Shown here: positions 1-64,000 of the stretch, in pieces | Layout of the letters: every line of letters starts with the position of its first letter | How positions within the stretch are numbered: position 1 is the first letter of the stretch | Program-made: the position numbers and the translations under genes | From: Candidatus Altiarchaeales archaeon | GTDB lineage: Archaea > Altiarchaeota > Altiarchaeia > IMC4 > QMZM01 | DNA: 64,000 nucleotides | Direction of reading: 5' to 3' | Assembly (NCBI GenBank): GCA_023252215.1 | Contig: JAHEXG010000002.1 | Location: 16,315 to 80,314, forward strand | The notes under the pieces: generated by a model | What the model was told of the DNA's origin: nothing | Databases searched by the model: none | Seen by the model: the letters and a program-made list of their open reading frames with translations, nothing else

Positions 1-125
1 AAGGATACGGAGCGGGCACAAAAGATTTGGAGATACCGAACGTGCTGGAAGTCAGGATGATCGCCTGAAAGCCCAATTATAGTATTATTTTAAAGGCTGT
101 TACCCAGTTATTTCTAGTACACGAA

Positions 126-1337
126 ATGGATGAACTCTTAGACAGGGAATATGACGTAGTCATAGTAGGAGCAGGCCCCGCGGGAAGCTCTGCGGCAAAG
201 ATACTCGCCGCAAAAGGCGTAAAGACCCTGGTCGTGGACAAACGCCAGGAAATAGGAGCGCCCAAAAGATGCGCCGAAGGCATAAGCTGCGGAGGCATGA
301 AAAAAACCGGGCTGAAGCCTGACCCGGCGTGGGCCATGCAGGAAATCAAAGGCTCGATAGTCTACTCACCCGCCGGACGGTCCCTTATCGTGAAGACAGA
401 AGACATCGGAGGCTACGTCGTCGAGCGGAAGATATTTGAAAAACACCTGGCAAGGGATGCCATCAACGCAGGAGCCAGGTACATGGTCAAGACCCTGGCC
501 ACTGGAGTTATAAAAGAAGAAGGCATAGTCTGCGGGATAAAAGCAGAATACATGGGAAAAGAGCACACAATCAGGTCCAAGATAGTGATAGCAGCCGACG
601 GCACAGACTCAAGGATTGCCAGGAGCGCGGGCCTGGACACGTCCAACCCGCTCAAGGACTATCATTCGGGATTCCAGTACGAGATGGCGGGCCTGAAGAA
701 CTGCGACCCAGAGATGCTGCACATCTATTTCGGGAACGGCCTAAAACTCGTAAGCTACATATGGATCTTCCCGAAAGGCCGCGGCACCGCAAACGTTGGG
801 ATCGGCATGATAGGGAAACACTCTGAACAGGGGAACAAGGCAAGAGAATGCCTGGACAGGTTCATAGAAAAACACCCGGAGATATTCGCAGACGCAAGCC
901 CCATAGAGATAAACACCGGAGGCATACCCGTAGGCTCGGCCATAGATACGATGGCGATCGACGGCATGATGGTTGTCGGGGACGCAGCCCACCAGGTGAA
1001 TCCCATACACGGAGGAGGAATCATCCTTGCAATGCATGCGGCTCAGATGGCGGCGGAAGTGGCTGCGTCAGCCATCGCGGCAGGAGACTATTCCAGGGAA
1101 AGATTATGCGAATATGAGAATAGATGGAGGGAATCCGACGGAGTAAAGGTACAAAGACTGCTTAAACTGCGATTGTTCCTTGAAAAACTGGAAGACAAAG
1201 ACCTGGAAATGTTTTTCTCCCTGCTCACAAGCGAAGACATGATGAGGATAGTGGAAGGAGACTACAAATTCCTGACCATAAAACTCATGAAAAACGCGCC
1301 CAGGATATTGCCCCTGGCAAAAAAATTCCTGATCTGA
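126..1337 (+). CDS. Geranylgeranyl reductase family flavoprotein (digeranylgeranylglycerophospholipid reductase-like)
   Basis: 403 aa. N-terminal FAD Rossmann motif VVIVGAGPAGSSAA. Length and layout fit archaeal GGR. Confidence 0.8.
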   Translation: MDELLDREYDVVIVGAGPAGSSAAKILAAKGVKTLVVDKRQEIGAPKRCAEGISCGGMKKTGLKPDPAWAMQEIKGSIVYSPAGRSLIVKTEDIGGYVVERKIFEKHLARDAINAGARYMVKTLATGVIKEEGIVCGIKAEYMGKEHTIRSKIVIAADGTDSRIARSAGLDTSNPLKDYHSGFQYEMAGLKNCDPEMLHIYFGNGLKLVSYIWIFPKGRGTANVGIGMIGKHSEQGNKARECLDRFIEKHPEIFADASPIEINTGGIPVGSAIDTMAIDGMMVVGDAAHQVNPIHGGGIILAMHAAQMAAEVAASAIAAGDYSRERLCEYENRWRESDGVKVQRLLKLRLFLEKLEDKDLEMFFSLLTSEDMMRIVEGDYKFLTIKLMKNAPRILPLAKKFLI

Positions 1338-1368
1338 CGTTTTAATTCTCTCCTCGTAAATAATATCT

Positions 1369-1833
1369 ATGGACATCAGAATAAAACTCTACCTGACCAC
1401 GAGATCCGATCCCGTAAGCGACCTGGACGACGTCAAAGACCTGGAGGGCCTCAAGAAATGGAGGAACGAAATTAAGCCGCACGCGCTCAGGATAATAGAA
1501 CTCGGGCAACTGGACAACGAACTCATAGACAACCTCAAGGGATACACGATACAGGAATGCTACGCGGTAGTAACACATCACCCCGAGAGATGCCAGGAAG
1601 CTGTGCACATAGCAAAGCTCACAAAGGATTTTTTGAGAAAGCACGTAAAAGAACTCAAATGGGGCCTCGAAGAAACAGGGCTCTCCGCAACCTCCATGAA
1701 AAAACTGGCCGACGAGAACCCGGCCCTGGACAAAAAACAGGTATTCGAGAACTTCACGTACGGCATCGTCGCAGACAAGAGCCTTGCCATCGACGACTAC
1801 GAGGTAACGCTGGAAGCGGTAGTGAAGAAGTAA
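1369..1833 (+). CDS. Hypothetical protein, 154 aa
   Basis: Clean ORF directly downstream of the GGR gene on the same strand. No motif recognised. Confidence 0.45.
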   Translation: MDIRIKLYLTTRSDPVSDLDDVKDLEGLKKWRNEIKPHALRIIELGQLDNELIDNLKGYTIQECYAVVTHHPERCQEAVHIAKLTKDFLRKHVKELKWGLEETGLSATSMKKLADENPALDKKQVFENFTYGIVADKSLAIDDYEVTLEAVVKK

Positions 1834-1961
1834 TACATCCGCCTGTTCGTCTGGTTGCAGTAGACGGTTCTTCTTTCCTCAGCTATGCCTCCCGCAACAT
1901 GAAAATCCATCATGAGCACGTATCCCCCTGTCGTTAATTCATTAAAAAACCAAGATTATTC

Positions 1962-2520
1962 ATGTGCCCGGACAGGTCCGTCAGCGACAAGACCATACTG
2001 GAACATTTCACAGAAGATTTCTGCAGGATCCTTGAAAGACACTGCAAATACATTATAGTCTCAGGATTCGTTGCCATAGCCCACGGGAGAAGCCGCGGAA
2101 CCGAGGATATAGGCGTCATAGTGGAGAGTATCACTCAAAAGGAGTTCACAACCGCTCACGGGACTGTACCTTTATTTTTCTAGCATAGAGGCGAATATCG
2201 CCTTCAAGGAGGAATTCCTCAAGTCCGAAAAAGACCTGAAGGATGCAAGACACCTCAGAGTAATCTATTCCGAAAAGCTGGACGAACCCGAGATACACAA
2301 GATAAAAGAACTAATAAAAAAACGCAAAAAATGAGAGACAAAACGCACACCGACCACGTCGAGAGATGGGCAAGGCACGTAAAGGAAACCCCCAGAAGCG
2401 AATAGGTAAAGGAAATCAAGCCACTCATAGACTCGCAGATAATCATGGCGAACCGCTTCTACGCAAGGCTCGCAAAAGAGAAAGGCGTAACGGAAAAGAT
2501 AAGAAAGACAAAAGGGATAT
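1962..2520 (+). pseudogene. Decayed gene remnant: degenerate minimal nucleotidyltransferase-like N-terminus continuing through several frame changes
   Basis: ORF 1962..2183 carries an HGRSRGTEDIGVIVE stretch resembling the GS-x-D-x-D nucleotidyltransferase motif. Coherent peptide continues in the +1 frame after a T-run (ctttatttttc) to 2334, then in two more frames (2332..2405, 2395..2520). Confidence 0.3.
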
Positions 2521-2740
2521 AACGCATACCATCGATCGTGTCTGCTGTTTGTCGTTATCAGGACGCGGCCTGCGCAGGTATTTTTCTCAGGCGTATATCT
2601 CCCATAGAGTAAATGTGTCTTTCCTTGGTTACCCGATGCACGGCATGATACGCCATCTTCGACTGATTTTCAGTCTAATCTGATTTATCTGATTAATATT
2701 TATACTCTGAATACCCATATTATTCCAAGAGGTATTAAAA

Positions 2741-3004
2741 ATGGCAAAAAAAACAGTAGAATGCTGTTCCACATGCTGCAAAGTGGAAGCGCTCGTATCC
2801 GTGGACGAACGGGGCCAGATGGTCCTGCCAAAGGGCGTAAGAGAAAAGATGGACGTGAAACCCGGGGATAAATTGTCCCTTGTGAGCCTGAGCTGCGGAG
2901 GAAAGGTCAGTTGTCTCGCACTCGTCAAGGCAGAGGATCTCTCACAGATGGCAAGCAATTTCCTCGGCCCGGTGTTGAAAGATCTGGAAGGAAACAAAAA
3001 ATGA
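2741..3004 (+). CDS. Small AbrB/MazE/SpoVT-type (swapped-hairpin) DNA-binding protein with N-terminal CC-x2-CC cysteine cluster; putative regulator of the downstream ars operon
   Basis: 87 aa. ECCSTCC followed by VSVDERGQMVLPKGVREKMDVKPGDKLSL, an AbrB-like motif. GAGGT 7 nt upstream of ATG. Stop overlaps arsM start (ATGA). Confidence 0.6.
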   Translation: MAKKTVECCSTCCKVEALVSVDERGQMVLPKGVREKMDVKPGDKLSLVSLSCGGKVSCLALVKAEDLSQMASNFLGPVLKDLEGNKK

Positions 3005-3819
3005 AAAAAGAAGAGATCAAGGAAAAGGTAAGGGAAAGATATGGAAAATTCGCAAAACAAGGAACATCGTGCTGCGGGAACGGCTGCGGCTGCGCGGACA
3101 ATTCCGCAGAAAATATGAGCAAGTTGGTCGGTTATTCGGATGAAGATATCGGATCCGTGCCAGAAGGATCAAACCTTGGACTAGGCTGCGGTAACCCGAT
3201 CGCTCTGGCTTCTTTGAAGGAAGGTGAAACAGTCCTCGACCTTGGATCGGGCGCTGGCTTCGACTGCTTTCTTGCGGCAAAGAAGGTCGGGAAAAAAGGG
3301 AAAGTGGTCGGCGTGGACATGACTCCGGAGATGCTGAAGCGGGCTAGGGAAAACGCATCGAAGGGCGGTTATAAGAACGTCGAATTCAGGGAAGGGGAGA
3401 TCGAAGCGCTTCCGGTCGAGGATAATTCCATCGATGCCGTGATCTCTAATTGCGTGATCAATCTCTCGCCCGATAAGGAGCAAGTCTTCAGGGAGATGTA
3501 CCGGGTCCTCAAAAAGGGAGGCCGGTTCATGGTCTCTGATATCACGCTCGCAAAAGATCTTCCAAAAGAATTGCGCAACTCGATTGCCGCGTACGTCGGC
3601 TGCATTGCAGGCGCGATAACCAGGGAGGAGTACCTCTCGGCGATAAAGAAAGCAGGATTCTCGGACGTAAAAATCGTGAAAGAGGAGCCTTTCCCCTTGG
3701 ATGCCGTGGACGATCCTTCCATAAAAGACATATTCGACAAACTGGGGATGAGTAAAGAAGAGCTCTTAAAGGCCGCACCATCGGTCGTAGGCTTAAAGGT
3801 GCGGGGCATAAAGGCGTGA
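3001..3819 (+). CDS. arsM: Arsenite S-adenosylmethionine methyltransferase-like (ArsM/UbiE-type SAM methyltransferase with conserved cysteines)
   Basis: SAM motif VLDLGSGAGFD. ArsM-type Cys clusters CCGNGCGC and GLGCGNP. ORF-track start 2911 is an over-extension; ATG at 3001 is coupled to the upstream gene. Confidence 0.75.
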   Translation: MKKEEIKEKVRERYGKFAKQGTSCCGNGCGCADNSAENMSKLVGYSDEDIGSVPEGSNLGLGCGNPIALASLKEGETVLDLGSGAGFDCFLAAKKVGKKGKVVGVDMTPEMLKRARENASKGGYKNVEFREGEIEALPVEDNSIDAVISNCVINLSPDKEQVFREMYRVLKKGGRFMVSDITLAKDLPKELRNSIAAYVGCIAGAITREEYLSAIKKAGFSDVKIVKEEPFPLDAVDDPSIKDIFDKLGMSKEELLKAAPSVVGLKVRGIKA

Positions 3820-3830
3820 GGGGATACAAG

Positions 3831-4409
3831 ATGAAACGTTCTCTTCCGGCGCAAACGATATTGCTCCCTTCTCCCGTGCTCATAATCGGAACATACGGCC
3901 CCGACGGCAGGCCTAACATAATGACTGCCGCCTGGGGAGGAATATCATCAAGCAAACCGCCGTGCATCAGCGTATCTCTCAGGGAGGCAACGCTCAGCTA
4001 TCACAACATCAAAGAGGCCGGCGCATTCACCGTGAATATTCCCTCAGAAAAGTATTACAAGGAAGCGGACTACGCAGGCATGGTATCGGGAAGAGAATGC
4101 GACAAATTCAAGGAGACCCGCCTCACTGCGATAAAGAGCAAACTAGTCAACGCCCCGATGGTGAAAGAATTTCCCTACGCGCTCGAATGCAAGCTGATAA
4201 AGGAGATAGGTCTGGGCCTGCATACGATGTTCATCGGAGAAATTGTGGGAATGTTAGCCGATAGCGAGGTTCTTAATCCAAACCAGGTCCCGGACATCGA
4301 GAAGGTGCGACCAATTCTGTTCGGCTCATTCGGCAGCATGGCGTACTATAAAATCGGCGACAAATTAGGCGATGCGTTCTCCGTTGGAAACGAATTACGA
4401 AGGGAATAA
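3831..4409 (+). CDS. Flavin reductase-like FMN-binding split-barrel protein
   Basis: Short sequence similarity to flavin reductase domain proteins (GTYGPDGRPNIMTAAWGG...). GAGGGG 7 nt upstream of ATG 3831. Immediately follows arsM. Confidence 0.65.
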   Translation: MKRSLPAQTILLPSPVLIIGTYGPDGRPNIMTAAWGGISSSKPPCISVSLREATLSYHNIKEAGAFTVNIPSEKYYKEADYAGMVSGRECDKFKETRLTAIKSKLVNAPMVKEFPYALECKLIKEIGLGLHTMFIGEIVGMLADSEVLNPNQVPDIEKVRPILFGSFGSMAYYKIGDKLGDAFSVGNELRRE

Positions 4410-4422
4410 AAATAGAACAAGA

Positions 4423-5193
4423 TCATATCTTCATCTTCTTGAAGGCTTGTGTACCGACCAGTATCATCGCCGCAGCAAACGCGGTTATCACCGCAAAATC
4501 GAGCATTATCGGGAACGTCGATCTTCCTATCATCGCCGCCCGGATGCCGTCCACCGAGTAGGTTACGGGGTTTACGTATACGAACGGGGACAGATACGCT
4601 GGCAGATTGTCTATTGGAAAGAATGCGCCGGACAGGAAGAACATCGGGAATATGACGAAGCTGCTGACCAATTGGAATCCTTCCGGGCTCTCCATCTGCG
4701 AGCCCATTATCAGGCCGATGCTTACCGCCGCAACTATTGTTATGAATATGAAAACAAGAGAGATGAGCAGGTTCGATAAGTCCAGGCGGATACCTGGCAT
4801 CAATCCAGCCGAGGCAAAGGCATAGCCTACTGCCAGCAGGATTATTATCTGTATCAGGGTATCGGTCGCGCCCCCTGCGATCTTGCCCATGAATATGGCC
4901 GTGCGGGACAACGGAGAGACCAGGACCTCTTTTAGGAAATCGATCTTCTTGTCCCAGACGATGTATACTCCGAAGAATATGGAGGAGAAAAGGATGGACT
5001 GTATCAACACCCCCGGAAAAATGAATGTCTGATAATTTACTCCCGATATATTGACAGCCGAGCCTATTCCCCCGCCTATCACAAGGAACCAGAGTATGGG
5101 ATTCACTATGGAGGCAACGACGCGAGACTTCTCCCTTATGAAAACCTTGTATTCGCGGTACCAAAGCGCATATATCCCCTTTAGATAGCCCAT
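4423..5193 (-). CDS. ABC-2 family transporter permease
   Basis: 256 aa, about 6 predicted TM helices, ABC-2 type N-terminus (YALWYREYKVFIREK). Confidence 0.7.
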   Translation of the reverse strand: MGYLKGIYALWYREYKVFIREKSRVVASIVNPILWFLVIGGGIGSAVNISGVNYQTFIFPGVLIQSILFSSIFFGVYIVWDKKIDFLKEVLVSPLSRTAIFMGKIAGGATDTLIQIIILLAVGYAFASAGLMPGIRLDLSNLLISLVFIFITIVAAVSIGLIMGSQMESPEGFQLVSSFVIFPMFFLSGAFFPIDNLPAYLSPFVYVNPVTYSVDGIRAAMIGRSTFPIMLDFAVITAFAAAMILVGTQAFKKMKI

Positions 5194-5277
5194 CCTGTTA
5201 TAGATATGGCGATTGCTTCAATTAAATCGAGGGAGGATATTGAACGCATTTTATTTTCTGGAACGTAAATAATCTCT

Positions 5278-5721
5278 GTGAAAAAGGATAAAGACGCAAA
5301 AAAAGCCAGAATAGATATCAGGCTAGTAAAAGACTGGCCTGCTCCAGAGATAATCGCCTTATACGAGGCCGCAGGCTGGTGGGACGGATCAACTAAGTCC
5401 AGCGTGAAGAATAACATCTCCGGCAGCTTTGCTTTCGCGGTGGCTGTTGACAGCGAAACCGGAAAAGCGGTAGGTATGGGCCGAGTCCTCTCAGACGGCG
5501 TATCCGACGCATACGTCCAGGACGTCATAGTGCTGCCTGCGTACAGGAAACAAGACATAGGTAAAAAGATAATTTCTGCTCTGCTCGGTGAATGCGCAAA
5601 AAAAAATGTTTCATGGGTCTCACTTATCGCAGAATCCGGAACCATAGATTTCTATTCCGGCCTGGGCTTCAAGGTAATGAAAGGCCACACTCCAATGAAA
5701 TACCAAGGAGGCCAAAAATGA
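5278..5721 (+). CDS. GNAT family N-acetyltransferase
   Basis: 147 aa. Acetyl-CoA motif-A-like QDIGKKII and GNAT-like layout. Probable GTG start. Confidence 0.6.
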   Translation: MKKDKDAKKARIDIRLVKDWPAPEIIALYEAAGWWDGSTKSSVKNNISGSFAFAVAVDSETGKAVGMGRVLSDGVSDAYVQDVIVLPAYRKQDIGKKIISALLGECAKKNVSWVSLIAESGTIDFYSGLGFKVMKGHTPMKYQGGQK

Positions 5722-6614
5722 TCCTACTCGAGGATTACCGGCCCGTGTCTTTGGCTGACCGGGCTCTTTTCCAGGATTATTTTGCCAGGTTCCCCCAGAC
5801 GCATACGGAATACCTTTTCACGGGCTTTGTCAGTTGGTCGCATTATACGCCTGTTTTCTATACTATAAAAGAGGGAACTCTTCTCATCATGAACCGGATG
5901 GATGGAAGGCCTCAGTTCCGGCCGCCTGTCGGGGAAAGAAATGAAAAAATCCTAAAAGAAGTATTGTCCCTGGCCAAAAAAGAGGGCGATTCGCACGCAG
6001 TCATGGCAATAGACGAAAATGCGAAGGATTGGATCAGATCGGTTTATCCTGAAATGAAGTTGCAGGCTGACAGGGACTTTTCCGATTATGTTTATCTTGC
6101 AAAGAACCTTGCGAATCTTCCGGGGAAATCCTACCTGAACCAGAGGAACCATTTGAACAAGTTCCGCAGGAAATACAAATACTCGGTGGAAAAGATCGGC
6201 CCGGAAAACAAACAGGAGGTCGGCGAGTTTTTGAAAAGATGGTGTCTTGCGCGGGACTGCGAAGAGCACCGGATGCTGGAAGAAGAAAAGACGGCAATAC
6301 TGTATTGCATGGAGCACTTCTTCGAACTCGCGCTCTCAGGGATATGCATAAGGATAAAGGGAGTAATACAGGCGCTGTCCGTGTGGGAGCAGATGAACAG
6401 TGAAACAGCCGCCATACACTTCGAGAAAGGAATGCCCGAATACGAAGGCATATATCCTGCGATAAACAACGAGGCTGCAAAGATACTGGCAAAGGACTAC
6501 AAATACATAAACCGGGAATCAGACCTCGGCATCCCCGGCCTGAGAACCGCAAAGGAGAGGCTTCACCCGGACCACATGGCCGCCCTATATTACATAAACA
6601 AAGAAGACCTATAG
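5719..6614 (+). CDS. GNAT-fold protein resembling DUF2156 (lysyl-PG synthase C-terminal-like) domain
   Basis: AAGGAGG SD before ATG 5719. The longer track ORF from 5592 is an over-extension. Family assignment is by weak recall only. Confidence 0.45.
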
Positions 6615-7583
6615 CTATCTGCCGCTCCTCGCATGCATGACTTTGTCGCCCCAGCCGCCTTCCGGGGAGCCCTCCCGTATTGCCTTCCCGGTGTAATGTA
6701 TGAAGACGTCGTCCAACGTGGGCGACCGCACCACCACAGAACTCACTTTTCCGACGACCCCGAGTACCTCCTGCAGGTGGGCGCTTGCATCGTCCACTGT
6801 CAAGTGTATCTCCCCGTCCAGCCAGGAAACATTGGTTACGTACTTGAAACTCTTAAGAGCCTCAAGATTCGGCCTCTCCGCGGAGAGCTTTATTATGTCT
6901 CCGCCCAGCTCCTTTTTCAGCTTCTCCGGAGTGTCAAGAGCCACGATCTTCCCGTTATCGATTATGGCCAGCCGGTCGCAGAGCTTATCTGCTTCCTCCA
7001 TATAGTGCGTGGTGATTATTATCGTGATATTCTCCTTCTTCGCAAGAGCCGTTATATACGCCCAGATACGGTCCCTAGACTGAGGATCCAGGCCGATAGT
7101 GGGCTCGTCTAAAAACAGTACCTTGGGGTGGTGCAAAAGACCGCGGGCGAGTTCCAGCCGCCGCCTCATACCGCCCGAATATTTCTTGACAAGATCGTCC
7201 TTTCTATCGGTCAATTCTATCAAAGAAAAGACCTCTTTGATACGCGCCTCTTTGAGGTCGTCCGGCATGTCATAGAGCCAGCCGTGCAATTTCAGATTCT
7301 CATAACCAGTCAACAACTCGTCCGAACTAGGGTCCTGGAACACGATACCGATAGCCTTCCTCACTTTGTCCGGCTGTTTTATGACGTCCAAGCCGGCAAC
7401 CTTCGCAGTACCGGACGTGGGAGGAATCAACGTAGTCAGCATCAAAAGAGTCGTAGTCTTCCCCGCCCCGTTCGGCCCCAGAAGGCCGAATATCTCGCCT
7501 TCCTCGATCTTCAGGCTAAGCTTGTCTACGGCGGTAAATCCGTTATAGGATTTCGTCAGGTTATCGGTTTCTATGACGTACAT
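6615..7583 (-). CDS. ABC transporter ATP-binding protein
   Basis: Walker A GPNGAGKTT, signature LSGGMRRRLELA, Walker B LFLDEPT. Confidence 0.85.
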   Translation of the reverse strand: MYVIETDNLTKSYNGFTAVDKLSLKIEEGEIFGLLGPNGAGKTTTLLMLTTLIPPTSGTAKVAGLDVIKQPDKVRKAIGIVFQDPSSDELLTGYENLKLHGWLYDMPDDLKEARIKEVFSLIELTDRKDDLVKKYSGGMRRRLELARGLLHHPKVLFLDEPTIGLDPQSRDRIWAYITALAKKENITIIITTHYMEEADKLCDRLAIIDNGKIVALDTPEKLKKELGGDIIKLSAERPNLEALKSFKYVTNVSWLDGEIHLTVDDASAHLQEVLGVVGKVSSVVVRSPTLDDVFIHYTGKAIREGSPEGGWGDKVMHARSGR

Positions 7584-7923
7584 AAAAGTCGTCCCTCAGG
7601 GGAGTTAATATATTAAATCCGCCAAATTTAAAGAGCCTTGCAGATAGCCCGTCTTATGCTTAAACGGATACGTTACCGGGAGAAAAGCAGGATATCCGAA
7701 AGAAGTAACCCAGGCAACGCAATAAATCAACGTAACAGTTGGGTCAAAAGACCCCACCAAAGTGATTTCTTTTCTGCCAACATCATTTAAAAGAAGTCAG
7801 TACATAGGTCAGGGCTGGGGAGCTTATTACATGCCCGTCGCCTGCATGAATTAAGCACAGCCGGTACTGGCCATCCTTTAGGACTACATACATATTTTAA
7901 CCCTTTAATCCATTAATCTATCG

Positions 7924-8445
7924 ATGCCGGATGCTTTAATCGCCCAGTTTACAATCAAGGGCGCCGACGGTGAGGCCCAGGATGTAGGGTATAGGGTTTT
8001 TATCCTGACTGCTTTAAAGGGTTATGGAATAGATGTTTCCATGCCCATTAACGTACCAGGCGGCGGGGTCAAGGTAACTGTCCGAGGCGATGAGAAAACC
8101 GTCAGGGACGCCATAGAAGAGCTGCGGAAGACTAAACCAGATGTCAAGAAAGTCGGCAAGGTGGACGTCTCTGATCCCGTATTCGGCTCCTTTGACTTCA
8201 AGCCCTTCACTAATGAGGACATACAACTCCTAACCCTTAACCAGCTTAGCAAAGGGATCCCGGCTATCATCCGCATGGATGAAAAGGTCGACAGCATCGG
8301 CGGAGACATAGGAGACATGAAGGGAGTGGTTACAGGCCTCAACAACAAATATCACATTATCTCAAGAACCCTGAATTATCAGCTGATCGGCATAGCCCTC
8401 CTTGTATTGATGGCATTATGCGCCCTCGTCTTTCTGACGAGATAA
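7924..8445 (+). CDS. Membrane-anchored protein with acylphosphatase-like N-terminal domain
   Basis: QDVGYRVF...VKVTVRGDEKTVRDAIEELRK resembles the acylphosphatase fold (compare the HypF N-terminus in this window). C-terminal hydrophobic helix. Confidence 0.4.
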   Translation: MPDALIAQFTIKGADGEAQDVGYRVFILTALKGYGIDVSMPINVPGGGVKVTVRGDEKTVRDAIEELRKTKPDVKKVGKVDVSDPVFGSFDFKPFTNEDIQLLTLNQLSKGIPAIIRMDEKVDSIGGDIGDMKGVVTGLNNKYHIISRTLNYQLIGIALLVLMALCALVFLTR

Positions 8446-8533
8446 AGACCTTCTATGTGGGGTCTTTCAGACCCCACACTTCTTTCTTTTTCCGTAAACG
8501 CTTTTTCTTTCTTCTTAAGAAAGAAAAAGGGTT

Positions 8534-8671
8534 TGCCGAGGGCGGGACTTGAACCCACGACTTCCACGTTTCTCCGCTCCTTTTGTGGCCTTTTGAGTAC
8601 CAATTCAATTTTGTACCCTGTCGGGTACGGGCTTATGAGCGTGGCACTCTAACCAGCTGAGCTACCTCGGC
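8534..8671 (-). tRNA. tRNA-Met(CAU) (elongator or Ile2-type) with about 64-nt intron after position 37
   Basis: Manual fold of the reverse complement gives acceptor GCCGAGG/CCUCGGC, D-arm GCUC-AGCUGGUUA-GAGU, anticodon stem CCACG, loop CUCAUA[intron]A, T-arm GUGGG-UUCAAGU-CCCGC, discriminator A. No CCA encoded. Confidence 0.7.
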
Positions 8672-8804
8672 GTTTTTTTCGCACGCTGGGATGTCGACCT
8701 GCGGGTCGCCATCTCGACGTATTCAACCAATTTAGGGGTTGTAGGTTAGAATTGGGGGCTATATATTTAAATTTCGAATACCAATATGATAGGTTATATC
8801 TTTT
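8672..8804. promoter_or_regulatory. Divergent intergenic region between tRNA-Met (-) and tRNA-Tyr (+), with AT-rich palindromic TATA-like element atatatttaaat (8761-8772)
   Basis: TATA-like box about 35 nt upstream of tRNA-Tyr. The same palindromic element could serve the minus-strand tRNA-Met with an about 65-nt leader. Confidence 0.3.
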
Positions 8805-8970
8805 CCCGTCTTAGCGTAGACTGGTTAACGCGGCCGGCTGTAGTTTTGTTTTGAAGAGTCTTTTCTTTGCGGGGCTCTTATTTGGCCGTTTTAGTCGATT
8901 CGTGTTCAAGGTGCTTGGCCTTAGTAAAGCAGGTACCGGCAGACCCCCGGTTCAAATCCGGGAGACGGGA
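8805..8970 (+). tRNA. tRNA-Tyr(GUA) with about 91-nt intron
   Basis: Acceptor CCCGUCU/AGACGGG, D-arm GCGU-AGACUGGUUA-ACGC, anticodon stem GCCGG, loop CUGUAG then intron, stem CCGGC, T-arm CCCGG-UUCAAAU-CCGGG, discriminator A. Confidence 0.65.
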
Positions 8971-9022
8971 TATATTTTTATATTTAGCCCTAAAAAACAG
9001 ATAATATTTACTATTGATCTAT

Positions 9023-9095
9023 GCCCTGATAGTGTAGCGGCCTATCATGCAAGCCTGTCGAGTTTGCGACTCGGGTTCGAATCCCGATCGGGGCG
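9023..9095 (+). tRNA. tRNA-Asp(GUC)
   Basis: 73 nt. Acceptor GCCCUGA/UCGGGGC, anticodon loop CUGUCGA, T-loop UUCGAAU, discriminator G. No intron. Confidence 0.85.
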
Positions 9096-9167
9096 CTTAT
9101 TTCTTTTTTATAACTGTAGGTATTGTCATTGAATTTTTATTCTTTGAATACGTTATGTGTATAATAG

Positions 9168-10361
9168 TTATTTATTGATATGCACCACCTTCGCCGGCGG
9201 GAACCCGTTAAAATACGTAGACGAAGCGTGCGAGTATGCGCCTATGTTCTCCGAGTATACCAGGTCGTTTATTTCCAGTTCCGGCAGTTCCGCGCTTAGG
9301 GTGATCGTATCGAACGCATCGCAGGTCGGTCCGAATACCGCAGATACTTGTTTTTCTCCTGTCTTGAATGCGTGGACCGGGTAGTTGCAGTGATCGAAGA
9401 CCTGTCCCGAGTACGTGTGGTATACTCCGTCGTTTATGTAGTAGCAGGGTTTTCCGTCGCGGAAGGCTTTGCCTACGACTTTTGCGACGAGGGTGCATGC
9501 GTTTGCGACCATGAATCTTCCGGGTTCCGCGATTATCTGCATGTCTGAGGGGAACAGTCTTTTGAATTCGGTGTTAAGCCTTTTTGAGAGCGTCTTAAAG
9601 GATTTTACCTGTTTGTTGTATTTGACCGGGAATCCTCCGCCGATGTCGAGGATCAGTATCCGGTGGCCGCTTCTTGTCTCGGCTTCGCGTATTATGTTTG
9701 CCGAGAGTTGTAGTGCCTGTACGTAGTTTTCGAAGTTCGTGCATTGGCTGCCTACGTGGAAGCTCAGGCCTTCGACGTTTAGTCCCATGTTGAATGCTTC
9801 TACTATCAGGTCTGCCGCTTCGCCTGGGTCTGCTCCGAATTTGCTTGAGAGCTCGACCATTGAACCGGTATTCGGGACTCTTATCCTGAGCACGAGTCCT
9901 GCGTCCGGGGCGTATTCCTTTATTTTTTTGAGTTCTTCTATGTTGTCGTATGTGACGAGGGGTTTATATTTGTTGAGTTCCTGCAGCGTGTCTATGGGTT
10001 TTATGGTGTTTGCGTATATTATCTTGTCCCATATCCAGTCCTGCCTTTCCTTGTCTGGCAGTTTCTCTATGTTCTTGTGTACTATCATGAATTCCGGGAG
10101 GGACGCAACGTCGAAGCTTGCGCCCATGTCGAACAAGGTCTTTATGATCTGCGAGTCTGTGTTGGCTTTTACCGCGTAGTATGCCTGGACGCTGGGCAGA
10201 TTCTCGCGAAATTCTTTGTAGTTCTGCCTGATTTTTTCGTGGTCTATGACGAAGATTGGCGTTCCGTGTTCTTTTGCCAGGTTCTGCATTAGTTCTTTTT
10301 GGGCCTGGTCTATGTGCGGTACTCCGTTGTCCTTCTTTGTTTCCTTTTTAGCGTCTTCCAT
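9168..10361 (-). CDS. PLP-dependent Orn/Lys/Arg decarboxylase (eukaryote-type ODC fold)
   Basis: AYYAVKAN PLP-lysine motif, FHVGSQC, LDIGGGFP and EPGR motifs. Track ORF to 10577 overlaps rubrerythrin, so the true start is taken as MEDAKKE at 10361. Confidence 0.75.
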   Translation of the reverse strand: MEDAKKETKKDNGVPHIDQAQKELMQNLAKEHGTPIFVIDHEKIRQNYKEFRENLPSVQAYYAVKANTDSQIIKTLFDMGASFDVASLPEFMIVHKNIEKLPDKERQDWIWDKIIYANTIKPIDTLQELNKYKPLVTYDNIEELKKIKEYAPDAGLVLRIRVPNTGSMVELSSKFGADPGEAADLIVEAFNMGLNVEGLSFHVGSQCTNFENYVQALQLSANIIREAETRSGHRILILDIGGGFPVKYNKQVKSFKTLSKRLNTEFKRLFPSDMQIIAEPGRFMVANACTLVAKVVGKAFRDGKPCYYINDGVYHTYSGQVFDHCNYPVHAFKTGEKQVSAVFGPTCDAFDTITLSAELPELEINDLVYSENIGAYSHASSTYFNGFPPAKVVHINK

Positions 10362-10465
10362 TGTTTGTGTTAAATGACTAGGAAAAACGTGTTTATTAAA
10401 GGCGGAAATCGGTCGGGAAAGAGGTATGCTGAGTAGATAAAAAAATGGAACGGTGATACTGGAAG

Positions 10466-11041
10466 TCAGTAGTTTTCCGCCTTCAGCTCGTAATACGCCT
10501 GCGGGTGCTTGCATGCGGGGCATACCTTCGGAGCCTCCGTTCCTTCGTGGACGTAACCGCAGTTGCCGCATTTCCATTTCACGGCCTGTTCTTTTCTGAA
10601 TACTGTCCCGTTCTCTACGTTGGAAAGAAGCTTCCAGTATCTCTTTTCGTGATTCGCTTCCACGCTCCCTATCTCTTTGAATGCGGTCGCTACTTCCATG
10701 AATCCTTCTTCTCTTGCGGTCTTTTCGAATTCTGGATAGAGAGCAGTGTATTCCATCTTTTCCCCTTCGGCCGCGGCAAGAAGGTTCTCTGCCGTAGTTC
10801 CTATCTTTCCTGCAGGGTATGCTGCAATTATCCCGACGTCCCCTCCCTCGAGGAACTTGAAGAAGACCTTTGCATGCTCCTTTTCATTGTCTGCGGTCTC
10901 TATGAATATCGCGCTTATCTGCTCGAATCCTTCTTTCTTTGCGACTCCCGCAAAATACGTGTACCGGTTCCTTGCCTGGCTCTCCCCCGCAAACGCTTTC
11001 AACAGATTCTTCTCTGTTTCGCTTCCCTTCAGTTTTGCCAT
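10466..11041 (-). CDS. Rubrerythrin with C-terminal rubredoxin-like domain
   Basis: Di-iron ferritin-like ExxH motifs, then C-terminal CGNCGY...CPAC. Confidence 0.85.
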   Translation of the reverse strand: MAKLKGSETEKNLLKAFAGESQARNRYTYFAGVAKKEGFEQISAIFIETADNEKEHAKVFFKFLEGGDVGIIAAYPAGKIGTTAENLLAAAEGEKMEYTALYPEFEKTAREEGFMEVATAFKEIGSVEANHEKRYWKLLSNVENGTVFRKEQAVKWKCGNCGYVHEGTEAPKVCPACKHPQAYYELKAENY

Positions 11042-11065
11042 TTTGTTTTCTCCTGCGATCGTTTA

Positions 11066-12517
11066 TCACTGCACGAACAAATAGTTCTTGAACTGCCAGA
11101 CGTCGTCTGTGTCGTAGTCGTTCGCCGGGTTCTCTTTGAAGTATACGAGCCTGTTTTTCAGAGGCGTCCAGTCAGAGGGCCCTGAGTAGAATTCGCCCAG
11201 GTAGGGCTTTGCTATCTTCAGGACATAGTCGTAGGGCAAATCGTCCGGCAGGCAGAATCCTTTTTTCGGGTTCTCTATCATCCACATGACTGCGGTTACT
11301 ACGCCGAGTGCTACCTGTATGGTTGTTGCGTTCTGTCCCGGCACAAGTTTTCTTGCGTCTACAATGGAGAGTATGCTCCCGGTCCACCATGATTTGTACG
11401 GGTGGCCCATGAGGAGCGCGCCCAGTATGTCTTCGCCGCTTGTTATCTCTTTGTCGTCCATGATGCGCAGCCTTGACTGCATCTCGTAGTTCCTGCATCT
11501 TAGTTCCTGTAATGAGACTATTGTTGCGTCGCAGGGCATGTATGCGTAGTGCACGGTCGGCCGGTATATCGCTTTTCCGTTTTTCCGGACGGTCCATCTG
11601 TCCGATATGCCGAACGCTTCCCCGTGCCTTATCACCATTCCCACTATCTCGTGGTGGGGTATCCATGACCGAACCCATGTGTTCATGCCCATCTGGGCGA
11701 GCATTACCTGGTTCATGGGACCGGTTTTAGGTTTGTGAGCGAGTTTCGGAAGCTCTTTCTCATGCGTGCCCCATCCCATCTCCGCGGGAGCGGTTCCTTC
11801 TTCTCTCAGGCCTTCGATGCTCCAGGTGCCTACGAATTCGTCCACCTCTTTAGGCTTGTCCGATATCTGCGTATCACGCTCGGAGCAGTGTATGACCTTT
11901 ATTCCCACTTCCATTGCAAGCTCGGCAAATTTCTTGTCCTTGATGAGCGTCTTGATCTTGCCGGGGTTTTTTGCCTTCTTGTCCGCGATCATCTTATTTG
12001 CGATGTCTACCAGTCCCTGTTTTGCGAAGTGGGATATCAAGCCGGGGTTTGCGCCGTGGTCTACGACAAATGTTGTTGCGTTTTTCCAGTCTTTTGTCAT
12101 TTCCCGCAATTTCATCTGCCGGCTATAAAGGGATTTCTCGACAGGGTTTGCAGTGAAGCGTTCTCCGTAGGAGTCCCATACTTCCACGGAGGTGTTCATG
12201 TAAAGCACTTCGTGCTCGTGGCACCAGTTTACTATCTCGCAGCAGTCGATGTTCCAGGCAAGATCGATGAGCAGGCCACCCGGCGCAAGGTAATCGGATA
12301 GTACGTGGTCCAGTTCTTCCGGGGTTATCTTTCGCTGGAAGAAATTTATGCCCTTTTTTGTCCAGGGCATTAGTTCCTTTGATTTATCCTCGATGTCTAT
12401 TATAGTAATGTTCTCATAGGGTATTTTCACGTGCTTCAACAGGATCGGCAGCGTACACTTTGACACCGATCCGTATCCGATTATCAAAACCTTGTTTTTG
12501 TATTCCATTGCTAACAC
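11066..12517 (-). CDS. Homospermidine synthase-like enzyme (saccharopine dehydrogenase family)
   Basis: 483 aa. N-terminal NAD Rossmann VLIIGYGSVS. Length typical of bacterial-type homospermidine synthase. Adjacent to the ODC-like gene. Confidence 0.55.
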   Translation of the reverse strand: MLAMEYKNKVLIIGYGSVSKCTLPILLKHVKIPYENITIIDIEDKSKELMPWTKKGINFFQRKITPEELDHVLSDYLAPGGLLIDLAWNIDCCEIVNWCHEHEVLYMNTSVEVWDSYGERFTANPVEKSLYSRQMKLREMTKDWKNATTFVVDHGANPGLISHFAKQGLVDIANKMIADKKAKNPGKIKTLIKDKKFAELAMEVGIKVIHCSERDTQISDKPKEVDEFVGTWSIEGLREEGTAPAEMGWGTHEKELPKLAHKPKTGPMNQVMLAQMGMNTWVRSWIPHHEIVGMVIRHGEAFGISDRWTVRKNGKAIYRPTVHYAYMPCDATIVSLQELRCRNYEMQSRLRIMDDKEITSGEDILGALLMGHPYKSWWTGSILSIVDARKLVPGQNATTIQVALGVVTAVMWMIENPKKGFCLPDDLPYDYVLKIAKPYLGEFYSGPSDWTPLKNRLVYFKENPANDYDTDDVWQFKNYLFVQ

Positions 12518-12675
12518 TCAAAGTTATTATAAAAATATCTGGTAGCTAAAACCTAAATATAGAAGACAAAAAAATATTTTGCAGTCATTTCAGTAATCGA
12601 CGAGACACAATATATCGCCTGAAATGGATATATTCCGGTAAATGCGATATAAGGACGTAATCTCTATATAATAAC

Positions 12676-13122
12676 GTGACCCTACTTTATTTTGCCTATG
12701 GCGCGAACATGAACCACAAACACATGAAAGACGCATGCACGCAGAGCAAGTTTCTCAAGAGGACATTCCTGGAAGATCATAAGATAATCTACGACGGCTA
12801 TTCCGATTATATGAGGAGGAGAGCCCGCGCCAACGTAGTAAGCTCCGAGGGAGATGTCGTATGGGGCGGACTGTACGAGATCAGCGAAACCGACCTTACG
12901 TCCCTGGATGTCTCGGAGTTCTGCCCTAATTCATTTGACAGGAAAAAAACCAATGTCAAGGACGAAGAAGGAAACAGCTACGAAGCCATCGTCTACCGCA
13001 GGGATAAAAGAGAGCTGTGCGCGCCTTCGACTGAATACCGCCAGACAATAATACAGGGCGCAAAAGACTGCAAGCTGCCAAAGGAGTATATAAGGGCGAT
13101 AACGTACAGGGTCAGCGGGTGA
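12676..13122 (+). CDS. Gamma-glutamyl cyclotransferase-like (AIG2/GGCT family)
   Basis: N-terminal YFAYGANM motif characteristic of GGCT/AIG2. Probable GTG start. Confidence 0.6.
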   Translation: MTLLYFAYGANMNHKHMKDACTQSKFLKRTFLEDHKIIYDGYSDYMRRRARANVVSSEGDVVWGGLYEISETDLTSLDVSEFCPNSFDRKKTNVKDEEGNSYEAIVYRRDKRELCAPSTEYRQTIIQGAKDCKLPKEYIRAITYRVSG

Positions 13123-13145
13123 TAGAGGCGGCTCATTGTTTAACG

Positions 13146-13550
13146 ATGAAAGTATCTGCGAAGGATAAAAGGATTTATGTGGTCGTGTTCGTCTTGTTTT
13201 TGCTCTGCCTGGTAGCCGTAGTGCTATTGTTCAACAACGTTCCGAATCCCGCGCCCGATGCCTTAACAGTGTGCGAGAAAGAAAAAAGCGACGTAATGAA
13301 TCTTTTGGAGGAGGCCGGATCATGCACAGAGGATTCGCAGTGCATAGCTCTCCCAGGCTACGGCTGCCCATTCGGCTGCTATAATCTGGTGAACAAAAAC
13401 GCGGACATTACGGAGGCGGGAAAACTAGCTGAAAAATACAGGGAAACATGCGCCCAATGCATGTATAAGTGCGCAGCTCCCCCGGCCAGTGACAAAATAG
13501 CGTGCAAGAACTCCAAATGCGCAGATACAAGATACGATACGCCTAATTGA
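13146..13550 (+). CDS. Small Cys-rich membrane-anchored/secreted protein
   Basis: N-terminal hydrophobic helix VVVFVLFLLCLVAVVLLF, then 12 Cys in about 100 aa. Track ORF starts at 13119; ATG 13146 is preferred. Confidence 0.5.
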   Translation: MKVSAKDKRIYVVVFVLFLLCLVAVVLLFNNVPNPAPDALTVCEKEKSDVMNLLEEAGSCTEDSQCIALPGYGCPFGCYNLVNKNADITEAGKLAEKYRETCAQCMYKCAAPPASDKIACKNSKCADTRYDTPN

Positions 13551-13817
13551 TAAGGGTTCTAAGATAACTAAAGAACGGAGTACGAATAGTTAGGCACTAC
13601 ATTTTTTCTGTTTTTTTACTTTATATACCTAAATGTTATATATATCTAACAAATAGTTATCTAAATATAACATGAAAAACATAAGGATCGAATGGATCGC
13701 CCTGGGCAGCGCGCCCGGCCTGCTCCTCGGCAGGATGCTGGAAAACATGAGCTTAGGGCTCACATTAGGGACATCATCAGTTCATCTGCCGGATTATTCA
13801 AAAAATGAGGCAACAAA

Positions 13818-14204
13818 ATGAACGAGAACACAACAAGGATAGCGGCGCTCGCCGTCGGACTGATAGCGTTGTCTATGGCTCTTGTTTTTATGGGGCCGTC
13901 GGTAAGCGACGATGTGAAGACATTGATCGCAGCAATAGGATTTGCCATGCTTGCGATAGCGGTAGTATTTTCCTTTCGCAGAAAGGGCGAAGTAACGAAA
14001 GACGAGCGGACTGAGAAGATAACCAGCAAGTCGCTGGCGTGGTCCTGGTGGCTCACTTACCTTTTCATAACCGCGCTCTTCTGGCTCACTAGATACGGGG
14101 CTGTGAAGATCAACGTTGAAGAGACTATGTCATATGTATTCTTTTACATGGTCTTCTCGGCGCTATTTGCCAAGATATTCTTCGCCGGGAGAGGTGACGC
14201 ATGA
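13818..14204 (+). CDS. Small integral membrane protein (DUF2178-like) partnered with XRE regulator
   Basis: Four TM segments. Stop overlaps the start of the downstream HTH gene (ATGA). Confidence 0.55.
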
Positions 14205-14401
14205 GGACGAGAATCAAGGAGCTGCGTGCGCGCTATGACATGACCCAGGAAGAGCTGGCAGACAAAGTGGGAGTTAGAAGAGAGACCATAGTCTTTTTGG
14301 AGAGGGGAAAGTACAACCCCTCGCTCAAGCTGGCGCACGACATATCAAAGGTGCTGAACGCGAAGATAGAGGAAATATTCATATTCGAAGAGGACGAATA
14401 G
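14201..14401 (+). CDS. XRE-family helix-turn-helix transcriptional regulator
   Basis: 66 aa. [39 protein letters not shown] is a canonical Cro/C1-type HTH. Confidence 0.8.
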
Positions 14402-14907
14402 GCTTCATTTCTTCAACTTCTCATTGGGTTGTATAATACTAATACTTAAACGTCGATTCCGTATATTTAGCTATGGGAAAGCGTGAGAATACGACGAGTT
14501 TCAAATCGGCCCGAAGGAAGAGAAGGCACCGCGTCTGCAGGCATACTCGTGCAAGGGATTAAACGATCGGTTATCTCTTTTTTAGGTCCTTTAGTGTTTG
14601 GTAGGCTTTATTTTTTATTTCCGATTCCTTGATTTTTATAAACCCTGATTTCTTGATAATTACCTTTGTTAGCCGTCATTGACGAGTGGTTAGACGGCGT
14701 CCGATTTTCCGTTTTGTCCATACGGATATGGGCGAAGAATGTCGCCGGCAGCGAGAATGCGGCATTCGGCGTGCTTGTATGATACGTCTCCGTTGGAAAT
14801 GCCCGGGAGAAAGCTTACGAAATCGTATAAGAAATAGCCTATCAAAACAGGGGATAAGAATATTAAAAAAGAAAAAAACAAACCTTTGCGATAAACTGAT
14901 AATGATA

Positions 14908-14939
14908 CAAATGTGAATTCCCGCAGGAATTCATTTGTG
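14908..14939 (-). terminator. Imperfect 13-bp hairpin (caaatgtgaattcc-cgca-ggaattcatttg) just 3' of the zinc-ribbon gene
   Basis: Inverted repeat read directly from sequence. Function unproven. Confidence 0.3.
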
Positions 14940-14943
14940 ATTC

Positions 14944-15114
14944 TCAGTAGCTTCTCGGTGGTCTGTGCTTCTGGTAGCAGTCCCTGCAGTATACAGGTCT
15001 GTCACCTGACGGCTTAAAGGGTACTTCGGTTTCCTTGCCGCAATCGGAGCAAGTCACTTTATGCATTTCCCGATCGCCGCCAAAACTTCCGCCCTTGCGG
15101 TCTCCATATGCCAT
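14944..15114 (-). CDS. Small zinc-ribbon protein (CxxC-x17-CxxC), 56 aa, below ORF-track cutoff
   Basis: Reverse strand translates to MAYGDRKGGSFGGDREMHKVTCSDCGKETEVPFKPSGDRPVYCRDCYQKHRPPRSY. GAGGT SD upstream. Imperfect hairpin immediately 3' of the gene. Confidence 0.55.
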   Translation of the reverse strand: MAYGDRKGGSFGGDREMHKVTCSDCGKETEVPFKPSGDRPVYCRDCYQKHRPPRSY

Positions 15115-15172
15115 TTTTTTACCTCTTTCGTTATATTATGGACACCGGTTAAAGCGTCCATATAAGATATAA

Positions 15173-15994
15173 TCAGATTATATGCTTAAAAGAAGCCAGT
15201 CTCCTTCTCAAGTATAAAACACCGGATAATGCTAAGACGAAAAGCATGCCTTCCGCAGCCCAGAAGCCGTATATCTGGCCGAGGAAAACTGCCGACGCAT
15301 CCGCGAAGGAATGCCACATAACCGCTAAGACTAGGAGCTCGTTGCGTTTTTCCACTACCGCATACAAGACCATGACAGACCAGGTTATATGCAGGGTGAT
15401 TGCAAAGATCCGCTCGAACATCCCGGGCAAAACGTCGTAGGGCGTAAGAGCCATCAGTGCATCATTCGCCTGCTTGACGGCATCGGCCTTCTCCTGTGTG
15501 AGAGCGCCGTTCATCGACGCATTGATCTGGCTTATTTTCTCATCAGTCAAAGGAGCGGCGTAAAGGTAGGAAAACACTGTCAGAAGCATGAGAACGCCTA
15601 CGAGTATGCTTTCCACGCCGCCCCAGCCTGCGCCAAAGAGCATGGCATTTCCCCTGTCGAGTTTTATCTTATTGCTTATAAAGAACCGGCCGTAGACGAT
15701 AAAACGCCCCAGTTCCTCGAACAGGCCTGCAAGAAGACCCAATATTACCGCATAGGCCGCCACAGCCATGACGTGATCGGGGAACAGTCTACCCACGTAA
15801 TCGGTCAAAGGCTGCTGTATCAAAAGGACTAGCGGAGCATGTATGAGCTGCACGAGAACGAAGAAGAGAAAGCCTAGTGCAAAGACCTTCCAGGAAAGCT
15901 TGTATTTTTTAACGAAGAAAAAGCCAAGCGCCAGAGGAAAGAAAACCTCGGCCAATATGACCAGAAGAAAAGACAGAACTACGAATGGTTCCAT
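15173..15994 (-). CDS. Integral membrane protein, CPBP/YhfC-like intramembrane metalloprotease family candidate
   Basis: About 7 TM helices. EExxxR-like motif FEELGRF and a later H-containing helix (MWHSFAD). Confidence 0.45.
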   Translation of the reverse strand: MEPFVVLSFLLVILAEVFFPLALGFFFVKKYKLSWKVFALGFLFFVLVQLIHAPLVLLIQQPLTDYVGRLFPDHVMAVAAYAVILGLLAGLFEELGRFIVYGRFFISNKIKLDRGNAMLFGAGWGGVESILVGVLMLLTVFSYLYAAPLTDEKISQINASMNGALTQEKADAVKQANDALMALTPYDVLPGMFERIFAITLHITWSVMVLYAVVEKRNELLVLAVMWHSFADASAVFLGQIYGFWAAEGMLFVLALSGVLYLRRRLASFKHII

Positions 15995-16121
15995 GAGATT
16001 ATTTGGGAGCTGGGAACTTAAAAGCGTTTTTCGTCATTTATTTCCCCAGACCTATACTTTATTTAAGAAGAAAAGCATTGCAAACTTCCCTTTGGCATTC
16101 GGCCTCGGGAGGGGGTGTTAA

Positions 16122-17156
16122 ATGAAGCCAGCCGATTACTTGAATGAATGGGTGAATAAGATAACGCCTTATTCTCCGGGCAAAACCATCGAAGGCACGA
16201 CGAAACTTGCCAGCAACGAGAATTCCTACGGCCCCAGCCCGAAGGTGATCGCAGGCCTGCGCGAGTTTCTGCCGCAGGTCTTCCGCTACCCGTATAAGAA
16301 CCTGCACGTAAAAGAGGCGCTTGCCGCATACTGCAGGGTAAAGCCTGAGAACGTCGTCATAAGCAACGGCTCAGACGAGATGGTGGAACTCTTGATAAAA
16401 GCATTCAAGGGACCTGTCGCCGGCCTATATCCCACATTCCTTTCCTATCCAATATATAGCCAGATATACAACAGGGAATACATAAGCAGCGCACTGGAGC
16501 CGGATTTTTCCTTCAACGTCCAGAGATTCATAAAAGAGACCTGGAAAGCCAATTTGTTATTCCTATGCTCGCCCAACAATCCCACCGGGACAGTAATAGA
16601 ATTAAGAGACCTAGAAGAGATAGCGCAGACAGGAAAAATACTCGCAGTAGACGAAGCATACTTCGAATACCACGGGATAACCGCAAAGAACCTGCTCCTG
16701 AATTACCCCAACGTCATAATAATGCGCACCATGGCCAAAGCCTTCGGCCTCGCAGGAATGCGCATAGGTTATGCGCTGGCAGACCCACAGATCGCCGAAG
16801 CAGTACGAAAAGTAAGAGGCCCGTTCACCGTGAATTACCTGGCGCAGGAAGCAGCGCTCCTCGCATTGAAAGACACGGACTACATGAAGAAGATAGTAAG
16901 CAGAGTGTTAACGGATAGAAAAGCGATCGAAATAAGGCTCTCCGAGAAGTACCGGGTCATCCCGTCTAATGCAAACTTCATACTCTTCGACGTAAGCCCT
17001 ATGACGTCAAAGGAGTTCTTCGAGAAGATGCTGGAGCAGAAGATAGTCGTGCGGCCTCAGCCGCAGTTCCAAGGATTTCCCGGGAACTACGTGCGTATAA
17101 CGGTCGGGACGACGGAGGAGAATTATAAGTTGCTGGACGCTATCTCGAAGATGTGA
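16122..17156 (+). CDS. hisC: Histidinol-phosphate aminotransferase
   Basis: Class II aminotransferase, 344 aa, overall HisC-like sequence and length; N-terminus KLASNENSYGPSP. Confidence 0.8.
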   Translation: MKPADYLNEWVNKITPYSPGKTIEGTTKLASNENSYGPSPKVIAGLREFLPQVFRYPYKNLHVKEALAAYCRVKPENVVISNGSDEMVELLIKAFKGPVAGLYPTFLSYPIYSQIYNREYISSALEPDFSFNVQRFIKETWKANLLFLCSPNNPTGTVIELRDLEEIAQTGKILAVDEAYFEYHGITAKNLLLNYPNVIIMRTMAKAFGLAGMRIGYALADPQIAEAVRKVRGPFTVNYLAQEAALLALKDTDYMKKIVSRVLTDRKAIEIRLSEKYRVIPSNANFILFDVSPMTSKEFFEKMLEQKIVVRPQPQFQGFPGNYVRITVGTTEENYKLLDAISKM

Positions 17157-17557
17157 GTTGCGTCCTCGAATTTCTTTCTCTGGGATCTTATATCTGCTAT
17201 TACCTTGTTTTTTGGCCTGGAATTAAGGTGCAGGTCGCGCAGCCAGTAGTATAGTTTCTGGGTCTTCTTGTTTTCCGCGGGATGCGATTCTCCGGAATGG
17301 GTGCTGAAGCGTATCTTTTTGCCGTGCACGAATTCCACGTACTTATTGGAGGGATTCCACCCGCCTATTCTCAGGCCGGTCAGCCATTCGTATGGGACAT
17401 AGTGGTATTCGTCGTCCGCTTCCAATATCAGGCGCTTGTCTGTTAGATAAGCGGATTTCTTTTTGGGTGTGATGTCCATTGGATAGCGCAGCCGGTAGGT
17501 TACCGGGAACGCCATAAGCACTTCCTCGGACGGCCAGATAGACGGCTTAGAATTCAT
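17123..17557 (-). CDS. Hypothetical protein, 144 aa
   Basis: Clean ORF. Convergent with hisC, overlapping it by 34 nt. No motif recognised. Confidence 0.4.
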   Translation of the reverse strand: MNSKPSIWPSEEVLMAFPVTYRLRYPMDITPKKKSAYLTDKRLILEADDEYHYVPYEWLTGLRIGGWNPSNKYVEFVHGKKIRFSTHSGESHPAENKKTQKLYYWLRDLHLNSRPKNKVIADIRSQRKKFEDATHIFEIASSNL

Positions 17558-17615
17558 AACATATAAAACATGTGCAATACCTGCTTATAACCTTTAAGAA
17601 AAAGGATAAAAGCAA

Positions 17616-18020
17616 CTATCCGGAGAGTTTTTGAACGAGATCCAAGTCCCCGTCCACGAAAACAAAACCTGTAAGCTCCTCGGGCAGGACCCAGCGGTAT
17701 TCGCTGCATTCGATGCATTTTATCTCTCCTTTCTCGATTCGCGCCTCGTAGAACATAAGTTTCACCCTCCTTTTCCGCCCGTCGCTTAGTTCGTAAACAT
17801 GCTGTTTGACGTATAACAGACCGGTTATCGTTATGTCAACACACAATTCCTCCGTTATCTCCCGGATAAGCGCCTGCTGCGGCTTTTCGCCCTTCTCCAC
17901 TTTGCCTCCGGGAAACTCCCAGCGCCCGGCCATGTAAGAGCCCTCCTTTCTTTTGGTTATCAGGATCCGATCCTCGTTCTTTATCACCGCCGCGACCACG
18001 TCTATACTTTCGTCTGCCAT
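17616..18020 (-). CDS. NUDIX hydrolase (MutT-like)
   Basis: Nudix box GGKVEKGEKPQQALIREITEELCV. Confidence 0.8.
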   Translation of the reverse strand: MADESIDVVAAVIKNEDRILITKRKEGSYMAGRWEFPGGKVEKGEKPQQALIREITEELCVDITITGLLYVKQHVYELSDGRKRRVKLMFYEARIEKGEIKCIECSEYRWVLPEELTGFVFVDGDLDLVQKLSG

Positions 18021-18051
18021 TTTTCACTCCATAGTCCGTATATAACTTACA

Positions 18052-18957
18052 ATGGGCATAAATAAGGAATTCGAGCAATATCACAGAAGGCTTTTTTCGG
18101 ACTATGACGAGTTCATAGAGGCGCTGAGAAAGCCTGCAAGAAAGTCCATCCGGGTAAACACTCTAAAAGTAGACCGGGAACGGGTGGAAGAATTCCTTAA
18201 AAAGAACAACGCAGCATACAGCCCGATAACATGGTGCCAGGACGGCTTATGGATAGACTCCGATATGGAACTAGACACCGTAGAGCATCAGCTCGGATAC
18301 TACTACATACAGAATTCTTCGTCGATGATACCCTCGCTCGCACTCGACCCGTACCCGGGAGACTATGTGCTGGACATGTGCGCTGCGCCCGGCTCCAAGA
18401 CCACGCACATAGCGCAGCTAATGGAAAACAAGGGAGTCCTGGTCGCAAACGAGGCCAGTTTCGTACGCGTGCGCGCCCTCGTCATAAACATACAAAAAGC
18501 CGGGGCATCCAACGTGACAGTGACGAGAAGAGACGGGGTAGGCTTCGAGCGATACAACCAGAGATTCGACAAAGTCTTATTGGACGCTCCCTGCTCGGAC
18601 ATAGGCACCGCGAGAAAAAATTCCCAGGTCATCGCCAGATGGAGCATCGACCGCATACATAAACTATCCAACCTGCAAAAAAAACTGATAGCCTCGGCCT
18701 ACAACTCCCTTAATACAGGAGGAAGCCTCATATACTCCACCTGCACCACCAGCAGGGAAGAAAACGAGGACGTAATAGAATACCTGCTAAAAGAAAAACG
18801 GGAAGCAATACTGGAAAAATTCGAGATCCCCGGACTCAAGACACGCGAAGGCCTGACGAACAAGACAAGGAAAGCCGTGAGGATAATGCCGCAGGACAAC
18901 GATACCGAATCATATTTCATCGCAAAGATAAGAAAAACCGTAGACCAAAATGCTTAG
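18052..18957 (+). CDS. NOL1/NOP2/Sun family RNA cytosine-C5 methyltransferase
   Basis: SAM motif DMCAAPGSKT, motif IV DAPCS, catalytic TC in YSTCT. Confidence 0.8.
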   Translation: MGINKEFEQYHRRLFSDYDEFIEALRKPARKSIRVNTLKVDRERVEEFLKKNNAAYSPITWCQDGLWIDSDMELDTVEHQLGYYYIQNSSSMIPSLALDPYPGDYVLDMCAAPGSKTTHIAQLMENKGVLVANEASFVRVRALVINIQKAGASNVTVTRRDGVGFERYNQRFDKVLLDAPCSDIGTARKNSQVIARWSIDRIHKLSNLQKKLIASAYNSLNTGGSLIYSTCTTSREENEDVIEYLLKEKREAILEKFEIPGLKTREGLTNKTRKAVRIMPQDNDTESYFIAKIRKTVDQNA

Positions 18958-19408
18958 GAAACTGAAAAAAGAAGAAAAGGACTCGCTCATAGAAGACATA
19001 AACCTACAGTACGAGTCCTGCCTGGAGATCGAAGGCCTCTTTCTATCCAAAGACGAGAAACGGGAGTCCAAAAAGATCTTCTTATACACCGGAGAACGCA
19101 TCCCAGACGTTCCGGCAGAATGGACTGGGATACATTTCTGCACGATACGGGAGGGAACGATCATTCCCTCTATCGAAGGCGCGCAATACATCGGGCAGAC
19201 TGCGAAGAAGGGGATAGACCTCGATTATGAGCAGGCCAAGTACGTAATGTCAGGAAGAGACGTAGACATGCCGGAGGAAAAGGAAAAAGGATATTATATA
19301 CTCCGGTCGGGAGACGACGTTTTGGGAATAGGCCTTGCGGATAACAAAAAGATAATCAACCAGACGCCCAAATCCCGTAGGACGATGCAGCAGTACAGGA
19401 CTATCTGA
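18950..19408 (+). CDS. Hypothetical protein overlapping the methyltransferase stop; possible RNA-binding partner
   Basis: 152 aa. Start overlaps the upstream gene by 8 nt, suggesting translational coupling. Confidence 0.4.
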   Translation: MLRKLKKEEKDSLIEDINLQYESCLEIEGLFLSKDEKRESKKIFLYTGERIPDVPAEWTGIHFCTIREGTIIPSIEGAQYIGQTAKKGIDLDYEQAKYVMSGRDVDMPEEKEKGYYILRSGDDVLGIGLADNKKIINQTPKSRRTMQQYRTI

Positions 19409-20030
19409 CCCATATCTTTCCCTTCCTTGACAGGACGTCTTCCAGCATCTTTTTGTCTACTGATAAGTCGAACCGTTCTTTTAGTTTTTTCTGCATGTCT
19501 TTGACTGACAGTTCTTTCCCTTCAGCAGCCTTTTGCACCAGGTGGAGCAGGTCTTCGTTTATGTTCCAGGGAAGTATTATCCACTGCCATTTGTCAGTTT
19601 TTTGGGCGTAGTAGTCCGGCTCGATCCTTGACTGTTTTTTGTGTATGAGGGTCGCGGTTCGTATTTCTTCCAAGTTGTGCTTCTTTATCTCTTCCAAGGC
19701 CACTGCGATGCTGTCTCCGGTGTCTGTGAGGTCGTCTACGAGCAGGACCTTTTTTCCGGATAGATCGGTCTGCAGGGGGTATTTTAGCACCGCTTTCGCA
19801 TCCTTTTCCCCGGTGACGCCCCAGTGTTCCACCCTCACCGAGAGCAGGTCTTTTACTTCCAGGAGATCTGAGAGCATCATCGACGGCACCCATCCTCCGC
19901 GGGTTATGCCTATTATGCGATCCGGCAGAAACTTGTCCCGGGATATTTTTCCTGCGACTTTTTCCGCTAGTCCGTAGGCATCTTCCCAATTGTAGATGCG
20001 GCATGTGTATTCTTTTTCCATTCCAGTCAT
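19401..20030 (-). CDS. Phosphoribosyltransferase-domain protein (purine PRT-like)
   Basis: PRPP-binding motif VLLVDDLTDTGDS. Track ORF to 20261 overlaps the divergent MTAP gene, so the start is set at MTGMEKEY (20030). Confidence 0.6.
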   Translation of the reverse strand: MTGMEKEYTCRIYNWEDAYGLAEKVAGKISRDKFLPDRIIGITRGGWVPSMMLSDLLEVKDLLSVRVEHWGVTGEKDAKAVLKYPLQTDLSGKKVLLVDDLTDTGDSIAVALEEIKKHNLEEIRTATLIHKKQSRIEPDYYAQKTDKWQWIILPWNINEDLLHLVQKAAEGKELSVKDMQKKLKERFDLSVDKKMLEDVLSRKGKIWVR

Positions 20031-20087
20031 CCCTGTTTTACTAATTTTAACCTGTCTTCTTATATAGTTAACATAATTTAAAATACA

Positions 20088-20789
20088 ATGATAGGTATTA
20101 TCGCAGGCACGGGATTCTATGACCTGGGTTTCCTTGGCGTAGCCGGGGAGAAGACCATCAAAACCGCCCACGGAGAGGCTTATGCTATCTATGGCAAGGA
20201 TTTTCTGTTCATCCCCAGGCATGGCAGAGACCGGAATACTCCGTCGCATATGCTCAACCACAAGGCAAACATATCAGCTTTCAAGCAGGAGGGGGTAACT
20301 GAGATAATAGCCTTGACGTCTGTTGGCAGCATGAAAAAGAGCATGCCCCCAAAATCCATAATCATACCGCATGACTATATGCATCTTTCCGGGATACCTA
20401 CATTCAACGACTCCAGGGCAGTTCACATAACCCCGGACCTGGACGAAGAACTTAGAAAGAAGATAATAGCTGCCGCACAGAAGCTAAAGATCAGGGTCAC
20501 GCCGAGAGGAGTGTACCTGCAGACCACGGGCCCCCGGCTGGAGACCAGGGCAGAGATAAGCATGTTCAAGAACTACGCCGACGTAGTCGGCATGACAATG
20601 GCCTCCGAGGCGACTCTTGCAAAGGAACTGGGCCTGAAATATGCCGCAATCAGCCTGGTAGACAACTACGCCCACGGGATATTGGACACGCCCCTTGATT
20701 TCACCCAGGTAATAAAGGCGTCCGCGGAGCAGAGAGGAGGCCTAAAGATGATAATAAAAGAGCTCATAGAGCAGGGCGCAGAAAAATGA
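20088..20789 (+). CDS. MTAP-family purine nucleoside phosphorylase (methylthioadenosine/methylthioinosine phosphorylase)
   Basis: 233 aa; PNP-I/MTAP family resemblance (RHG motif IPRHGRD, ALTSVGS). Stop overlaps the next gene start. Confidence 0.8.
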   Translation: MIGIIAGTGFYDLGFLGVAGEKTIKTAHGEAYAIYGKDFLFIPRHGRDRNTPSHMLNHKANISAFKQEGVTEIIALTSVGSMKKSMPPKSIIIPHDYMHLSGIPTFNDSRAVHITPDLDEELRKKIIAAAQKLKIRVTPRGVYLQTTGPRLETRAEISMFKNYADVVGMTMASEATLAKELGLKYAAISLVDNYAHGILDTPLDFTQVIKASAEQRGGLKMIIKELIEQGAEK

Positions 20790-22036
20790 GCATACTCATA
20801 AAAAATGTTCTTCTGAAAGGGAAGACCACAAGTATCTACGTCGAGGGAAACAGCATAAAGAGCATCGGAAATATTGAAAAAGCAGAATACGTGATCGACG
20901 GCAAAGGCATGGCAGCGCTTCCCGGCTATGTCAACACGCATACGCATTCCGCGATGACCCTCTTTCGAAGCTACGCAGACGACCTGAAATTGCATGACTG
21001 GCTGGAAAAACACATATGGCCCCGCGAGGCAAAGCTTACAGAGGAGGACGTATACTGGGGCGCAAAACTCGCCTGCCTGGAGATGATCAAGTCCGGGACC
21101 ACCTGTTTTAACGACAACTACTGGCATATGATGGGTACAGTCCGGGCCGCCGATGAACTGGGAATGCGCGCAGTAGTGTGCGAGGTACTCATCGACAGGG
21201 GGGATCAGGATCAGGCGGAAAAAGAGAAAAAGAAGAACAAAGCGCTTGTGAAGAAAGTAAGGGATATGAAGAATCCGCGCATAAGGCCTGCACTGGCGCC
21301 TCACGCCCCTTACACTGTCCTCCCGGAGACTCTGTGTTGGATAAAGGAATACGCAGACAAGGAAGGATTGCTAATAAATTTCCACCTTGCAGAAACAGAG
21401 AAAGAGAACGCAGACTTCTATGTGAAGCATGGTAAAAGGCTTGTGCCCTTCCTGGAAGAACGGGGCTTCCTGGGCCCAAACCTAATAGCCGCCCACGGGA
21501 TATGGCTGGACCAAAAAGACATTTCCATCCTGGCAAGGCACAACGTCAAAATAGCCCACAACCCGGTATCCAACATGAAACTGGCATCCGGGATACTGCC
21601 GTACAAGGAGATGAAGGACGCAGGCATCATTGTGTCGCTGGGAACCGACGGCTGCGCCTCCAACAACGGCCTGGACATGTTCGAGTCTATGAAATTCGCT
21701 TCCCTACTGCAGAAGGTGCACAGACACGACCCCACAGTATTGCCGGCAAAAGAAGCACTCGACATGGCCACGATAAACGGCGCCAAGACCCTGGGCATAA
21801 ATACGGGAAAAATAGAAGAAGGATGCCTGGCGGACATAATATTGATCGACCTAAAGAGGCCGGAGCTTACGCCTTTAAACAATCTGACCGCGAACCTTGT
21901 CTATTCGGCAAAGGGCTCGTGCGTGGATACAGTCATATGCGACGGGAAGATACTGATGGAGAACGGGATCGTGAAGGGAGAGGAAGAAATAATGGAAAAA
22001 TCCGCAGATGTCGCAAAAGACCTTTTCAGCAGGTAA
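20786..22036 (+). CDS. mtaD: 5-methylthioadenosine/S-adenosylhomocysteine deaminase-like amidohydrolase
   Basis: Amidohydrolase metal motif VNTHTHS. 416 aa. Coupled to the upstream MTAP gene. Confidence 0.75.
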   Translation: MSILIKNVLLKGKTTSIYVEGNSIKSIGNIEKAEYVIDGKGMAALPGYVNTHTHSAMTLFRSYADDLKLHDWLEKHIWPREAKLTEEDVYWGAKLACLEMIKSGTTCFNDNYWHMMGTVRAADELGMRAVVCEVLIDRGDQDQAEKEKKKNKALVKKVRDMKNPRIRPALAPHAPYTVLPETLCWIKEYADKEGLLINFHLAETEKENADFYVKHGKRLVPFLEERGFLGPNLIAAHGIWLDQKDISILARHNVKIAHNPVSNMKLASGILPYKEMKDAGIIVSLGTDGCASNNGLDMFESMKFASLLQKVHRHDPTVLPAKEALDMATINGAKTLGINTGKIEEGCLADIILIDLKRPELTPLNNLTANLVYSAKGSCVDTVICDGKILMENGIVKGEEEIMEKSADVAKDLFSR

Positions 22037-22047
22037 TACTCATCGAT

Positions 22048-24180
22048 TCATTCTTCAACCAATTCGTCCGAATCCACCTCAGTTTCCGCAGGCGGCTCAG
22101 TATCCGAAGGCTCGGCAGGCTTTGGCGCAGCACCCGCCTGCGTTTGCTCCTGGCCCGGCACCTTTTTGGTCTTGCTCGGACATTTGGGGTTCACGCAGAA
22201 GCCCCACACCTTTTTGCCGAACACCTTGATCGTTGCATAGTCGCATTCCTTGCATTTTCCGCCGATCTCCAGCTTGTATTTGGGCAAGGACATGGTGAAC
22301 GTGCATGCCGGGTATTTGTCGCAGCCTATGAATTGGCCGTGCTTTGACTTGCGCATGACCAGGTTCCCTTCGCAGGCGACGCATTTGCCCAACACCGGGC
22401 GCGTCATCTCCTTTGCGCTTTTCGCGGACTGGGCGAGGGCTTCGCCGATCTTTGCTTCGTTGTCTTTGAATTCTTTTGATATTGTGAGCAGGGTTGTTTT
22501 TCCTTCGTCTATGACCTGTTCGCTTGGGAGCTTGCCGGCCTCTATTTCTTCCATCTCTTCTTCGAATTTCCTGGTGAGTTTTTCGCTTAGGACCTCGGGG
22601 CAGTATTTGTCCAGCGTGGTTACGACATTCAGCCCCAGGTTCGTTACCTCGAGCGCTTTTCCGTTGACGTATCCTCTTTTGAATAGTATGTCCACTATCT
22701 GCGAGCGCGTGGCTTTTGTCCCGATGTTCCTCTTTTCCATCTCTTTTATGATGGATGCCGGAGTGTATCTCTTAGGGGGCTTGGTCTCCTTGGAGTGGAT
22801 TATCAAGTCCTGTACTGGGAGCGTTTCTCCCTGGTTTACTGCGGGTAATTCTTCTTCTTCGAATTTGGCGTATCTTCCGTAGAGTATGTGCCATCCCTTC
22901 TCGACGGTCCTTGTGCCTGATGCGATGAATATTTCGGAGTTGTTGTTCAGCCTTATCTCCACGGTCTCGCGCTTTGCATCGTCCCCGAAGGTGGCAAGGA
23001 ATCTTCTTGCTATGAGGTCGTAGACTTTTGCGGCCTGTTCGTTCAATGAACCGGGTATTTCCCCCGTCGGGTATATCGCCGGGTGCGCAGGGTCTTTCTT
23101 TTTCCCGTTGTTGGGTTTGAGCTTTTTCTTTGCGAGAAGCAAATTAGCAGGTTCGCAGTATTCTTTGAGCGTGGACAGGTTCTTTATTATCTTGGCGTAG
23201 TCTATTCCCTCCGGGAGCTGCTGGCTCGAGGTCCTCGGGTAACTTATGTATGCGTTGGTATACAGTTCCTGCGCCAGCTCCAGCGTCCTCCTGGGGTCTA
23301 TTCCAAGCTGTTTGTAGGTCTCGGTCTGCAGGGTAGTAAGATCGAAAGGCGTGGGCGGCTCCTGCTTGGATTCTGTGCGTTTTACGCTGTCCACTATCGC
23401 CTTTTTCCCGCATCTGTTCTTTATGGCCTCGGCTTTTTCTTTTTGCAGTATCTTGTCTGCCGAGTGCATGGAGCGTATCTTGTCAGCGTCTTTGAGGCAT
23501 ATCATCTCTATCTCCCAGTAGGGCTCGGGCTTGAAGGCTTTTATCTTTTCCTCCCTGCTGGCAAGTATCTTTAGAGTGGGCCCCTGCACGCGCCCTATGC
23601 TCAATGTAACGTAGCCTCTCGCCCGTCTCACTGAGAGTGTGAGCGCCCTCGACAGGTTTATACCCCAGAACCAGTCCAGCTTGTGCCGTGTTATGCCTGC
23701 TTCCGCCATGCCTTTGTTTATCTTCTCCTGGTTTTGGTAGGCGGCGACTATCGCTTCGTTCGTCAGGGTGGAAAATTTCATCCGGCTAACCTTGTCGGAG
23801 AGAGGGTCTATGCCGCATGCGTATTTAATGGCATTGTAGGAGATGACTTCCCCTTCTATGTCGTAGTCGCACGCGTTTATGAATTTGTCGCATTTCTTCG
23901 AAAGGAACTGCAGGTTGTCCAGGTATTTTTTCGTGAACTCGGAGTTCTTGTTAACCACGTAGCTTGGCGCCCACTCTATGTCGAACACCGGATAGCGCCA
24001 GCCGCCTTTTGTTTTCTCTTTGAGGCTGAATATGTGGCCCACGGCGGGCGCAATGAATACGTCCCCTACCTGGTGATAGGGCGCGCCTTCGCGGGACATC
24101 TTGCGCTCGTCTCCGCGGCCTATGGATTTGGCTATCCTCTCGGCTACGTTCGGTTTTTCAGTTATTATAAGAGTGACCAT
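22048..24180 (-). CDS. topA: DNA topoisomerase I (type IA)
   Basis: TOPRIM N-terminus LIITEKP, type IA core, C-terminal CxxC zinc ribbons. 710 aa. Confidence 0.9.
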   Translation of the reverse strand: MVTLIITEKPNVAERIAKSIGRGDERKMSREGAPYHQVGDVFIAPAVGHIFSLKEKTKGGWRYPVFDIEWAPSYVVNKNSEFTKKYLDNLQFLSKKCDKFINACDYDIEGEVISYNAIKYACGIDPLSDKVSRMKFSTLTNEAIVAAYQNQEKINKGMAEAGITRHKLDWFWGINLSRALTLSVRRARGYVTLSIGRVQGPTLKILASREEKIKAFKPEPYWEIEMICLKDADKIRSMHSADKILQKEKAEAIKNRCGKKAIVDSVKRTESKQEPPTPFDLTTLQTETYKQLGIDPRRTLELAQELYTNAYISYPRTSSQQLPEGIDYAKIIKNLSTLKEYCEPANLLLAKKKLKPNNGKKKDPAHPAIYPTGEIPGSLNEQAAKVYDLIARRFLATFGDDAKRETVEIRLNNNSEIFIASGTRTVEKGWHILYGRYAKFEEEELPAVNQGETLPVQDLIIHSKETKPPKRYTPASIIKEMEKRNIGTKATRSQIVDILFKRGYVNGKALEVTNLGLNVVTTLDKYCPEVLSEKLTRKFEEEMEEIEAGKLPSEQVIDEGKTTLLTISKEFKDNEAKIGEALAQSAKSAKEMTRPVLGKCVACEGNLVMRKSKHGQFIGCDKYPACTFTMSLPKYKLEIGGKCKECDYATIKVFGKKVWGFCVNPKCPSKTKKVPGQEQTQAGAAPKPAEPSDTEPPAETEVDSDELVEE

Positions 24181-24238
24181 CTCGGGAGCATGTATTATTT
24201 TTGTAGTTCTATTTAATAACTAATCTTTATAAATAAGG

Positions 24239-24784
24239 ATGAAATTAGTCATAGGCCTCACAGGGAATATCGGCGCAGGAAAGACCGCCGTAAGCGAACA
24301 CCTGCACAAAAAATACGGAGCAGACCAGGTGCGCTTCTCGCAGATACTAATGGACGTCCTCGACAGATTATATCTGCCAAAAGACCGAAATAACCTGCAG
24401 ACATTGGGCGAATCAGTCAGGAAAACCTTCGGCGGCGACGTATTGGTTAACGCCTTCAGAAAAGACCTTGAAAAGAGCAGCTCGCAGGTCGTGGTCGTCG
24501 ACGGCATAAGGTACATGAACGAAGTAGACATGCTGCGCTCTTTTGACAACAACTTCCTGCTCTTCATGGACGCCCCTGCGCGTACCCGCTATGAACGAGT
24601 AGTGAAACGCGGGGAAAAGGGGGAAGCGAAGATAAGCTTTGACGCATTCTTAGAGATGGAACAACGGGGCACTGAAAAGAATCTCCCGCAGATAAAGAAG
24701 GCCGCAGACTATGTCATAGAAAACGAAAGCAGCATGGATGCGCTGCTCAAAGAGATAGACGCAATAGTTAATAAGCATCTATAG
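24239..24784 (+). CDS. P-loop nucleotide/nucleoside kinase (dephospho-CoA kinase-like)
   Basis: Walker A GLTGNIGAGKT at the N-terminus. 181 aa. Confidence 0.55.
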   Translation: MKLVIGLTGNIGAGKTAVSEHLHKKYGADQVRFSQILMDVLDRLYLPKDRNNLQTLGESVRKTFGGDVLVNAFRKDLEKSSSQVVVVDGIRYMNEVDMLRSFDNNFLLFMDAPARTRYERVVKRGEKGEAKISFDAFLEMEQRGTEKNLPQIKKAADYVIENESSMDALLKEIDAIVNKHL

Positions 24785-24948
24785 ACGCAGGCGACCCTGC
24801 ATCCGGCTTATACGCCGCCTTTATCGTGATCAGAAGCTACCCTTATCATCACAGTACGAGACTCAGCCTGGGTCGGTATCATCACTTATAATAATATAGG
24901 ACTTGGAGAATAAATCCCAAAAAAAACAGGGCAAAAACAAGAAATATA

Positions 24949-25305
24949 TCACATGGCCCCGGTTCCGGGTTTCATCAGGGTCTGTAGCTCGTTGCGTAAT
25001 TCGTCGAGTTTTTCAGTGAGCTTTGTCTCCTGCTTTTCCATCATCTTCAGGCGGGTGGCTGTCAGTTCCTTGTCGTCTTTCAGTTTCTTCTCTGACGCGT
25101 CTTTGGTGGTCTCTACCAGCAGGGGACCTGCCGCACGATATACTTTCTCGCCTGATACGCCTTCCAGGGCTTTCAACGCGTTATCCGTGTCCGCGGACTG
25201 CATGAAAAGCTGCTGTTTTTGCATGGATAACATCTGTAGCTGGCTTTGGAGGGTCTGGAACTGGGCTATTTTATCCTGTAACTGTTTGGGTACCTGTGGG
25301 TCCAT
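24949..25305 (-). CDS. pfdB: Prefoldin beta subunit
   Basis: 118 aa coiled-coil-hairpin-coiled-coil layout typical of prefoldin beta. Confidence 0.8.
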   Translation of the reverse strand: MDPQVPKQLQDKIAQFQTLQSQLQMLSMQKQQLFMQSADTDNALKALEGVSGEKVYRAAGPLLVETTKDASEKKLKDDKELTATRLKMMEKQETKLTEKLDELRNELQTLMKPGTGAM

Positions 25306-25306
25306 C

Positions 25307-25561
25307 TTAGGGTTTTTTATTACTTTGTTTTTCTCCGGTTAAATCGCAGCACAACAACACCCACCGAAGATAGGTATTGACTGCCGCGCGCATCGCTCCC
25401 AGGTCCTGGGCGCTCACATTCAGAATCAACGCGTCTTTCTCGCAGAACAACTCCACCTTAGAACGGCTTAATGCCTCGCTCTGGGCTTCCAGGCCGACGG
25501 AACGGCAGCATACCTGCGCGATCTCCCCCGGAACCATAAGCCGGATAGAAAGCTCGTTCAT
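25307..25561 (-). CDS. Pcc1-like KEOPS subunit candidate
   Basis: 84 aa, sitting between rpoP and prefoldin beta as in conserved archaeal gene order. Sequence-level support is weak. Confidence 0.4.
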   Translation of the reverse strand: MNELSIRLMVPGEIAQVCCRSVGLEAQSEALSRSKVELFCEKDALILNVSAQDLGAMRAAVNTYLRWVLLCCDLTGEKQSNKKP

Positions 25562-25572
25562 GCCTAAAAAAG

Positions 25573-25722
25573 TTATATCGCGGGAACAGTACGCGTATTC
25601 CCTTTATTCTTCTTCACCCAGATATTGGATCGCTTCTCTTTGCATTTGGTGCACTTAAGCTTGTGCTGGACGAGGTATTCGTATTCCACGTCGTTCCCGC
25701 ATTCCATGCATACGTAGGCCAT
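25573..25722 (-). CDS. rpoP: DNA-directed RNA polymerase subunit P (Rpo12), 49 aa, below ORF-track cutoff
   Basis: Translates to MAYVCMECGNDVEYEYLVQHKLKCTKCKEKRSNIWVKKNKGNTRTVPAI (CxxC...CxxC zinc ribbon). Directly downstream of rpl37ae. Confidence 0.6.
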   Translation of the reverse strand: MAYVCMECGNDVEYEYLVQHKLKCTKCKEKRSNIWVKKNKGNTRTVPAI

Positions 25723-25732
25723 TTTTTGTTTT

Positions 25733-25972
25733 TTACTCCTCCACCAGGGTCGTCTTCTTGCTTACGGGGAAATAGCTCCCGCCGGCAAACACGTTTTTAC
25801 AGAACTTGCATTCCCAGACGCCTACGGCTCTCCTGGAAACTTTCTTGCCGCAGTTGGGACAGACGTTGTTCTTGGCGTCGTCTTCTATCTTGCGCATCTC
25901 CTCACGTATCTTCTTACCGGTCCTTACGCCGAATCTTCCGACGCTCCCGATCCTTTTAGTATGGCTGTACAT
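25733..25972 (-). CDS. rpl37ae: Ribosomal protein L37ae
   Basis: Motif CPNCGKKVSRRAVGVWECKFCKNVFAGGSY. Confidence 0.85.
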   Translation of the reverse strand: MYSHTKRIGSVGRFGVRTGKKIREEMRKIEDDAKNNVCPNCGKKVSRRAVGVWECKFCKNVFAGGSYFPVSKKTTLVEE

Positions 25973-26035
25973 CGTCTATGTCAAAAATTATTGAGATATT
26001 ATTATGGATTGACTAAATAAAAACCCGCTTGCAAA

Positions 26036-26788
26036 CTAATGGATTCCCATGCATTCGTTCGCCCGGCCGTCGAGCGCGTTCAACAGGTCCCGGCTCCCCA
26101 CCTCGGGAAGGCATATCACGTAATCTGCGCCCGCTTTTTTCATCTTGTTCACGGACATGGTCTCATTGGCCCGGGCGTATATCTTTATATGCGGATTGAC
26201 CTCCTTTGCGGTGAGTATGGTATATACTATCTCAGGGTCGCTGTCAAGCGCGACGATCATTGCTTTCGCCCTTTTTATACCTGCCGATTCCAGGGTCTCA
26301 GGGCTCGTGGAATCCCCGTTGACGCATAGCAGGCCTTTTTTCAACAGCTCGGCAAAGCGGGCATCGTTCTTCTCCACTACCACGACGTCTTTTATCTTTT
26401 CCGCAAGAAGCGTTCCCACGTCGCCGTATCCGCATAAAATCACGTGTTCCCGCACCCTCCCAAGAGCGTCTTCCAGTCTCCTCAATTTAAGCACCTCAAA
26501 AAGCCTTCCTGCGATCAGCGTCTCTGCTATGGCTCCTGCGAAGTAGTAAAAGGAGGCCACTGATATCAGTACCAGTATTATCGTGAATATCTTTGTCTCG
26601 GGTTTGGCGTTGGGTATGTCGCTGAAACCAACGGTTGCAACCGTTATGACCGTATGATAAAGCGCATCAAGCGGATCCAGGGACTCGAGGAGGAGGTAGC
26701 CAACGGTCCCGGATAGTATGACTGCCAGGATTATGGCGATCGAAATGAGTACATGGCTTCCGAGGAAGTTTTTGAATTCTATTTTCAT
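26036..26788 (-). CDS. Two-TM potassium-channel-like protein with RCK/TrkA-N domain
   Basis: Pore helix plus filter-like TVGFSD. RCK Rossmann ILCGYGDVG. Confidence 0.7.
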   Translation of the reverse strand: MKIEFKNFLGSHVLISIAIILAVILSGTVGYLLLESLDPLDALYHTVITVATVGFSDIPNAKPETKIFTIILVLISVASFYYFAGAIAETLIAGRLFEVLKLRRLEDALGRVREHVILCGYGDVGTLLAEKIKDVVVVEKNDARFAELLKKGLLCVNGDSTSPETLESAGIKRAKAMIVALDSDPEIVYTILTAKEVNPHIKIYARANETMSVNKMKKAGADYVICLPEVGSRDLLNALDGRANECMGIH

Positions 26789-26800
26789 GGATTCCTTAGA

Positions 26801-28099
26801 TTACGGAGTCAGCCTGTGTCGGTCTCTGGGGAAAAGGACTACTTCTCGTATCGCAAGGTCCAGCATCTGCATCATCATCCGGTCTATGCCGAGGCCGAAT
26901 CCGCCGTGGGGTGGCATGCCGTATTTGAATGCGTCCAGGTAGTACTTGAAACTTTCAGGGTCCAATTTCTTTGCCTTAATCTGCGAAAGCAGCATGTCGT
27001 AGTTGTGTATCCTCTGCGCGCCAGACGACACTTCGACGCCCTTGTATTCTAGGTCAAACGACCTTGAGTATTTTTCGTCCCCCGGCATCGTATAGAACGG
27101 CCTGGCAGACAGGGGATACCCATAGATAAAATACAGCTCCGACGAACGCTCGCTCTTCATTATCTCGCCCAATAGTTTCTCACCCTCGGTGTCTATGTCT
27201 TCGCCCGAGGGGATCTTTTTTCCATGGGCTGCGAGCATCTCTATTGCTTCGCCGTAGGATATGCGCAATGCCTTCCCAGGAACAGATATGTCCTTTTTGA
27301 GTATGCCCAATTCCTTTTTGCAGTCAGACGCCGCTTTTATCATAGACAGGACAAGCCCTTCGAGGAGGTTCATAACGTCCTCTTCGTTCTTGATGAACGC
27401 CAGCTCCACGTCGACCGCTGTCACCTCGTTCAAATGCCTGCGGGTATCGTGTTCCTCGGCCCTGAAATAGAAAGTCGTCTCATAGACGCGGTCCAGGCCG
27501 GTCGCCATCATCATCTGCTTGTAGAGCTGAGGCGACTGCGCAAGATACGCCTCTTTGTCGAAATACGATATAGGAAAAAGGTTCGTACCGCCCTCGCTTG
27601 CCGAAGCGATTATCTTGGGAGTATGGATTTCTATGAACTCGTTTCCATCCAGATAACTGCGCGCAGCCGAGACCACTGCGCTCCTTATCTTGAATATTGC
27701 GGCAACGTCCGGCTTACGAACATCCATGAACCGGTTATTCAGCCGGGTATCTATGTCGGCATCGACCTTCGCAGTCACGTCCAATGGAAGCGGAGACTGC
27801 GCCACGCTGACCACGTTCACGCTCAGGGGCGAAACCTCGACACCGCCGGGAGCGCGATCGTTCTTCTTCACGACGCCCTTTACTTCCACGACGGACTCGC
27901 GGGAAACGGAACTGATAGCCTTGAGAACGTCTTCGGTGCATGCGTCTTTCTTGCCTGTGACCTGTATGAAGCCCTCTCTGTCGCGCAGGACCATGAATTT
28001 GAGCTTGCCGAGGTCTCTTACCTCATGCACCCACCCGGCGAGTGCTACTTCTTTTCCTTCCAGCGCAGGAGTTATTTCACTTGAGTAATGGGAACGCAT
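26801..28099 (-). CDS. aspS: Aspartyl-tRNA synthetase, archaeal type
   Basis: 432 aa. N-terminal OB anticodon-binding domain, class II motifs including the GGFGLGIDR-type motif 3. Confidence 0.9.
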
Positions 28100-28166
28100 T
28101 TTGAATCCAGAGAATATGGGTTTAGGGGGCTAAAAATCCATGGGCATATGTGTTATTTAAGGTTTT

Positions 28167-28202
28167 ATTCACTTAAATTCACTTAATGCCTTTTAAAAAG
28201 GC
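28167..28202. promoter_or_regulatory. Tandem 10-bp direct repeat (attcacttaa x2) followed by perfect palindrome gccttttaaaaaggc, between the ASCH gene and aspS
   Basis: Read directly from sequence. Sits 3' of the island genes and 5' of aspS on the minus strand. Confidence 0.3.
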
Positions 28203-28249
28203 AGTTGAATAGGTAAGAAATAATAAGGTAGATAAATAATTCGCCTTTG

Positions 28250-28684
28250 CTACTCGACTAGGAGTGCCTGAAATGCTCCCGCCGTTCCCCCCATTTTCTT
28301 GTACAGCTCCGATCCGTCCAAGTACGCATAATTCTGCGGCGGCCTGAACCCAGAGCATGTTTCGTATGGGTCAATCGGGGTCTCGAATTGCTCGTATTCG
28401 TCTATCTCCAGGGCATGGATCGTTGTCTTGTCCGCGCAGTAAGCAAAGAAGTTGCCGTAATCTATTCCCCCGTACGACTTGCATTTCTCCCAGATATCCT
28501 TAGGCGAGCCGATCAATATCTGTTTTATAGTGAACCAGCCTACTATATGCTGTGTCGGGTTGGATTCGTATACATAGACTTTTTCGATTTTTTCCTTGGG
28601 CGTCTGTTTCCGGAATTCGTATCGCTTTTCACCAGAGAAAATCTTTTCGCTGTATTTTGGTTTAATCGACAACAATATTTTCAT
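28250..28684 (-). CDS. ASCH domain protein
   Basis: N-terminus MKILLSIKPKYSEKIFSGEKRYEFRK is a typical ASCH/PUA-like beta-barrel start. Overlaps the upstream gene by 23 nt. Confidence 0.7.
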   Translation of the reverse strand: MKILLSIKPKYSEKIFSGEKRYEFRKQTPKEKIEKVYVYESNPTQHIVGWFTIKQILIGSPKDIWEKCKSYGGIDYGNFFAYCADKTTIHALEIDEYEQFETPIDPYETCSGFRPPQNYAYLDGSELYKKMGGTAGAFQALLVE

Positions 28685-30176
28685 TGCTTTCTGTATTCTT
28701 GATTATTTTTTCAAAAGACTCATCGGATACCTTTTCGAAGCCCCTCGGAGCGCTCACGGTGTCCGGGATCACTCCAAGTTTTATTAGTCCCTCTAAGTTT
28801 ACTCTTTTTGGAAACGAGTATATATACAAAAAATTCACGATAAAGGACCTGTTTCTCGGATTGTAGTTCCAATGCTCTATGAGCTCTTCGTCGGAAAAGA
28901 CGCTCCTCTTTCGGCACAGGCTTATGAACTGCTCCTGGTCTTTTATCGCGGTATGGATGTTCTCGACAACTCCTATTGTGGTTATCACAGAAGTGTAGTA
29001 TGCCGATCGTCCGGGTTCAGCCGTACGGTAAAATATGATTACATCTCCTGCTTTGAGGTCCCTGTTAACGGATCTTGAAATGTATACCTTTGAGATGGCG
29101 TTTCTGTATGGCTCATTTTCGACAAAATCGAGGGGCGACTCCGTCTTGAGGATTGAATCGGGGAAAAGCTCGGTGTGGTACTGCGGGTATATCGGCACCA
29201 TGTATTTATTTGCCTTCCTGGAAATGAATGGATATGTGTTTTTCGAGTGTTCAAGGGACGCAGTCAAAGAGAGGTCGCGTACGTAGACATCTTCTTTTCC
29301 AGATAAAGATTCCTTTATTCCGTAATAATTGAATCCATAATCCTTTAACAACTCGATCAGTCGGGTTTGGTCCGGGAAGATCGTCACGTATATCTCGTCC
29401 ACCGAGGATTTAAGCGCGTTATCGTAGATTATTTTTATGAATCTTTCCCCGAGTTTGAACCCGCTTAAATCCACTTTGAAAGTCCCTACCTTCAGGCGCT
29501 TCTTTTTCTTGAACGGTGGAGTTATGCCTTCGTAAGGCTCGGATTCGTTCTCGACTTTAAGGTATAAGAATGCCACAATCTTTTTTCCAGCAGTACAGAC
29601 GTATGAGAGCTCCTGTGCCTTTTTGTCGAACCATTTGTCAAAGCCGACGTACGCCTTTCTGAGGCTTTCGAAAAATTCGTCCTTCAAGTCGATGTTACTG
29701 AAGTATCCTTTCTTGACGGACAATACCTTGTAGTCCACCAGACCAGGATTCTCTGAGGATACTTTCTCGATGAAGCTCTCGATGGTGAAAATTTTATCCT
29801 CTATCCCCATCTTCCGGGATTTTTCATGAAGCTTACGGTCTTCGGTTATTAGATAATCGATGCGTCCAGAGTAGACCTCATTTAATAGCAGAGTATCGTT
29901 TTTATCGTTTTCAGTAGCATCCCCTTTTGATAGGATTGATATTTCAGCACCTATCGACGCTTCGGTCGGCAAGAGGTAGTAGCTCTTTAATTTTATGGAA
30001 AATGCTTTGCATGCTTCTTCGTTCTTATTTTTGTTTATCTCCGCGATGGTTACTCTGTGCATGCATTTCTCGTATTTTAATTTGTCCAGCCATCGAAAGA
30101 GTTCTCCTATATCTTTATTACTAGGATTAATGGTTTCTCGATGAATCACTATGTTGGTGTCGAGCAGGACTTTCAT
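28662..30176 (-). CDS. Three-domain protein: N-terminal PIN nuclease, central GNAT-like acetyltransferase fold, C-terminal PUA/ASCH-like domain
   Basis: PIN acidic residues in LLDTNIV, NDTLLL, ITEDRKL. GNAT-like middle domain (KIVAFLYLKV, GFKLGERFIKI, YGF). C-terminal GDVIIFYRTAEP beta-barrel-like. GAGGT SD. AT-rich locus. Confidence 0.6.
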   Translation of the reverse strand: MKVLLDTNIVIHRETINPSNKDIGELFRWLDKLKYEKCMHRVTIAEINKNKNEEACKAFSIKLKSYYLLPTEASIGAEISILSKGDATENDKNDTLLLNEVYSGRIDYLITEDRKLHEKSRKMGIEDKIFTIESFIEKVSSENPGLVDYKVLSVKKGYFSNIDLKDEFFESLRKAYVGFDKWFDKKAQELSYVCTAGKKIVAFLYLKVENESEPYEGITPPFKKKKRLKVGTFKVDLSGFKLGERFIKIIYDNALKSSVDEIYVTIFPDQTRLIELLKDYGFNYYGIKESLSGKEDVYVRDLSLTASLEHSKNTYPFISRKANKYMVPIYPQYHTELFPDSILKTESPLDFVENEPYRNAISKVYISRSVNRDLKAGDVIIFYRTAEPGRSAYYTSVITTIGVVENIHTAIKDQEQFISLCRKRSVFSDEELIEHWNYNPRNRSFIVNFLYIYSFPKRVNLEGLIKLGVIPDTVSAPRGFEKVSDESFEKIIKNTESNENIVVD

Positions 30177-30360
30177 TTAATTTACCTCGTAATATTTTGA
30201 ATATAGTTTAGGATAAATCAGTATCGAAAATATAAATAACGAGACAGAGCATAGGAAAAGTATTACTAAGTCCTCAAGAATCACCTGGCAGACATCAGAT
30301 TATCAGTACCAAAATAATTACAGCATCGCTTAACGCCTTGCAGTTCCCCCAGACCTTAAA

Positions 30361-32373
30361 TCACCGTATCTTCGACCCCACCGGAGCCTCTTTATCGGGA
30401 ACGAGCAGTATCGCCTTCCCGTCCACGTCCGCAGCAAGCAGCATGCCCTCCGACAACACTCCCCGCAGTTCCGCGGGTTTTAGGTTCGCAACGACTACGA
30501 CGTGTTTTCCCAATAGTTCCTCTTTTTTGTAGTAATTGCGTATTCCCGCAACTATCTGCCTTAGAGCCGGTTCTCCGAGGTCGACTTTCAAAACATACAG
30601 CTTGTCAGCCTTGGGGTGCTCGACAACCTCTTTGATAACACCTATCCGTAGTTCGGTCTTCTTGAATTCTTCGTATTCCAGGCAATTTGCGTCCATTTTT
30701 TGTTCCTCCTTCTTTTCAGTGCTTAGATACTTCTTTCCAAAGGCTGCGATCTCGTCATCTTCTATCTTTTTGAATAAGGTAAAAACTTTCCCTATCCTGT
30801 GGCCTTCCCTGACTGCGAGTTCTCCCGCGTCTTCCCAGCGGCACTCTGACACTTTTCCTTCCAGGCCGAGCATCTTCCATATCTTCTCGGACGTGAACGG
30901 AAGGAACGGGTAAGACAGTATCGCAAGAGTCCTGCACAGGTTCGCACACAGGTACAAAGTGGTCGCGTTCTCGTTCTTCCAGGGCTCCTTTTTCTGGAAA
31001 TACTCGTTCCCGCAGTGAGCGATTGCCATCAATTCCTTGAGCGCGTCCAAAAACTTAAAGTGCGCCAGGTGTTTGCCCACCTTCTCAGGCGACTCCCTTA
31101 TGAGCTCCTGCATCTTCTCATCGAGCGCGTCAAACGCCGTCACCTTTGGAACGACAGAGCCGCTGCGCTCCAGGAAAGACATGCTGCGGTTCACAAAATT
31201 GCCGTATGTGCCGATCAGTTCGCTGTTGGTCTTTCCCTGGAAGTCTTTGAGCGAGAAATCCGCGTCCTTCTTTTCAGGGTTTATGCTAAGCAGATAATAG
31301 CGGATAACGTCGGTATCGTACGCTGTAAGCGCGTCATGCAGCCAGAGGACCCAGTTCCTGCTGGTGGACATCTTCTTCCCCTCCAAGGTCAGGTACTCGT
31401 TGCTGGAAACCTGCCAGGGTAACGTGTACTGGCCGTGGGCCATGAGCATCGCGGGCCAGATTATGGCATGGAACGGGATATTGTCTTTGCCAAGGAAGTG
31501 GACTATCTTTGTGTCCGGCATCTGCCAGTACTTCTTCCATTCACCGGGTTTCCCGATTTTTTGGGCCCACTCCTTTGTCGCAGAGATATAACCAATAGGC
31601 GCATCGAACCAGACGTATAAGACCTTCCCCTTCGCGCCTTCGATCGGCACTGGAACGCCCCAGGAGAGGTCTCTTGTAATAGCCCGGTCCTCGAGGCCCT
31701 CCTTTATCCAGCCCAGAGAGAAGTTCCTCGCGTTGTCGGGCCAATGCCGGTTCTCTTCTATCCAGCCGTGCAATTTCGCGGAGAACTCGGAGAGCTTGAA
31801 GAACCAGTGCTCGGTCGCCTTCATGACAGGCGGATTGCGACAGGTAACGCAGTAGGAATCCTTTAATTCATGAGGCTCCAATTGCTTTCCGCAGGCCTCG
31901 CACTGATCGCCCCGCTCATCCTTGCTCCCGCAGTGCGGACAGGTGCCTCGCACGTAGCGGTCAGGCAGAAAACGCTTACAGCTATTGCAATAGGGGCGCT
32001 CTACGACTTTCTTGTATATGTAGCCCTTTTCGAGTATGTCTTTGAAGAACTGCTGAGAGAGCTCATAATGAATGGGTCTCGTGGTCCGGGAAAAATTGTC
32101 AAAGCTTATGCCAAGATCCACAAAGGATTTTTTGATAGCCTCATGATACCGATCGACTATGACCTGGGGAGAAACACCCTCCTTTTCCGCGGCGACCGCT
32201 ATGGGCGTCCCATGCTCGTCCGTGCCCCCGACGAATACGACGTCGTTTCCCTTCATGCGATTAAAACGAACGTACACGTCCGCAGGAATGTAGGCGCCGA
32301 TAGCGTGCCCGACGTGAAGCGGCCCGTTCGCGTAGGGGAGGGCTGCGGTTACGAGGATCTTTTCCTTGACCAT
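30361..32373 (-). CDS. metG: Methionyl-tRNA synthetase
   Basis: HIGH motif (PYANGPLHVGHA), KMSKS motif (KMSTSRN), zinc knuckles, C-terminal tRNA-binding domain. Confidence 0.9.
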   Translation of the reverse strand: MVKEKILVTAALPYANGPLHVGHAIGAYIPADVYVRFNRMKGNDVVFVGGTDEHGTPIAVAAEKEGVSPQVIVDRYHEAIKKSFVDLGISFDNFSRTTRPIHYELSQQFFKDILEKGYIYKKVVERPYCNSCKRFLPDRYVRGTCPHCGSKDERGDQCEACGKQLEPHELKDSYCVTCRNPPVMKATEHWFFKLSEFSAKLHGWIEENRHWPDNARNFSLGWIKEGLEDRAITRDLSWGVPVPIEGAKGKVLYVWFDAPIGYISATKEWAQKIGKPGEWKKYWQMPDTKIVHFLGKDNIPFHAIIWPAMLMAHGQYTLPWQVSSNEYLTLEGKKMSTSRNWVLWLHDALTAYDTDVIRYYLLSINPEKKDADFSLKDFQGKTNSELIGTYGNFVNRSMSFLERSGSVVPKVTAFDALDEKMQELIRESPEKVGKHLAHFKFLDALKELMAIAHCGNEYFQKKEPWKNENATTLYLCANLCRTLAILSYPFLPFTSEKIWKMLGLEGKVSECRWEDAGELAVREGHRIGKVFTLFKKIEDDEIAAFGKKYLSTEKKEEQKMDANCLEYEEFKKTELRIGVIKEVVEHPKADKLYVLKVDLGEPALRQIVAGIRNYYKKEELLGKHVVVVANLKPAELRGVLSEGMLLAADVDGKAILLVPDKEAPVGSKIR

Positions 32374-32441
32374 AAGGTATTAATTGGATTTAGAAAGAGA
32401 AAAAAGAGGCATATACCAAAAAAATATGTATAGAGGAATAT

Positions 32442-32666
32442 TTATCCTGTCTCCACCGTTTTTATCTCCGGCACTTCTTTTTTGATCATCGCTTCCACGT
32501 AGTTCTTCAGGGTCATCTGGGCCATTGGGCAGCCGGCGCATGCGCCCTGGAGCCGTACTTTGGCTACGTCTCCTTTTACGTCCAATAACTGTATGTCTCC
32601 TCCGTCCTGCTGCAGGGCCGGGCGGACTTTTTCAATAACCTTTGCGACTTTCTCTTTTGTGTCCAT
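32442..32666 (-). CDS. NifU-like C-terminal domain protein (Fe-S cluster scaffold/carrier-like)
   Basis: 74 aa with CAGCPMAQMTL, typical of the NifU C-terminal domain. Confidence 0.7.
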   Translation of the reverse strand: MDTKEKVAKVIEKVRPALQQDGGDIQLLDVKGDVAKVRLQGACAGCPMAQMTLKNYVEAMIKKEVPEIKTVETG

Positions 32667-32676
32667 TTTTGAGGGC

Positions 32677-33528
32677 TCACTGTTTTAATTCGACGTTCTT
32701 GTTGTCGCGGGCTACCACGTTGTCATTGTATAGTACTTCCGCAGAGATAACGTAAGTTCCTTCCGCGACTCCTGCGCATTTGTTGCAGGGAGGGCTTGGA
32801 TAATTGAAGGATACGTCGTTCGACCCTGCGTTTAGGACGACTGCCTGCGTCTGGTTAAGCCGGTAGCGGCCTGCGTATATGCCGTAGACGTTCACGTTTA
32901 CGTCCAGTCTTTTCTGGCTGCTTATCTTCACGGTTATTTCCATCTGTTCCCCGGAGTGATACAGCGGCTTATTCAATGTGATCGCAGCCTTCACTTCCCC
33001 GTAGCGGGGGGTCTTTATCTTTGCAACCCCTGAATCGTTCTCCTGCGTGCAGGCTCCATCAAAGCATACATAGCCAGAGGGGCAGTCGATAGTCTTGTTC
33101 TTGAGGAGGAGGTTGCAGTCGATGACTTCACAGGTGTACTCCAGGACCGCGGTTCCATTTACGCATGCCTCGTTCTTCTCGCCCCAGTTGTAGTGCGCGG
33201 GATCCGATACATCCGTCAGGTAGAGGTTCAATCTGCCGGATACTGTGCCTTTTTTGTAGGGGTCTAGTCCGTCGGAGTCAAGGCACTGTTGCATTGTGGG
33301 GATAGTGCATTGACGGGAGGTAGTTGTCGTTTGCGTGACCAGGACCTGCTGAGTAGTTGTCGTGATCGAGGCAGGAACGCTTGTAGAAACCCCTATTGTC
33401 GAGGTTTGAATGGTCGATTCAGCGACCGTTACAGTAGTTACCGGGGACTGCTCCTGCTGCTGTACGCAACCAGGCAATAAAGTCGCGGCTAAAATAAGAA
33501 CTAAAAAAAATGTTTTTCCCGCATCCAT
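32677..33528 (-). CDS. Secreted/lipoprotein-like protein with Thr-rich linker and Cys-rich domain
   Basis: Signal peptide with LLPGC, TTTTQQVLVTQTTTT linker, multiple Cys pairs. Confidence 0.6.
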   Translation of the reverse strand: MDAGKTFFLVLILAATLLPGCVQQQEQSPVTTVTVAESTIQTSTIGVSTSVPASITTTTQQVLVTQTTTTSRQCTIPTMQQCLDSDGLDPYKKGTVSGRLNLYLTDVSDPAHYNWGEKNEACVNGTAVLEYTCEVIDCNLLLKNKTIDCPSGYVCFDGACTQENDSGVAKIKTPRYGEVKAAITLNKPLYHSGEQMEITVKISSQKRLDVNVNVYGIYAGRYRLNQTQAVVLNAGSNDVSFNYPSPPCNKCAGVAEGTYVISAEVLYNDNVVARDNKNVELKQ

Positions 33529-33563
33529 CGATAAAGAATCGGATTACGGGATTAAATAAAGCC

Positions 33564-36500
33564 TTAGACATTCATGGTCACAGTTCTGGTCTCCGTTGTT
33601 CCAGATCCTCCCGCAGTCTTGTTCGCTGAGAAATAATAGCTGGATTTGCCGTTCTCAAGCCCTGTCAGATTCCCGTAGAACCGCCATTCTGTGGAACTGT
33701 ATTTCTGCAGCTCCGACTGGTAGAACATGGATATTTCCTTCTGGGAGAGAGCCCTGTTGTATATCCTCACCTCATCTATCAAGCCTTTAAAGTTCCTTCC
33801 TGATATGCCTGAGCCTATTTTAACAGTGCTGCAGGGAGTAATGCTTGAGAACGCGGTTGTTGCATAGCCCGCTACGGATCCGTCCTGATAGAGCGTGAGG
33901 TTCCCGGACTTCGCAGTTATAGCTATGTGCCTCCATACTCCTGTCGGCGTCTGCGCGATTATAGGCAGGTTTATCCCTCCGCTGCTTGTGAATACTGCCA
34001 TGTTACCAATCGCATTAAGCTGCATGTGGACCATACAGCTGTCAGGGGTTCCGACTATAGACTGGAATGTTCCGGTGGTCGCATTCACGTTCACCCAGGC
34101 GATCACCGTGAGCTCGGCTGCGCCGCCCAGCGTACCGTTGACATCGACCTGATCATCCACACCATCGAAGAACATAGCTCCGTTATATTTACCGGATCTT
34201 GACCAGACGGCACCGGATATGTTGCCAACGTGTCCCTTCGAGGAGACGTCCCCAACCTTTGTCGCGCTGTCGCCTGCGGCCGATATGTTGTTGAAGTTAT
34301 AGGCCAATGCAAGAGAGCCATCAAGCACCCTATACGTAGTCCCGTTCCAGTACAGGGAGAGTCCGGATATTGCTGCAGTATTTGACACGTTTACTTGAGC
34401 AAAGCTGCGGTTTATCGTCGCACCATTAGTCTCAGTCGGTGTCTTGAAAGATAACAAGGCAAGAGTAGTTGTTGTCGTGGTCGTCGTGGTAACAAGTGTT
34501 CCGACGTTATTCTGTTCGGCGCCGAATACCGTCTGAGGTTCTGGGAAAACATATTCGGCTACGTAGAGGTCATCCCACCGATTATTGTCAACCGATGCCT
34601 CTGAGCCGCCGGTCTTACCGAGAGACACAAATCCGCTCTTGTAGGGCCATGCAAAGGTATTCCTCTTGGTTCCGTTGAAATACAGGCTCATGTTAGTCCC
34701 GTCGAAACGGAAGCCTTCCATGAACCAGCGGTCCTGCACCGGAACATACTGTCCAAAGCTTGCGGACCCATTGAATCCGGAATAATAACCAATATTGTTA
34801 TTCGGATCACCATGGTGGAAGAACGCAGCATCCAGCGGCCAGACCTGATTTGGAGCAACTCTCCAAAGACCAGTCTGCGCAGTCTCCCCGCCAGTATTAT
34901 CCTCCGCATTCCAGGACTTCACTCCCACAAGATAAGGCTTAGAAATGTTCAAGCCTATTGGAGCCTTTGAAAGATTCAGATAGACATAAGCGTAGCCGTT
35001 CATGCAAGTCTGATAGCCGCTCTCCCCACACTCAGGAGTCTCCAAATAGCCGTTGGCCTCATTGATAGACGCCTCGCTCTGAAGCTTTGTCCAAGCGGAA
35101 TTGACTACACCATCATTAAAGTCATCGAAGAAAAGGAATGTCTTGCTGCCATTGCTCTGAGATACGGCAGAAGCATTGCCGTAGAACAACCAAAGCTGAG
35201 TCCCGTTTTTAGTATTCAAAGAGTCGGCTTTAATCCAAACCTCTGCCCACGAACCGTTATTTACATTCTCTACCCAGTAAGGCAGTGCAGTCGATCCGTT
35301 GCGATTCACGAACCTTAGATCAGAGAAGTCCGGCTTCATGTCACTGTCGTATGTGACTTTAAAGAAAAGACCGAGGTTGGTTGCGTTTTTTGCCACGCTG
35401 ATGTTCACAGGAACGCGCTTGGCAAAGCCGGGGAGGACGGAAGCTGACTGAGTCGTGGTGGTTGTTGTAGTTGTAGTGGTCGTGGTAGTTCTTGTAGTGG
35501 AAGTAGTTGTTGTGGTAGTAGTTGTAGTGGTTGTCATTGTAGTGGTCGTGGTAGTCATTGTAGTGGTCGTGGTAGTCATTGTAGTGGTCGTGGTAGTCAT
35601 TGTAGTGGTCGTGGTAGTCATTGTAGTGGTCGTGGTAGTCGTCGTAGTGGTCGTACCAACGCGAACCGTCCGTACTCCATTGTCTGTCTGCGCCTTGTTC
35701 CCGGCAGAATCATTCGCCCACGCGTAATAAGTATACGTCCCAACGCCCAGATTCGACAGGTTACAATAGAACCGATACTCAGTCGAATTATACTTCTGCA
35801 CCTCAGACTGATAATGAAACCACACCTCCTGCGCAGAAAGCTTGCGACGGTATATGCGCAGTTCGTCTATGCTGCCATTCATGGTCCCTCCGTCAACCCG
35901 CGAACCGACTGTAAGAGCTGCGGCGCTCTTTATGCCGTTACTCCCCAGGTTGTCCGCGTCCACTTCGGTCGCGACGCTCACGCCATTGAAATACATCTGC
36001 GGGCTGCCATCCCCACCGTAGGCAATCGCTACATGATACCAAGTATTCAGCGGAATCGTGCTAACAGACCTCTTAGACATCCTCGAGGTGAACCAGTTAT
36101 TGATCAGCTCCAGATAAATCTTGCCGTCGGCGAAGATCTCCACGCCGTAACCCATATATGGATCGGAATTCATCTTTGCCACTATCGGAGAATGCGCCGT
36201 CGTCCTCCTGTAGACCCAGGCCTCGAAAGAGAACGAATCAGTCCGGTCAAAACTCGTGCTATCCGACGTAGGAACAGTCACAACGTCATTGTATCCGTCA
36301 AAGGATACTGCTTTGCCGTACTTTCCTCCGACGAACGCAGGACACTTGCCGCCCGCCAGGTCGCACGATCCATTGTTCTTGTACTTTGAAGCGTCCACGA
36401 AACGAATCGAGGATTCGCCGAGGGCAGTGTTGTTGTTGAAGCCCTGCGCAAGCACCAGATCCTTGTCGTATACACTGTAATTGACACCATTCCAGTTGAA

Positions 36501-39500
36501 CCACATTGAGTCCAAAACATTGCCTGAACCAGGAGACACGCTCACGTTAAAGACGGCTCCGTTCGGACTGACCTGACTGTTATTGACAGGGGTCGGAGAG
36601 CGGAAAACGACACCGATCAATGTGGTCGCCAGAGTCGTCGAGGTAGTCGTCGTGGTAGACGTTGTAGTGGTCGTACCAACGCGAACCGTCCGTACTCCAT
36701 TGTCTGTCTGCGCCTTGTTCCCGGCAGAATCATTCGCCCACGCGTAATAAGTATACGTCCCAACGCCCAGATTCGACAGGTTACAATAGAACCGATACTC
36801 AGTCGAATTATACTTCTGCACCTCAGACTGATAATGAAACCACACCTCCTGCGCAGAAAGCTTGCGTCTATAGACCCGGACCTCGTCGATCGAACCGTTT
36901 ATAGTCCCCCCGTCGACCCTCGAACCTATGGTGAAAGGAGCGGAACTCTTGATGCTGCTAGACCCCAGCGTATCGAAAACTGTGTCCACACCCACGCTTA
37001 CGCCGTTGAAATACATCTGCGGGCTGCCATCGCCGCCATACGTAACAGCGACGTGATACCACGTATTCACCGGGATTATAGCAGCAGACCTCTTGATCAA
37101 GCGGGTTCTGAACCAATTATAGATCAGCTCAAAAGACAGCCGATCAGAATTGATCTCAAAACCGTAGCCCGTATAAGGATCAGAGGACATCTTTGCAAGG
37201 ATAGGAACAGACAAAGACGACCTGCGATAGACCCATGCCTCGAAAGAGAACGAATCGGTCCGCTCAAAATTCAGGCTCTCAGAATTCGGGACAGTCACAA
37301 CATCGTTTGAGCCGTCAAAAGACAGGGCGGAGCCGAACCTTCCGGAAACGTATGATGGGCATTTCCCCCCTGCAAGGTCGCATGAACCATTATTCCCCTG
37401 CCCGGAAACATCGACAAATAGAGTTGACGACTCGCCGATGCGAGTATTTCCATTAAAGGACTGACCAAGAACAAGATCCTTGTCATAAATGCTGTAGTTG
37501 ACCCCGTTCCAGTTGAACCTCAGGGAGTCAAGGGTCCTGCCCGAACCCGTGGACAGGCTCACATTAAGGACGGCTCCGTTCGGACCCACAAGGCTGTTGT
37601 TGGAAGGAGTGGGGGAACGAAAAGAGACACTGATCAAGGTGGCTGGCAGGGTCGTCGTGGTTGTAGTTGTTGTGCATGAAGTTCGACAAATACCATCACT
37701 GCACATAATCCCGTTTGTTCCACAGGCTTGCCAAGCACCCCATTTACCGATGTCGCAGGAGCAATAACGCACTTGCATCCCAGGACAACCATTAGCCGCG
37801 ATGCAGTTTTTTGTGTCCATTCCTCTCGCATCCGGCCAGCAGTAGGAACATTCTGCGCCGATCACCGTCACAATACCATCAGATTCTGTAATCGCCGCTT
37901 CATTTCCATATTCAAAATTTATTTCAGAATCCGTCAAGTCCAAAATAACGTTCCCTGGAGAAATCGCCATAAAAGTTACAACCGACAGAGCGGTTCCTGC
38001 ACTAGCCTTAGGCTCAAGGCATGCAAAATCGATCCCAACGACACCTGGCTTATTTGCAGAGACGTTGTAGCGCGAGCTGCAAGATGAGAGATAATCGCCT
38101 GACGAAACGCCAGTAACATTCAGTACTGATGAATTGTAATATAATCTGAAACTATATCCATAGATACCATCAAGAGGCGTCGATGCGATCTGCACCGTAA
38201 AGATATCATTTACTTTGACTTGACTAGCAGATGGAACTGCGCTTATAGTCGCTGAAGGGCCCTCAAAAGACTTGAGACCCAGTTTAGTGGTCTTAGCTTG
38301 ATTCGTGGCACTTGAAACGCTTTTCCCGGTTCCGTAGCTTGTAGAAAGAGTGAGCAGATCACCGTAATTCACGTATCCATTCTCATCAAAGTCGGAACGG
38401 ATATCATAGTTCTGCTGGCCTTTATTTGAACCGTATGCCGTAGCAAGAATCAATAGATCGGAGTAATCCACCTTATTATCTCGATTAGCATCTCCTGCGA
38501 GGCCGCCGATTGGATCGCAAACATCGCCTATGTAATTGTGATTATAGTCCATCTGGCCAGGATTACGGTCAAAGGGACAATTATCGTTTTTATCGAATAC
38601 GCCATCGTTGTCGTCGTCGCAGTCATAATAATCGGCATTTCCATCGCCATCGCTATCCCTTTTGGCTGAAAGGCGGAATTCTCCAGAACCAGAATCCATA
38701 TCAACTTCTATGTAATACGTCCCCGAATTGCTGATAACGCAACTCTCAGTTTCTGAACCAATAGTCCTACTTGTACAGAAAGGCTCGCTACCACAGGCAC
38801 TCGAAACATAGAGATCATAATCTGCACTAGAAGACATGCTCAGGTAAACAACGCCGGGAGAACTAAAACTCACCTTATAAAAACCACGCCATAGGTAATT
38901 TAAATCAGGGGTGTAAGTAGCTTTAACGACGCTATCCGGAGAAATCACTGGCGCGTTTGCGCAATAATAGTCGCCGGCATTTGAGACTGCAGCAGACTCG
39001 GGACAGCCGCTATTGCATTCTGGACCGTATGTTGAAAGGCAAGTATCTCTGCAATCTTTGACTCCATCTCCATCAGAGTCGTACAGACAACTGGGAGTAC
39101 TTAGTATATCCACGACGACGACTGAATATATTTTCGTCGGAATGTCTACGGAGATATAGTCGCCATCGGATTTTGGGATTCCTACAGAATCGCATCGCCG
39201 CCAGAGATTGGTTTTGGTTGTCAAATCAGTCTCTATGTTTTTGCCATCGTAAAGGTCTCCGCTAAGCAGTTTTATCTCTATGTGGTTCGTTTGTGTGTTT
39301 GCGGGGAGTTTGAGTAAAACAGGAGCATAATAAAAACGTGTCAGAGCTTTGCCGCCGTTTTTCTCCTGTACGGCATGAATGACATACCTCTTACCAGTAG
39401 GGCGTAATGGGCTGCTATAGGTTAACACGCCAGTTATGGCCAGATCATAATTAATCCCCGGGTCGGGTATGATTCCATCAGTAGAGGGATAAATCGTGGG

Positions 39501-41516
39501 ATAATTTTTGTATGTATCTGAATTCCGTTCTAAATCAGTTACGGCCATGTTGCTCCTGCCTACAGAATCCAAATTTAGATTTGGATCAGCGAACACATCC
39601 TTGTATCCATTATACATCGTCAGGTAATTTGAAAGATTCGAGACGATAAAATCGGGATTGTTATCTGACGATATTTTTGGATAATTGAATTCATTTATAC
39701 CCCGGTTACTCCAAGTCCATCCAACTATAACGCGAGGATCTCTTTGATCTCCGGTTAGAGGGGGATTATTAAACGGATCTTTGTAATGCCCTGGGCGCAT
39801 AGGTTTAAAGGAGGTATCATACGTTTGCTCGCTCCACAAGATATGACAGCCCTTTTCAGTTTCCCCTATGTCGGAGGTAAACTGGTCTGTGCTCGAACCA
39901 TCCTCAGAAGCAGCTAACGAAGGCCATGGAACAAAATAGTCGGAGGAGAAAAGAGCTTTATCAGCTCCTACACCTTCTTTTAACTGCCCTCTCATATGGC
40001 GTATCATGTTAGCATAGGCGTCTAGAGTAAAAGTGTCATTTACATTTAGTCCAAGATTCGAATTACCTTGACTGTTAAGTTTTATCTTTAAATCAGATGC
40101 ATAATCGCTGTTATACACGCCATAAGGAGTATCACTAGGGTATTCAAGGTGAGATATTCTAGTTGCACAGGTTTCCGCAGAACCAAATTTTATTGGGAGA
40201 TTATATGTTTCACCGCCGAGCGTATTGAGTAAATCGCCGCCCATAACAAGTCTCCCAGTATCGTCTACAAAAAATATGTCAAAATCGTAATTCTTCACAA
40301 GCCAACGAAACTGTTTCACCATATGATAATGATAACTGGGGTCATCAGCCCAATTCTCACCTTCAGACAGATCATCGTCAATTTGTTCCCGAGAAAATCC
40401 AGAACCGTCCTCAGCAGTAACGCCCGTCTTGGACACACCATAAGGAGACGCAGTAACGGCATAAGATATGGGGGTCCCCTCGAGTAAAGTCAATCTTTTA
40501 ACAACACCTGAACTATTTTTTTCAACCCAGCCATCAGCCATTAGGTCTGTTTTAGGATTGGGAGAAAGTTCGCATCCAGGAACATGAACAGGGTCATACA
40601 AACCGATAGGATCCATATAGACAGTTACTTTCATCCCATACCTATGAGCAATATCAGATATCTCTCGTATTTTTTTTCTTGCATCAGTAATCGAATAAAT
40701 GCCTAAAGAATTAAAGTTTCCTCGACGGACAGAAGCAGTCATAGGTGGCGTAGAATAATAGCTATTTCCATCCTCGCTTCCTGGAAACCAGCAGCTTGTT
40801 AATTTATTATTAAAAGGACATTCACAGCTACCTTTTTGGAGTGCGGGTTTAATTGTGCAAGCTTCATCCTCGCCGTAGGAATACCACAAATACGCCAAAT
40901 CTAATACGTTTAGCCCATAGCCGGATGCATACTTGATTACTCGTTCCCATTCGCTCGTCCACATTGAATCGATCTTTCCCTGATCTCCCGCGTAAGGTTT
41001 AAGCTTTTCGAAAATTGTTTCCCAGTCGCTTACGGCAACGTAATAGGTAAGCGTCCTGTAGTCCTTCGAAACCCCGAATTCGTCCACGTAGAACCTAAAT
41101 TCTGAGGAGGTACTATTGAATTTAGCGATAACCTTGAAATTTTGACCTACGAAACTGAACCCGCTGGGGGACTTCCAGGCAGCATAGTTACCGGAATTCC
41201 AAACCATGTTAAAATATTTTGTTTCGCCGGGAGCGACAGAAATGGATTTAGAAAGCTGGCCTACCTGGCTATTACTTCCATTATAAATTAAGAGCTGTAG
41301 AGTACCAGAAGCCGTACTTGAACCACCGTTCTGGATAACGGTTGTAAGGTTAACATCACCCCCAGATTTGAAAACCCGCTCAGGATTCCCTAAAGGGTCG
41401 GTCGTCTCCACCGAAACAACCAACGCAGCTAACGCATTATCAGCTAGAGCTAATATCATCAATCCAAGTATTAAAATTTTGCATAAAGATTTAGCATTGA
41501 CCTTTTTTGTTTTCAT
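33564..41516 (-). CDS. Giant secreted surface protein (2650 aa) with signal peptide, PPC-like domain, thrombospondin-type-3-like Ca-binding repeats, dockerin-like repeats, cohesin-like module, three LamG/concanavalin-like domains, DUF2341-like domain and poly-Thr linkers
   Basis: Signal peptide MKTKKVNAKSLCKILILGLMILALA. Ca-binding repeats DSDGDGNADYYDCDDDNDGVFDKNDNCPFD. Dockerin-like DANRDNKVDYSDLLILATAYG and DENGYVNYGDLLTLSTSYG. Cohesin-like VKVNDIFTVQIASTPLDGIYGYSFRLYYNSSVLNV...VVTFMA. LamG-type units duplicated. DUF2341-like LRFVNRNGSTALPYWVE. Confidence 0.85.
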   Translation of the reverse strand: MKTKKVNAKSLCKILILGLMILALADNALAALVVSVETTDPLGNPERVFKSGGDVNLTTVIQNGGSSTASGTLQLLIYNGSNSQVGQLSKSISVAPGETKYFNMVWNSGNYAAWKSPSGFSFVGQNFKVIAKFNSTSSEFRFYVDEFGVSKDYRTLTYYVAVSDWETIFEKLKPYAGDQGKIDSMWTSEWERVIKYASGYGLNVLDLAYLWYSYGEDEACTIKPALQKGSCECPFNNKLTSCWFPGSEDGNSYYSTPPMTASVRRGNFNSLGIYSITDARKKIREISDIAHRYGMKVTVYMDPIGLYDPVHVPGCELSPNPKTDLMADGWVEKNSSGVVKRLTLLEGTPISYAVTASPYGVSKTGVTAEDGSGFSREQIDDDLSEGENWADDPSYHYHMVKQFRWLVKNYDFDIFFVDDTGRLVMGGDLLNTLGGETYNLPIKFGSAETCATRISHLEYPSDTPYGVYNSDYASDLKIKLNSQGNSNLGLNVNDTFTLDAYANMIRHMRGQLKEGVGADKALFSSDYFVPWPSLAASEDGSSTDQFTSDIGETEKGCHILWSEQTYDTSFKPMRPGHYKDPFNNPPLTGDQRDPRVIVGWTWSNRGINEFNYPKISSDNNPDFIVSNLSNYLTMYNGYKDVFADPNLNLDSVGRSNMAVTDLERNSDTYKNYPTIYPSTDGIIPDPGINYDLAITGVLTYSSPLRPTGKRYVIHAVQEKNGGKALTRFYYAPVLLKLPANTQTNHIEIKLLSGDLYDGKNIETDLTTKTNLWRRCDSVGIPKSDGDYISVDIPTKIYSVVVVDILSTPSCLYDSDGDGVKDCRDTCLSTYGPECNSGCPESAAVSNAGDYYCANAPVISPDSVVKATYTPDLNYLWRGFYKVSFSSPGVVYLSMSSSADYDLYVSSACGSEPFCTSRTIGSETESCVISNSGTYYIEVDMDSGSGEFRLSAKRDSDGDGNADYYDCDDDNDGVFDKNDNCPFDRNPGQMDYNHNYIGDVCDPIGGLAGDANRDNKVDYSDLLILATAYGSNKGQQNYDIRSDFDENGYVNYGDLLTLSTSYGTGKSVSSATNQAKTTKLGLKSFEGPSATISAVPSASQVKVNDIFTVQIASTPLDGIYGYSFRLYYNSSVLNVTGVSSGDYLSSCSSRYNVSANKPGVVGIDFACLEPKASAGTALSVVTFMAISPGNVILDLTDSEINFEYGNEAAITESDGIVTVIGAECSYCWPDARGMDTKNCIAANGCPGMQVRYCSCDIGKWGAWQACGTNGIMCSDGICRTSCTTTTTTTTLPATLISVSFRSPTPSNNSLVGPNGAVLNVSLSTGSGRTLDSLRFNWNGVNYSIYDKDLVLGQSFNGNTRIGESSTLFVDVSGQGNNGSCDLAGGKCPSYVSGRFGSALSFDGSNDVVTVPNSESLNFERTDSFSFEAWVYRRSSLSVPILAKMSSDPYTGYGFEINSDRLSFELIYNWFRTRLIKRSAAIIPVNTWYHVAVTYGGDGSPQMYFNGVSVGVDTVFDTLGSSSIKSSAPFTIGSRVDGGTINGSIDEVRVYRRKLSAQEVWFHYQSEVQKYNSTEYRFYCNLSNLGVGTYTYYAWANDSAGNKAQTDNGVRTVRVGTTTTTSTTTTTSTTLATTLIGVVFRSPTPVNNSQVSPNGAVFNVSVSPGSGNVLDSMWFNWNGVNYSVYDKDLVLAQGFNNNTALGESSIRFVDASKYKNNGSCDLAGGKCPAFVGGKYGKAVSFDGYNDVVTVPTSDSTSFDRTDSFSFEAWVYRRTTAHSPIVAKMNSDPYMGYGVEIFADGKIYLELINNWFTSRMSKRSVSTIPLNTWYHVAIAYGGDGSPQMYFNGVSVATEVDADNLGSNGIKSAAALTVGSRVDGGTMNGSIDELRIYRRKLSAQEVWFHYQSEVQKYNSTEYRFYCNLSNLGVGTYTYYAWANDSAGNKAQTDNGVRTVRVGTTTTTTTTTTTMTTTTTTMTTTTTTMTTTTTTMTTTTTTMTTTTTTTTTTTSTTRTTTTTTTTTTTTTQSASVLPGFAKRVPVNISVAKNATNLGLFFKVTYDSDMKPDFSDLRFVNRNGSTALPYWVENVNNGSWAEVWIKADSLNTKNGTQLWLFYGNASAVSQSNGSKTFLFFDDFNDGVVNSAWTKLQSEASINEANGYLETPECGESGYQTCMNGYAYVYLNLSKAPIGLNISKPYLVGVKSWNAEDNTGGETAQTGLWRVAPNQVWPLDAAFFHHGDPNNNIGYYSGFNGSASFGQYVPVQDRWFMEGFRFDGTNMSLYFNGTKRNTFAWPYKSGFVSLGKTGGSEASVDNNRWDDLYVAEYVFPEPQTVFGAEQNNVGTLVTTTTTTTTTLALLSFKTPTETNGATINRSFAQVNVSNTAAISGLSLYWNGTTYRVLDGSLALAYNFNNISAAGDSATKVGDVSSKGHVGNISGAVWSRSGKYNGAMFFDGVDDQVDVNGTLGGAAELTVIAWVNVNATTGTFQSIVGTPDSCMVHMQLNAIGNMAVFTSSGGINLPIIAQTPTGVWRHIAITAKSGNLTLYQDGSVAGYATTAFSSITPCSTVKIGSGISGRNFKGLIDEVRIYNRALSQKEISMFYQSELQKYSSTEWRFYGNLTGLENGKSSYYFSANKTAGGSGTTETRTVTMNV
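35531..35640 (-). repeat. 21-bp tandem repeat, about 5 copies, inside the giant gene, encoding (TTTTTTM)n linker
   Basis: Unit cattgtagtggtcgtggtagt repeated head-to-tail. In-frame on the reverse strand. Confidence 0.85.
35645..36876 (-). repeat. 1020-bp tandem duplication inside the giant gene; 212-bp blocks (35645-35856 and 36665-36876) are 100% identical, the remainder about 75% identical
   Basis: Direct comparison of the two segments in the sequence. Encodes duplicated LamG-containing units ending ...SAQEVWFHYQSEVQKYNSTEYRFYCNLSNLGVGTYTYYAWANDSAGNKAQTDNGVRTVRVGTTTT. Confidence 0.9.
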
Positions 41517-41737
41517 AAAACACCTCTGAGGAGAGTATTCAGATTTAGACAGAATATAATAGAAAAGACCTTTTCAACAGCTATCAATCCCTTGTCCTTC
41601 CACATAGCAAGCAGTTCCTCCCGGGACGGCACCCGGACTTTTTCATATCTTGCGCAGTATGAGTTGTTTAGAAAGTCAAGGATATAACACTTCTCAGCCG
41701 GAAAAATATTTTCTTGGTTTTTCATTTGGGGAAACAC
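41513..41737 (-). CDS. Small hypothetical protein (74 aa) translationally coupled to the giant gene
   Basis: Stop overlaps the giant gene start (ATGA). AT-rich promoter-like region upstream. Confidence 0.35.
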   Translation of the reverse strand: MFPQMKNQENIFPAEKCYILDFLNNSYCARYEKVRVPSREELLAMWKDKGLIAVEKVFSIIFCLNLNTLLRGVL

Positions 41738-41916
41738 CTCGAATAATTTTCTCCGTTTATACTTGTACAGGCAGAGTATAAAAAGCCCCGTCCAATGTTC
41801 TCTTTAATGATAAATCATGATAAATATTGTATATATGTCATGATAGATTATGATGATTTTGTACTACATTATATAGTTTTATTGATAGCAAAAAAGAATG
41901 ATCGCATAACAGGCCA

Positions 41917-43312
41917 GGTTGTCCCATAATTCTTTGTTTGAATTTGTGTTTGTGTATTTATACTTTCTTTCGTAAATCATTATGCAGAGGCGCATTTGTT
42001 ATGGCTTATATTGATTCTTTTAAGGGTCAGAATTGGCTTCTTCCGCCTAGTATTCGTGATATGATTCCGGGGGCCATGTCTGTTTTTTTGTTGAGGATTT
42101 TGTTGATTCTTTGGATTATTCAGGATTTGATTCTGTTTATGAGGACGCAGAGCATCCTGCTTATCATCCTCGTGTTTTGTTGAAGGTTTTGGTTTAGGGT
42201 ATGATGTGCGGTACTCGTTCTTCCCGGAAGATTGCGCGTGCTGCGCGTGAGAATTTTGTTTTCATGTATTTGGCTGAGCGATTATGTCCTGATATAAGAT
42301 GATTGAGGAGGACAATACCTTGGATGATTTGAAAGATGAATTGTTTGACGGCAGGGAAGAAGGCTTAACCGGCGTTGATAGGCGTGATTTAAAGCGTATT
42401 GTGCGGGAGTACAATGAGAGTGAAAACAAGAAGCGGATTAAGAAAAAAATAGGTAAGGCCAAGACGGAGCTTGAAGAGCATGGTTTGAAGAAGGTTTCTC
42501 TTTCGGATCCTGAGCGTCGCATGATGCAGAATAAGCATGGAGTGAGTGAGTTGTGCTATAATATTCAATTGGGTGTTTCCAGTAATCAGATTGTTTTGTC
42601 TTCTGATGTCTGCCAGGATAAACATGATGCGCATCAGTTTATTCCTCAGATGAACAAGCTGCGGGAAAACGTTGAGCTGCAAAAGAACACAAAAATCGGC
42701 GTGGAATGCGCTTACAGCGACAGGGAAAACATCCATTTTGCGGAGGATAAGGGCTTGGATTTGTATGATCCTTCGAGGGCGCAGACTCAGGAATTAGATT
42801 GCAAGGAACAGAATCTCAATCACGACCATTACGAATATGATGAAAAGCACAATGAGATCATTGTAGATGGAACAAGGTATCGATATCGTGGTCCTTATAC
42901 GAGAAATAAGAGCGGGAGGACGCTTGTCACCTTCTACAATCCGCAGATAAAGAAGAAAAAAGACCGTCCGTCCTATTTTAGGGAGCGTCTTAGAATGAGG
43001 AATAAAATGTCCACACCTGAAGATAGACGGATTTATAATCAGCGTAAGACAAGCGTGGAGCCAGTGTAAGGAAACCTGAAAACCAATCGGGGTTAGGGAA
43101 TTTTTACTGAGAAGAAGGGAAAAAGCAAAGATCGAACTAAATTTAGCGTGTATCGCGCACAATTTGCAGAAAATACATCGAATGATGGGCGAAAAAAGCG
43201 GGGTATTGACCCGAAAAGAGGGACGTTTTTTAATTCAACCCCCCAAAAAAAAAGCTTCAGTACCTCAAAAACCAAAAACGAATTATGGGACAGCCTCAGA
43301 CATTTAAACGCC
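41917..43312 (+). mobile_element. IS1182-family insertion sequence remnant with 16-bp imperfect terminal inverted repeats
   Basis: Left IR GGTTGTCCCATAATTC (41917-41932) and right IR (reverse complement) GGCTGTCCCATAATTC (43280-43295). Internal transposase fragments. Lower GC than flanks. Confidence 0.6.
42001..43312 (+). pseudogene. IS1182-family DDE transposase, inactivated by at least 5 frameshifts
   Basis: N-terminus MAYIDSFKGQNWLLPPSIRDMIP then a frame change. ...VCFFVEDFVDSLDYSGFDSVYEDAEHPAYHPRVLLKVLV and ...RSSRKIARAARENFVFMYLAERLCPDIR lie in other frames. Middle ORF 42299..43069 holds SDPERRMMQNKHG...YNIQLGV...SSDVCQDKHDAHQ. C-terminal FGNLKTNRG / REFLLRRREKAKIELNLACIAHNL is again shifted. 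Confidence 0.65.
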
Positions 43313-43380
43313 CTTTTTATGCATTGAAGCAAATATAATAGTAGTATTACGAAATTGTAAATAGTATTACTGGTGAAAAT

Positions 43381-43674
43381 ATGTGGTTGATAACATCTTT
43401 TGTCGCGGCAATACTCGTGACTGCGTTATGGGCGTATGCTCCGAAGAAATACAAGCTGAGTTTTTTGGCTTTGATGCTCTGGGGGCTTGCAGTGATGATA
43501 CTGGTGGACCATGTGATGGGATACGAAGGCTCGGGCTCGTTCCTTGAAATGGAAACGGAAGGACTTATCGAGAACGGGACGGTTCTCGGTATAGCGATGC
43601 TGATACCCGTATTTATTATATGGGAGATCGCACTAGTAATATCGAAAACAAAGGGGGAGATAACGACGAGGTAA
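43381..43674 (+). CDS. Small membrane protein (paralog A)
   Basis: 97 aa, 3 TM segments. Shares LMLWGLAVMILVDHVMGYEG / LNAMLWGGTAGLALEHVAHGE with the next gene. Confidence 0.5.
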   Translation: MWLITSFVAAILVTALWAYAPKKYKLSFLALMLWGLAVMILVDHVMGYEGSGSFLEMETEGLIENGTVLGIAMLIPVFIIWEIALVISKTKGEITTR

Positions 43675-43680
43675 AAAAAA

Positions 43681-44016
43681 ATGGCATGTTTTAGCGCACC
43701 AACGGCCGTTGCTATTGTTACAACGGCCTGCAGGAAAAAGATACCGGAAAAGTACCACATAAACTGGCTTAACGCGATGCTCTGGGGAGGAACCGCAGGG
43801 CTGGCATTGGAACACGTCGCCCACGGGGAGATAGTGCCCTATTTCCCCTTTCTGACGGCCATGAAGAGCGCACAGGATACCGCAGTCATGTTCCAGGAGA
43901 TATTGACCGTAGGAGTCGGTATGCTTGTCGTCTGTTTGATCGTCTGGGCATTAATGGTGTTCGTTGCCTGGAAATTAGAGGCAAAGGCCAAAAACGTAGT
44001 TACGCAGGCGGTATAA
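43681..44016 (+). CDS. Small membrane protein (paralog B)
   Basis: 111 aa. Paralogous to the preceding gene, 7-nt spacer. Confidence 0.5.
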   Translation: MACFSAPTAVAIVTTACRKKIPEKYHINWLNAMLWGGTAGLALEHVAHGEIVPYFPFLTAMKSAQDTAVMFQEILTVGVGMLVVCLIVWALMVFVAWKLEAKAKNVVTQAV

Positions 44017-44099
44017 GTAAAAAAGTCCGGACGCCGGAGAATCTGTGCGTCAAGCTTCTTCTTTTAACTTTTTATTCGGAAAACGCCTAAGATAAATCC

Positions 44100-45347
44100 A
44101 TGGCTTATCCAAGAGCAAGAACACCGATAGCTTTATCGCTTATACTGTGCGTTCTGCTATTTTTCTGCGGATGCGCAGGCAACAAAGGGACTGCCGTCAC
44201 AACCACCACCCAGTTCATTACCGCGACAACGCTGCCGGTTCAGAATACCCCCGCAGCCTCGTTCGGAGAATACGCCACATTCTACACCCGCATGGTTTAC
44301 GCAGGGAACCTGGGAGGAAAGCCCGCATATATCGTATCAAATGGCAATGTATCGAATGGCAATAAAAAACTCATATTATACGACGGAAAAGAGATAGGAG
44401 CGTCCTATGATCAGGCTCTTATGCCCGCGCTCATCGCCGGAAAATTGTTCTATGCGGGCGTCAAGAATAATAAATACAGCGCAGTATATGACGGACAGGA
44501 AATTGGAAAAGATTTCTTCTCCATCTGGTCTCCCGGCGAATACCTGGGAAAGCCCATCTACGTCGCCGAGAAGATAGGAAAAAGCGTCCTTATTTTTGAC
44601 GGGAACGAAATAAGCAACGCAAGCTACGACTACGTCTGGTCCTATGCAATAATAAACGGCAAGATCGCTTATCTTGCATCAAAGGCAGGGGAGACGTATA
44701 TCGCCAAAAAAATCAACCCCCAGACTTCGGAGTCCAGGAGAGACATCCCGCCAGAGGGGGTGAAATCGGTCATAGTCTATGACGGAAAGGAGTATGGCAG
44801 GGAATATGACACCGTAGGCTTCCCGATGGGTATCAAAGGATCGCTTGCCTTTATCGCTCTCAAAGGCGCTAAAAAATTCACGGTTCTGGGCGGCATGGAG
44901 GGCACGAAATACGACGACATACACGAACCCCTATTATACGATGGGAAGACCGCGTACATAGCCGAGAAAGACGGGAAAAGCTTCCTTGTATACGACGGCG
45001 CGGAGTATAAAGCATACGACCGCATTGACCCAACCTCGTTGAAGAACATCGATGGAAAAATGTCTTACCGGGCCGCTGATCCAACCACCAAAAAAGGAAA
45101 ATACTTCATAGTATATGACGGCGCAGAGATTGGGAAAGACTACGACAACGTCCTCTCATTTGCCGCGTTGTCAGGAAAGCAGGCTTATGTTGCGGATAAT
45201 AAGACAACACGCTCAGTTGTCTACGCCGGCGGGAGCAGCGGGAAAGCATACAGCGCGATTGACCCGGACTCGCTTGCATTCTACGACGGGAAGCTCATGT
45301 TCACGGCCCAGAAAAACGGCGTATGGTACGTCGTATCGGAGGAATAA
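44100..45347 (+). CDS. Lipoprotein with about 9 tandem 36-40-aa repeats (YDGxEIGxxYD periodicity)
   Basis: Signal/lipobox LLFFCGCAG. Repeated K..Y[IV]AEK.GKS.L[IV]YDG.E.G..YD units. Confidence 0.7.
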   Translation: MAYPRARTPIALSLILCVLLFFCGCAGNKGTAVTTTTQFITATTLPVQNTPAASFGEYATFYTRMVYAGNLGGKPAYIVSNGNVSNGNKKLILYDGKEIGASYDQALMPALIAGKLFYAGVKNNKYSAVYDGQEIGKDFFSIWSPGEYLGKPIYVAEKIGKSVLIFDGNEISNASYDYVWSYAIINGKIAYLASKAGETYIAKKINPQTSESRRDIPPEGVKSVIVYDGKEYGREYDTVGFPMGIKGSLAFIALKGAKKFTVLGGMEGTKYDDIHEPLLYDGKTAYIAEKDGKSFLVYDGAEYKAYDRIDPTSLKNIDGKMSYRAADPTTKKGKYFIVYDGAEIGKDYDNVLSFAALSGKQAYVADNKTTRSVVYAGGSSGKAYSAIDPDSLAFYDGKLMFTAQKNGVWYVVSEE

Positions 45348-45348
45348 T

Positions 45349-45783
45349 TTGAAAGAGGAACCGGTTGCAAGGATAGCGATATCGCTCCCGCCAAAGCTCC
45401 TGGAAAAATTCGACGAGATGAGCGAAAGGATGGGCTACGCGAACCGCTCGGAAGCGATAAGGGACGCTGCGAGAAACTATATACTCAAAAACGAGCTACG
45501 AAGCGTAAAAGGAAAGCGAGTAGGAGTTATCTCCATAGTCTACGACCACGACGTGCGCGGAGTAAACGACGTATTGATCGACCTGCAGCACAGGTACCAT
45601 GACGTAATACAGTCAAGCACGCACCTGCACCTGGACGAACACAACTGCATGGAACTTATCATGGTCAGGGGCGAAGCAAAGAGGATAAACGAAATAAAGG
45701 ATCGGCTGACGACCGTTTCAGGCGTGACCCACAGCGACCTGTTGATAACTGGGATCGCTGCAAGCCACGAGCACGCGCACTAA
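45349..45783 (+). CDS. nikR: Nickel-responsive regulator NikR (ribbon-helix-helix plus C-terminal metal-binding domain)
   Basis: RHH ARIAISLPPKLLEKFDEM...RSEAIRDA. C-terminal H/C ligands HLHLDEHNCMEL...HEHAH. TTG start 6 nt after GGAGG, 1 nt after the lipoprotein stop. Confidence 0.7.
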   Translation: MKEEPVARIAISLPPKLLEKFDEMSERMGYANRSEAIRDAARNYILKNELRSVKGKRVGVISIVYDHDVRGVNDVLIDLQHRYHDVIQSSTHLHLDEHNCMELIMVRGEAKRINEIKDRLTTVSGVTHSDLLITGIAASHEHAH

Positions 45784-45834
45784 AAAAAAAGAATAAAGGG
45801 AGGTAACCTCCCGGACTATGCCTGCATTCGTTGC

Positions 45835-46665
45835 CTATGCGCCGGGCATGCCTGCTGTGAGGTCTATGGGTTCTGCAGGGGGTACAAAGTCTGAGTCAGA
45901 TACGCTGGTTTTGTAGTTTGTCGCTTCCTGCACTACGTGCATGCCTCCGCTGTTGCTTTCCGAGTACAGCAGTACTCCGTCGGGGGAAATGCAGTAGGTG
46001 TAGTCCCCTGAAGGCATGCCGCCCGGTACCCCATTTGCAGTTGCACTTATTGTTACCTTGTAGCATTTGGCTGTTACTCCCACAATGACCCGGTCAGTTA
46101 GCTGCGAAACAACGCTTGTGTCTATGCTCTTTTGTATTACATCTGCCTGCTTCTTTGGGTCCTGGGACGTATCCTGCTGGGGCATCTTTATGCAGCTCCA
46201 TGCTGCGCCCTGCTTGTTGCACACTATGTAAACATTGGATGACAGGTAGACTCTGGATTCCCCGAGGCCCTGCGTTTGGGCTAAAGTGTCCATACGCAAC
46301 TTATCCGCCTTTACGTAGTAAGCCATCTGCCCGTTATAGCTGTTCTGGGCACCTCCGGTCATAGTGGTATCATATGCCACCATATACTCCTTTGCGCCGT
46401 TCTGGAACAGGCTCTTAACCTGCGCGTTAAGGTCCGTACCGGTGCCAGAATTTCCGGTAGCCTGCGTATTAGCAACAGTAGTCACTGTCTTTGCTCCAGC
46501 AACAGTAGTCACCGTTTGACCTGCATTCTCCTGGCCGGCCGCCTGCGTGGTTGACGTCTGCAAAGCAGCCTGTTGAGGCGGACTATTGCATCCGGCGTTA
46601 ATCAGCAGCGTAACCAGAAAGACCGCAAATAAAACATTTTTCACCATCGACAAGGTTGTTTTCAT
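45835..46665 (-). CDS. Lipoprotein, hypothetical
   Basis: Start set at MKTTLSMVKNVLFAVFLVTLLINAGC (lipobox), because the longer track ORF overlaps the SDR gene. Thr/Gln-rich linker. Confidence 0.55.
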   Translation of the reverse strand: MKTTLSMVKNVLFAVFLVTLLINAGCNSPPQQAALQTSTTQAAGQENAGQTVTTVAGAKTVTTVANTQATGNSGTGTDLNAQVKSLFQNGAKEYMVAYDTTMTGGAQNSYNGQMAYYVKADKLRMDTLAQTQGLGESRVYLSSNVYIVCNKQGAAWSCIKMPQQDTSQDPKKQADVIQKSIDTSVVSQLTDRVIVGVTAKCYKVTISATANGVPGGMPSGDYTYCISPDGVLLYSESNSGGMHVVQEATNYKTSVSDSDFVPPAEPIDLTAGMPGA

Positions 46666-46741
46666 AATTGTAATTGTGTTTTGAGAGTATAAAAAATTCC
46701 CAAAAACCTTTATTTCCTTTTGGTCTCCCATAAAATAACCT

Positions 46742-47497
46742 ATGAAACTCAAAAACAAGGTCGCAATAATCACAGGCGCATCCTCCGGCATCGGCCGGGC
46801 CATCGCAGAGCTTTACGCCGCAGAAGGGGCAATGATCGCGGTCGCAGACCTGGACGAAACAGGCGGCACTGAGACAGTTGATATCGTCAGGGAAAAAGGA
46901 GGATATGCCTTATTCGTAAAAACGGACGTATCCAAAGCCCGCGAAGTTGCCAGCATGGCCAGACAGGCCATGGAAAAATACGGCAGAATAGACATACTGG
47001 TGAACAACGCAGGGATCGAAGGAAAAAGCGCCTTAACCGCAGACTACCCGGAAGAAGACTGGGACAGAGTCCTTGCAGTGAACCTGAAAAGCGTTTTCCT
47101 ATGCTCTAAATACGTCATACCAGAGATGTTCAAGAACTGCCAGGGAGCGATCGTAAACATATCTTCCATCGCAGGCATGACGGCATTCCAAAAAGCCCCG
47201 GCATACGCAGCATCCAAGGCAGGAATAATAGCGCTGACACGCTCTATGGCAATCGAATACGCGCCGAACAACATCAGGGTGAACTGCATCTGCCCCGGCA
47301 TAATCAAGACCCCTATGGTGGAAAGGTCCACGAAAGGAAGCCTGGACGCCGAAAGAAAACTCATAAGAGAAGAACCCCTTGGAAGGATCGGCAAACCGGA
47401 AGAAGTCGCCAACGCGGCACTCTACCTCGCATCCGACGACTCATCATACGTAACAGGCTCAGCCCTTGTAGTAGACGGGGGCTGGACCATCAAATAA
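46742..47497 (+). CDS. SDR family oxidoreductase (FabG-like)
   Basis: TGASSGIGRA cofactor motif, NNAG, YxxxK catalytic (YAASK). Confidence 0.85.
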   Translation: MKLKNKVAIITGASSGIGRAIAELYAAEGAMIAVADLDETGGTETVDIVREKGGYALFVKTDVSKAREVASMARQAMEKYGRIDILVNNAGIEGKSALTADYPEEDWDRVLAVNLKSVFLCSKYVIPEMFKNCQGAIVNISSIAGMTAFQKAPAYAASKAGIIALTRSMAIEYAPNNIRVNCICPGIIKTPMVERSTKGSLDAERKLIREEPLGRIGKPEEVANAALYLASDDSSYVTGSALVVDGGWTIK

Positions 47498-47514
47498 GCC
47501 AGAACTAGCCTCGG

Positions 47515-48519
47515 CTAACACACCCTTGGCACGGGATCCCCCACAGGGGATTCAAGCAATCGTTCGCCGCCTACCGAAGTTTCCAGGATCACGCGGCCCC
47601 GGCCCTTCTTTGCCTCGCCTATTAAGGCGGCGTCTCTCCCGTATTTCGTCTTCTTCAGCGCTGCAAGGACCTTTTTCGCATCCTCCGGGGCAACGCCGAT
47701 AACAGCTTTGCCTTCGTTGGCGACAGACAAAGGATCCAGCCCAAGCATCTCCGATGCTGCGCGCACGCCGTCACGCACAGGTATGGAATCCTCATCCAAA
47801 AAAACATCCAACTTCGCTTTAGACGCCATCTCATTAATGCAACTAGCAAGGCCGCCCCGGGTCGGATCCTTCAATGCGTGCAAGTCGTATTTCAAGACCT
47901 TCTCGATCATCGGCCAAAGAGGCGCACAATCCGATACAAGCGACGATTCAAACTCTATTCCCTCACGATGAGACATTACCGCAATGCCATGGTCCCCGAC
48001 CGGCCCGCTTACTATCACCTTGTCTCCGGGACGCAGGCCGGCATCAGAGACCACCTTCTTTGCAACGCCCAGGCCAGCGGTGTTGACGAGCAGGCCAATA
48101 TCGCCGTCCACGACCTTTGTATCCCCGGTAACGATCGGAACACCTATTTCTCTTGAGACAGCATCCATGGACTCAACGATCCTGTGCAGATCAGCTATCG
48201 GAAAACCCGCGCCCACGATGAACGCAGACGAGATCGCAACAGGCCGGCCGCCCATCATGGACAGGTCGTTAATAGTCCCGCACATGGAAAGTTTCCCTAT
48301 GTCTCCGCCGGGAAAGAAGACAGGTTTTACAATGTATGAATCGGTAGTGAACACAAGGTGCTCGCCCTTGAAAGGAATCGTCGCGGCATCGTCCAGTTCT
48401 GCGAGGCCTATCCCCCCGGCAACGTTCTTTTTAGAGATCTTCTTGAGCAGGACTGAAAGCAGGCCATGCATCGCCTCCCCCCCGCCCCCGTGAACCAGCT
48501 TGATTTTCTCGTCTTTCAT
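47515..48519 (-). CDS. hypE: Hydrogenase maturation protein HypE
   Basis: N-terminal HGGGG, AIR-synthase-like fold, C-terminal PRVC. Confidence 0.85.
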   Translation of the reverse strand: MKDEKIKLVHGGGGEAMHGLLSVLLKKISKKNVAGGIGLAELDDAATIPFKGEHLVFTTDSYIVKPVFFPGGDIGKLSMCGTINDLSMMGGRPVAISSAFIVGAGFPIADLHRIVESMDAVSREIGVPIVTGDTKVVDGDIGLLVNTAGLGVAKKVVSDAGLRPGDKVIVSGPVGDHGIAVMSHREGIEFESSLVSDCAPLWPMIEKVLKYDLHALKDPTRGGLASCINEMASKAKLDVFLDEDSIPVRDGVRAASEMLGLDPLSVANEGKAVIGVAPEDAKKVLAALKKTKYGRDAALIGEAKKGRGRVILETSVGGERLLESPVGDPVPRVC

Positions 48520-49169
48520 TTCCTCTTTTCTTTTTCCTTCTTTATCCAGTCCGCGAACTCGTCTATGCCCATGTCTTTGCGGATGCTGGTCATGAATACC
48601 CTTAATTTAGAATTGATATGCAGCGCATCCCTTCTCATCTTCTCCGCATCCGCGCCCACTGCATCCGCGATGTCTATCTTGTTGATTACCGCGGCATCCG
48701 AGGACACAAATATCATCGGGTGCTTCTCCACGGTATCGTCGCCTTCGGAAACGGAAACAATGGTCACATTAAGCTGCGTACCAAGAACGAAATCCACGGG
48801 ACATATCAGATTACCCACGTTCTCGACGAAAAGGATGTCAATGTCTTTCAGATCAAAATGATCCGCAGCATGCTCCACAAGATGCGCGTCCAAATGGCAC
48901 TCCCTGCCGGTGTTCACGCCGAGGACCGGGATCCCCAATTTCTTCAACCGGTTCGCATCGAGGTCGCTTATTATGTCTCCGGCGATGGCCGCGATCCTGT
49001 ATCCTATGAGCTTTTTATGGAGGACCTCGATCATCGCAGTCTTGCCCGAGCCGATAGCGCCCATGAAATTTATCGCAAGCACCCCGGCTTCGTCGAATGT
49101 CTTACGATTGCGCTCCGCTATCTTATTGTTTATCTCGAAAACGTCCTTGTCCATGCCGATGACGTGCAT
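48516..49169 (-). CDS. hypB: Hydrogenase nickel incorporation GTPase HypB
   Basis: P-loop GAIGSGKT, GTPase G-domain. ATGA overlap with hypE. Confidence 0.85.
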   Translation of the reverse strand: MHVIGMDKDVFEINNKIAERNRKTFDEAGVLAINFMGAIGSGKTAMIEVLHKKLIGYRIAAIAGDIISDLDANRLKKLGIPVLGVNTGRECHLDAHLVEHAADHFDLKDIDILFVENVGNLICPVDFVLGTQLNVTIVSVSEGDDTVEKHPMIFVSSDAAVINKIDIADAVGADAEKMRRDALHINSKLRVFMTSIRKDMGIDEFADWIKKEKEKRK

Positions 49170-49270
49170 TTTTCCTTTAAATTACGAATTAAGTCCTTCC
49201 AATTAGCAGGCACCTAAACAACCTTATTTAATTTTTAGTATTCCCATTAATTATATAGAATATTACTCGC

Positions 49271-49564
49271 ATGAAAACCCTCAACGAGATTATGGTCGTA
49301 TTATCCGCTCACAGAGAAGAGCTTTCCAATCATTTTAGAGTGAAAAATGTGGGAATCTTCGGATCATACGTCCGAGGAGAGCAGAATAAGGGCAGCGACC
49401 TTGACGTTCTGGTGGAATTCGATGAACCTGTGAGCCTTCTAGGCTTAGCCAGGGTTGAGAATTTTTTGGGTGATCTTTTGGGTTTGAAGGTTGACGTAGT
49501 GCCTAAAAAAGACATCAGGCCGGAACTTCGCAAGAGGATTCTTGCAGAGACGGTGTTTGTATGA
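49271..49564 (+). CDS. mntA: MntA-type minimal nucleotidyltransferase (antitoxin of HepT/MntA pair)
   Basis: GIFGSYVRGEQNKGSDLDVLVEF (GS-x9-D-x-D). Confidence 0.75.
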   Translation: MKTLNEIMVVLSAHREELSNHFRVKNVGIFGSYVRGEQNKGSDLDVLVEFDEPVSLLGLARVENFLGDLLGLKVDVVPKKDIRPELRKRILAETVFV

Positions 49565-49833
49565 AAAGGGATGCGTCCATCTATCTAGGCGATATTTTGG
49601 AGAACCTTGACAGAGCCACAGAATTCGTCGGAGGCATGAGCTATGAAGACTTTGAATGCGACGAGAAGACTTTTTATGCTGTTGTCAGATGTATCGAAAT
49701 AATCGGCGAAGCTTCCAAAAACCGGCCTAACGACGTAAGGAAAGATTACCCGGATATACCCTGGAGAGACATTGCAGGGATGCGAGACAAGGTCATACAT
49801 TCCTATTTTGGAGTGAATCCACACAGAGTCTGA
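49561..49833 (+). CDS. hepT: HepT-type HEPN toxin (DUF86)
   Basis: R-x4-H-x-Y motif RDKVIHSY. ATGA overlap with mntA. Confidence 0.75.
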   Translation: MKRDASIYLGDILENLDRATEFVGGMSYEDFECDEKTFYAVVRCIEIIGEASKNRPNDVRKDYPDIPWRDIAGMRDKVIHSYFGVNPHRV

Positions 49834-49915
49834 CAGGTCATAAAAGAAGACCTGCCAATTCTCAGGCCGGTTATTAAGAAGGCGCTTGCAAAGATGAAAC
49901 CGGACAAATAGAAAA

Positions 49916-50278
49916 TTATTCCGCAGTTATCTCCTTGATCATGCATTCCCTTCCGCCCAAAGGCTTGGCGACTTCCCCGCATACCGGGCATTTCAGCCTC
50001 CGGGTCAGGGAATACACATCCTTCTTTTCAGGCATTATTTCGCTTACGTGCTTTTTTTGGCACTCGATCTTCAGAGGCAGTATCCTGCACTCGACCTTCG
50101 CTCCTTGCGCAGCAGTCCCCTCGATCAGTATCTCTAAAGCGAATACTAATTGGTCGACGCTTATCATCGACAATTGCCCGATCTCCAGGACGATCTTTGT
50201 AACCTTCTCTGCGCCGTGCTTCTTTGATTCTACGAGCACGCTTTCTACTATCCCTGAAGCTACGGAAAATTCGTGCAT
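49916..50278 (-). CDS. hypA: Hydrogenase nickel insertion protein HypA
   Basis: MHEFS N-terminus. C-terminal CPVCG zinc site. Confidence 0.8.
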   Translation of the reverse strand: MHEFSVASGIVESVLVESKKHGAEKVTKIVLEIGQLSMISVDQLVFALEILIEGTAAQGAKVECRILPLKIECQKKHVSEIMPEKKDVYSLTRRLKCPVCGEVAKPLGGRECMIKEITAE

Positions 50279-50279
50279 C

Positions 50280-51359
50280 TTATTTTCTGCCGTATTTGTA
50301 GGCGATGTGGCATGATCCTTCTCCCGATACCATGCACGGCCCGACCGGGTCGTCCGGCGTGCATCTTTCGGCGAACAGCGGGCAGTCGGCGGGATAGGCT
50401 ATCCCTTTTAGTATCTTTCCGCACGCGCAGCCCTTGGGCTCAGGCGCTTCTTTCACGTCTATTCGGAATTTTATGCGGGCGTCGTGTTCGCCGTATTCTT
50501 CTTTGATCGCGAGGCCCGATCCGGGTATCGCGGGAAAGCCGCGCCATTTTACGTCGCATGGCTCGAATACTTTTTCCAACACGTCCAGTGCTTTCTTGTT
50601 TCCATCCTCTTTCACGACGCGCGAGTACTCGTTCCGAACGCCGTGGTCTTTTTGTTTTATCATCTCCAAGAGGAGCAGTACTCCGTACAGCACGTCCACT
50701 GGCTCGAATCCTGCGACCACTTGGGGTACTTTGTATTTCTCGCCGACCGAACGGTATGGGCCCAGGCCGATTATCGCTGAAACGTGCCCTGGGTCGATGA
50801 ATCCGTTTATTTTTGTGTCTCCTTCCGAGAGCAGGAAATCCATCGCAGGGGGAATAGTCCTATGGCATGAGAGCACGTAGAAGTTCTCAGGAGCGGAAAG
50901 CAACTCCACCGCAGTTGAGGGGGCTGTTGTCTCAAAGCCTATCCCGACGTGTACGACCTCTTTTCCGGGAAGTTCTTTTGCCAGTTTCACGGCGTCGGTT
51001 ATGGAGTAGACTATTCGCACCTCGGCCCCTTCTGATTTCGCTTCCGCCAGAGATGATGCGCTTCCCGGAACCTTCAACATGTCCCCGAATGAAGTAACGC
51101 ATGCGCCTTCTTTTGCCAGGGCGATAGCCTCATCTATCTCCTTTGCAGTTATGACGCAGACAGGGCAGCCCGGCCCGGATATTATTTCCATATTGTCAGG
51201 GAGAAGGGAGCGGATGCCTGCTTTTGCGATAGCGTCCTCGTGCGTGCCGCAGACATGCATCAGGCGCACAGGGCCCATACCGGATGCAGTGCCGCAAATC
51301 TTTGCGACTATCTTTTCCGCCAGCCTGCGGTCCCGGAATCCTGCGAGATCCTTATCCAT
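50280..51359 (-). CDS. hypD: Hydrogenase maturation protein HypD
   Basis: CGTHE, GPGCPVCV and C-terminal CPxxC motifs. Confidence 0.85.
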   Translation of the reverse strand: MDKDLAGFRDRRLAEKIVAKICGTASGMGPVRLMHVCGTHEDAIAKAGIRSLLPDNMEIISGPGCPVCVITAKEIDEAIALAKEGACVTSFGDMLKVPGSASSLAEAKSEGAEVRIVYSITDAVKLAKELPGKEVVHVGIGFETTAPSTAVELLSAPENFYVLSCHRTIPPAMDFLLSEGDTKINGFIDPGHVSAIIGLGPYRSVGEKYKVPQVVAGFEPVDVLYGVLLLLEMIKQKDHGVRNEYSRVVKEDGNKKALDVLEKVFEPCDVKWRGFPAIPGSGLAIKEEYGEHDARIKFRIDVKEAPEPKGCACGKILKGIAYPADCPLFAERCTPDDPVGPCMVSGEGSCHIAYKYGRK

Positions 51360-51564
51360 CGGCTATCTCCTCCAGTATCTTCAAGGTCTCCTTGGCATCC
51401 TTTTCGTCGAGTACCTCTATTGCATATCCTGCATGGACTATGACGTATTCTCCGGGCTTAACGCTTACAAGGTCTACTTTGACGGTCCTGCGAATCCCTC
51501 CAAAGTCTACGGAAGCTTCTTTTCCCCGTATTTCAAGGACTATTCCAGGTATGGCAAGGCACAT
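51352..51564 (-). CDS. hypC: Hydrogenase maturation protein HypC
   Basis: MCLAIP N-terminus, 70 aa. Confidence 0.85.
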   Translation of the reverse strand: MCLAIPGIVLEIRGKEASVDFGGIRRTVKVDLVSVKPGEYVIVHAGYAIEVLDEKDAKETLKILEEIADG

Positions 51565-51613
51565 CTTAAGTTCTCCAATGATTTATCACTATAATTCATA
51601 TAACATTGGAATC

Positions 51614-53866
51614 ATGCGCAAAAAAGCCGTAATAGAGATATCAGGAACCGTGCAGGGAGTGGGTTTCCGCCCTTTCGTCTACCGCAGCGCAGGCAGCCTC
51701 GGAATAACGGGACAGGTCAAAAACCTCGGAGACGCAGGAGTAGAGATAATAGCCGAAGGAAACGAGGAATCCATAAAAAAACTCGTAGAGAAGATAAAGA
51801 AAGAAAAGCCCGTGAACGCCGGAATAGAGAGCATCAGAGTGCGCTGGACGGGCTACTCTCCCAAGCACAAGGATTTTCGCATAGTCCACAGCGACGGCAC
51901 AGGGCTTGGAGGAAAGATCATCCCGGATTACGGCATCTGCGATGCGTGCCTAAAAGAAGTCAGGAAAAAGAGCGACCGGCGATACCGCTACCCGCTCATC
52001 TCCTGCACAGACTGCGGCCCCCGTTTCACTGTCCTGCAGAAAATGCCCCTGGACAGGAAGAACACGTCCTACAAAAAATTCGCTCCATGCACCCGCTGCG
52101 AACACGAATACTCGGACCCCGAAAACAGGAGATTCTACGCCCAGACCATCGCCTGTCCCGTGTGCGGACCAGATTATTCCTTACTAGACAGCGTAGGCAG
52201 AAATAGCCCAAGACCGATAGAAACAGCAATACAAAAACTGAAGGAGGGACAGATACTTGCAATAAAAGGCGTCGGAGGAATGCACCTAGCCTGCCTGACA
52301 AAAAATGATACGGCAGTTTCGGAATTGAGAAATAGACGGCAGCGGCCATCGCAGCCTTTCGCAGTCATGGCTTCCCTGGAGATGATCAGGAAATTCGCGC
52401 AGGTCTCCCGTATGGAAGAAGCGCTACTCACTTCAAAGGAAAAGCCCATAGTCGTACTAAGAAAAAGCGCAGGCTACGGCCTGTCCGATCATGCAGCCCC
52501 GGGGCTTGAGAACATCGGAGTGATGCTTCCGTATACCGCTTTACATCACCTCCTCTTTGCGAGAATAAACGAGCCATTGATCATGACGTCTGCCAATCCC
52601 CGCGGCGAACCGATGATAAAGGACAACAGGGAGATATTAAAAAACAAGGCCGCAGACTACTATCTGCTACACGATCTGCGGATAATGAACCGGTGCGACG
52701 ACTCGGTGATAAAGATTGTGAACGGCAGGCCTGCTTTCATCCGCAGGAGCAGGGGGTACGTCCCAAGGCCGGTGAAACTCGAGAACCCGGACGGGAAGAC
52801 GGTTCTTGCTCTTGGCGCGGGAGAAAATGTTTCATTCTGCCTGCTCAAAGGAAACGATGCGTTCCTCAGCCAGCATATAGGGAACACGGAAAATCTGCGG
52901 ACGATGGAGTACCTGCAGGAAGCGATTGAAAACTTTATCAGGTTAATACCCTCAAGAATAGATGCCATCGCCTGCGACCTGCATCCCTCATTTAATACGA
53001 CGAAACAGGCCGCGCAATTAGGAGAAAAATATGGCGTTCCCGTAACCCGCGTCCAGCACCATCACGCGCATCTGTTATCCCTTGCGGGAGAACATGTTCT
53101 GGAAAAACTCGTCGGGATCTGCTGCGACGGCGTAGGCTACGGCACCGACGGAAAGGCGTGGGGCGGGGAAGTGTTCACGCTCAGGGACAAAGAGATAAAA
53201 AGGATAGGGCATCTGAAAGAACAATCCATGCCCGGCGGAGACCTCGCGGCACATTACCCGGCGCGGATGGCCGCCGGGATTCTCTACGGAGCATACTCAT
53301 ATGACGAGCTGCAGAACATCCTCTCGGACCTGTATTACAAACACGGGAAAAAAGAGATGGAAATCGTCCTTGCACAGTTGGAAAATGGAATAAACGTGCA
53401 GAAGACTACGTCGACAGGCAGGGTGCTTGACGCGGCAGCATCTTTGCTCGGAGTCTGCCATTATAGGACATACGAAGGAGAGCCTGCGATGAAACTGGAA
53501 GCGGCAGGGAGGGGAGGAAAAGACCTGCATTTTCCGGTAGTAACGAAGAAAGGCATATTGGACACATCAGCACTTTTGAAAGAGGTCGTGGAAGCAAAGA
53601 AAGAACACAAAACAAGAGACATCGCCTACTCACTGGAGACCGCGCTTGCAAGGGGGCTTGCGAGGATAGCTGTAACTGCTGCGCAAAAAGACCGTATCAG
53701 CACCATAGGAGTGTCGGGGGGCGTAGCCTACAACGACGTATTCGTCAGGGCCGTTGCAGAATATGTTAAAAGAAGCGAACTGGGATTCGTGCAGAACGAA
53801 CGGGTGCCGTGCGGAGACGGAGGGATTTCATACGGGCAGGCTGCGTATTACAAAAAAATATGCTGA
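51614..53866 (+). CDS. hypF: Carbamoyltransferase HypF
   Basis: Acylphosphatase domain GTVQGVGFRPFVY. Two CxxC-x18-CxxC zinc fingers. YrdC-like and Kae1-like domains. True start MRKKAVIEISG at 51614; the track ORF from 51284 is over-extended. Confidence 0.9.
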   Translation: MRKKAVIEISGTVQGVGFRPFVYRSAGSLGITGQVKNLGDAGVEIIAEGNEESIKKLVEKIKKEKPVNAGIESIRVRWTGYSPKHKDFRIVHSDGTGLGGKIIPDYGICDACLKEVRKKSDRRYRYPLISCTDCGPRFTVLQKMPLDRKNTSYKKFAPCTRCEHEYSDPENRRFYAQTIACPVCGPDYSLLDSVGRNSPRPIETAIQKLKEGQILAIKGVGGMHLACLTKNDTAVSELRNRRQRPSQPFAVMASLEMIRKFAQVSRMEEALLTSKEKPIVVLRKSAGYGLSDHAAPGLENIGVMLPYTALHHLLFARINEPLIMTSANPRGEPMIKDNREILKNKAADYYLLHDLRIMNRCDDSVIKIVNGRPAFIRRSRGYVPRPVKLENPDGKTVLALGAGENVSFCLLKGNDAFLSQHIGNTENLRTMEYLQEAIENFIRLIPSRIDAIACDLHPSFNTTKQAAQLGEKYGVPVTRVQHHHAHLLSLAGEHVLEKLVGICCDGVGYGTDGKAWGGEVFTLRDKEIKRIGHLKEQSMPGGDLAAHYPARMAAGILYGAYSYDELQNILSDLYYKHGKKEMEIVLAQLENGINVQKTTSTGRVLDAAASLLGVCHYRTYEGEPAMKLEAAGRGGKDLHFPVVTKKGILDTSALLKEVVEAKKEHKTRDIAYSLETALARGLARIAVTAAQKDRISTIGVSGGVAYNDVFVRAVAEYVKRSELGFVQNERVPCGDGGISYGQAAYYKKIC

Positions 53867-54065
53867 TTTTTGAATTCGATATCGGCATTTTCTTTTTCCA
53901 TTGATAACTTTTTTTCACCTGTTCATTTACTTTCTAAACTTTTTTTCGCTATCCTACGAGTTGTTTTTTTCTTTCTTTAAATTTTTGTCTTCCATTATAT
54001 ATTTGTTTAATCGCATTATTGTAATGATTAATCATTATAATTAATCACTTAACCAGGTGAAGTAA

Positions 54066-56204
54066 TTGAAAGTATTCCTTTACGACTTCGGCGGAGAGAT
54101 AAAGTACCCGGAGAACCTAGACTTCGGGAAGGACGTAGAGATCATCCGCCTGAAAGACATATCCACCGAAGAGACGCGCCGCACAGTTGAAAAGGCGCTC
54201 AAAACAGACAAGGTCGTATTCGTAGGGCCAAGCCACCGCATATCCGAAAGATTTTTTTCCGATCCGAACATAAAGTTCGTGAACGCGCGGGAACATGTGG
54301 CATGGGTGGGCCATAACCCGGAAAAGATAAGGGACCTCGTACAGGGTTCCATAGACAAATTACGTAACTCAAATAAAATAGAGAATAAGCGTTTTCTCAT
54401 AAAGCACAAAAGCGCGCTGGTCATAGGGGCCGGGATAGCCGGCCTGGAAACCGCGCGACAGATAGCTAATTCCGGATACAAGGTATACTTGATAGAGAAG
54501 AAACCATTCGTCGGGGGGCTTGTGGCCCGCCTGGACAGGCTGTATCCTGCGGGGACGCCCAACTCCCATATTCTTTACCCGCTCATAAACGAAGTAGTCA
54601 GCAACCCGAATGTAGAGGTCCTCGTGAACACGGAAATGGAAAAAGCCGAGGGCACCGTGGGGGACTACGCGGTAAAGCTGAAGATCAAAGGAAACGTCGT
54701 CGAAGGAAAATTGCCTAAAAAATGCGAGGAAGTCTGCCCTGTAGAAGTCGTGGATAAGATACCGCGCAAGGCGATATACTATCAGCCCACTTATCCTGAA
54801 TCGTACGGCATAGACTTCGATGCCTGCACCAAATGCGGTAACTGCGTGAAAGTAATGCCGGAACTATCCCTTGGAGAGACTGAGAGAACCATACACGTAG
54901 GCGCGATAGTCGTCGCAACCGGGCTCAAGGGGTATGACGCAAAAAGGATAGTCGAATACGGCTACGGCAGGTACCCCAACGTATACACGAAGCTGGAATT
55001 CGAAAGAAGATTCGCAAACGGCCTCATAAAGCCCAAGAGCGTAGTCATCGTGAACTGCGCAGGATCGCGCGACAAGAATCACCTGCCTTACTGCTCCAGA
55101 GTCTGCTGCATGCTCGGCCTTAAGGCAGCAAAACTCATAAAGGACACAGCCCCCGAAACCGAGGTCTACGTAAATTACATAGACATGCGAAGCTACGGCA
55201 TATTCGAGGAATTCTATAACATCGTACGCGAAACATACGGCGTAAAATTCGTGCAGGGACGCCCCTCGGAGATACTCCAGGACGCGGACGGAAAACTCGT
55301 TGTAAGATGCGAAGACATCCTCCTGGACAAGAACATCGAGATGAAAGTAGATTGCGTAGTCCTCATGACAGGCTTCGTCCCGGACAAGGAATCATTCGAC
55401 AAACTCGGGATATACACCGCAGGAGCATACCCGGTAGAATACGTAAACTCCACATACTCAATAGACTCGAATCCCAGGGGAATATTCATCGCAGGCTCCG
55501 CAGGCTACCCCAAAGACGTAGCCGAGATACTGATAAACGCGGCAAACGCCCCCGGCGGAGTCATCGAAATACTGAGCAAAGACTACGTAGAAAACAAGAC
55601 ACCAACCGCGAAGATCGACTCCAGGATATGCAGCGAGAACAACTGCAGGATATGCATCACGGCCTGCCCATACGGCGCAGTGCACATGAAAGGAGAGGAG
55701 GTAGTAGTCAATGAGGAAGTATGCATGGGCTGCGGCATATGCACTGCCACCTGCGCCGCAGGAGCAAACCAGCTCCAGGGATTCGAAGAAAAGGGAATGC
55801 TCGCACAGATAGGAGGCATGACCAAAAAAGGGGACGTGATCGCTTTTATGTGCAAGTGGAGTTCCTACAACGCCGCGGACAAGGCGGGACAGGAGCGCCT
55901 GACCTACCCCGAGAACGTAAAGATAATACGCGTGCCATGCACGGGCCGTGTCTCCGCGCAGATGATACTCAAATCCTACGAATCCGGCGCGAAGGCGGTC
56001 CTGGTCGCAGGCTGCCCGCCGGACGCATGCCACTACTTCACTGGCAACTTCAAGGCAAGAAAAAGGATAACCGCATTAAAGGCCATGCTTTCCCAGTTCG
56101 GCATAGATCCCGAAACGCTAGCGATCGAATGGATAGGAAAAGACGAGTCAAAGAAATTCGCGGAGACGGTAACGAGACTGAACGGATTAAAACAGCAAAA
56201 ATGA
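54066..56204 (+). CDS. hdrA: Heterodisulfide reductase subunit A-like flavoprotein with C-terminal MvhD domain fusion
   Basis: FAD motif VIGAGIAGLETA. Multiple 4Fe-4S Cys clusters (CTKCGNC, CSENNCRIC, CMGCGIC). C-terminal MvhD-like domain (CKWSSYNAADKAG...VPCTGRVS...CPPDACHY). TTG start. Confidence 0.8.
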   Translation: MKVFLYDFGGEIKYPENLDFGKDVEIIRLKDISTEETRRTVEKALKTDKVVFVGPSHRISERFFSDPNIKFVNAREHVAWVGHNPEKIRDLVQGSIDKLRNSNKIENKRFLIKHKSALVIGAGIAGLETARQIANSGYKVYLIEKKPFVGGLVARLDRLYPAGTPNSHILYPLINEVVSNPNVEVLVNTEMEKAEGTVGDYAVKLKIKGNVVEGKLPKKCEEVCPVEVVDKIPRKAIYYQPTYPESYGIDFDACTKCGNCVKVMPELSLGETERTIHVGAIVVATGLKGYDAKRIVEYGYGRYPNVYTKLEFERRFANGLIKPKSVVIVNCAGSRDKNHLPYCSRVCCMLGLKAAKLIKDTAPETEVYVNYIDMRSYGIFEEFYNIVRETYGVKFVQGRPSEILQDADGKLVVRCEDILLDKNIEMKVDCVVLMTGFVPDKESFDKLGIYTAGAYPVEYVNSTYSIDSNPRGIFIAGSAGYPKDVAEILINAANAPGGVIEILSKDYVENKTPTAKIDSRICSENNCRICITACPYGAVHMKGEEVVVNEEVCMGCGICTATCAAGANQLQGFEEKGMLAQIGGMTKKGDVIAFMCKWSSYNAADKAGQERLTYPENVKIIRVPCTGRVSAQMILKSYESGAKAVLVAGCPPDACHYFTGNFKARKRITALKAMLSQFGIDPETLAIEWIGKDESKKFAETVTRLNGLKQQK

Positions 56205-57190
56205 CAGGAAAAGAAAAGCTAAAGATCGCCATATGCCGGGGATGCACATGCTCAGGCTGCGACATAGCGATACTCGACATACACGAGCGCCTGCTTAAAG
56301 TGATCGAGAAGGCGGACATAGTATACGCTCCGACCATCATGGATGCGAAGAATGCGGACGTTGAGAAAATGAAAGACCGGGAAATAGACGTCTGCTTCTA
56401 TCACGGCGCGGTCCGCGATTCCGACAACGAGGAGCTTGCACGTTTGCTGCGCAAAAAGTCCAAGATAATGATAGCCTTCGGCGCATGCGCCTGCTTCGGC
56501 GGAATATTCGGCCTTGCGAACACCACCAACAGAAAGGAGATATTCGAAGAAGTCTATAAGAACACAGCCTCCACCGACAATCCTGAGGGCATAATGCCCC
56601 AAACGGAATACGCGGACAAGAAAGGACACACAATGACCCTGCCGGAGATCTACGACAGCGTCTATCCACTGAATGAAAAAGTAGCCGTCGACTACTACAT
56701 CCCGCTGTGCCCGCCGATACCGGACCAGATAATGACGGGACTTGCCGCCATCACCTCAGGGAACCTCCCCCCAAAAGGAACGATACTCGCATCAGAAAAA
56801 ACGCTATGCAGCGAATGCGAAAGAACAAGGTCCCAGGTCAGGAAGATAGGCAAGATACACCGCCCCCACGAAATAGAAATCGACCAAGAGAAGTGCATGC
56901 TGGACCAGGGACTATTATGCATGGGCCCCGCGACGAGAGCCGGCTGCGGGACTATCTGCGTGAAGGCGAACGTGCCATGCCGCGGCTGCAACGGCCCCAC
57001 GAGCCAGGAATACGACCAGGGAGCAAACATGCTCAGCCTCGTTGCCACGATATACGGAATACCCGAAGAATCGCTCACAGAAGAAGACGTAAAAAAGGCG
57101 ATGAAAGAAATAAAAGACCCGCTGGGAACTTTTTACAGATACACGTTGCCTACGTCGATACTGAAAAGAAAAAGGATGGACGGAAAATGA
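56201..57190 (+). CDS. mvhG: [NiFe] hydrogenase small subunit (MvhG-like)
   Basis: N-terminal CRGCTCSGCD, further FeS Cys clusters. ATGA overlap with hdrA. Track ORF from 55721 is over-extended. Confidence 0.8.
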   Translation: MTGKEKLKIAICRGCTCSGCDIAILDIHERLLKVIEKADIVYAPTIMDAKNADVEKMKDREIDVCFYHGAVRDSDNEELARLLRKKSKIMIAFGACACFGGIFGLANTTNRKEIFEEVYKNTASTDNPEGIMPQTEYADKKGHTMTLPEIYDSVYPLNEKVAVDYYIPLCPPIPDQIMTGLAAITSGNLPPKGTILASEKTLCSECERTRSQVRKIGKIHRPHEIEIDQEKCMLDQGLLCMGPATRAGCGTICVKANVPCRGCNGPTSQEYDQGANMLSLVATIYGIPEESLTEEDVKKAMKEIKDPLGTFYRYTLPTSILKRKRMDGK

Positions 57191-58662
57191 CGGAAAAGAA
57201 AAAGCAGATCACGATCAACCCGGTCACCCGGCTCGAAGGCCACGCGAAAATAGATATCTTCCTGAATGACGAAGGCAACGTGGAGGATGCATATTTCCAG
57301 GTAATCGAGCTGCGGGGCTTTGAAAAATTCTGCCAGGGCAGGCCTGCCGAAGAGATGCCGAGGATCGCGCCTCACATCTGCGGAGTGTGCCCTAACCCGC
57401 ATCACATGGCCTCCGGGAAGGCGGTCGACATGGTGTTCGGGGTCGAAGCGACCGAGACTGCAAAGAAACTGCGGGAACTGTCTCTCTGCGCGCACTATGT
57501 GCACAGCCACATAGCGCACTTCTACGCACTTGCCGGACCAGACTTTATCGTGGGGCCGGCTGCGCCAGCAAAAGACCGGAACATCATCGGAGTAATAAAC
57601 AAAGTAGGGGTGAAGATAGGCGGGGACGTAATACAAGCCCGCGCCTATGCGCAGAAGATACAGGCGATCATCAGCGGCAGGGCGACTCATCCGATAAACA
57701 ACCTTCCGGGAGGGCTTGCTAAGCCCATCACTGCCGAAGAGCAGAAGGAGATCGAAAGGATGAGCAAAACTTTGGTGGACTTCGGGAAATTCACGCTCCA
57801 GATATTCGAAGACGCCGTAGTCAAGAACAAGGCATACGCAGACATAATAACAGGGGACATATACCGGCACAGGACGTATTACATGGGCACGGTCGACAAA
57901 AACAACAAGGTAAATTTCTACGACGGAGCTATACGCGTGGTCGACCCGGAAGGAAAAGAATACGAAAAATTCCGCGGAGAAAAATACCTGGACCACATCG
58001 CAGAGCACGTGGAGCCCTGGACCTACCTCAAATTCCCATACCTCAAAAATAAAGGATGGAAGGGCATAGTCGACGGAAAAGAATCAGGAGTATACCGCGT
58101 CGCACCGCTGGCCCGGCTGAACGCCGCAGACGGCATGGCGACTCCGCTCGCGGACGAGGCATACCAAAAGATGTACGAGACCCTTGGAGGAAAACCGGTC
58201 CATGCAACGCTTGCGATGCACTGGGCCAGGGTCATAGAGATAATGTACGCGGCAGAGAGGATAAAAGAACTGGTAGAAGATCCGCAGATAACGGACACGG
58301 ACGTGCGCAACATCCCAACGGATGTCGTGGGCGTAGGCATAGGCCAGGTTGAAGCGCCCCGCGGAACGCTGTTCCACCACTACTGGACAGACGACGACGG
58401 CATGATCACCAAATTGAACATACTCGTCGCCACGGGAAACAACAATGCTGCGATCTGCATGTCCGTAAAGCGCGCTGCCGAGAAACTGATAAAGAACTGG
58501 AAGGTAGACGACGGCATATTGAACATGATAGAGATGGCGTTCCGGGCGTACGACCCATGCTTCGCATGCGCTACTCACACGCTGCCAGGGCACATGCCTT
58601 TGGAGATCAGGATCTTTGACTCCGGGAAAAACTTATACAAGACAATATCGCGTTATGAATAA
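57187..58662 (+). CDS. mvhA: [NiFe] hydrogenase large subunit (MvhA-like)
   Basis: RLEGH and CGVCP N-terminal Ni-site motifs. C-terminal DPCFACATH with a cleavable extension. ATGA overlap with the small subunit. Confidence 0.85.
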   Translation: MTEKKKQITINPVTRLEGHAKIDIFLNDEGNVEDAYFQVIELRGFEKFCQGRPAEEMPRIAPHICGVCPNPHHMASGKAVDMVFGVEATETAKKLRELSLCAHYVHSHIAHFYALAGPDFIVGPAAPAKDRNIIGVINKVGVKIGGDVIQARAYAQKIQAIISGRATHPINNLPGGLAKPITAEEQKEIERMSKTLVDFGKFTLQIFEDAVVKNKAYADIITGDIYRHRTYYMGTVDKNNKVNFYDGAIRVVDPEGKEYEKFRGEKYLDHIAEHVEPWTYLKFPYLKNKGWKGIVDGKESGVYRVAPLARLNAADGMATPLADEAYQKMYETLGGKPVHATLAMHWARVIEIMYAAERIKELVEDPQITDTDVRNIPTDVVGVGIGQVEAPRGTLFHHYWTDDDGMITKLNILVATGNNNAAICMSVKRAAEKLIKNWKVDDGILNMIEMAFRAYDPCFACATHTLPGHMPLEIRIFDSGKNLYKTISRYE

Positions 58663-59110
58663 CAAGACACTCGTGCTAGGCGTAGGAAATCCCATACTGG
58701 GAGACGACGGAGTAGGCATACATGCGGTAAGGGAGCTTAGAAAAGACGCAGGCTGCGCAGATTTTGAGGAGGCGCCCGTCTCAAGCCTGGAACTGGTGGA
58801 AATGTTCCTAGGATACGAGAAAGTCATAATCGTCGACGCAGTAAAAACAAGGGAAGGCGTCCCGGGAAAAATATACGAACTATGCGGGGAGGATATGCCT
58901 ACCCTGCACGGCCTGTCCCCGCACGACGTGGACTTTCATACCGCACTGGAATACGGGAAAAAATTCATGGGACAGATGCCGAAGATAACGATATACGGCA
59001 TCGAAGCCGCAAACGTAACGGACTTTGGCGAAACGCTCAGCCCAAAGGTCGAGGAATCTCTTCGTTTAGTCATAGAAAAAATCAAAAAAGAAATCAAAGA
59101 TGGATCTTAG
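58655..59110 (+). CDS. Hydrogenase maturation endopeptidase (HycI/FrhD-like)
   Basis: VLGVGNPILGDDGVGIHAV N-terminus typical of hydrogenase C-terminal proteases. Overlaps mvhA by 8 nt. Confidence 0.75.
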   Translation: MNNKTLVLGVGNPILGDDGVGIHAVRELRKDAGCADFEEAPVSSLELVEMFLGYEKVIIVDAVKTREGVPGKIYELCGEDMPTLHGLSPHDVDFHTALEYGKKFMGQMPKITIYGIEAANVTDFGETLSPKVEESLRLVIEKIKKEIKDGS

Positions 59111-59543
59111 GGAAGAACTCAAAAGCGAAATAGACGGCAAGACCATAAGCTATTGCTTCAGCTGCGGCATGTGTACCGGAGGCTGTCCCTCGGCCCGCCT
59201 GAACGAAAAATACAATCCCAGAAGGATACTCCACCGCGCAGTCATAGAAGGAAAAATCGAGAACGACATCTGGCTCTGCACCAACTGCTACACATGCCAG
59301 GAACGCTGCCCCACAAAGACCAAAGTCGCGGACATTATCAGCTTCATGCGCAGGATATACGTCAAAGAAAAAGGCATACCCGAATTCATAAAACCCCTGG
59401 TTACGAATTTGCAGAACTGCGGATTCACTGCCCCCATAGGGGAACTGGAAAACAAGAGACGCGAGCGGATGGGACTTCCCCCGATGAAGACAAACGACGA
59501 AATAAGAAAGATAATAGAGAAGACGGGAGGCGGCGTAAAATGA
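59100..59543 (+). CDS. hdrC: Heterodisulfide reductase subunit C-like (two 4Fe-4S motifs)
   Basis: CFSCGMCTGGCP and CTNCYTCQERCP. Confidence 0.75.
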   Translation: MDLREELKSEIDGKTISYCFSCGMCTGGCPSARLNEKYNPRRILHRAVIEGKIENDIWLCTNCYTCQERCPTKTKVADIISFMRRIYVKEKGIPEFIKPLVTNLQNCGFTAPIGELENKRRERMGLPPMKTNDEIRKIIEKTGGGVK

Positions 59544-60415
59544 AGAACCGCTACGCATATTTCATAGGCTGCACCATACCATTCCGGGCCTCGAACTACG
59601 ACCAAGCCACAAAGAAGGTCGCAGAAAAACTGGGAATAGAACTGACAGACCTCCCGGATGCGGGATGCTGCGGCCTCTATTTTGAGCTCATTAACGAGAT
59701 GACCTATCTTTCCATGGCCGCGCGAGTCCTGTCAATGGCCGAGGAAAAGAAACTAGACCTCATGGTCCTATGCAACGGCTGCAACGGATCGCTTTACCGG
59801 GCCAACAAGAAACTAAAAGAAAACCCGGAACTAAAAGACAAAGTAAACGAAGTGCTTGCAGAAGTAGGACGCGAATACAAGGGCACAATAGAAGTAAAAC
59901 ACCTGATACGCGTGCTATACGAAGACGTCGGGATAGAGAGGATCAGAGAGAAGATAACCAACCCGCTCACGAACGTAAAAGCCGCGGCGCATTACGGCTG
60001 CCACCTGCTCAAGCCGTCCGAGGAGATCATGTTCGACGATCCCCATAACCCGGTAAGCCTTGACCGCTTAATAGAGGTCACAGGAGCAAAGTCCGTGGAC
60101 TACTACGACAAACAGCAATGCTGCGGAGGATACGTCCTCGCCGCGGACGCGAAGACCGCCTACCGCATGACAGGCGAGAAACTGGCCCATGTTAAAGCTG
60201 CGGGAGCAGACATGTTGATCACGGGCTGCCCCTTCTGCAACGTGATGTACGACGCCAACCAAAAGGCTGCGGAAACCGAGACCGGGCAGCAGTATAAGAT
60301 TCCGGTACTGCATTATCCGCAGTTGCTGGCGCTGGCGATGGGGATCGATGCAAAGGAGCTTGGATTCGAGCAGAACCGGGTCAGGCCGGATATGAAGCTC
60401 TTCCTGAAAGAATAA
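59540..60415 (+). CDS. hdrB: Heterodisulfide reductase subunit B-like (two CCG domains)
   Basis: CCG motifs GCCGLYF...CNGC and CCGGYV...GCPFC. ATGA overlap with hdrC. Track ORF from 59153 is over-extended. Confidence 0.8.
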   Translation: MKNRYAYFIGCTIPFRASNYDQATKKVAEKLGIELTDLPDAGCCGLYFELINEMTYLSMAARVLSMAEEKKLDLMVLCNGCNGSLYRANKKLKENPELKDKVNEVLAEVGREYKGTIEVKHLIRVLYEDVGIERIREKITNPLTNVKAAAHYGCHLLKPSEEIMFDDPHNPVSLDRLIEVTGAKSVDYYDKQQCCGGYVLAADAKTAYRMTGEKLAHVKAAGADMLITGCPFCNVMYDANQKAAETETGQQYKIPVLHYPQLLALAMGIDAKELGFEQNRVRPDMKLFLKE

Positions 60416-60444
60416 CTACTTTTCACCCGGCCTCCCCATCAAAA

Positions 60445-60642
60445 CTAATTTATTCCCCTTACCTTTATCCATCTGGCCATTTCGACCCCGGCCTTCCTAC
60501 TCAGCGGCTCTGAAACAGCAGGTATCCATTTGTCGTCCATGAACGCGGGAACAGCCGTAAAAGAGAATTTGAACCAACTGTACCGCCTTACACCCTTCAT
60601 AGCATCCAGTATATTACATTCAGTTTTCATTTCAACCTCCAC
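60445..60642 (-). CDS. Small hypothetical ORF (65 aa)
   Basis: ORF only, no motif. May be spurious. Confidence 0.25.
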   Translation of the reverse strand: MEVEMKTECNILDAMKGVRRYSWFKFSFTAVPAFMDDKWIPAVSEPLSRKAGVEMARWIKVRGIN

Positions 60643-60730
60643 CCGTTCCCTCCGGGAAAAACCCTGCGAGGGATTCTATATCTAGGAAAAGACGGAATAA
60701 AACACGGGCAAACAGGTATTCCAGAACAAT

Positions 60731-61927
60731 TCAGACGATGACCCTGCTTTTTGCATATGACGCATAAAGGAAAATAACGGTGATCGCAACTGCCAGCAGC
60801 ATACTGGCCATGAATCCTGCAGAATAATTCGCCCAGGTTATTATTATCCCGGTCAACAACGGTCCTGCGGTCTGCCCGATGTCCATGATGGCAGAAAGCG
60901 CCCCCATGGACGCGCCCAACTCCTTCTTTTTACATACGTCCGCAGTATAGGTGGTCGTCGCTATCGTAGACGTTGAAATGGCAAGGCCTGCGACAACGCT
61001 TATCAACAGGTACCCGGCCATGTCCGCAGCATAAGGCACCGCAGCCATAGCCACGCCCAAAGCCGTGAGGCCCAACGCTATCTGCTTTCTTTTGTCCACC
61101 CGGTCCGCGGCTTTGCCTAAAAGAGGCTTGCTTATCGCTATCGTAAATATCTGAATAGAGAAAATAATCCCGGTATCTGTCGCGGAAAAGCCTTTGAACT
61201 GCAAAAACAACGGAAGATAGGTCTCCAGCGCACCATAAGAAAAATACGTGGACAGATCAACGAGGGCTGTTGCAAAAAGTAATCGATCGGAAAAGAATGC
61301 GACAAGGCTCTGCTTGAAGTCTGCAAAACTGACAGAGCCCTGCACCCTGCCGTCGTCGTCCCGGTAGAATAGGATTATCAGAAGCACCGGCACGGCCGCG
61401 GCCGCAGCTATCAGGTAAACCGTCTGGTAATTGCTGAAACCCATAAAAGCATACTGCGCTAACACCATGCCGCCCGCCAGGGGCGCAATAGTCCGGCCGA
61501 ACAATGTCGCAGACGAATATAAGCCGATCTTTTCTCCCTTGGTCTTGGAATATTTCTCTGCAAGGATGGCCGAAACCACAGGCCCAAGAATTGCTGTCGC
61601 CGCGCCGTGGAAGAACCGGATAGGGATGAGAAACCAGGGATTCGAAACCAAAAGATACAAAGGAGGAGCTGCAACGAATATCAACCCGGCCAAGGTCAGG
61701 AGTTTTTTTCTTCCCAACCGGTCGGACGCAACGCCGATCGGGAAACTAAAAACCACGCCCGCAAAAGGCGAAAGAGCCGCTATCAGGCCGATCAATGCAT
61801 CGTCCGCGCCAAGGGAATGCGCATACAATGGGAGGACAGGGTTCTTGCTTATCGTGGTCGAGAAAATGGCGAAGAAGCCGATAAGGGAGAAGTAATATAT
61901 TAGGTTCTTGCTGGTTGAGTCGCCCAT
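60731..61927 (-). CDS. MFS transporter
   Basis: 12 predicted TM segments. MFS signature-like VASDRLGRKKLL. Confidence 0.75.
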   Translation of the reverse strand: MGDSTSKNLIYYFSLIGFFAIFSTTISKNPVLPLYAHSLGADDALIGLIAALSPFAGVVFSFPIGVASDRLGRKKLLTLAGLIFVAAPPLYLLVSNPWFLIPIRFFHGAATAILGPVVSAILAEKYSKTKGEKIGLYSSATLFGRTIAPLAGGMVLAQYAFMGFSNYQTVYLIAAAAAVPVLLIILFYRDDDGRVQGSVSFADFKQSLVAFFSDRLLFATALVDLSTYFSYGALETYLPLFLQFKGFSATDTGIIFSIQIFTIAISKPLLGKAADRVDKRKQIALGLTALGVAMAAVPYAADMAGYLLISVVAGLAISTSTIATTTYTADVCKKKELGASMGALSAIMDIGQTAGPLLTGIIITWANYSAGFMASMLLAVAITVIFLYASYAKSRVIV

Positions 61928-61947
61928 GTTTTATCCCGCAGTCATTT

Positions 61948-62238
61948 TCATGCGTAGACTACCTCTCTCAAAACTCTGTCCCTCATCTGTGTTTTGAGGG
62001 CTTTAACGGTAACAAGATCCACCGTGATCCCAAGGATCTCTTCCAGGTACTCTTTAAGGTCAAGGAACTCCCATCCAATTGGTTTGGAAAACTCTACGAG
62101 AATGTCCACGTCGCTTTTGCTTCTGGCCTCTCCACGGGCATAGGAGCCGAAGACGCCTATCTCTTTGACATTGAATTCCTTTTTCAAAAAAGGCTTACTC
62201 TTCTTGAGCGTTTCCTCGATGTCGCTGAGAGTTTTCAT
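61948..62238 (-). CDS. Orphan MntA-type nucleotidyltransferase (no adjacent HEPN partner)
   Basis: GVFGSYARGEARSKSDVDILVEF. Only 20 bp separate it from the MFS gene start, leaving no room for a HEPN ORF. Confidence 0.7.
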   Translation of the reverse strand: MKTLSDIEETLKKSKPFLKKEFNVKEIGVFGSYARGEARSKSDVDILVEFSKPIGWEFLDLKEYLEEILGITVDLVTVKALKTQMRDRVLREVVYA

Positions 62239-62474
62239 GGATATTTATCATTGGTAAAAGCGATTAAAATACGGTAAATAGTAATCCTTTCTTCGGTTTA
62301 GACCGAATGAAAGAGGAGGAGTTTTTATATTACGGCAGAACATAGCATAACATGAGAAATAGCTTGCTCTTGGCCTATTCCCTACTAGTCACCGGAGTCC
62401 TGGCAATAGTAGTGGTGGGTTATATGTTCAGAGATATGATCGCCGGGATAGGGTTCCCTTTTTAGTTTACTTAT

Positions 62475-62810
62475 TTATTTCTCCACTGCGCCTTTCCAGG
62501 AGCGCATGCCTCCGCTCATTATCCTCACCCGGTATCCTTTGTCTTTGAGCATCTTTGCCGCGACTCCCGCCCGGCCTCCGGAAAGGCATATTGCCAGTAT
62601 CTTCTGGTCTTTTTTGAGTTCTTGCAGCCTGCTGTGCAGGGCGGACAGGGGTATGTTGACTGCTCCGGGTATGTGTCCCTGCAGGTATTCGTCCTCTTCG
62701 CGCACGTCTAGTATGAGGCATTCTTTCCGGTACTCGGCCAGGTTTGTTTCGACCTTTGCCGCATCGAGGTCTGAGTCGACGCCAAGCATTTTATCGGCCA
62801 TTTGTTTCAC
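62475..62810 (-). CDS. Rhodanese-like domain protein
   Basis: Single rhodanese domain with active-site-loop Cys in ICLSGGRAG. Confidence 0.75.
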   Translation of the reverse strand: MKQMADKMLGVDSDLDAAKVETNLAEYRKECLILDVREEDEYLQGHIPGAVNIPLSALHSRLQELKKDQKILAICLSGGRAGVAAKMLKDKGYRVRIMSGGMRSWKGAVEK

Positions 62811-64000
62811 CTCAAGCTGCTCACAGTATTGGTCCCCTCGGGTATCACCAATACTTTTGCGTCTTTTCCGTGCTTTTTGAAAGCCTGCTGCAATGCTTCG
62901 TCCGCGGTCTTCGCATACTTGAACCGGTACAGGTTCTCTACTACGTCTTTTGACATGGCGGAAACAAGGTAGATATCCGCCTTCTCCACAGCCAAAAGAT
63001 TGTAGTAGGCCTTGTGCCCGCCGATGTTAAATTCCCGGTCCAGTTCCGATCTCATCTCTTCCTTGGTCTTGTATTTCTTCATCCAGGACTCATAATTCCG
63101 GTTACCAGGGCCTTCAGGGCACTCCGCAAGAAGGATTATCGATCCTCTGTCTTTTACGACCGCCAGCGCAAGATGCAGCGCCTTGTATGCCTGGTATAGG
63201 TCTATGTCGTGCGGAGATCCGCTCGCAGAAGTGATCACGATGTCTGCTTTTTCCCCGGCCTTGGCCATGTATATCTTCTCGACCAGCGATGCGCCCTTTT
63301 TCAGTACGAGGTCAAAGTCTCCGCTATACGCGCCTACTATGCCTTTTTCATCCTGCACTACGTTTATCGTATAGTCCACTTTGGCTAAGCGCGCAGCTTC
63401 GGTCATGTTCTCATACATCGGATTCCCGTCCAGTTTGGCCGGCCGGGCGTCCGGGGAAAAAAAGTTGCGCTTGTAGTTGTCCTGTATCGTGGCATAATTT
63501 ACGATGCCTGGAAGGATGCTTTTACGTCCTCCGCCGTAGCCTGCAAAATAGTGTATCTCCACGTCGCCTGTCAATATCTTTACGTCTGCGTCGTAGAAAG
63601 CTTTTTTAAGCATGACTTTTGTCCCTCTCTTAGTCGTGCCGATGTCCACGAAATCATTGCCCAATGAATCGTTGCTTATGTATCTTATCCTCGAAGCAAT
63701 GTCCTTTCCAAGCAGTTTCCCGGCTTCCTCCTTTGTCGTCGTCCTGTGGCTTCCAGTCGCAAATATAATAAGTATGTTCTCGTCTCTGACGCCCGCGGAA
63801 TACAATTCCTCCAAAAGGAATGGAAGCATCTTGTCAGTGGGACAAGGCCTGGTGTGGTCGTCGACGACTACTGCGACAACGTCTTTTTTCTTTTTCGCCT
63901 TCACTATGTCCGAAAGTTTCTTTGTACCGTCCGGATTCTGCAGCGCATTCCTTATCAATTGCTCAGGCGTCTCCTTTACATTGTATTCGGCAGGCCGCAG
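62807..64000 (-). CDS. LarA-like (lactate racemase family, nickel-pincer cofactor-dependent) protein, 5' end beyond window
   Basis: DUF2088/LarA-like N-terminal region (DDHTRPCP, ...ATGSHR...). ORF continues past position 64000. Overlaps the rhodanese gene by 4 nt. Confidence 0.6.
   Translation of the reverse strand: MRPAEYNVKETPEQLIRNALQNPDGTKKLSDIVKAKKKKDVVAVVVDDHTRPCPTDKMLPFLLEELYSAGVRDENILIIFATGSHRTTTKEEAGKLLGKDIASRIRYISNDSLGNDFVDIGTTKRGTKVMLKKAFYDADVKILTGDVEIHYFAGYGGGRKSILPGIVNYATIQDNYKRNFFSPDARPAKLDGNPMYENMTEAARLAKVDYTINVVQDEKGIVGAYSGDFDLVLKKGASLVEKIYMAKAGEKADIVITSASGSPHDIDLYQAYKALHLALAVVKDRGSIILLAECPEGPGNRNYESWMKKYKTKEEMRSELDREFNIGGHKAYYNLLAVEKADIYLVSAMSKDVVENLYRFKYAKTADEALQQAFKKHGKDAKVLVIPEGTNTVSSLR

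Follow-up and report, generated by a model that had tools for sequence, protein, structure and literature searches.

The 2650-aa protein encoded by the ORF at 33564..41516 (minus strand, ATG start) of the window, that is, of the whole 64-kb stretch of DNA analysed here, combines a glycosidase-like N-terminal module with a cohesin–dockerin pair and several binding-type modules. We think, on balance, that this giant protein is a secreted glycan-acting enzyme, which cohesin–dockerin contacts keep at the cell surface or in the matrix. The sequence-only reading of this DNA had pictured it as a cell-surface assembly, adhesion or S-layer-associated protein; its extracellular placement and its domain calls largely stood, but it had left the N-terminal 30% of the protein unassigned. 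We found that this part (hereafter N-module) is predicted to fold as a GH66-like glycosidase and carries invariant acidic residues, and therefore the likely role shifts from a purely adhesive or S-layer one to that of a tethered carbohydrate-active enzyme. The features of the locus are given in Table 1.

Table 1. Features of the giant gene and its immediate neighbours (positions refer to the window)
Feature	Residues	Position	Strand	Remarks
Upstream small ORF	70 aa from ATG	41513..41725	-	stop overlaps the ATG of the giant gene (ATGA)
Signal peptide	1-31	41424..41516	-	basic n-region, hydrophobic core, ALA/A (translation)
GH66-like three-domain module	32-805	39102..41423	-	rare, unclassified family
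PPC-like β-sandwich	879-938	38703..38882	-	weak, PF04151 below threshold
Thrombospondin type-3 Ca-binding repeats	945-1002	38511..38684	-	TSP_3 and DxDxDG motifs
Dockerin	1007-1062	38331..38498	-	two near-symmetric F-hand repeats; also in orthologue P0009
Cohesin	1094-1218	37863..38237	-	PF00963; also in orthologue P0009
Cys-rich segment	1223-1281	37674..37850	-	10 Cys; missing in orthologue P0009
LamG cassette 1	1290-1614	36675..37649	-	Laminin_G_3 with flanking β-rich segments
LamG cassette 2	1629-1954	35655..36632	-	Pfam
Long poly-Thr linker	1955-2022	35451..35654	-	21-nt tandem repeat
DUF2341 unit	2025-2342	34491..35444	-	Pfam match aa 2063-2143
LamG cassette 3	2352-2650	33567..34463	-	31% identity to cassette 1; no membrane anchor after it
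Thr-rich protein	283 aa	32677..33528	-	35 nt downstream of the giant gene; signal/lipobox-like N-terminus

We observed that the N-terminal signal peptide is the sole hydrophobic 19-mer window in the 2650 residues. Pfam and hydrophobicity scans of the whole protein found no anchor after it, be it an SLH domain, a sortase signal or a transmembrane segment. The signal peptide and the lack of other hydrophobic segments support an extracellular location, as had been proposed earlier.

The N-module consists of a β-sandwich (aa 32-145), a (β/α)8 barrel (about aa 151-670) and a C-terminal β-sandwich (aa 692-804), which is the domain architecture of GH66. Structure prediction with 5 sequences gave an unusable model (pLDDT 39.5), and it was the deepening of the alignment to 26 sequences by an exhaustive HMMER search that made the model usable (pLDDT 83.6, pTM 0.88). 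When this model was compared with the PDB by Foldseek, each of the best 16 matches was a GH66 dextranase or CITase (E 1e-18 to 5e-12). TIM-barrel exopolysaccharide hydrolases (Cwp19, the PgaB C-terminal domain, GH114-like/GH191 and GH168) scored under GH66, GH31 and GH13, and are devoid of the N- and C-terminal β-sandwich arrangement. At the level of sequence, Pfam gave no match on aa 143-810 with the E cut-off relaxed to 10, and neither the single sequence nor the 26-sequence profile matched any PDB sequence. The N-module is only ∼12% identical to the GH66 dextranases and cycloisomaltooligosaccharide glucanotransferases (PDB 5axg, 3vmn, 3wnk, 8iu8), has no sequence-profile match to them and stands outside GH66 as a sequence family. 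It also carries long insertions after β2, β3 and β4.

In the 26 homologues, which are 21-75% identical to the module of the window, residues Y300, R341, Y410, D418, D419, G421, R422, R509, Y527, D539 and D544 are invariant. D418/D419 directly follow the strand IFFV and D544 follows the strand GSST, both in confident regions of the model, and by the order of the secondary-structure elements these strands were assigned as β4 and β6, respectively. In the GH66 fold, the nucleophile is placed after β4 and the acid/base after β6. Either D418 or D419 would be the putative nucleophile, and D544 the putative acid/base. The latter differs from GH66, where the acid/base is a Glu: the GH66 enzyme AgCI4Tase uses Asp D289 as nucleophile and Glu E356 as acid/base, whereas the N-module family has Asp at both places.

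The N-module family is very small (43 representatives among 1.84 billion sequences), and a scan of GTDB genomes yielded one distant relative (29% identity) in a Thermoplasmatales MAG. In three members of ∼790–810 aa total length (P0003, P0004 and P0010), the N-module is the main or only recognisable domain, while others join it to PKD, CARDB, Big_5 or β-propeller domains. At the C-termini of two members, P0012 and P0014, basic residues come after a hydrophobic stretch, an arrangement which we read as a membrane anchor. This variety of anchors and domains fits an extracellular enzyme whose tether depends on the lineage.

The cohesin and dockerin calls of the sequence-only reading were borne out by profile searches. 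Cohesin (PF00963) exceeded its threshold of 24.1 bits both in the whole-protein scan (30.3 bits) and on the segment taken alone (36.1 bits), and the match spans model positions 5-139 of 139. Sequence matches to cohesins in the PDB were weak (4uyp_A, E 0.24; 4ums_A, E 0.42). Dockerin_1 (PF00404) stayed under its threshold of 22.9 in the whole-protein scan (aa 1007-1057, 18.9 bits) and passed it only on the isolated segment aa 1001-1300 (24.9 bits). The segment also aligns with solved cellulosomal dockerins (best PDB match 2y3n_B, E 2.6e-5), and its two Ca-binding loops with their helices, DANRDNKVDYSD-LLILATAYG and DFDENGYVNYGD-LLTLSTSYG, both carry D/N at positions 1, 3, 5, 9 and 12. Similarly, the thrombospondin type-3-like DxDxDG repeats that had been noticed earlier were recognised by TSP_3 on the isolated segment (29.7 bits, threshold 25; 17.1 bits on the whole protein). 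The proposed PPC-like domain was not confirmed, as PF04151 gave 14.3 bits where its threshold is 25.9. No other cohesin or dockerin turned up when the window was scanned in six frames, or in ∼2 kb of extra flank. Scaffoldins have multiple cohesins and the giant protein has one; hence it is not a scaffoldin.

The C-terminal half is made of the binding-type modules that had been anticipated. Laminin_G_3 (PF13385) matched three stretches with 215.4 bits, and DUF2341 (PF10102) scored 72.9 bits, both above their curated thresholds in Pfam. LamG cassettes 1 and 2 are 75% identical to each other, and the last ∼85 aa of cassette 2 are the same as those of cassette 1. Four poly-Thr linkers (aa 1282-1289, 1615-1628, 1955-2022 and 2343-2351) were located as well. 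NCBIfam matches to TafC, Omp28-related and MtsC were far under their thresholds and were discarded, as they reflect only the LamG and TSP3 parts.

An orthologue, P0009, is encoded by one 2083-aa ORF with the same neighbouring genes and is 64% identical to the giant protein. Its modules follow the same order (N-module, PPC-like, TSP3, dockerin, cohesin, DUF2341) at 64-75% identity, the DUF2341 unit being at 75%. The dockerin and cohesin lie ∼30 residues apart and are kept as a unit in P0009 (about 63-70% identity), which also carries two additional dockerins that are of another type. A separate secreted protein from a different ENA sample, P0006, ends in a C-terminal dockerin of the same type as that of the giant protein (52% identical), and both Ca-binding loops are kept in P0009 and P0006. 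Wider searches with these segments returned less: a word-indexed homologue search with the dockerin–cohesin segment gave only TSP3 or dockerin fragments and did not recover P0009, a dockerin-profile search gave only fragments of 48-104 aa, and a scan of JGI metagenomes with the dockerin–cohesin alignment gave dockerin-only matches and no further orthologue.

From the fold, the conserved residues and the module composition, we infer that the N-module, with its GH66-type layout, probably works as a glycosidase or transglycosylase and represents an unclassified family. Its substrate would be a glycan outside the cell, probably an α-linked one. Held on poly-Thr stalks, the DUF2341 unit and the three LamG cassettes would bind glycans in the manner of carbohydrate-binding modules. 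The Ca-dependent dockerin together with the cohesin would hold the protein non-covalently at the surface or matrix, via partner proteins or via its own copies.

In the latter option, the dockerin of one copy would dock head-to-tail onto the cohesin of the next, or act in cis, and the resulting homo-oligomeric chains or sheets would serve as a cellulosome-like scaffold or an adhesion layer. Such self-assembly could go together with the enzyme reading as an added property and would not replace it. We regard it as possible but somewhat unlikely. The adjacency of the pair and its conservation as a unit in P0009, the near-symmetric dockerin repeats (YSDLLILATAYG, YGDLLTLSTSYG), as in dual-binding-mode dockerins, and the absence of another anchor all speak for it. 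However, binding specificity is not readable from sequence, and the extra dockerins of P0009, together with the matching dockerin that P0006 carries on a separate protein, point to hetero-partnering. In characterised cellulosomes, moreover, the dockerin of a scaffoldin does not usually recognise the cohesins of that scaffoldin, which counts against self-assembly.

It is unlikely that the protein is a non-catalytic adhesin or surface-layer component, with the barrel as a glycan-binding pseudo-enzyme and the whole mediating cell–cell or cell–substrate attachment. Binding-type modules do fill much of the protein (three LamG, DUF2341, TSP3, cohesin and dockerin), and the N-module matches no GH sequence family. 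Yet the acidic residues that follow the assigned β4 and β6 strands do not vary among 26 very divergent homologues, while pseudo-enzymes usually lose such residues, and the relatives in which the N-module is nearly all that can be recognised also argue against a purely adhesive role. That the 2650-aa ORF is itself a product of mis-assembled LamG and poly-Thr repeats, chimeric or wrong in repeat number, appears very improbable. A look-up of the exact 2650-aa sequence matched no record, and two short-read assemblies of the same population, located through the housekeeping neighbour genes, end within the gene at a ∼255-nt stretch common to LamG cassettes 1 and 2; therefore, the LamG cassette count depends on one assembly. 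Against this, both flanks of the gene recur in independent assemblies at 99.97-100% identity, contig L009 extending from the 5′ side to aa 1597 and contigs L007 and L008 spanning the last 665-718 aa, and P0009 has the N-module, dockerin, cohesin and DUF2341 in a single ORF. The doubt is thus confined to whether there are one or two LamG cassettes at this place.

Archaeal cohesin–dockerin proteins have been known since 1999. As a kind they are already documented, and the earlier remark on the rarity of archaeal examples no longer holds: many such proteins occur in ANME archaea (ANME-1/2a/2c), where a single polypeptide can combine one dockerin with as many as five cohesins, and verified pairs from Archaeoglobus fulgidus are cited in the same work (Chadwick et al. 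2022, PMC9012536, which cites Peer et al. 2009). The giant protein shares with the A. fulgidus and ANME proteins secretion, Pfam-recognisable cohesin and dockerin in one chain, a presumed extracellular organising role and the lack of any cellulose context. It differs from the ANME scaffoldin-like proteins in its single cohesin, and from both groups in what accompanies its pair in the chain: a large GH-like module of catalytic type, three LamG cassettes and DUF2341. The host is probably a member of the class Altiarchaeia, for which our literature search found no report of cohesin–dockerin proteins.

With components of bacterial cellulosomes and amylosomes, the giant protein shares the logic of joining catalytic and carbohydrate-binding-type modules to a Ca-dependent dockerin, and with adaptor scaffoldins the presence of cohesin and dockerin in the same chain. 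In contrast to those components, its dockerin is internal instead of C-terminal and it has one cohesin only. Unlike in the bacterial cellulosome, no anchor protein of the SLH or sortase kind was identified for it, and its catalytic-type module falls in none of the known GH sequence families.

The architecture described here couples a cohesin–dockerin pair to a glycosidase-like module that is modelled with confidence and whose catalytic-type residues are conserved, and extends cohesin–dockerin proteins to a probable lineage of Altiarchaeia, a group known for unusual surface structures. It offers a concrete expression construct and a defined cohesin–dockerin pair to test, and the N-module family is a candidate new glycoside-hydrolase family. 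A bolder combination, in which the N-module founds such a family and the giant protein forms a self-polymerising cohesin–dockerin chain, a non-cellulolytic 'glycosome' of Altiarchaeia, seems to us distinctly doubtful. If true, extracellular fibres bearing the enzyme would remodel the matrix of the organism itself or the glycans of a partner.

The neighbouring hyp, NikR, NifU and MetRS genes showed no functional connection to the giant gene and lend no support to the enzyme reading. Both the downstream secreted Thr-rich protein and the NifU gene after it are present as had been described; the former has no Pfam family and is conserved as a neighbour, with 277 aa at the orthologous locus. The small ORF upstream, which has no Pfam match, was called as a gene of 70 aa in two independent assemblies and would have 74 aa if begun at GTG 41737. 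Its ATGA overlap with the giant gene, noticed earlier, is present in the sequence, and P0009 is likewise preceded by a small ORF, of 66 aa, which overlaps it by 4 nt in the same way.

We analyzed the domain content of the giant protein by Pfam scans of the whole sequence and of isolated segments. In the whole protein, Laminin_G_3 scored 215 bits over three stretches, DUF2341 72.9 bits at aa 2063–2143 and Cohesin 30.3 bits at aa 1094–1218 (threshold 24.1; 36.1 bits when aa 1001–1300 were scanned alone). Dockerin_1 (aa 1007–1057) and TSP_3 fell below threshold in the whole protein (18.9 against 22.9 and 17.1 against 25 bits, respectively) and rose above it, to 24.9 and 29.7 bits, on the isolated segments aa 1001–1300 and 801–1000. 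The dockerin is of the canonical Ca-binding kind: both loops have D/N at positions 1, 3, 5, 9 and 12, its halves are near-symmetric (YSDLLILATAYG / YGDLLTLSTSYG), and it matched solved cellulosomal dockerins (2y3n_B, E = 2.6e-5; 3kcp and 2b59, ~3e-3). Thr-rich stalks carry three LamG domains and one DUF2341 unit, four lectin-type modules in all; poly-Thr linkers space the C-terminal cassettes, the longest being a 21-nt tandem repeat. The N-terminal signal peptide is the sole hydrophobic segment, and a hydrophobic-segment scan revealed no membrane or C-terminal anchor after it. These data confirmed the domain-level description in the sequence-only reading, namely a secreted protein with a cohesin, two dockerin Ca-binding repeats, three LamG domains, a DUF2341-like domain, thrombospondin-type-3-like repeats and poly-Thr linkers. 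The exception was its PPC-like domain, as PPC scored 14.3 bits against a threshold of 25.9 even on the isolated aa 801–1000.

The GC content breaks inside the gene at ~38,000, from 41–46% (N-terminal module to dockerin) to 50–53% (cohesin onward), which may stem from a mosaic origin of the gene or from a bias in amino acids.

About 30% of the protein, aa 32–805 (the N-module, or head), had no Pfam match even at E up to 10, and no PDB sequence match was obtained with either the single sequence or the profile of A2, an alignment of 26 homologues. A word-indexed search returned four relatives; using their alignment as the query, an exhaustive HMMER search of 1.84 billion representatives recovered 43 proteins with E ≤ 1e-3, of which 26 had E below 1e-30. 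Judged by these matches, the N-module family is genuine and very small. None of the glycoside-hydrolase Pfam families matched in the 14 members scanned. Among 185,579 GTDB species representatives, the sole relative was that of Thermoplasmatales archaeon HyVt-387. It is 29% identical (locus L006, 4161–5846, DRIF01000197.1), and its reading frame runs off the end of an 8.5-kb contig.

AlphaFold2 gave a failed fold of the N-module with five sequences (pLDDT 39.5); with the 26 sequences of A2, pLDDT reached 83.6 and pTM 0.88. In the model, N- and C-terminal β-sandwiches flank a (β/α)8-type core that contains insertions; this is the N/A/C layout described for GH66 (bioRxiv 10.64898/2026.08.30.748175). 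In Foldseek searches against the PDB, each of the best 16 matches was a GH66 dextranase or cycloisomaltooligosaccharide glucanotransferase (E 1e-18 to 5e-12), followed by a GH36 galactosaminidase and then GH13 enzymes, so that the predicted head has a glycosidase fold. We observed that Y300, P309, R341, Y410, D418, D419, G421, R422, R509, Y527, D539, D544 and P703 are invariant in 26/26 homologues, which are 21–75% identical to the N-module of the window. The nucleophile and acid/base lie after β4 and β6 in GH66, GH27, GH31 and GH36. Among the invariant acidic residues, D418/D419 follow strand IFFV and D544 follows strand GSST, which by strand order in the model were assigned to β4 and β6, respectively. 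The fold is GH66-like, but the module does not count as a member of GH66, because no sequence profile matches. The modeled N-module is put forward as a candidate new glycoside-hydrolase family.

An orthologue, P0009 (2083 aa; ENA ERZ1426824, 15.8-kb contig), is 64% identical to the giant protein over aa 1–1236, with the N-module, PPC-like segment, TSP3, dockerin and cohesin at the same positions. Its C-terminal half has two DUF2341 units (75% identity between the two proteins for this unit) and, at the C-terminus, two additional dockerins that are flanked by Cys and belong to a different sequence type; LamG cassettes are absent from it. As the two proteins share the former parts and differ in their C-terminal halves, the comparison indicates that the head and the dockerin–cohesin unit are stable and the tail is shuffled.

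LamG cassettes 1 and 2 share 75% identity, and their last ~85 aa match exactly, whereas cassette 3 has 31% identity to cassette 1. Assemblies of short reads from the same population (ERZ27279942, SRR14366796) are 99.97–100% identical to the window and break at a ~255-nt stretch common to cassettes 1 and 2 (window 35,597–36,916; retrieved loci L008 and L009), where one contig stops after aa 1597 and another begins at the same point. The gene is not chimeric, because these assemblies match the window up to the shared tail and both sides were recovered at that identity. The number of LamG cassettes rests on a single assembly. Because public assemblies split the gene, public protein collections lack its full-length product.

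A six-frame HMM and motif scan revealed no further cohesin or dockerin within the 64-kb window. The dockerin and cohesin of the giant protein could possibly associate with each other head-to-tail, and their retention as a conserved pair in P0009 is consistent with such putative self-association. However, P0006, a separate secreted database protein, ends in a dockerin that shares 52% identity with that of the giant protein, which makes it a candidate for the ligand type of this cohesin family. Because of this dockerin and the extra dockerins of P0009, the sequences favour a cohesin–dockerin network of partners.

N-module relatives pair the same head with PKD, CARDB, Big_5 and β-propellers. Two of these relatives, P0012 and P0014, terminate in a hydrophobic stretch and then basic residues, an arrangement that we read as a probable C-terminal membrane anchor. 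As the relatives join the same head to other extracellular modules, the cohesin–dockerin pair would likewise hold the enzyme on the surface or within the matrix. The predicted head would cleave or transfer an extracellular, probably α-linked, glycan, and the LamG and DUF2341 modules would target glycans. The earlier proposal of an assembly, adhesion or S-layer-associated system is partly supported: its domain description held, and the role was narrowed once the enzyme-fold head was recognised.

Cohesin–dockerin proteins outside cellulosomes, archaeal ones included, are already established. Chadwick et al. 2022 (PMC9012536) described many in ANME-1, ANME-2a and ANME-2c, some with one dockerin and multiple cohesins, and verified A. 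fulgidus pairs are cited there. The view that archaeal examples are rare does not stand against this; that their function is still unknown agrees with the same paper. Our literature searches gave no report on cohesin or dockerin proteins for Altiarchaeota; the single paper that came up uses each term one time. With a single cohesin, the giant protein does not qualify as a scaffoldin; it combines the logic of dockerin-borne enzymes with that of adaptors. The archaeal cohesin–dockerin theme itself is not new, and the giant protein supplies testable constructs for the question of what such proteins assemble.

Features of the window, the P0009 locus and the P0006 locus
Feature	Position	Strand	Remarks
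Giant gene	33564..41516	(-)	ATG start, 2650 aa
283-aa protein	downstream of giant gene		signal/lipobox-like N-terminus, Thr-rich linker; NifU follows
256-aa ORF	42299-43069	(+)	highly charged; between giant gene's upstream region and 97/111/415-aa/NikR cluster
415-aa ORF	44100-45347	(+)	lipoprotein-like; signal ending CGC, Thr-rich linker, repeated YDGKEIG-type motifs, no Pfam family
NikR	45349-45783		directly after 415-aa ORF
HdrA-MvhD fusion, NiFe hydrogenase small and large subunits, HdrC/B-like proteins; adjoining hypF, hypC, hypD, hypA, hypB, hypE	54066-60415 (+) and 47515-53866		
tRNA	8534-8671	(-)	Rfam call, 138 nt; not reported by ARAGORN
P0009 locus, small ORF	upstream		66 aa; 4-nt overlap with P0009 gene
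P0009 locus, 277-aa ORF	downstream		then 73-aa ORF in place of window's NifU
P0009 locus, other genes	upstream		97, 111, 411 aa, then NikR, SDR, HypE, HypB
P0006	L011 532-1830		ENA ERZ27256921; 432-aa secreted protein, poly-Thr linker, C-terminal dockerin

The ATGA overlap noted between the small upstream ORF, of 70 aa, and the giant gene is present, and the secreted Thr-rich protein and NifU are found downstream as described. The P0009 locus has the same neighbours, the 415-aa ORF being conserved in both orthologous loci. No functional clue was found among the neighbours of the giant gene. The 256-aa ORF, absent from the P0009 locus, lies in a region of GC 0.39–0.44 with a strongly positive GC skew (+0.31) and may be an insertion or transposase remnant.

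The span of the Rfam tRNA implies an intron of ~65 nt, and an intron-containing tRNA fits an archaeal host. Other archaeal markers in the window are a geranylgeranyl reductase, the HdrA-MvhD fusion with NiFe hydrogenase and HdrBC, and the hyp genes. The host probably belongs to Altiarchaeia. The GC content of the window (~49%) agrees with the 48.5% of the Alti-2 genome IMC4_SM1 (PMC4975002).

Follow-up and report, generated by a model that had tools for sequence, protein, structure and literature searches.

A 203-bp perfect repeat between two diverged LamG units of a giant archaeal surface-protein gene, a probable trace of recent gene conversion

A giant gene carrying tandem LamG units

The stretch of DNA analysed here (64 kb, hereafter the window) carries a giant gene (Table 1) of an Altiarchaeota-like archaeon. 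From its sequence, the product is predicted to be secreted or located at the cell surface. Starting from the N-terminus, the protein is made of a hydrophobic leader, a conserved region of about 1200 residues, a TSP3/dockerin/cohesin part and a Cys-rich module. Its C-terminal half then consists of lectin-like modules strung on poly-threonine linkers, in the order U1, U2, DUF2341 module and U3. The leader is visible in the translation, and the cohesin, dockerin and LamG content agrees with an extracellular protein.

Pfam recognized Laminin_G_3 in three stretches of the 2650-aa protein (E 5e-64), together with DUF2341 and Cohesin, and gave weak matches to Dockerin and TSP_3. Over its whole length the protein scores 215 bits for Laminin_G_3 (PF13385), for a cut-off of 27.6. 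The N-terminal 872 aa had neither a Pfam match nor a PDB sequence match. Taken alone, U2 matches Laminin_G_3 with an E value of 4e-23 (Pfam), on residues 116-274 of its structural model. This AF2 model (pLDDT 80) is a LamG-type jelly roll resembling lectin-like domains of the PDB, and a Foldseek search with it matched LamG-like lectin domains at probability 1.0. A tblastn of U2 against the window matched U1 at 74.8% amino acid identity. By the same search, no other copy of the unit was found in the 64-kb window except U3, which is only 31% identical to U2 in amino acids and lies outside the putative converted tract.

Table 1. Position and nature of the features discussed, in window coordinates.
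Feature	Position	Strand	Description	Evidence
Predicted giant surface-protein gene	33564-41516	minus	2650 aa	ORF list and translation
LamG unit U1	36675-37649	minus	aa 1290-1614	unit alignment
Thr/Ser linker 1, U1-U2 junction	36633-36674	minus	short, TTTTTSTTTTTSTT	translation
LamG unit U2	35655-36632	minus	aa 1629-1954	unit alignment, Pfam and AF2 model
Perfect block, copy 1	36664-36866	minus	U1 C-terminal 67 codons and first Thr codons of linker 1	203/203 identical to copy 2
Perfect block, copy 2	35644-35846	minus	U2 C-terminal end, model residues 267-333	203/203 identical to copy 1
Thr-linker minisatellite after U2	35471-35654	minus	21-bp unit x 8.6, encodes TTTTTTM	TRF
DUF2341-containing module	34491-35444	minus	~aa 2025-2342	Pfam DUF2341 at aa 2063-2143
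LamG unit U3, third and diverged	33567-34463	minus	aa 2352-2650	tblastn and alignment
Truncated IS1182-family transposase ORF	42299-43069	plus	upstream of the giant gene	NCBIfam NF033551, E 1.3e-27, profile 219-448 of 488

An ortholog (P0001) is found at the same locus in a relative, and is 64% identical over residues 1-1218 of the giant protein. It shares the whole length of the conserved N-terminal region, of which two other proteins, P0002 and P0003, share only a part (about 29% of the query). The C-terminal modules of the ortholog differ from those of the giant gene, one of them being 75% identical to the DUF2341 module (BLASTP). In a closer relative (L020) the giant gene is missing: synteny by blastn shows that a 9.75-kb segment, 33559-43311, is absent, and the IS1182-family ORF lies inside this segment. 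No record was found for the exact giant protein, nor for the neighbouring 322-aa and 74-aa ORFs. A search with the whole protein returned only 5 matches and was swamped by poly-Thr words, while a search with the unit only gave 5 distant matches and no close homolog. Scans of genomes and metagenomes for a close copy of U1/U2 gave 41% amino acid identity as the best match, and the literature on altiarchaeal surface proteins and repeats yielded nothing specific.

A perfect block between two diverged units

Comparison of the gene with itself by blastn gave a single off-diagonal match, with 75.6% identity over 1041 columns and an offset of about 1020. In the codon alignment of U1 and U2, 747 of 990 nucleotides (75.5%) and 249 of 330 amino acids (75.5%) are identical. 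Both units are full length, in frame and in the same orientation, and their offset is divisible by three. The original prediction of a 1020-bp tandem duplication of LamG units of about 340 aa, some 75% identical in DNA, agrees with self-blastn, codon alignment and Pfam alike.

This average hides two very different parts. At their C-terminal ends, the two units share a block of 203 bp with 0 mismatches at an offset of exactly 1020, whereas outside it they are about 69% identical (69.1%; offset 1020/1017). The block had been announced as 212 bp long, at 35645-35856 and 36665-36876. Its existence and its offset stand, but not its length and limits: over those intervals 206 of 212 positions match, and only 4/10 in the final 10 nt. 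Its placement at the 3' end of each unit holds in gene sense, the gene being on the minus strand. On the linker side, near-identity extends for 21 bp (221/224 matches over 35623-35846). On the U2 model, copy 2 comprises the final 8 residues covered by the LamG match, one helix and five beta strands. If the neighbouring 21-bp minisatellite is set aside, the 64-kb window has no other exact repeat of at least 40 bp.

Such a run of identity is far outside expectation. When the 243 differences were permuted 100,000 times over the 990 aligned sites, the longest stretch of identity was 21 on average and 65 at most. Among codons for identical amino acids, 65 consecutive ones are identical, for a permutation maximum of 32. 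The second-longest identical run (26 bp, 35986-36011) was considered as a second tract and rejected, as it is inside the permutation expectation (mean maximum 21).

Silent sites were compared by the NG86 method on the U1/U2 codon alignment. Within the block dS is 0, with 64/64 informative codons identical, as against dN 0.23 and dS 1.58 in the 261 codons upstream. With the permutation result, the identity of the block, silent sites included, is significantly higher than that of the remaining alignment. The last 60 codons before the block reach a dS of 3.95. Immediately before it (codons 247-261), 14 of 15 codons differ, and 11 of these 14 differences are synonymous at conserved residues (e.g. 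TCG/AGC for Ser, AGA/CGT for Arg). At the nucleotide level, identity falls to 66% across the next 100 nt. The breakpoint is thus abrupt, both in codons and in nucleotides, and is not a conservation gradient. Outside the block, silent sites are saturated. Given this saturation and the sharp upstream edge, selection on the protein does not explain the block.

The block in an independent assembly

An independent assembly, ERZ27279942, made by MEGAHIT with k=141, covers the locus with two contigs. One of them, L025, is 99.994% identical to window positions 36726-53069; its end, at 36726, falls within copy 1, 141 nt from the edge of the block. The other, L022, is 99.985% identical to 22677-35591 and breaks off within copy 2, again after 141 nt of the block, at a point equivalent to 35784. 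Each enters the block from its own unique side and is identical to the window there. Such ends are the signature that a genuine exact repeat is expected to leave in the graph when it exceeds k = 141 and has two contexts on either side. A Logan contig ends within the adjacent minisatellite; all short-read contigs recovered for the species break at the block or at this minisatellite. The liability to assembly errors that had been foreseen for the region is therefore borne out.

The minisatellite includes 4 perfect copies of its unit (35539-35622) and adjoins the block, the first 11 nt being common to both. In L022 the linker array is shorter than in the window by 3 x 21 bp (63 bp), a sign of local instability next to the block. 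The window is the only sequence found to span both copies of the block. The order and number of LamG units are read from its own assembly and amount to at least two, since the de Bruijn graph has a loop (linker 1, head of U2, block) through which a path could run repeatedly. As short-read assemblies of this archaeon break here, counts of LamG units and of 21-bp units are to be taken as lower bounds.

Origin of the block and evolution of the surface protein

The block was probably made by a recent and short non-reciprocal recombination tract, i.e. gene conversion. An old tandem duplication would have given the two neighbouring modules of 340 residues, each with Ig-like strands around a LamG jelly roll; their silent sites would since have become saturated with differences. 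More recently, the repeats may have misaligned, and by gene conversion during repair or replication the last ~203-224 bp of one unit would have been copied over the other, wiping out the differences there; the mechanism is inferred, and either unit may have been the donor. The tract would begin at the sharp breakpoint, within the last LamG strand, and stop where the low-complexity Thr linker starts, and its product would be the 203-bp perfect direct repeat, with a spacing of exactly 340 codons. Tracts of about 200 bp are typical of single conversion events. The recent intragenic homogenisation that had been proposed predicts such a mosaic, with its abrupt switch of dS from 1.58 to 0. Unequal recombination or slippage at the 203-bp repeat would add or delete one whole unit in frame; as a crossover between the two blocks would preserve the frame, it is plausible that the 1020-bp unit is a hotspot of copy-number change, as also suggested originally. 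The searches turned up no strain in which a different number of units is resolved; the variation observed concerns the adjacent linker minisatellite and, between species, the presence or absence of modules or of the gene.

Four other explanations were weighed. If a recent, perfect 1020-bp tandem duplicate had had the first ~800 bp of one copy overwritten, via a diverged paralog elsewhere in the genome or imported DNA, the block would be the remnant of the duplication and the outcome would look the same as that of one conversion tract. C-terminal modules are indeed exchanged between species, as the ortholog with different modules at the same locus illustrates, and conserved unit ends next to very divergent LamG cores are found in relatives (e.g. 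L008, L006). We nevertheless find this scenario unlikely: it requires two events and an unseen donor, when the window holds only U3 as a further copy of the unit, the collections searched yielded no close homolog, and 200 bp is already ordinary for one conversion event. An artefact of assembly or polishing is quite unlikely too, whether similar tails were homogenised by multi-mapped reads or two strains with one unit each were chained via a common tail. A 203-bp repeat exceeds common read and k-mer lengths, the recovered short-read contigs all break at the block or at the adjacent minisatellite, and, as conservation within the unit is highest at the tail in relatives (80-92% in amino acids), the real tails could plausibly be about 90% similar. 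However, any difference within the block would have let the k = 141 contigs run past it, and they stop exactly 141 nt in. Moreover, neither unit is truncated or out of frame, the offset between them being divisible by three, and a chimera of strains would need a path from tail to linker 1 to U2 head that is present in the reads anyway.

Selection acting on the nucleotides themselves, through an embedded structured RNA, an internal promoter or an antisense gene, appears very improbable as the force keeping the copies identical. Antisense ORFs do begin in both copies (35814-36389 and 36834-37310), and both contain matches to sigma-70-like and terminator-like consensus sequences. Yet this consensus is of bacterial type, its matches are not above those of shuffled sequences, and they are doubled only because the sequence is. 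The predicted RNA fold of the block is ordinary (z = -1.0), Rfam has no match in it, and a 203/203 identity with an abrupt edge beside saturated silent sites is not what such selection would be expected to leave. Diversity-generating retroelements (DGRs) are common in DPANN archaea, to which the host lineage is related, and a surface protein whose ligand-binding module ends, at the C-terminus, in a repeated stretch of about 200 bp recalls their template and variable repeats. A DGR is nevertheless effectively refuted: the two copies are identical, without differences at adenine positions, a scan of the 31 largest ORFs revealed no reverse transcriptase, and the fold is LamG/Ig-like rather than that of a C-type lectin.

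Micrarchaeota, Woesearchaeota and unbinned metagenome contigs have units of the same kind (Ig-like frame plus LamG, ~320 aa; 27-41% identity), with 1-10 of them in tandem. In independent assemblies, low-dS patches were detected between LamG units of three relatives: 332 bp at 94.9% (dS 0.17) in units 7.9 kb apart in L002, an N-terminal frame with dS 0.18-0.35 vs 0.89 for the core in L008, and a patch with dS 0.29 in L006. These patches speak for conversion in the family, but lie at other parts of the unit than the tail. We also considered the tail as a conversion hotspot in relatives and rejected it, as its dS there is mostly 0.5-1.6, which corresponds to purifying selection and not to recent conversion. 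Purifying selection on the tail being common in relatives, high similarity of tails is not by itself evidence of conversion, and the argument for U1 and U2 rests on silent sites.

Intragenic conversion and concerted evolution are known for tandem repeats of microbial surface proteins, such as the streptococcal alpha C/Rib and the staphylococcal SasG/Aap proteins. Like these, the giant gene has paralogous in-frame repeats in a predicted secreted surface protein, a tract of zero silent divergence with sharp breakpoints in diverged sequence, and a perfect direct repeat able to mediate in-frame gain or loss. It departs from them in having two units only, of which about 20% is homogenised, and a host that is an uncultivated archaeon known here from sequence alone. 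Periscope proteins (Whelan et al. 2021, PMC8201768) carry many repeats of high identity along the entire unit, with documented length variation from strain to strain, and the DNA identity of these repeats was proposed to permit intragenic recombination and length change (PMC8201768). The giant gene likewise codes for a long, predicted surface protein of globular repeats that break short-read assemblies and call for long reads, but it departs from Periscope proteins in its whole-unit identity of 75.5%, with 203 of 1020 bp identical; the one length difference seen is that of the 21-bp Thr-linker array, which is 63 bp longer in the window than in L022. With the LamG (Laminin_G_3, PF13385) modules of giant surface proteins of DPANN and other archaea, it shares the ~320-aa unit and the co-occurrence of Thr-rich linkers and DUF2341 modules; it differs in joining these units to the conserved N-terminal region of ~1200 aa, in an Altiarchaeota-like genome.

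Gene conversion, as proposed for U1 and U2, is already known as a mechanism, here in a new organism, and is nothing unusual for genes of repeat-rich surface proteins. The case reveals no new mechanism; it provides one more illustration, from an archaeon, of the well-known rule by which such genes evolve through intragenic recombination. Since the linker length varies between assemblies, modules are swapped in the ortholog and a close relative lacks the gene, the giant surface protein appears to be a fast-evolving and dispensable part of the cell envelope. A broader reading, speculative and rather unlikely, is that unit tails (the last LamG strand and the C-terminal half of the split Ig-like frame) and poly-Thr minisatellites may act as homology handles, by which LamG cassettes would be shuffled, deleted or duplicated in adhesins of Altiarchaeota/DPANN type, the whole gene being a dispensable, IS-flanked island. 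Recombination-based antigenic variation is the subject of a review (Vink et al. 2012, as cited in PMC8201768). If the broader reading were true, archaea would possess a recombination-based system of surface variation analogous to bacterial antigenic or length variation, and the 203-bp block would be its fresh footprint.

An identical block within diverged tandem units

When the window was compared with itself at an offset of 1020 bases, one exceptional run of 203 identical bases was found (35644-35846 and 36664-36866), which, read in the gene sense, forms the C-terminal end of two tandem LamG units, U1 and U2, of the giant surface-protein gene. The original prediction had described a 212-bp block at 35645-35856 and 36665-36876. 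The block does exist at this offset, but that interval, in which 206 of 212 positions match, starts one base late and overruns the true edge by 10 bases, of which only 4 match. At the other edge, near-identity reaches 21 bp further, into linker sequence (35623-35846, 221/224 matches). The 1020-bp units themselves, predicted to be about 75% identical, were 75.6% identical by blastn (1041 columns), and 75.5% identical in both nucleotides and amino acids when aligned by codons (330 codons). Apart from a neighbouring minisatellite, the block is the sole exact repeat of at least 40 bp in the 64-kb window, which contains no Ns. The earlier observation is right in substance.

The giant protein has Pfam matches to Laminin_G_3 (three), DUF2341 and cohesin, and weak ones to dockerin and TSP3. 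Its C-terminal half is modular, with the order Thr linker, U1, short Thr/Ser linker (linker 1), U2, long Thr linker, DUF2341 module, Thr linker and the diverged unit U3. An AlphaFold model of U2 (pLDDT 80, pTM 0.82) resembles LamG-type lectin domains of the PDB. In this model the block corresponds to residues 267-333, which take in five strands, one helix and the final 8 residues matched by the Pfam LamG profile. Big_13, an Ig-like profile, is weakly matched (E 0.036) through its second half, which suggests an Ig-like frame interrupted by the LamG domain, with the block as the C-terminal half of the frame.

Elsewhere in the protein, the cohesin domain and the first Thr linker are separated by a cysteine-rich module (63 residues, 12 Cys; aa 1219-1281, window 37674-37862). 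This module matches no family, and the orthologous protein P0001 lacks it at the equivalent position. The large N-terminal region (aa ~30-810, window ~39100-41430) matches neither Pfam nor any PDB sequence. It shares 45-46% identity with parts of two related proteins of quite different flanking architecture, P0002 and P0003 (one has PD40-like repeats, the other a beta-helix NosD-like region), and seems to be a conserved extracellular domain that is as yet uncharacterised.

Coordinates of features in the window and of units in the giant protein
Feature	Position	Strand	Description
tRNA gene	8534-8671	minus	138-nt span, consistent with an intron
tRNA gene	9023-9095	plus	
21-bp minisatellite	35471-35654		long linker after U2; 8.6 copies, encodes TTTTTTM repeats
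Giant gene ORF	33564-41516	minus	7953 bp, 2650 aa
Unit U1	aa 1290-1614		
Unit U2	aa 1629-1954		
Unit U3			diverged, 31% identity to U2
Truncated IS1182-family transposase ORF	42299-43069	plus	256 aa; NCBIfam NF033551, E 1.3e-27, profile 219-448 of 488

Origin of the block

Neither chance nor selection explains the block. When the 243 differences were permuted 100,000 times over 990 sites, the longest identical run averaged 21 bases and reached 65 at most, as compared to the 203 observed. Over the 261 codons upstream of the block, dN was 0.23 and dS 1.58, the latter rising to 3.95 in the last 60 codons, whereas the block shows no difference in any of its 64 informative codons (dS 0). The edge is abrupt: 14 of the 15 codons preceding the block (247-261) differ, 11 of these 14 being silent at conserved residues, including a six-fold Ser swap (TCG/AGC) and an Arg swap (AGA/CGT). 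Because protein-level constraint exists on both sides of the edge while silent divergence is missing only within the block, this edge is a recombination breakpoint rather than a conservation gradient. The recent homogenisation that had been proposed is thereby supported.

Two antisense ORFs (191 and 158 aa; 35814-36389 and 36834-37310, plus strand) start 1020 bp apart within the block copies, and are probably spurious, arising from the duplication and from the scarcity of stop codons antisense to Thr/Val-rich coding sequence.

Other public assemblies also contain this organism. When an exact repeat exceeds k and has two paths leading in and two leading out, a de Bruijn graph yields contigs stopping k bases into the repeat, and any difference between the two tails would let k141 contigs extend further. 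Two MEGAHIT k141 contigs of ERZ27279942 end precisely in this way: k141_7511239 (window 36726-53069, one mismatch) stops 141 nt into copy 1, so that its partial giant-gene product is exactly 1597 aa, and k141_2587998 (22677-35591, two mismatches) stops 141 nt into copy 2. Since they stop exactly k bases in, from both unique sides, these ends support the view that the exact 203-bp repeat is genuinely present in the population. The anticipated assembly liability is also real, short-read contigs ending in the block. The number of passes through the loop (linker 1, U2 head and block) is beyond short-read assemblers, so the count of two units is a lower bound, and variants with one and with two units may coexist.

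Very probably, U1 and U2 would derive from an old tandem duplication, followed by a recent non-reciprocal recombination event between the misaligned units, with a tract of 203 to ~224 bp ending in the low-complexity linker. A recent duplication of the whole unit, after which one head was replaced by sequence of an unseen donor, is unlikely: it requires two events, and no donor was found. That the identity stems from consensus building, polishing or strain chaining is quite unlikely, being opposed by the k141 contig ends. Nucleotide-level selection on the block is very unlikely, as no unusual RNA fold (z-score -1.0) and no Rfam match were found in it, and its promoter and terminator consensus matches did not exceed shuffled expectation. 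A DGR, the least likely source, was rejected on the grounds that the copies are identical, the fold is not that of a C-type lectin, and there is no RT among 31 ORFs scanned.

Variation around the block and at the locus

The block copies are spaced by exactly 340 codons, so that a crossover between them would add or remove one unit in frame, which is a property of the sequence and not an observed event. The minisatellite adjoins the block, shares its first 11 nt, and has four perfect copies in the window. Contig k141_2587998, 99.985% identical elsewhere, is shorter there by 63 bp, i.e. three units, a sign of ongoing instability near the block. A Logan contig (SRR14366796), 100% identical to window 26924-35562, ends inside this array.

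The neighbours of the giant gene are chromosomal (MetRS, class II aminoacyl-tRNA synthetase, topoisomerase, geranylgeranyl reductase, Hyp maturation and Mvh/Hdr-like hydrogenase genes), and the best named relatives of the MetRS are from Candidatus Altiarchaeales/Altiarchaeota (60-70% identity), so that an altiarchaeal genome is the most probable. The intron implied in one tRNA gene is consistent with an archaeal genome.

In a closer relative (contig L020, JGI Ga0378408_0010251; MetRS 91% identical in amino acids, flanks syntenic on both sides with 73-86% nucleotide identity), window 33559-43311 is missing, and 170 bp (2042-2211) lie between the same flanking genes. The missing segment comprises the giant gene and 1.8 kb upstream, including the truncated transposase ORF. 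A more distant relative has an ortholog, P0001, at this locus, and P0001 shares its ENA sample with a MetRS 83% identical. It is 64% identical to the giant protein across the first ~1220 aa, beyond which two DUF2341 and two dockerin-like modules replace U1, U2 and U3. Because this more distant contig has the gene at the same locus, the segment looks like a dispensable island or a lineage-specific deletion.

The transposase ORF, which has no Pfam match, corresponds to the C-terminal half of an IS1182 transposase, an IS remnant directly upstream of the giant gene. A Logan contig and a MEGAHIT contig break inside it, at 42891 and 42483. A second segment is non-homologous between the window and L020: window 28149-30352 holds an ASCH-like ORF and a 504-aa ORF that weakly matches PIN_3, and L020 5500-7292 holds BofA-like and acylphosphatase-like genes.

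Related LamG units

Units of this ~320-aa type are found in Micrarchaeota, Woesearchaeota and unbinned contigs (27-41% identity), with 1-10 copies in tandem. Adjacent units of these relatives are best conserved in the tail (60-92% in amino acids), whose dS, mostly 0.5-1.6, reflects ordinary purifying selection. Patches with dS clearly below that of the unit cores do occur, at positions other than the tail, and no sign was found of the tail being a dedicated conversion hotspot. Three Micrarchaeota-type contigs carry such patches, 89-95% identical in nucleotides where unit cores share only 25-45% in protein: L002 (332 bp, 94.9%, dS 0.17, copies 7.9 kb apart, 10001-10332 and 17939-18270), L008 (N-terminal frame dS 0.18-0.35 versus core 0.89; 2168-2602 and 3800-4237) and L006 (51 codons, dS 0.29; 574-727 and 1774-1927). 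Partial homogenisation between units is therefore recurrent in the LamG-unit family. In the units of these contigs, the ends are conserved and the LamG cores strongly divergent.

Repeat-rich microbial surface-protein genes are known for concerted evolution and gene conversion, and the present gene behaves alike. The closest named concept is that of 'Periscope proteins' (PMC8201768), although a whole-unit identity of only 75% places it outside that definition. The block is useful as an assembly caveat, and gives a modest indication that this altiarchaeal surface protein evolves fast.

Follow-up and report, generated by a model that had tools for sequence, protein, structure and literature searches.

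The segment at positions 41915-43297, plus strand, of the window (the whole 64-kb stretch of DNA analysed here) is very probably what is left of an ordinary IS1182-family insertion sequence, decayed and unable to move by itself, which, to judge from the alignments, died where it had inserted. The remnant is 1383 bp long and can be aligned end to end with intact elements of 1574-1582 bp. The IS1182 family has a size range of 1330-1950 bp (ISfinder); the remnant and its intact relatives are both inside 1.3-1.95 kb. The G+C content of the element is 41.7% compared to 49% for the window. An initial annotation had correctly located an element in this region, at 41917-43312. When a 4-bp target duplication is modelled, the limits are 41915-43297, and positions 43298-43312 are flank.

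Family membership and termini

The assignment to the IS1182 family, made initially by inspection, is borne out by the NCBIfam profile, three Pfam domains and the terminal inverted repeats. The transposase fragments were stitched together to a pseudo-protein of 435 aa. Against NCBIfam transpos_IS1182 (NF033551) this protein scores 206.4 bits (E = 7.8e-61), i.e., it stays under the cut-off of 270 bits because 66 codons are deleted. On the same model P0001, P0004 and P0107, which are intact relatives, reach 324-337 bits, over the cut-off, and their next-best family is IS5 with at most 55 bits. The homology to the IS5 family (transpos_IS5_4) via DDE_Tnp_1 is weak: P0001 has 54.7 bits versus a cut-off of 140, compared to 337 bits on the IS1182 model. 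Domains expected of the IS1182 family are an N-terminal DUF772 followed by DDE_Tnp_1 and DDE_Tnp_1_6; the window fragments match DUF772 (5.8e-09), DDE_Tnp_1_6 (6.9e-12) and DDE_Tnp_1 (1.6e-07). A search of 5.8 billion proteins with the stitched protein returned 728 homologues. The best are uninterrupted, 467-471 aa long and have the same three domains. Two homologues, from Bathyarchaeota and Nanoarchaeota, are named IS1182 family transposase by NCBI. By these comparisons membership in the IS1182 family appears secure by descent, via intact relatives up to about 85% identical.

The archaeal clade to which the remnant belongs shares with the IS1182 family a single DDE transposase of about 470 aa with the same domains, terminal inverted repeats and a size of about 1.57 kb when intact; its intact members also have short target duplications and an apparent preference for palindromic targets. 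The window copy differs from the family: it is dead, has 1383 bp and five ORF fragments, and its catalytic residues are lost.

The left terminal inverted repeat, CAGGTTGTCCCATAATTC, is at 41915-41932 (plus strand), and an imperfect repeat runs on to 41946. It is the same as the left end of the intact elements in L001-L004. The right terminal inverted repeat, at 43280-43297 (minus strand), is GAATTATGGGACAGCCTC in plus-strand reading, same as the right end of the intact L005 element. The 18-bp termini match in 16 of 18 positions. The 16-bp inverted repeats that had been noted at the outset are present: GGTTGTCCCATAATTC at 41917-41932 has its inverse, with one mismatch, at 43280-43295. With a repeat finder the pair grows to 31 nt of 81% complementarity (41916-41946 versus 43266-43296). 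In a shuffle control, two or more matches at up to 3 mismatches occurred in 8 of 100 shuffles; on shuffles alone a chance pair is thus possible. The inverted repeats are genuine because the same termini, identical or nearly so, bound intact relatives on unrelated contigs (L001-L007). No further copy of the terminal repeat was found in the 64-kb window at up to 3 mismatches.

The broken transposase

To place the lesions, the remnant was aligned with its relatives as protein, and as DNA with the intact copies in L001, L004 and L005. Three frame changes and two in-frame stops break the transposase into five collinear fragments, which are spread over three reading frames. The earlier count of at least five frames holds for the number of broken pieces, but alignment and three-frame translation resolve only three reading frames. 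All fragments are on the plus strand. Fragment 1 (42001-42072), MAYIDSFKGQNWLLPPSIRDMIPG, ends at a 1-bp deletion at about 42069-42074, in the codon after IPG. Fragment 2 (42075-42197; HVCFFVED...LKVLV, the DUF772 region) ends at an in-frame TAG at 42195-42197 which is TAT (Tyr) in the relatives. Fragment 3 (42198-42293; GMMCGTRSSRK...AERLCPD) is followed by a 199-bp deletion after 42293. This takes out 66 codons including the invariant SIDG(S/T)MLKA segment with the IDG(S/T) motif, the presumed place of the first catalytic Asp. Fragment 4 (42299-43069) is the longest surviving ORF with 256 aa (P0018) and ends at a TAA at 43067-43069, again a TAT (Tyr) in the relatives. Fragment 5 (43070-43214; GNLKTNRG / VREFLLRRREKAKIELNLACIAHNLQKIHRMMGEKSGVLT) holds the YREK-type Glu region and is identical in two other assemblies, L010 and L011. 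It carries a 2-bp deletion after 43088, and the native stop is lost by a change from TGA to CGA at 43212-43214. Small non-coding insertions comprise 3 bp at 41993, 5 bp in a C6A9 run at 43239-43253 and 1 bp at 43267.

The peptides by which the transposase had been recognized were recovered in a three-frame translation: MAYIDSFKGQNWLLPPSIRDMIPG from 42001, SLSDPERRMMQNKHG...DKHDAHQ in the ORF 42299-43069 and REFLLRRREKAKIELNLACIAHNL from about 43095. The peptide given as FGNLKTNRG in fact reads V(stop)GNLKTNRG(stop); the TAA stop replaces the Tyr of the relatives.

Two invariant Asp and the Glu of Y-x2-R-x4-E-x6-K (IYNQRKTSVEPVYGNLK) form what we take to be the catalytic triad, from the motifs of the IS4/IS5/IS1182 DDE group. 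The putative assignment combines invariant alignment columns with this motif knowledge; a search for a solved structure on which to map catalytic residues found none. In the remnant the DDE triad is not intact. The region of the first Asp is deleted. The second, the invariant Asp of G(V/L)D(C/S)(A/G)YSD, is changed to Glu by GAT to GAA at 42704-42706, a position with Asp in all intact relatives. The Glu region is cut off by the TAA and the 2-bp deletion. To judge from these lesions, an active transposase cannot be made from the remnant. In a codon-position test 44 of 96 lineage-specific changes in the window are at positions 1 and 2 (46%), versus 22 of 63 for L001 (35%). The excess on the window lineage is in the direction expected for relaxed selection, and is not significant (p = 0.19).

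Decay or sequencing error

The initial annotation had cautioned that several breaks are in homopolymer runs and could be sequencing errors. One may go further and suppose an active insertion sequence whose seeming breaks result from faulty sequencing or assembly or from programmed frameshifting. The sequence comes from a metagenome-assembled genome and the two small deletions adjoin G runs (about 42069-42073 and 43089-43092), as such a supposition would have it; the other lesions are of a different kind. The 199-bp deletion, the two nonsense codons, the Asp to Glu exchange and the lost stop cannot be homopolymer errors. In the relatives the ORF is single and uninterrupted, so no programmed frameshift is expected.

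At the individual sites under suspicion, a loss of 1 bp in or adjoining a G5 run is confirmed near 42075, but the T7 run there is the same as in the relatives. No lesion exists at about 42165, the nearest being the TAG substitution at 42195. The break at about 42290 is the 199-bp deletion rather than a slip, and that at about 43068 is the TAA substitution, not a homopolymer change. At about 43098 a 2-bp loss adjoining a G4 run is real, but its place is after 43088.

Two other assemblies, located through the neighbouring 97-aa protein, carry identical 3' lesions and for this reason decay is favoured over sequencing error. L010 (Logan assembly of SRR14366796) agrees with the window at every position of 42891-45345 (100% identity). 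L011 (ENA ERZ27279977) is the same as the window throughout 42483-43297, and all its differences lie outside the element, i.e., an A9/A8 run at 43673 and a SNP at 43891. The 3' lesions are thus reproduced exactly; the 5' lesions (1-bp deletion, TAG and 199-bp deletion) are seen in the window assembly alone. Together with the nature of the lesions, the identity of 42483-43297 in two assemblies largely excludes the homopolymer explanation, and an active element is extremely unlikely. The A9 run occupies 43665-43673, between the 97-aa and 111-aa genes, and is A8 in L011; this is the sole homopolymer length difference between the assemblies.

Mobility in trans

Because its terminal repeats are still intact, the decayed remnant would be at most non-autonomous and movable by a related transposase in trans; otherwise it would be inert DNA. 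A stronger variant is that of a MITE-like derivative which still moves because an intact sister copy at another place in the genome supplies transposase in trans. Both terminal repeats are the same as those of intact elements, and a high load of insertion sequences is reported for Altiarchaeota, with the highest median content of any archaeal phylum (PMC13343696). On the other hand, the 64-kb window has neither a second copy nor another terminal-repeat match, nor a second match to a transposase. The 256-aa product is a singleton cluster, and another copy which shares the 199-bp deletion was not found. The closest intact transposase among 5.8 billion proteins is about 85% identical, and the 37% G+C of its contig flanks suggests a different organism. 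We therefore consider a mobilised MITE-like derivative quite unlikely and retain the reading as a dead remnant.

The locus and its neighbours

Proteins encoded in the window fall into clusters of at least 90% identity with those of a 'Candidatus Altiarchaeia archaeon' genome, e.g., topoisomerase I MFZ2455143.1. The element sits between divergent operons. On the minus strand these are a small gene and a giant surface-protein gene, on the plus strand small membrane-protein genes. Three syntenic loci, L012, L014 and L015, were reached through homologues of the downstream 415-aa protein. Their order is MetRS - NifU - 283 aa - (65-72-aa gene) // 97 aa - 111 aa - 411 aa - NikR-like. According to BLASTN the window differs from them by two insertions, the giant gene (33559-41512) and the element segment. 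The element is missing from all three. Homology with the syntenic loci extends on the left up to about 41882-41897 and resumes on the right from about 43308-43311. The element-free relatives have at this place a segment of about 200 bp instead, which includes a small gene paralogous to the ~70-aa one. Because of this segment with its paralogous ORF more than a simple insertion took place, and the site history appears to comprise loss or replacement of the ~200-bp segment as well as insertion.

The giant gene has 8 kb and encodes 2650 aa with three Laminin_G_3 domains, DUF2341, cohesin and dockerin-like domains. It is absent from the three syntenic relatives, in which the 283-aa and the 65-72-aa genes are about 40-70 bp apart. 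It constitutes a strain-specific one-gene indel and is not flanked by insertion-sequence ends. A composite transposon formed by the element and the giant gene was considered and rejected: the window has no other terminal repeat (up to 3 mismatches) or transposase match, and a conserved small gene with its promoter block (41513-41882) stands between the two. This ~70-aa gene (41516-41725, minus strand) overlaps the start codon of the giant gene and has no Pfam match. It possesses a conserved motif, MKNQENIFPxxKCYIFD...YCxRYEKVRxPSREELLALWKD. In the relatives it is found at 1253-1450 and 1606-1758 of L012 and at 8552-8770 of L014; the second paralogue is shorter and located exactly at the place of the element.

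The initial annotation had proposed that the element could influence expression of the giant surface-protein operon. The element lies 190 bp upstream of the small gene heading this operon, 399 bp from the giant gene's ATG and 84 bp upstream of the 97-aa gene. The proximity to both operons may invite the thought that the remnant was co-opted, either to supply or block regulatory signals for the giant or the membrane-protein operon, or with its 256-aa ORF as a domesticated protein. Beside both divergent genes, the blocks that element-free relatives have conserved (41738-41882 and 43311-43380) are nevertheless intact; by eye they hold candidate TATA-like and SD-like sequences. Because these promoter-proximal blocks are untouched, the proposed influence is speculative and unsupported. 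As to domestication, the 256-aa ORF is devoid of both catalytic Asp and of the Glu region, and it has no close homologues of its own length. Co-option in either form is very unlikely.

Further features of the window may be recorded. Shortly before the 97-aa gene, at 43343-43374, there is a direct repeat of TAGTATTAC with 23 bp spacing, which has been conserved in L012, L014 and L015. It could be an operator; the operons of the relatives end in a NikR-like gene. Two tRNA genes are at 8534-8671 (minus strand) and 9023-9095 (plus strand). The former probably contains an intron because it spans 138 nt.

Target site

The ends of the elements were taken as N-AGGYTGTCCC...GGGACAGCNT-C. With the ends so defined, a perfect direct repeat of 4 bp adjoins the element on both sides in six independent insertions of relatives: CTGT (L001), GTCT (left end of L004 and right end of L002), AAGG (L005), GGCT (L007), CGCT (L139) and CCCT (L137). 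Beyond the repeats the flanks of the relatives form a quasi-palindrome with the consensus C.YWTAAY-N4-GTTATRCG.

In the window the layout is CGCATAAC-AGGC-[41915-43297]-AGAC-a-TTTAAACG. The left half of the putative target, CGCATAAC at 41903-41910, fits the left-flank consensus C.YWTAAY. AGGC at 41911-41914 would be the left copy of the target-site duplication; its position is set by the perfect duplications of the six relatives. The right copy, AGAC at 43298-43301, has one mismatch (3/4 identical). A decayed right half, TTTAAACG at 43303-43310, is tentative and fits GTTATRCG in 6 of 8 positions after an offset of 1 nt (all plus strand). This signature, weak by itself, is consistent with an old insertion. 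A search of the window for uninterrupted target palindromes, with up to 3 mismatches allowed, found none. With 4 matches versus 3.0 expected, the window shows no enrichment of the half-site CGYATAAC.

Some IS1182 members target palindromes or stem-loops, among them IS1272 of Staphylococcus, which inserts at inverted-repeat/stem-loop targets and for which one modelled pathway duplicates the hairpin loop only (PMC5678879). Similar to this loop pathway, the archaeal relatives have a duplicated 4-bp spacer between two half-sites. IS1272 is reported to replace the stem-loop without a duplication, and its targets share no sequence. In contrast, the archaeal relatives keep both half-sites, a 4-bp duplication and a sequence consensus. 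The apparent palindromic target preference of the clade rests on about seven insertions. One might picture the archaeal IS1182 clade as specific for the sequence C.YWTAAY-N4-GTTATRCG, inserting site-specifically with duplication of the loop, and the window copy as perhaps mobilisable in trans. As a whole we regard this picture as unlikely.

Several insertion sites of the relatives have in common hairpin-like, G+C-rich motifs such as GAGCCGAAGGCGAGC, GCCTGCAAGGC and CCGAAGGGAG, which are outside the half-sites. They occur in L001 (1440-1512 and 3087-3150), L002, L004, L006 and L139, and are absent from the window flanks. The targets of the relatives may thus lie within a family of short repeated structured elements. 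No Rfam families were detected at the insertion sites of the window and of six loci of relatives.

Relatives and origin

Members of the archaeal clade are present in Bathyarchaeota, Micrarchaeota, Woesearchaeota, Nanoarchaeota and an Altiarchaeia-like genome. A search of genome contigs with P0001 gave matches in four archaeal genomes, among which the genome of the window itself does not figure. When metagenomes were scanned with a 15-mer of the terminal repeat nearly all of the matches listed were chance, and at least three real copies were added. Over aligned columns, the remnant and the L001 element are about 81% identical at the DNA level. The flanks of the closest intact relatives have 37-40% G+C. 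As the element has 41.7% and the window 49%, this composition suggests that it was acquired from a lower-G+C archaeon. ISfinder names follow from at least 95% amino-acid or at least 90% DNA identity to a registered insertion sequence; we do not assign the archaeal clade of this remnant to a named ISfinder element.

Contigs carrying the same transposase (L001/L002/L004 and L136/L137/L139/L143) pair differing left and right flanks, e.g., L001 versus L002, and the contigs with P0107 display all four combinations of two left with two right flanks. Such mixed flanks either are chimeras that arose when repeated copies of the insertion sequence were assembled or stem from true recombination between the copies.

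Proposed course and implications

The following course would account for the observations. An IS1182-family element would have entered a divergent intergenic region of an Altiarchaeia-like archaeon. By analogy with the relatives, its DDE transposase would have linked the ends of the element to cuts with a 4-bp stagger in the middle of a quasi-palindromic target, and the insertion would have duplicated the 4-bp spacer. Decay followed, as the alignment shows: two small frameshifting deletions, two nonsense mutations, the 199-bp deletion, the exchange of Asp for Glu and the loss of the stop.

For annotation it follows that the label for 41915-43297 should be IS1182-family remnant or pseudogene, and that the 256-aa ORF (42299-43069) should not be called a hypothetical protein. 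IS1182 is already among the listed archaeal insertion-sequence families, and the element is a degraded further member. The remnant opens no long-standing question; it is real but unremarkable. It flags a site of variation in an Altiarchaeia locus that is syntenic elsewhere, and adds one further data point on the spread and the palindromic target preference of the archaeal IS1182 clade. Of mild interest besides is that the palindromic target of this clade appears to be sequence-specific, with duplication of the loop.

Follow-up and report, generated by a model that had tools for sequence, protein, structure and literature searches.

Two small paralogous membrane proteins behind a conserved NikR operator probably form an undescribed nickel uptake system of archaea and bacteria

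Gene organisation of the locus

The window, that is, the whole 64 kb stretch of DNA that was analysed, comes from an Altiarchaeia-like genome and contains, at positions 43381-45783, four genes in head-to-tail order. These encode two small membrane proteins (m1 and m2), a 415-aa lipobox protein and the regulator NikR, and all four were found where a previous sequence-only reading had placed them. The genes and the elements around them are the following:

43314-43321, + strand: TATA-like box TTTTTATG of the putative m1-m2 promoter, a conserved block in relatives
43344-43370, strand not assigned: NikR operator GTATTAC-N13-GTATTAC, the one place in the window that fits GTRNYAC-N13-GTRNYAC without a mismatch
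43372-43376, + strand: Shine-Dalgarno-like GGTGA before the m1 ATG (GGTGA or GGTGG in most archaeal loci)
43381-43674, + strand: m1, 97 aa, three transmembrane (TM) helices, conserved LWG...(V)DH..GYE motif
43681-44016, + strand: m2, 111 aa, paralog of m1, M-A-C-F N-terminus; residues conserved in the profile are WLN, LWGG, E44-H45, H48, E50, PFLTAM and E73
44026-44038, + strand: hairpin TCCGGACGCCGGA, directly 3' of the m2 stop codon
44068-44076, + strand: TATA-like element CTTTTTATT, candidate internal promoter for lipoprotein-nikR
44100-45347, + strand: lipobox protein, 415 aa, beta-propeller of roughly nine blades
45349-45783, + strand: nikR, 144 aa, TTG start, with Pfam and NCBIfam matches
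45835-46665, - strand: 276-aa lipobox protein (LLINAGC), a conserved neighbour whose membership of the module is uncertain

The two membrane proteins are paralogous, as previously proposed (BLASTP E=1e-7, 26% identity over 86 residues), and the spacer between their genes measures 6 nt instead of the 7 nt given before. Their earlier description as a pair of three-TM mini-proteins holds for m1. The first segment of m2, however, is weakly hydrophobic and appears as a short helix of 12 residues in the model of a fused homolog, so that a short N-terminal helix followed by two TM helices is the more fitting description of m2. The hairpin behind m2 might mark an RNA end or serve as an attenuator. The start of the 276-aa lipobox protein was re-assigned to M47 of its ORF; the protein has no Pfam match, and one or two copies of it lie between nikR/lipoprotein and hypE in three related loci (L002, L005 and L007).

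Downstream of the module, the window contains hypE, hypB, hypA, hypD, hypF, an Mvh-type [NiFe] hydrogenase and LarA, in agreement with the nickel-related surroundings noted before. Also as noted before, no known nickel or cobalt transporter was found among the 26 window ORFs scanned against Pfam, a set without some larger ORFs such as 28662-30176 and 30361-32373.

The regulator is a NikR, combining an RHH DNA-binding domain (Pfam RHH_1, 2.9e-11) with a NikR_C (ACT-like) domain (6e-29), and it scores above the cutoffs of the equivalog models NF002169 and NF003381 of NCBIfam. The high-affinity nickel site pattern H-x-H-x5-C is present as HLHLDEHNC, together with an upstream His in LQHRYH, residues that we take to be the counterparts of H87, H89, C95 and H76 of E. 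coli NikR. The likely start codon is the TTG at 45349, 1 nt after the TAA of the lipoprotein gene (45345-45347), and orthologs align from residue 1. The identity of NikR, its C-terminal His/Cys site and its distance from the lipoprotein gene thus all agree with the first description.

Promoter elements and the NikR operator

The TATA-like box before m1 is part of a block, (C)TTTTTAT(A/G)...GAAG, which lies about 23 nt 5' of the NikR box and is conserved in L002, L005, L019 and L026. From archaeal promoter geometry, TTTTTATG would act as the promoter of the pair. The TATA-like element at 44068-44076 lies 24-32 nt 5' of the lipoprotein ATG, within a block (TTTTATKCGGAAAA.GCCTAAG.TAAATCC-ATG) that is kept in L005, L002 and L026, and also in L061 on the other strand; in the window, no NikR box accompanies it. 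Its conservation suggests a second, NikR-box-free promoter for lipoprotein-nikR, and makes it doubtful that the four genes form one transcription unit, as had been assumed.

The NikR operator spans 27 bp and ends 10 nt 5' of the m1 ATG. A NikR palindrome upstream of 43381 had been proposed as a check and is indeed present, although it belongs to the GTGTTAC-N13/14-GTAACAC class and not to the E. coli GTATGA type. This class has been published as a NikR signal, with which the consensus agrees (PMC545781). A scan of the window for pairs of E. coli-type GTATGAT half-sites (spacers of 11-16, up to two mismatches) gave no match. The remaining one-mismatch matches, at 11871, 40110 and, inside the nikR coding sequence, 45585, all have an N12 spacer and were regarded as chance. 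The boxes also to be looked for upstream of the hyp and hydrogenase (mvh) operons were not found: neither an N13 nor an N14 box is present there in the window.

When 69 distinct loci of the pair were compared, 31 had a homologous NikR box upstream of it, versus 2.5% of control windows. The boxes associated with the pair comprise 26 distinct sequences, 12 of which end 9-13 nt before the start codon, and they are kept across archaeal phyla and in bacteria, as in a member of the NikR regulon. In the bacterial loci, boxes precede both nikR and the operon of a porin and m1-m2. The box is found before the pair also in loci without a neighbouring nikR (Methanomassiliicoccus L098, Thermoplasmata L100 and L012), while neither nikR nor a box was found at L041, L042, L066, L070, L077, L084, L090 and L102.

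Synteny of nikR and the membrane pair

The nikR orthologs of L002, L005 and L026 are 68-88% identical, and nikR adjoins the pair in no fewer than four different gene orders:

m1-m2-lipoprotein-nikR: the window, L002, L005, L026
nikR divergent from m1-m2: L016-18, L020-25, L031, L039, L079-80, L088, L094-97
m2-m1-nikR-hypA-hypD: L032-36, L040
nikR-(53 aa)-OprB-m1-m2, in bacteria: L045-59, L063, L064

Among the 20 distinct loci in which the pair is flanked by 1.5 kb or more in each direction, nikR lies within 3 kb in 13, nikR or a box is present in 16, and both paralogs are kept in 19. In L016-L018, nikR and the pair are each other's sole conserved partners, a minimal module arranged as one would expect for a transporter and the regulator that controls it. 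The other neighbours of the pair are related to nickel or cobalt; among them are hypA (11 loci), hypB, hypD, hypE, cbiMNQO, cobalamin cbi genes and feoB.

The pair and the lipoprotein without nikR, an arrangement that the sequence-only reading regarded as evidence against itself, do occur in relatives: no nikR lies within 9 kb in L007 or in the contigs carrying P0018, and a box is also missing from L007. These loci show that adjacency to nikR is dispensable, and the association of the pair with NikR across phyla stands. Overall, the nickel link once proposed for the whole module is retained for the membrane pair, on stronger grounds than were available to the first reading, and is not supported for the lipoprotein.

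The m1-m2 family

The family to which m1 and m2 belong comprises 469 clusters at 50% identity, from archaea and some bacteria. No relative was found in Pfam, NCBIfam or the PDB, and the names given at source, among all those seen or sampled, are generic, with "hypothetical protein" in nearly all. A literature search that did not take in Rodionov et al. 2006 returned no earlier description of the pair. Among the matches listed, the other 119 homologs of m1 are 68-89% identical to it and include members from Altiarchaeota, Diapherotrites, Thermoplasmatota and Methanomassiliicoccales.

The proteins are about 100 aa long and hydrophobic apart from conserved Cys, His, Asp and Glu residues. About 190 of the 269 family members sampled begin with M-[AGS]-C, and this N-terminus, which is nearly universal in m2, provides candidate metal ligands together with the EH..H.E motif of m2, as judged from conservation. 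Natural fusions also exist, either of m2 with a downstream m1 that lacks TM1 or of m1 lacking TM3 with m2 behind it; the model of one m2-m1 fusion (P0169) is confident (pLDDT 87.2, pTM 0.80). The m1-m2 heterodimer would be very small, with 4-6 helices, and the inner half of the membrane contains few conserved polar residues, so that a translocation path is not evident. An antiparallel dual-topology pair (SMR/Fluc-like) was considered and rejected: the positive-inside charges orient both paralogs alike, and the architectures of the natural fusions fit only a parallel topology.

The putative propeller lipoprotein

The 415-aa protein was modelled as a beta-propeller with a closed ring of four-stranded blades, about nine in number, in line with what its repeats had suggested. 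Its orthologs (43-79% identity) share a conserved lipobox-like motif (LLFFCGC or LLFSGC), and the predicted mature protein contains one His and no Cys.

The best reading of this protein is that of an Altiarchaeia-specific accessory, a lineage-specific addition to the pair. That it is instead an envelope protein unrelated to nickel, placed between the pair and nikR by lineage-specific synteny, is a serious possibility, if the less probable one. The protein is limited to Altiarchaeia-like relatives and missing from most pair loci, it has no conserved His, Cys or Met, its probable own promoter, the conserved TATA-like element, has no NikR box, and distant homologs without nickel context occur in Patescibacteria, in Woesearchaeota and as a paralog in the same MAG (L008), some distant homologs carrying PG_binding_1. 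Against this, the gene stays next to m1/m2 in all ortholog loci examined, with identities as low as 43%, even where the orientation is flipped; the NikR box of L061 lies in a shared divergent promoter region; nikR starts 1 nt after the lipoprotein stop codon; and a porin is inserted at the equivalent place in diderm bacteria.

Comparison with known nickel systems

The closest parallel in regulatory layout is the NikR-nikABCDE system of E. coli, where nikR likewise adjoins a membrane system behind a two-half-site operator of 27-28 bp near the start site, and where import is repressed at high nickel, a logic that m1-m2 would share. The operators differ in class (GTRNYAC-N13 here, GTATGA-N16-TCATAC in E. 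coli), as do the membrane components: NikABCDE is an ABC system, whereas m1-m2 lack a solute-binding protein of the Opp/Dpp class, permease domains and an ATPase. Neither m1, m2 and the lipoprotein nor those neighbours that were scanned gave a Pfam or NCBIfam match to the domains of NikABCDE.

The ECF transporters NikMNQO/CbiMNQO are regulated by NikR in many prokaryotes and, as here, include membrane components of about 100 aa (NikK, NikL and CbiN). The extreme N-terminus of NikM/CbiM binds metal, a role by analogy similar to that proposed for the Ala-Cys N-terminus of m2. CbiM/NikM, CbiN/PDGLE, CbiQ and CbiO domains were not detected in the pair. HupE/UreJ and the NiCoT proteins (HoxN/NixA) are stand-alone importers found near hydrogenase or urease genes and carry a His signature in a TM helix; the N-terminus of mature HupE is metal-binding. 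These are single chains of six and eight TM helices, respectively, in contrast to the two paralogous chains of m1-m2, and neither m1, m2 nor the natural fusions matched the HupE_UreJ or NicO families of Pfam at E-values up to 0.1. The NiCoT/NicO proteins (HoxN, NixA and RcnA) are characterised by an HX4DH signature and about eight TM helices, whereas m1 and m2 have (D/E)H at the end of one helix.

An outer-envelope component co-regulated by NikR with an inner-membrane importer, as proposed here, has its counterpart in FrpB4/FecA3 of H. pylori, as far as the references in PMC11247825 indicate. The H. pylori partners are TonB-dependent receptors, whereas here the partner is a porin of the OprB family in bacteria or the propeller lipoprotein in Altiarchaeia. 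For the lipoprotein itself, the closest known kind are envelope lipoproteins with a beta-propeller, such as BamB, and TolB-like proteins.

A model for NikR-controlled nickel import

In this locus, as in numerous other archaea and bacteria, a conserved NikR operator precedes the pair, which points to what is probably an undescribed nickel uptake system. It appears reasonably likely, from comparative sequence evidence, that m1-m2 are a NikR-repressed importer of nickel and possibly also of cobalt. The two proteins would assemble into a small hetero-oligomeric complex in the cytoplasmic membrane, importing Ni(II) and, in some lineages, possibly Co(II). When nickel is plentiful, Ni-loaded NikR would occupy the box at 43344-43370; when nickel is limiting, the pair would be produced. 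With the TATA box on one side and the ribosome-binding site on the other, the box covers the expected transcription start, and its occupation would therefore block transcription of m1-m2. Translation of nikR would be coupled to that of the lipoprotein, with additional expression probably provided by the internal promoter, which would allow the repressor to be produced while the pair is shut off.

According to the positive-inside rule, the loop KKYK/RKKIPEKYH and the C-termini would be cytoplasmic, a topology that places the N-terminal Ala2-Cys3 of m2, its residues E44, H45, H48, E50 and E73, and D43, H44 and E49 of m1 at the outer face. Together, these residues (Ala2-Cys3 being exposed once Met is removed) may constitute a putative nickel-capture site. 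Hosts with an outer envelope layer would add a further partner to the regulon, which in bacteria is an OprB-type porin and in Altiarchaeia the lipoprotein with its nine-bladed propeller; a double membrane has been documented in Ca. Altiarchaeum hamiconexum, not in the present lineage (PMC4460559). The lipoprotein is more likely to serve as a periplasmic scaffold or ligand receptor than to bind Ni(II) directly. Extended to the whole family, the model describes a new and widespread group of importers of nickel, and perhaps cobalt, each built from two paralogous proteins of about 100 aa, with capture by the processed Ala-Cys N-terminus of m2 and the EH..H.E and DH motifs and with different outer partners in different double-membraned hosts, a generalisation that is put forward tentatively, at close to even confidence.

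Other roles of the pair deserve consideration. A cobalt transporter, or a dual nickel/cobalt transporter with specificity varying by lineage as in Cbi/NikMNQO and NiCoT, is suggested by Methanomassiliicoccus sp. (L098) and L012-15, where the cobalamin cbi operon follows directly on the pair (with cbiMNQO, in L012-15, about 1.4 kb upstream of the pair); a place next to cobalamin synthesis, as in Methanomassiliicoccales, suits cobalt as much as nickel. In the same cbi-linked loci, however, a NikR-type box precedes the start codon by 11 nt, the neighbours elsewhere are nikR and hyp genes, and in the window they are NikR, Hyp, [NiFe] hydrogenase and LarA, all of which leaves this reading unlikely. 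A comparably low probability is given to a NikR-regulated accessory without translocation of its own, be it an extracytoplasmic subunit for nickel capture or relay, or an anchor feeding another permease. Such a function would fit the very small size of the complex and the concentration of conserved ligands at its outer face, with few polar residues deeper in the membrane, and orphan small components of nickel transporters (NikK/NikL) have been reported without a core transporter (PMC2667541). Many loci, though, contain no other conserved membrane protein beside nikR and the pair, and the retention of both paralogs in nearly all complete loci, together with the natural fusions, suggests a self-contained unit.

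Small paired membrane proteins are often exporters, and NikR is able to activate some promoters in Helicobacter, so a nickel efflux or resistance device turned on by NikR was also considered. It is regarded as highly improbable: 12 of the 26 distinct boxes end shortly 5' of the start codon and 3' of the conserved TATA element, which is the position of a repressor, and the co-regulated porin and the hyp and hydrogenase neighbours suit acquisition. NikR-repressed nickel import by m1-m2 is the reading preferred here.

Significance

Nickel is needed by [NiFe] hydrogenases, methyl-CoM reductase (through F430), CODH/ACS, urease and LarA. Published censuses have found nickel-using organisms without a known nickel transporter, and no more than three transporter families among archaea (PMC2667541). 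If the proposed role is correct, m1-m2 would be a new and unusually minimal transporter family, filling part of this long-noted gap, and several thousand proteins presently without a functional name would be better annotated. The loci of the pair also provide a comparative data set of archaeal NikR operators. The pair would further offer a compact system in which to study transition-metal selection and transport by a very small membrane complex, and its loci hint that bacteria and archaea with two membranes attach different outer-envelope parts to one and the same inner-membrane core.

Genes of the locus

The locus comprises four co-directional genes, recovered by ORF listing and by reading of the sequence:

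43381-43674, + strand: m1, small membrane protein, 97 aa
43681-44016, + strand: m2, small membrane protein, 111 aa, starting 6 nt past the m1 stop
44100-45347, + strand: predicted lipoprotein, 415 aa
45349 (TTG, most plausible start), + strand: nikR, 1 nt after the preceding TAA

This bears out, with small corrections, the head-to-tail arrangement of the sequence-only reading, including the nikR start 1 nt past the lipoprotein stop; the m1-m2 gap had been put at 7 nt. The alignment of nikR orthologs begins at residue 1. From its domain content, the identity as NikR is unambiguous, since Pfam RHH_1 and NikR_C are matched, the NCBIfam NikR models exceed their cutoff and the protein carries the His/Cys nickel-site pattern. 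As had been proposed, m1 and m2 are paralogous to each other (BLASTP E = 1e-7), and no known nickel or cobalt transporter was found among the 26 window ORFs scanned against Pfam. The hyp, hydrogenase and LarA genes named in the sequence-only reading all lie downstream of nikR (hypE, hypB, hypA, hypD, hypF, an Hdr/Mvh [NiFe] hydrogenase cluster, hycI and LarA).

Immediately 5' of the m1 promoter lies a partial IS1182-family transposase (42299-43069, + strand; NCBIfam NF033551, profile positions 219-448 of 488), whose place is occupied in relatives by a nifU-like gene and metRS, which argues that an insertion or rearrangement ended just before the TATA box and NikR box. On the minus strand, 33564-41516 encodes a secreted protein of 2650 aa in which long poly-Thr linkers accompany a module of about 330 aa repeated three times; it is probably a surface protein or resembles an S-layer protein. 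On the same strand, 45835-46665 encodes a lipobox protein of 276 aa that matches nothing in Pfam and truly starts at M47 of the ORF as listed. In Altiarchaeia loci, the interval between nikR/lipoprotein and hypE always contains one or two paralogs of this lipobox protein; the one at 9627-10769 of the relative's locus L005 has a thioredoxin-like C-terminus. Further downstream (54066-60415, + strand) come an HdrA-like protein carrying an MvhD (FlpD) domain, both subunits of the Mvh [NiFe] hydrogenase (small, then large), the HycI protease and, last, a CCG-domain protein; overlaps among several of the ORFs listed there suggest that start codons need curation.

Association of the pair with nikR

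The main argument for a functional link between nikR and the pair (m1 and m2) is that their association has been kept through repeated rearrangement and across domains. In the neighbourhood survey (context look-ups and a metagenome scan, then tblastn/blastp and neighbour clustering), nikR adjoins the pair in at least four architectures, given here with the relatives' loci (L numbers):

nikR divergent from m1-m2, no other conserved partner: e.g. L016-L018, L020-25
m2-m1-nikR-hypA-hypD: L032-36, L040
feoB-nikR-(53 aa)-OprB porin-m1-m2, bacterial, OprB confirmed by Pfam: L045-59, L063-64
m1-m2-lipoprotein-nikR, Altiarchaeia: the window, L002/3/6, L005, L026

Where the pair is flanked on both sides by at least 1.5 kb (20 distinct loci), nikR is found within 3 kb in 13 loci and both paralogs are present in 19. 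Also found repeatedly nearby are hypA (11 loci), hypB, hypD, hypE, cbiMNQO and cobalamin genes. In the bacterial operon, the OprB-family porin has an N-terminal coiled coil (L045-L059, L063, L064), and the 53-aa ORF reads KYGE..I.IH.SKIVQIE (e.g. L054, 2269-6594).

The predicted NikR operator

The window holds exactly one zero-mismatch match to GTRNYAC-N13-GTRNYAC, GTATTACGAAATTGTAAATAGTATTAC at 43344-43370, the 3' end of which lies 10 nt before the m1 ATG. The sequence-only reading had looked to this place, upstream of 43381, for a NikR operator palindrome, and also to the hyp and hydrogenase operons of the window, upstream of which there is no NikR box. Its sequence puts the box in the NikR signal class that Rodionov et al. 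2004 (PMC545781) described, GTGTTAC-N13/14-GTAACAC together with the reverse of it.

The box recurs no more than 120 nt upstream of the pair in 31 of the 69 distinct loci; the figure for control windows, taken at random from the same loci, is 2.5%. The 26 distinct box sequences share the consensus GTATTAC-GAAATTAAAAAAA-GTGTTAC; in 12, the distance from the end of the box to the start codon is 9-13 nt. In Altiarchaeia loci, a conserved TATA-like block stands about 23 nt upstream of the box (window 43314-43321), so that the box overlies the expected transcription start, a position that would correspond to repressor geometry. In bacterial loci, boxes precede nikR as well as the porin-m1-m2 operon, several standing in tandem before the porin gene. 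Boxes also occur without adjacent nikR in L012, in L098 (Methanomassiliicoccus) and in L100 (Thermoplasmata). At L098 (7001-7646) and L012 (5694-6339), both Methanomassiliicoccus-like, the pair sits between the trp operon (or cbiMNQO) and a cobalamin cbi operon; a NikR-type box is nonetheless present there, a hint that the pair may serve for cobalt or that NikR may control a dual Co/Ni importer.

The membrane-protein family and a candidate metal site

The m1/m2 family comprises 3,530 proteins at E up to 0.01 in a word-indexed search, and 469 clusters at 50% identity, with lengths of 75-253 aa throughout, in an exhaustive profile search. Neither m1 nor m2 matches Pfam or NCBIfam, family members have no Pfam domain, precomputed or computed, and the source names seen or sampled are all generic, nearly all "hypothetical protein". 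The other 119 listed m1 homologs, 68-89% identical to m1, include proteins of Altiarchaeota, Diapherotrites, Thermoplasmatota and Methanomassiliicoccales.

Three transmembrane segments had been claimed for both proteins; by hydropathy this holds for m1, whereas m2 has a weak N-terminal hydrophobic segment and two clearer ones. Judged by charge distribution, both proteins have their first loop and C-terminus inside and are thus parallel rather than antiparallel. Natural fusions of m1-like and m2-like halves, found in both orders in archaea and Eubacterium MAGs, fit the parallel topology. One helix is missing at each junction (proteins P0357/P0488/P0489 from Eubacterium MAGs, P0169, P0131, P0337 and P0107), and the m1-derived half often has DC, DR or DQ instead of the DH motif. 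The m2-m1 fusion P0169 models with confidence (pLDDT 87.2, pTM 0.80) as one short N-terminal helix and four long helices.

According to the conservation analysis, m2 begins with M-[A/G/S]-C-[F/L] in about 190 of 269 sampled sequences and further along conserves WLN, LWGG, E44-H45, H48, E50, PFLTAM and E73; m1 conserves LWG, D43-H44 and GYE. The small residue after m2 Met1 predicts Met removal, and the resulting free Ala-Cys N-terminus would lie on the outer side, close to the cluster of His and Glu residues with which helix 2 ends at that face. We propose that this terminus and the cluster may form a nickel-capture site, by analogy with NikM/CbiM and Ni-SOD, which have N-terminal metal sites.

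Role of the lipoprotein

The lipoprotein is lineage-specific and the pair is not, the m1/m2 family being far larger than the lipoprotein ortholog set (about 20, at 43-79% identity). Beyond these orthologs, propeller homologs of lower similarity are present in Patescibacteria, Woesearchaeota and further Altiarchaeota, and some of them carry a peptidoglycan-binding domain. The pair adjoins the lipoprotein in every readable ortholog locus, divergently in L007/L004 and L061. Pair and lipoprotein also persist where nikR is absent within 9 kb (L007 and the contigs carrying the homolog P0018), an arrangement that the sequence-only reading had counted against its nickel module. L007 (lipoprotein identity 43%) also has no NikR box between the divergent pair and lipoprotein (122-231); this lineage seems to have lost NikR control or to have shifted it elsewhere.

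Directly 3' of the m2 stop (44026-44079), a hairpin, TCCGGACGCCGGA, is followed by a TATA-like element, CTTTTTATT, which is conserved among related loci at 24-32 nt upstream of the lipoprotein ATG; the two may be, respectively, a terminator or attenuator and an internal promoter of the leaderless kind. The proposal of one transcription unit is put in doubt by the conserved element, which suggests that lipoprotein-nikR can be transcribed apart from m1-m2, in which case the repressor would stay expressed while m1-m2 is off. This element is without a NikR box in the window and abuts one in the divergent intergenic region of L061.

With one His and zero Cys in the mature protein, and no His, Cys or Met conserved among orthologs, the lipoprotein is unlikely to have a classical high-affinity Ni(II) site. 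A serious rival, to which we give an appreciable if lesser chance, is that it is independent of nickel altogether. The most economical reading would make it an envelope accessory that serves either as a scaffold or as the receptor of a nickel complex, given that Ca. Altiarchaeum is bounded by two membranes, inner and outer, 32 nm of periplasm lying between them (PMC4460559), and that in diderm bacteria an OprB porin holds the equivalent operon position.

Relation to known nickel importers

The nickel-module idea is partly supported, and its nickel link is to be refocused on the pair, which is best explained, with somewhat better than even confidence, as a NikR-repressed Ni(/Co) importer. The locus is alike in function to a NikR-plus-importer module, but by membership tests the pair belongs neither to NikABCDE nor to Nik/CbiMNQO (including CbiN and NikL-type components), NiCoT or HupE/UreJ. 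No earlier description of it was found in the searchable literature, the coverage of which was incomplete. The pair represents a new protein family that most likely performs a known job.
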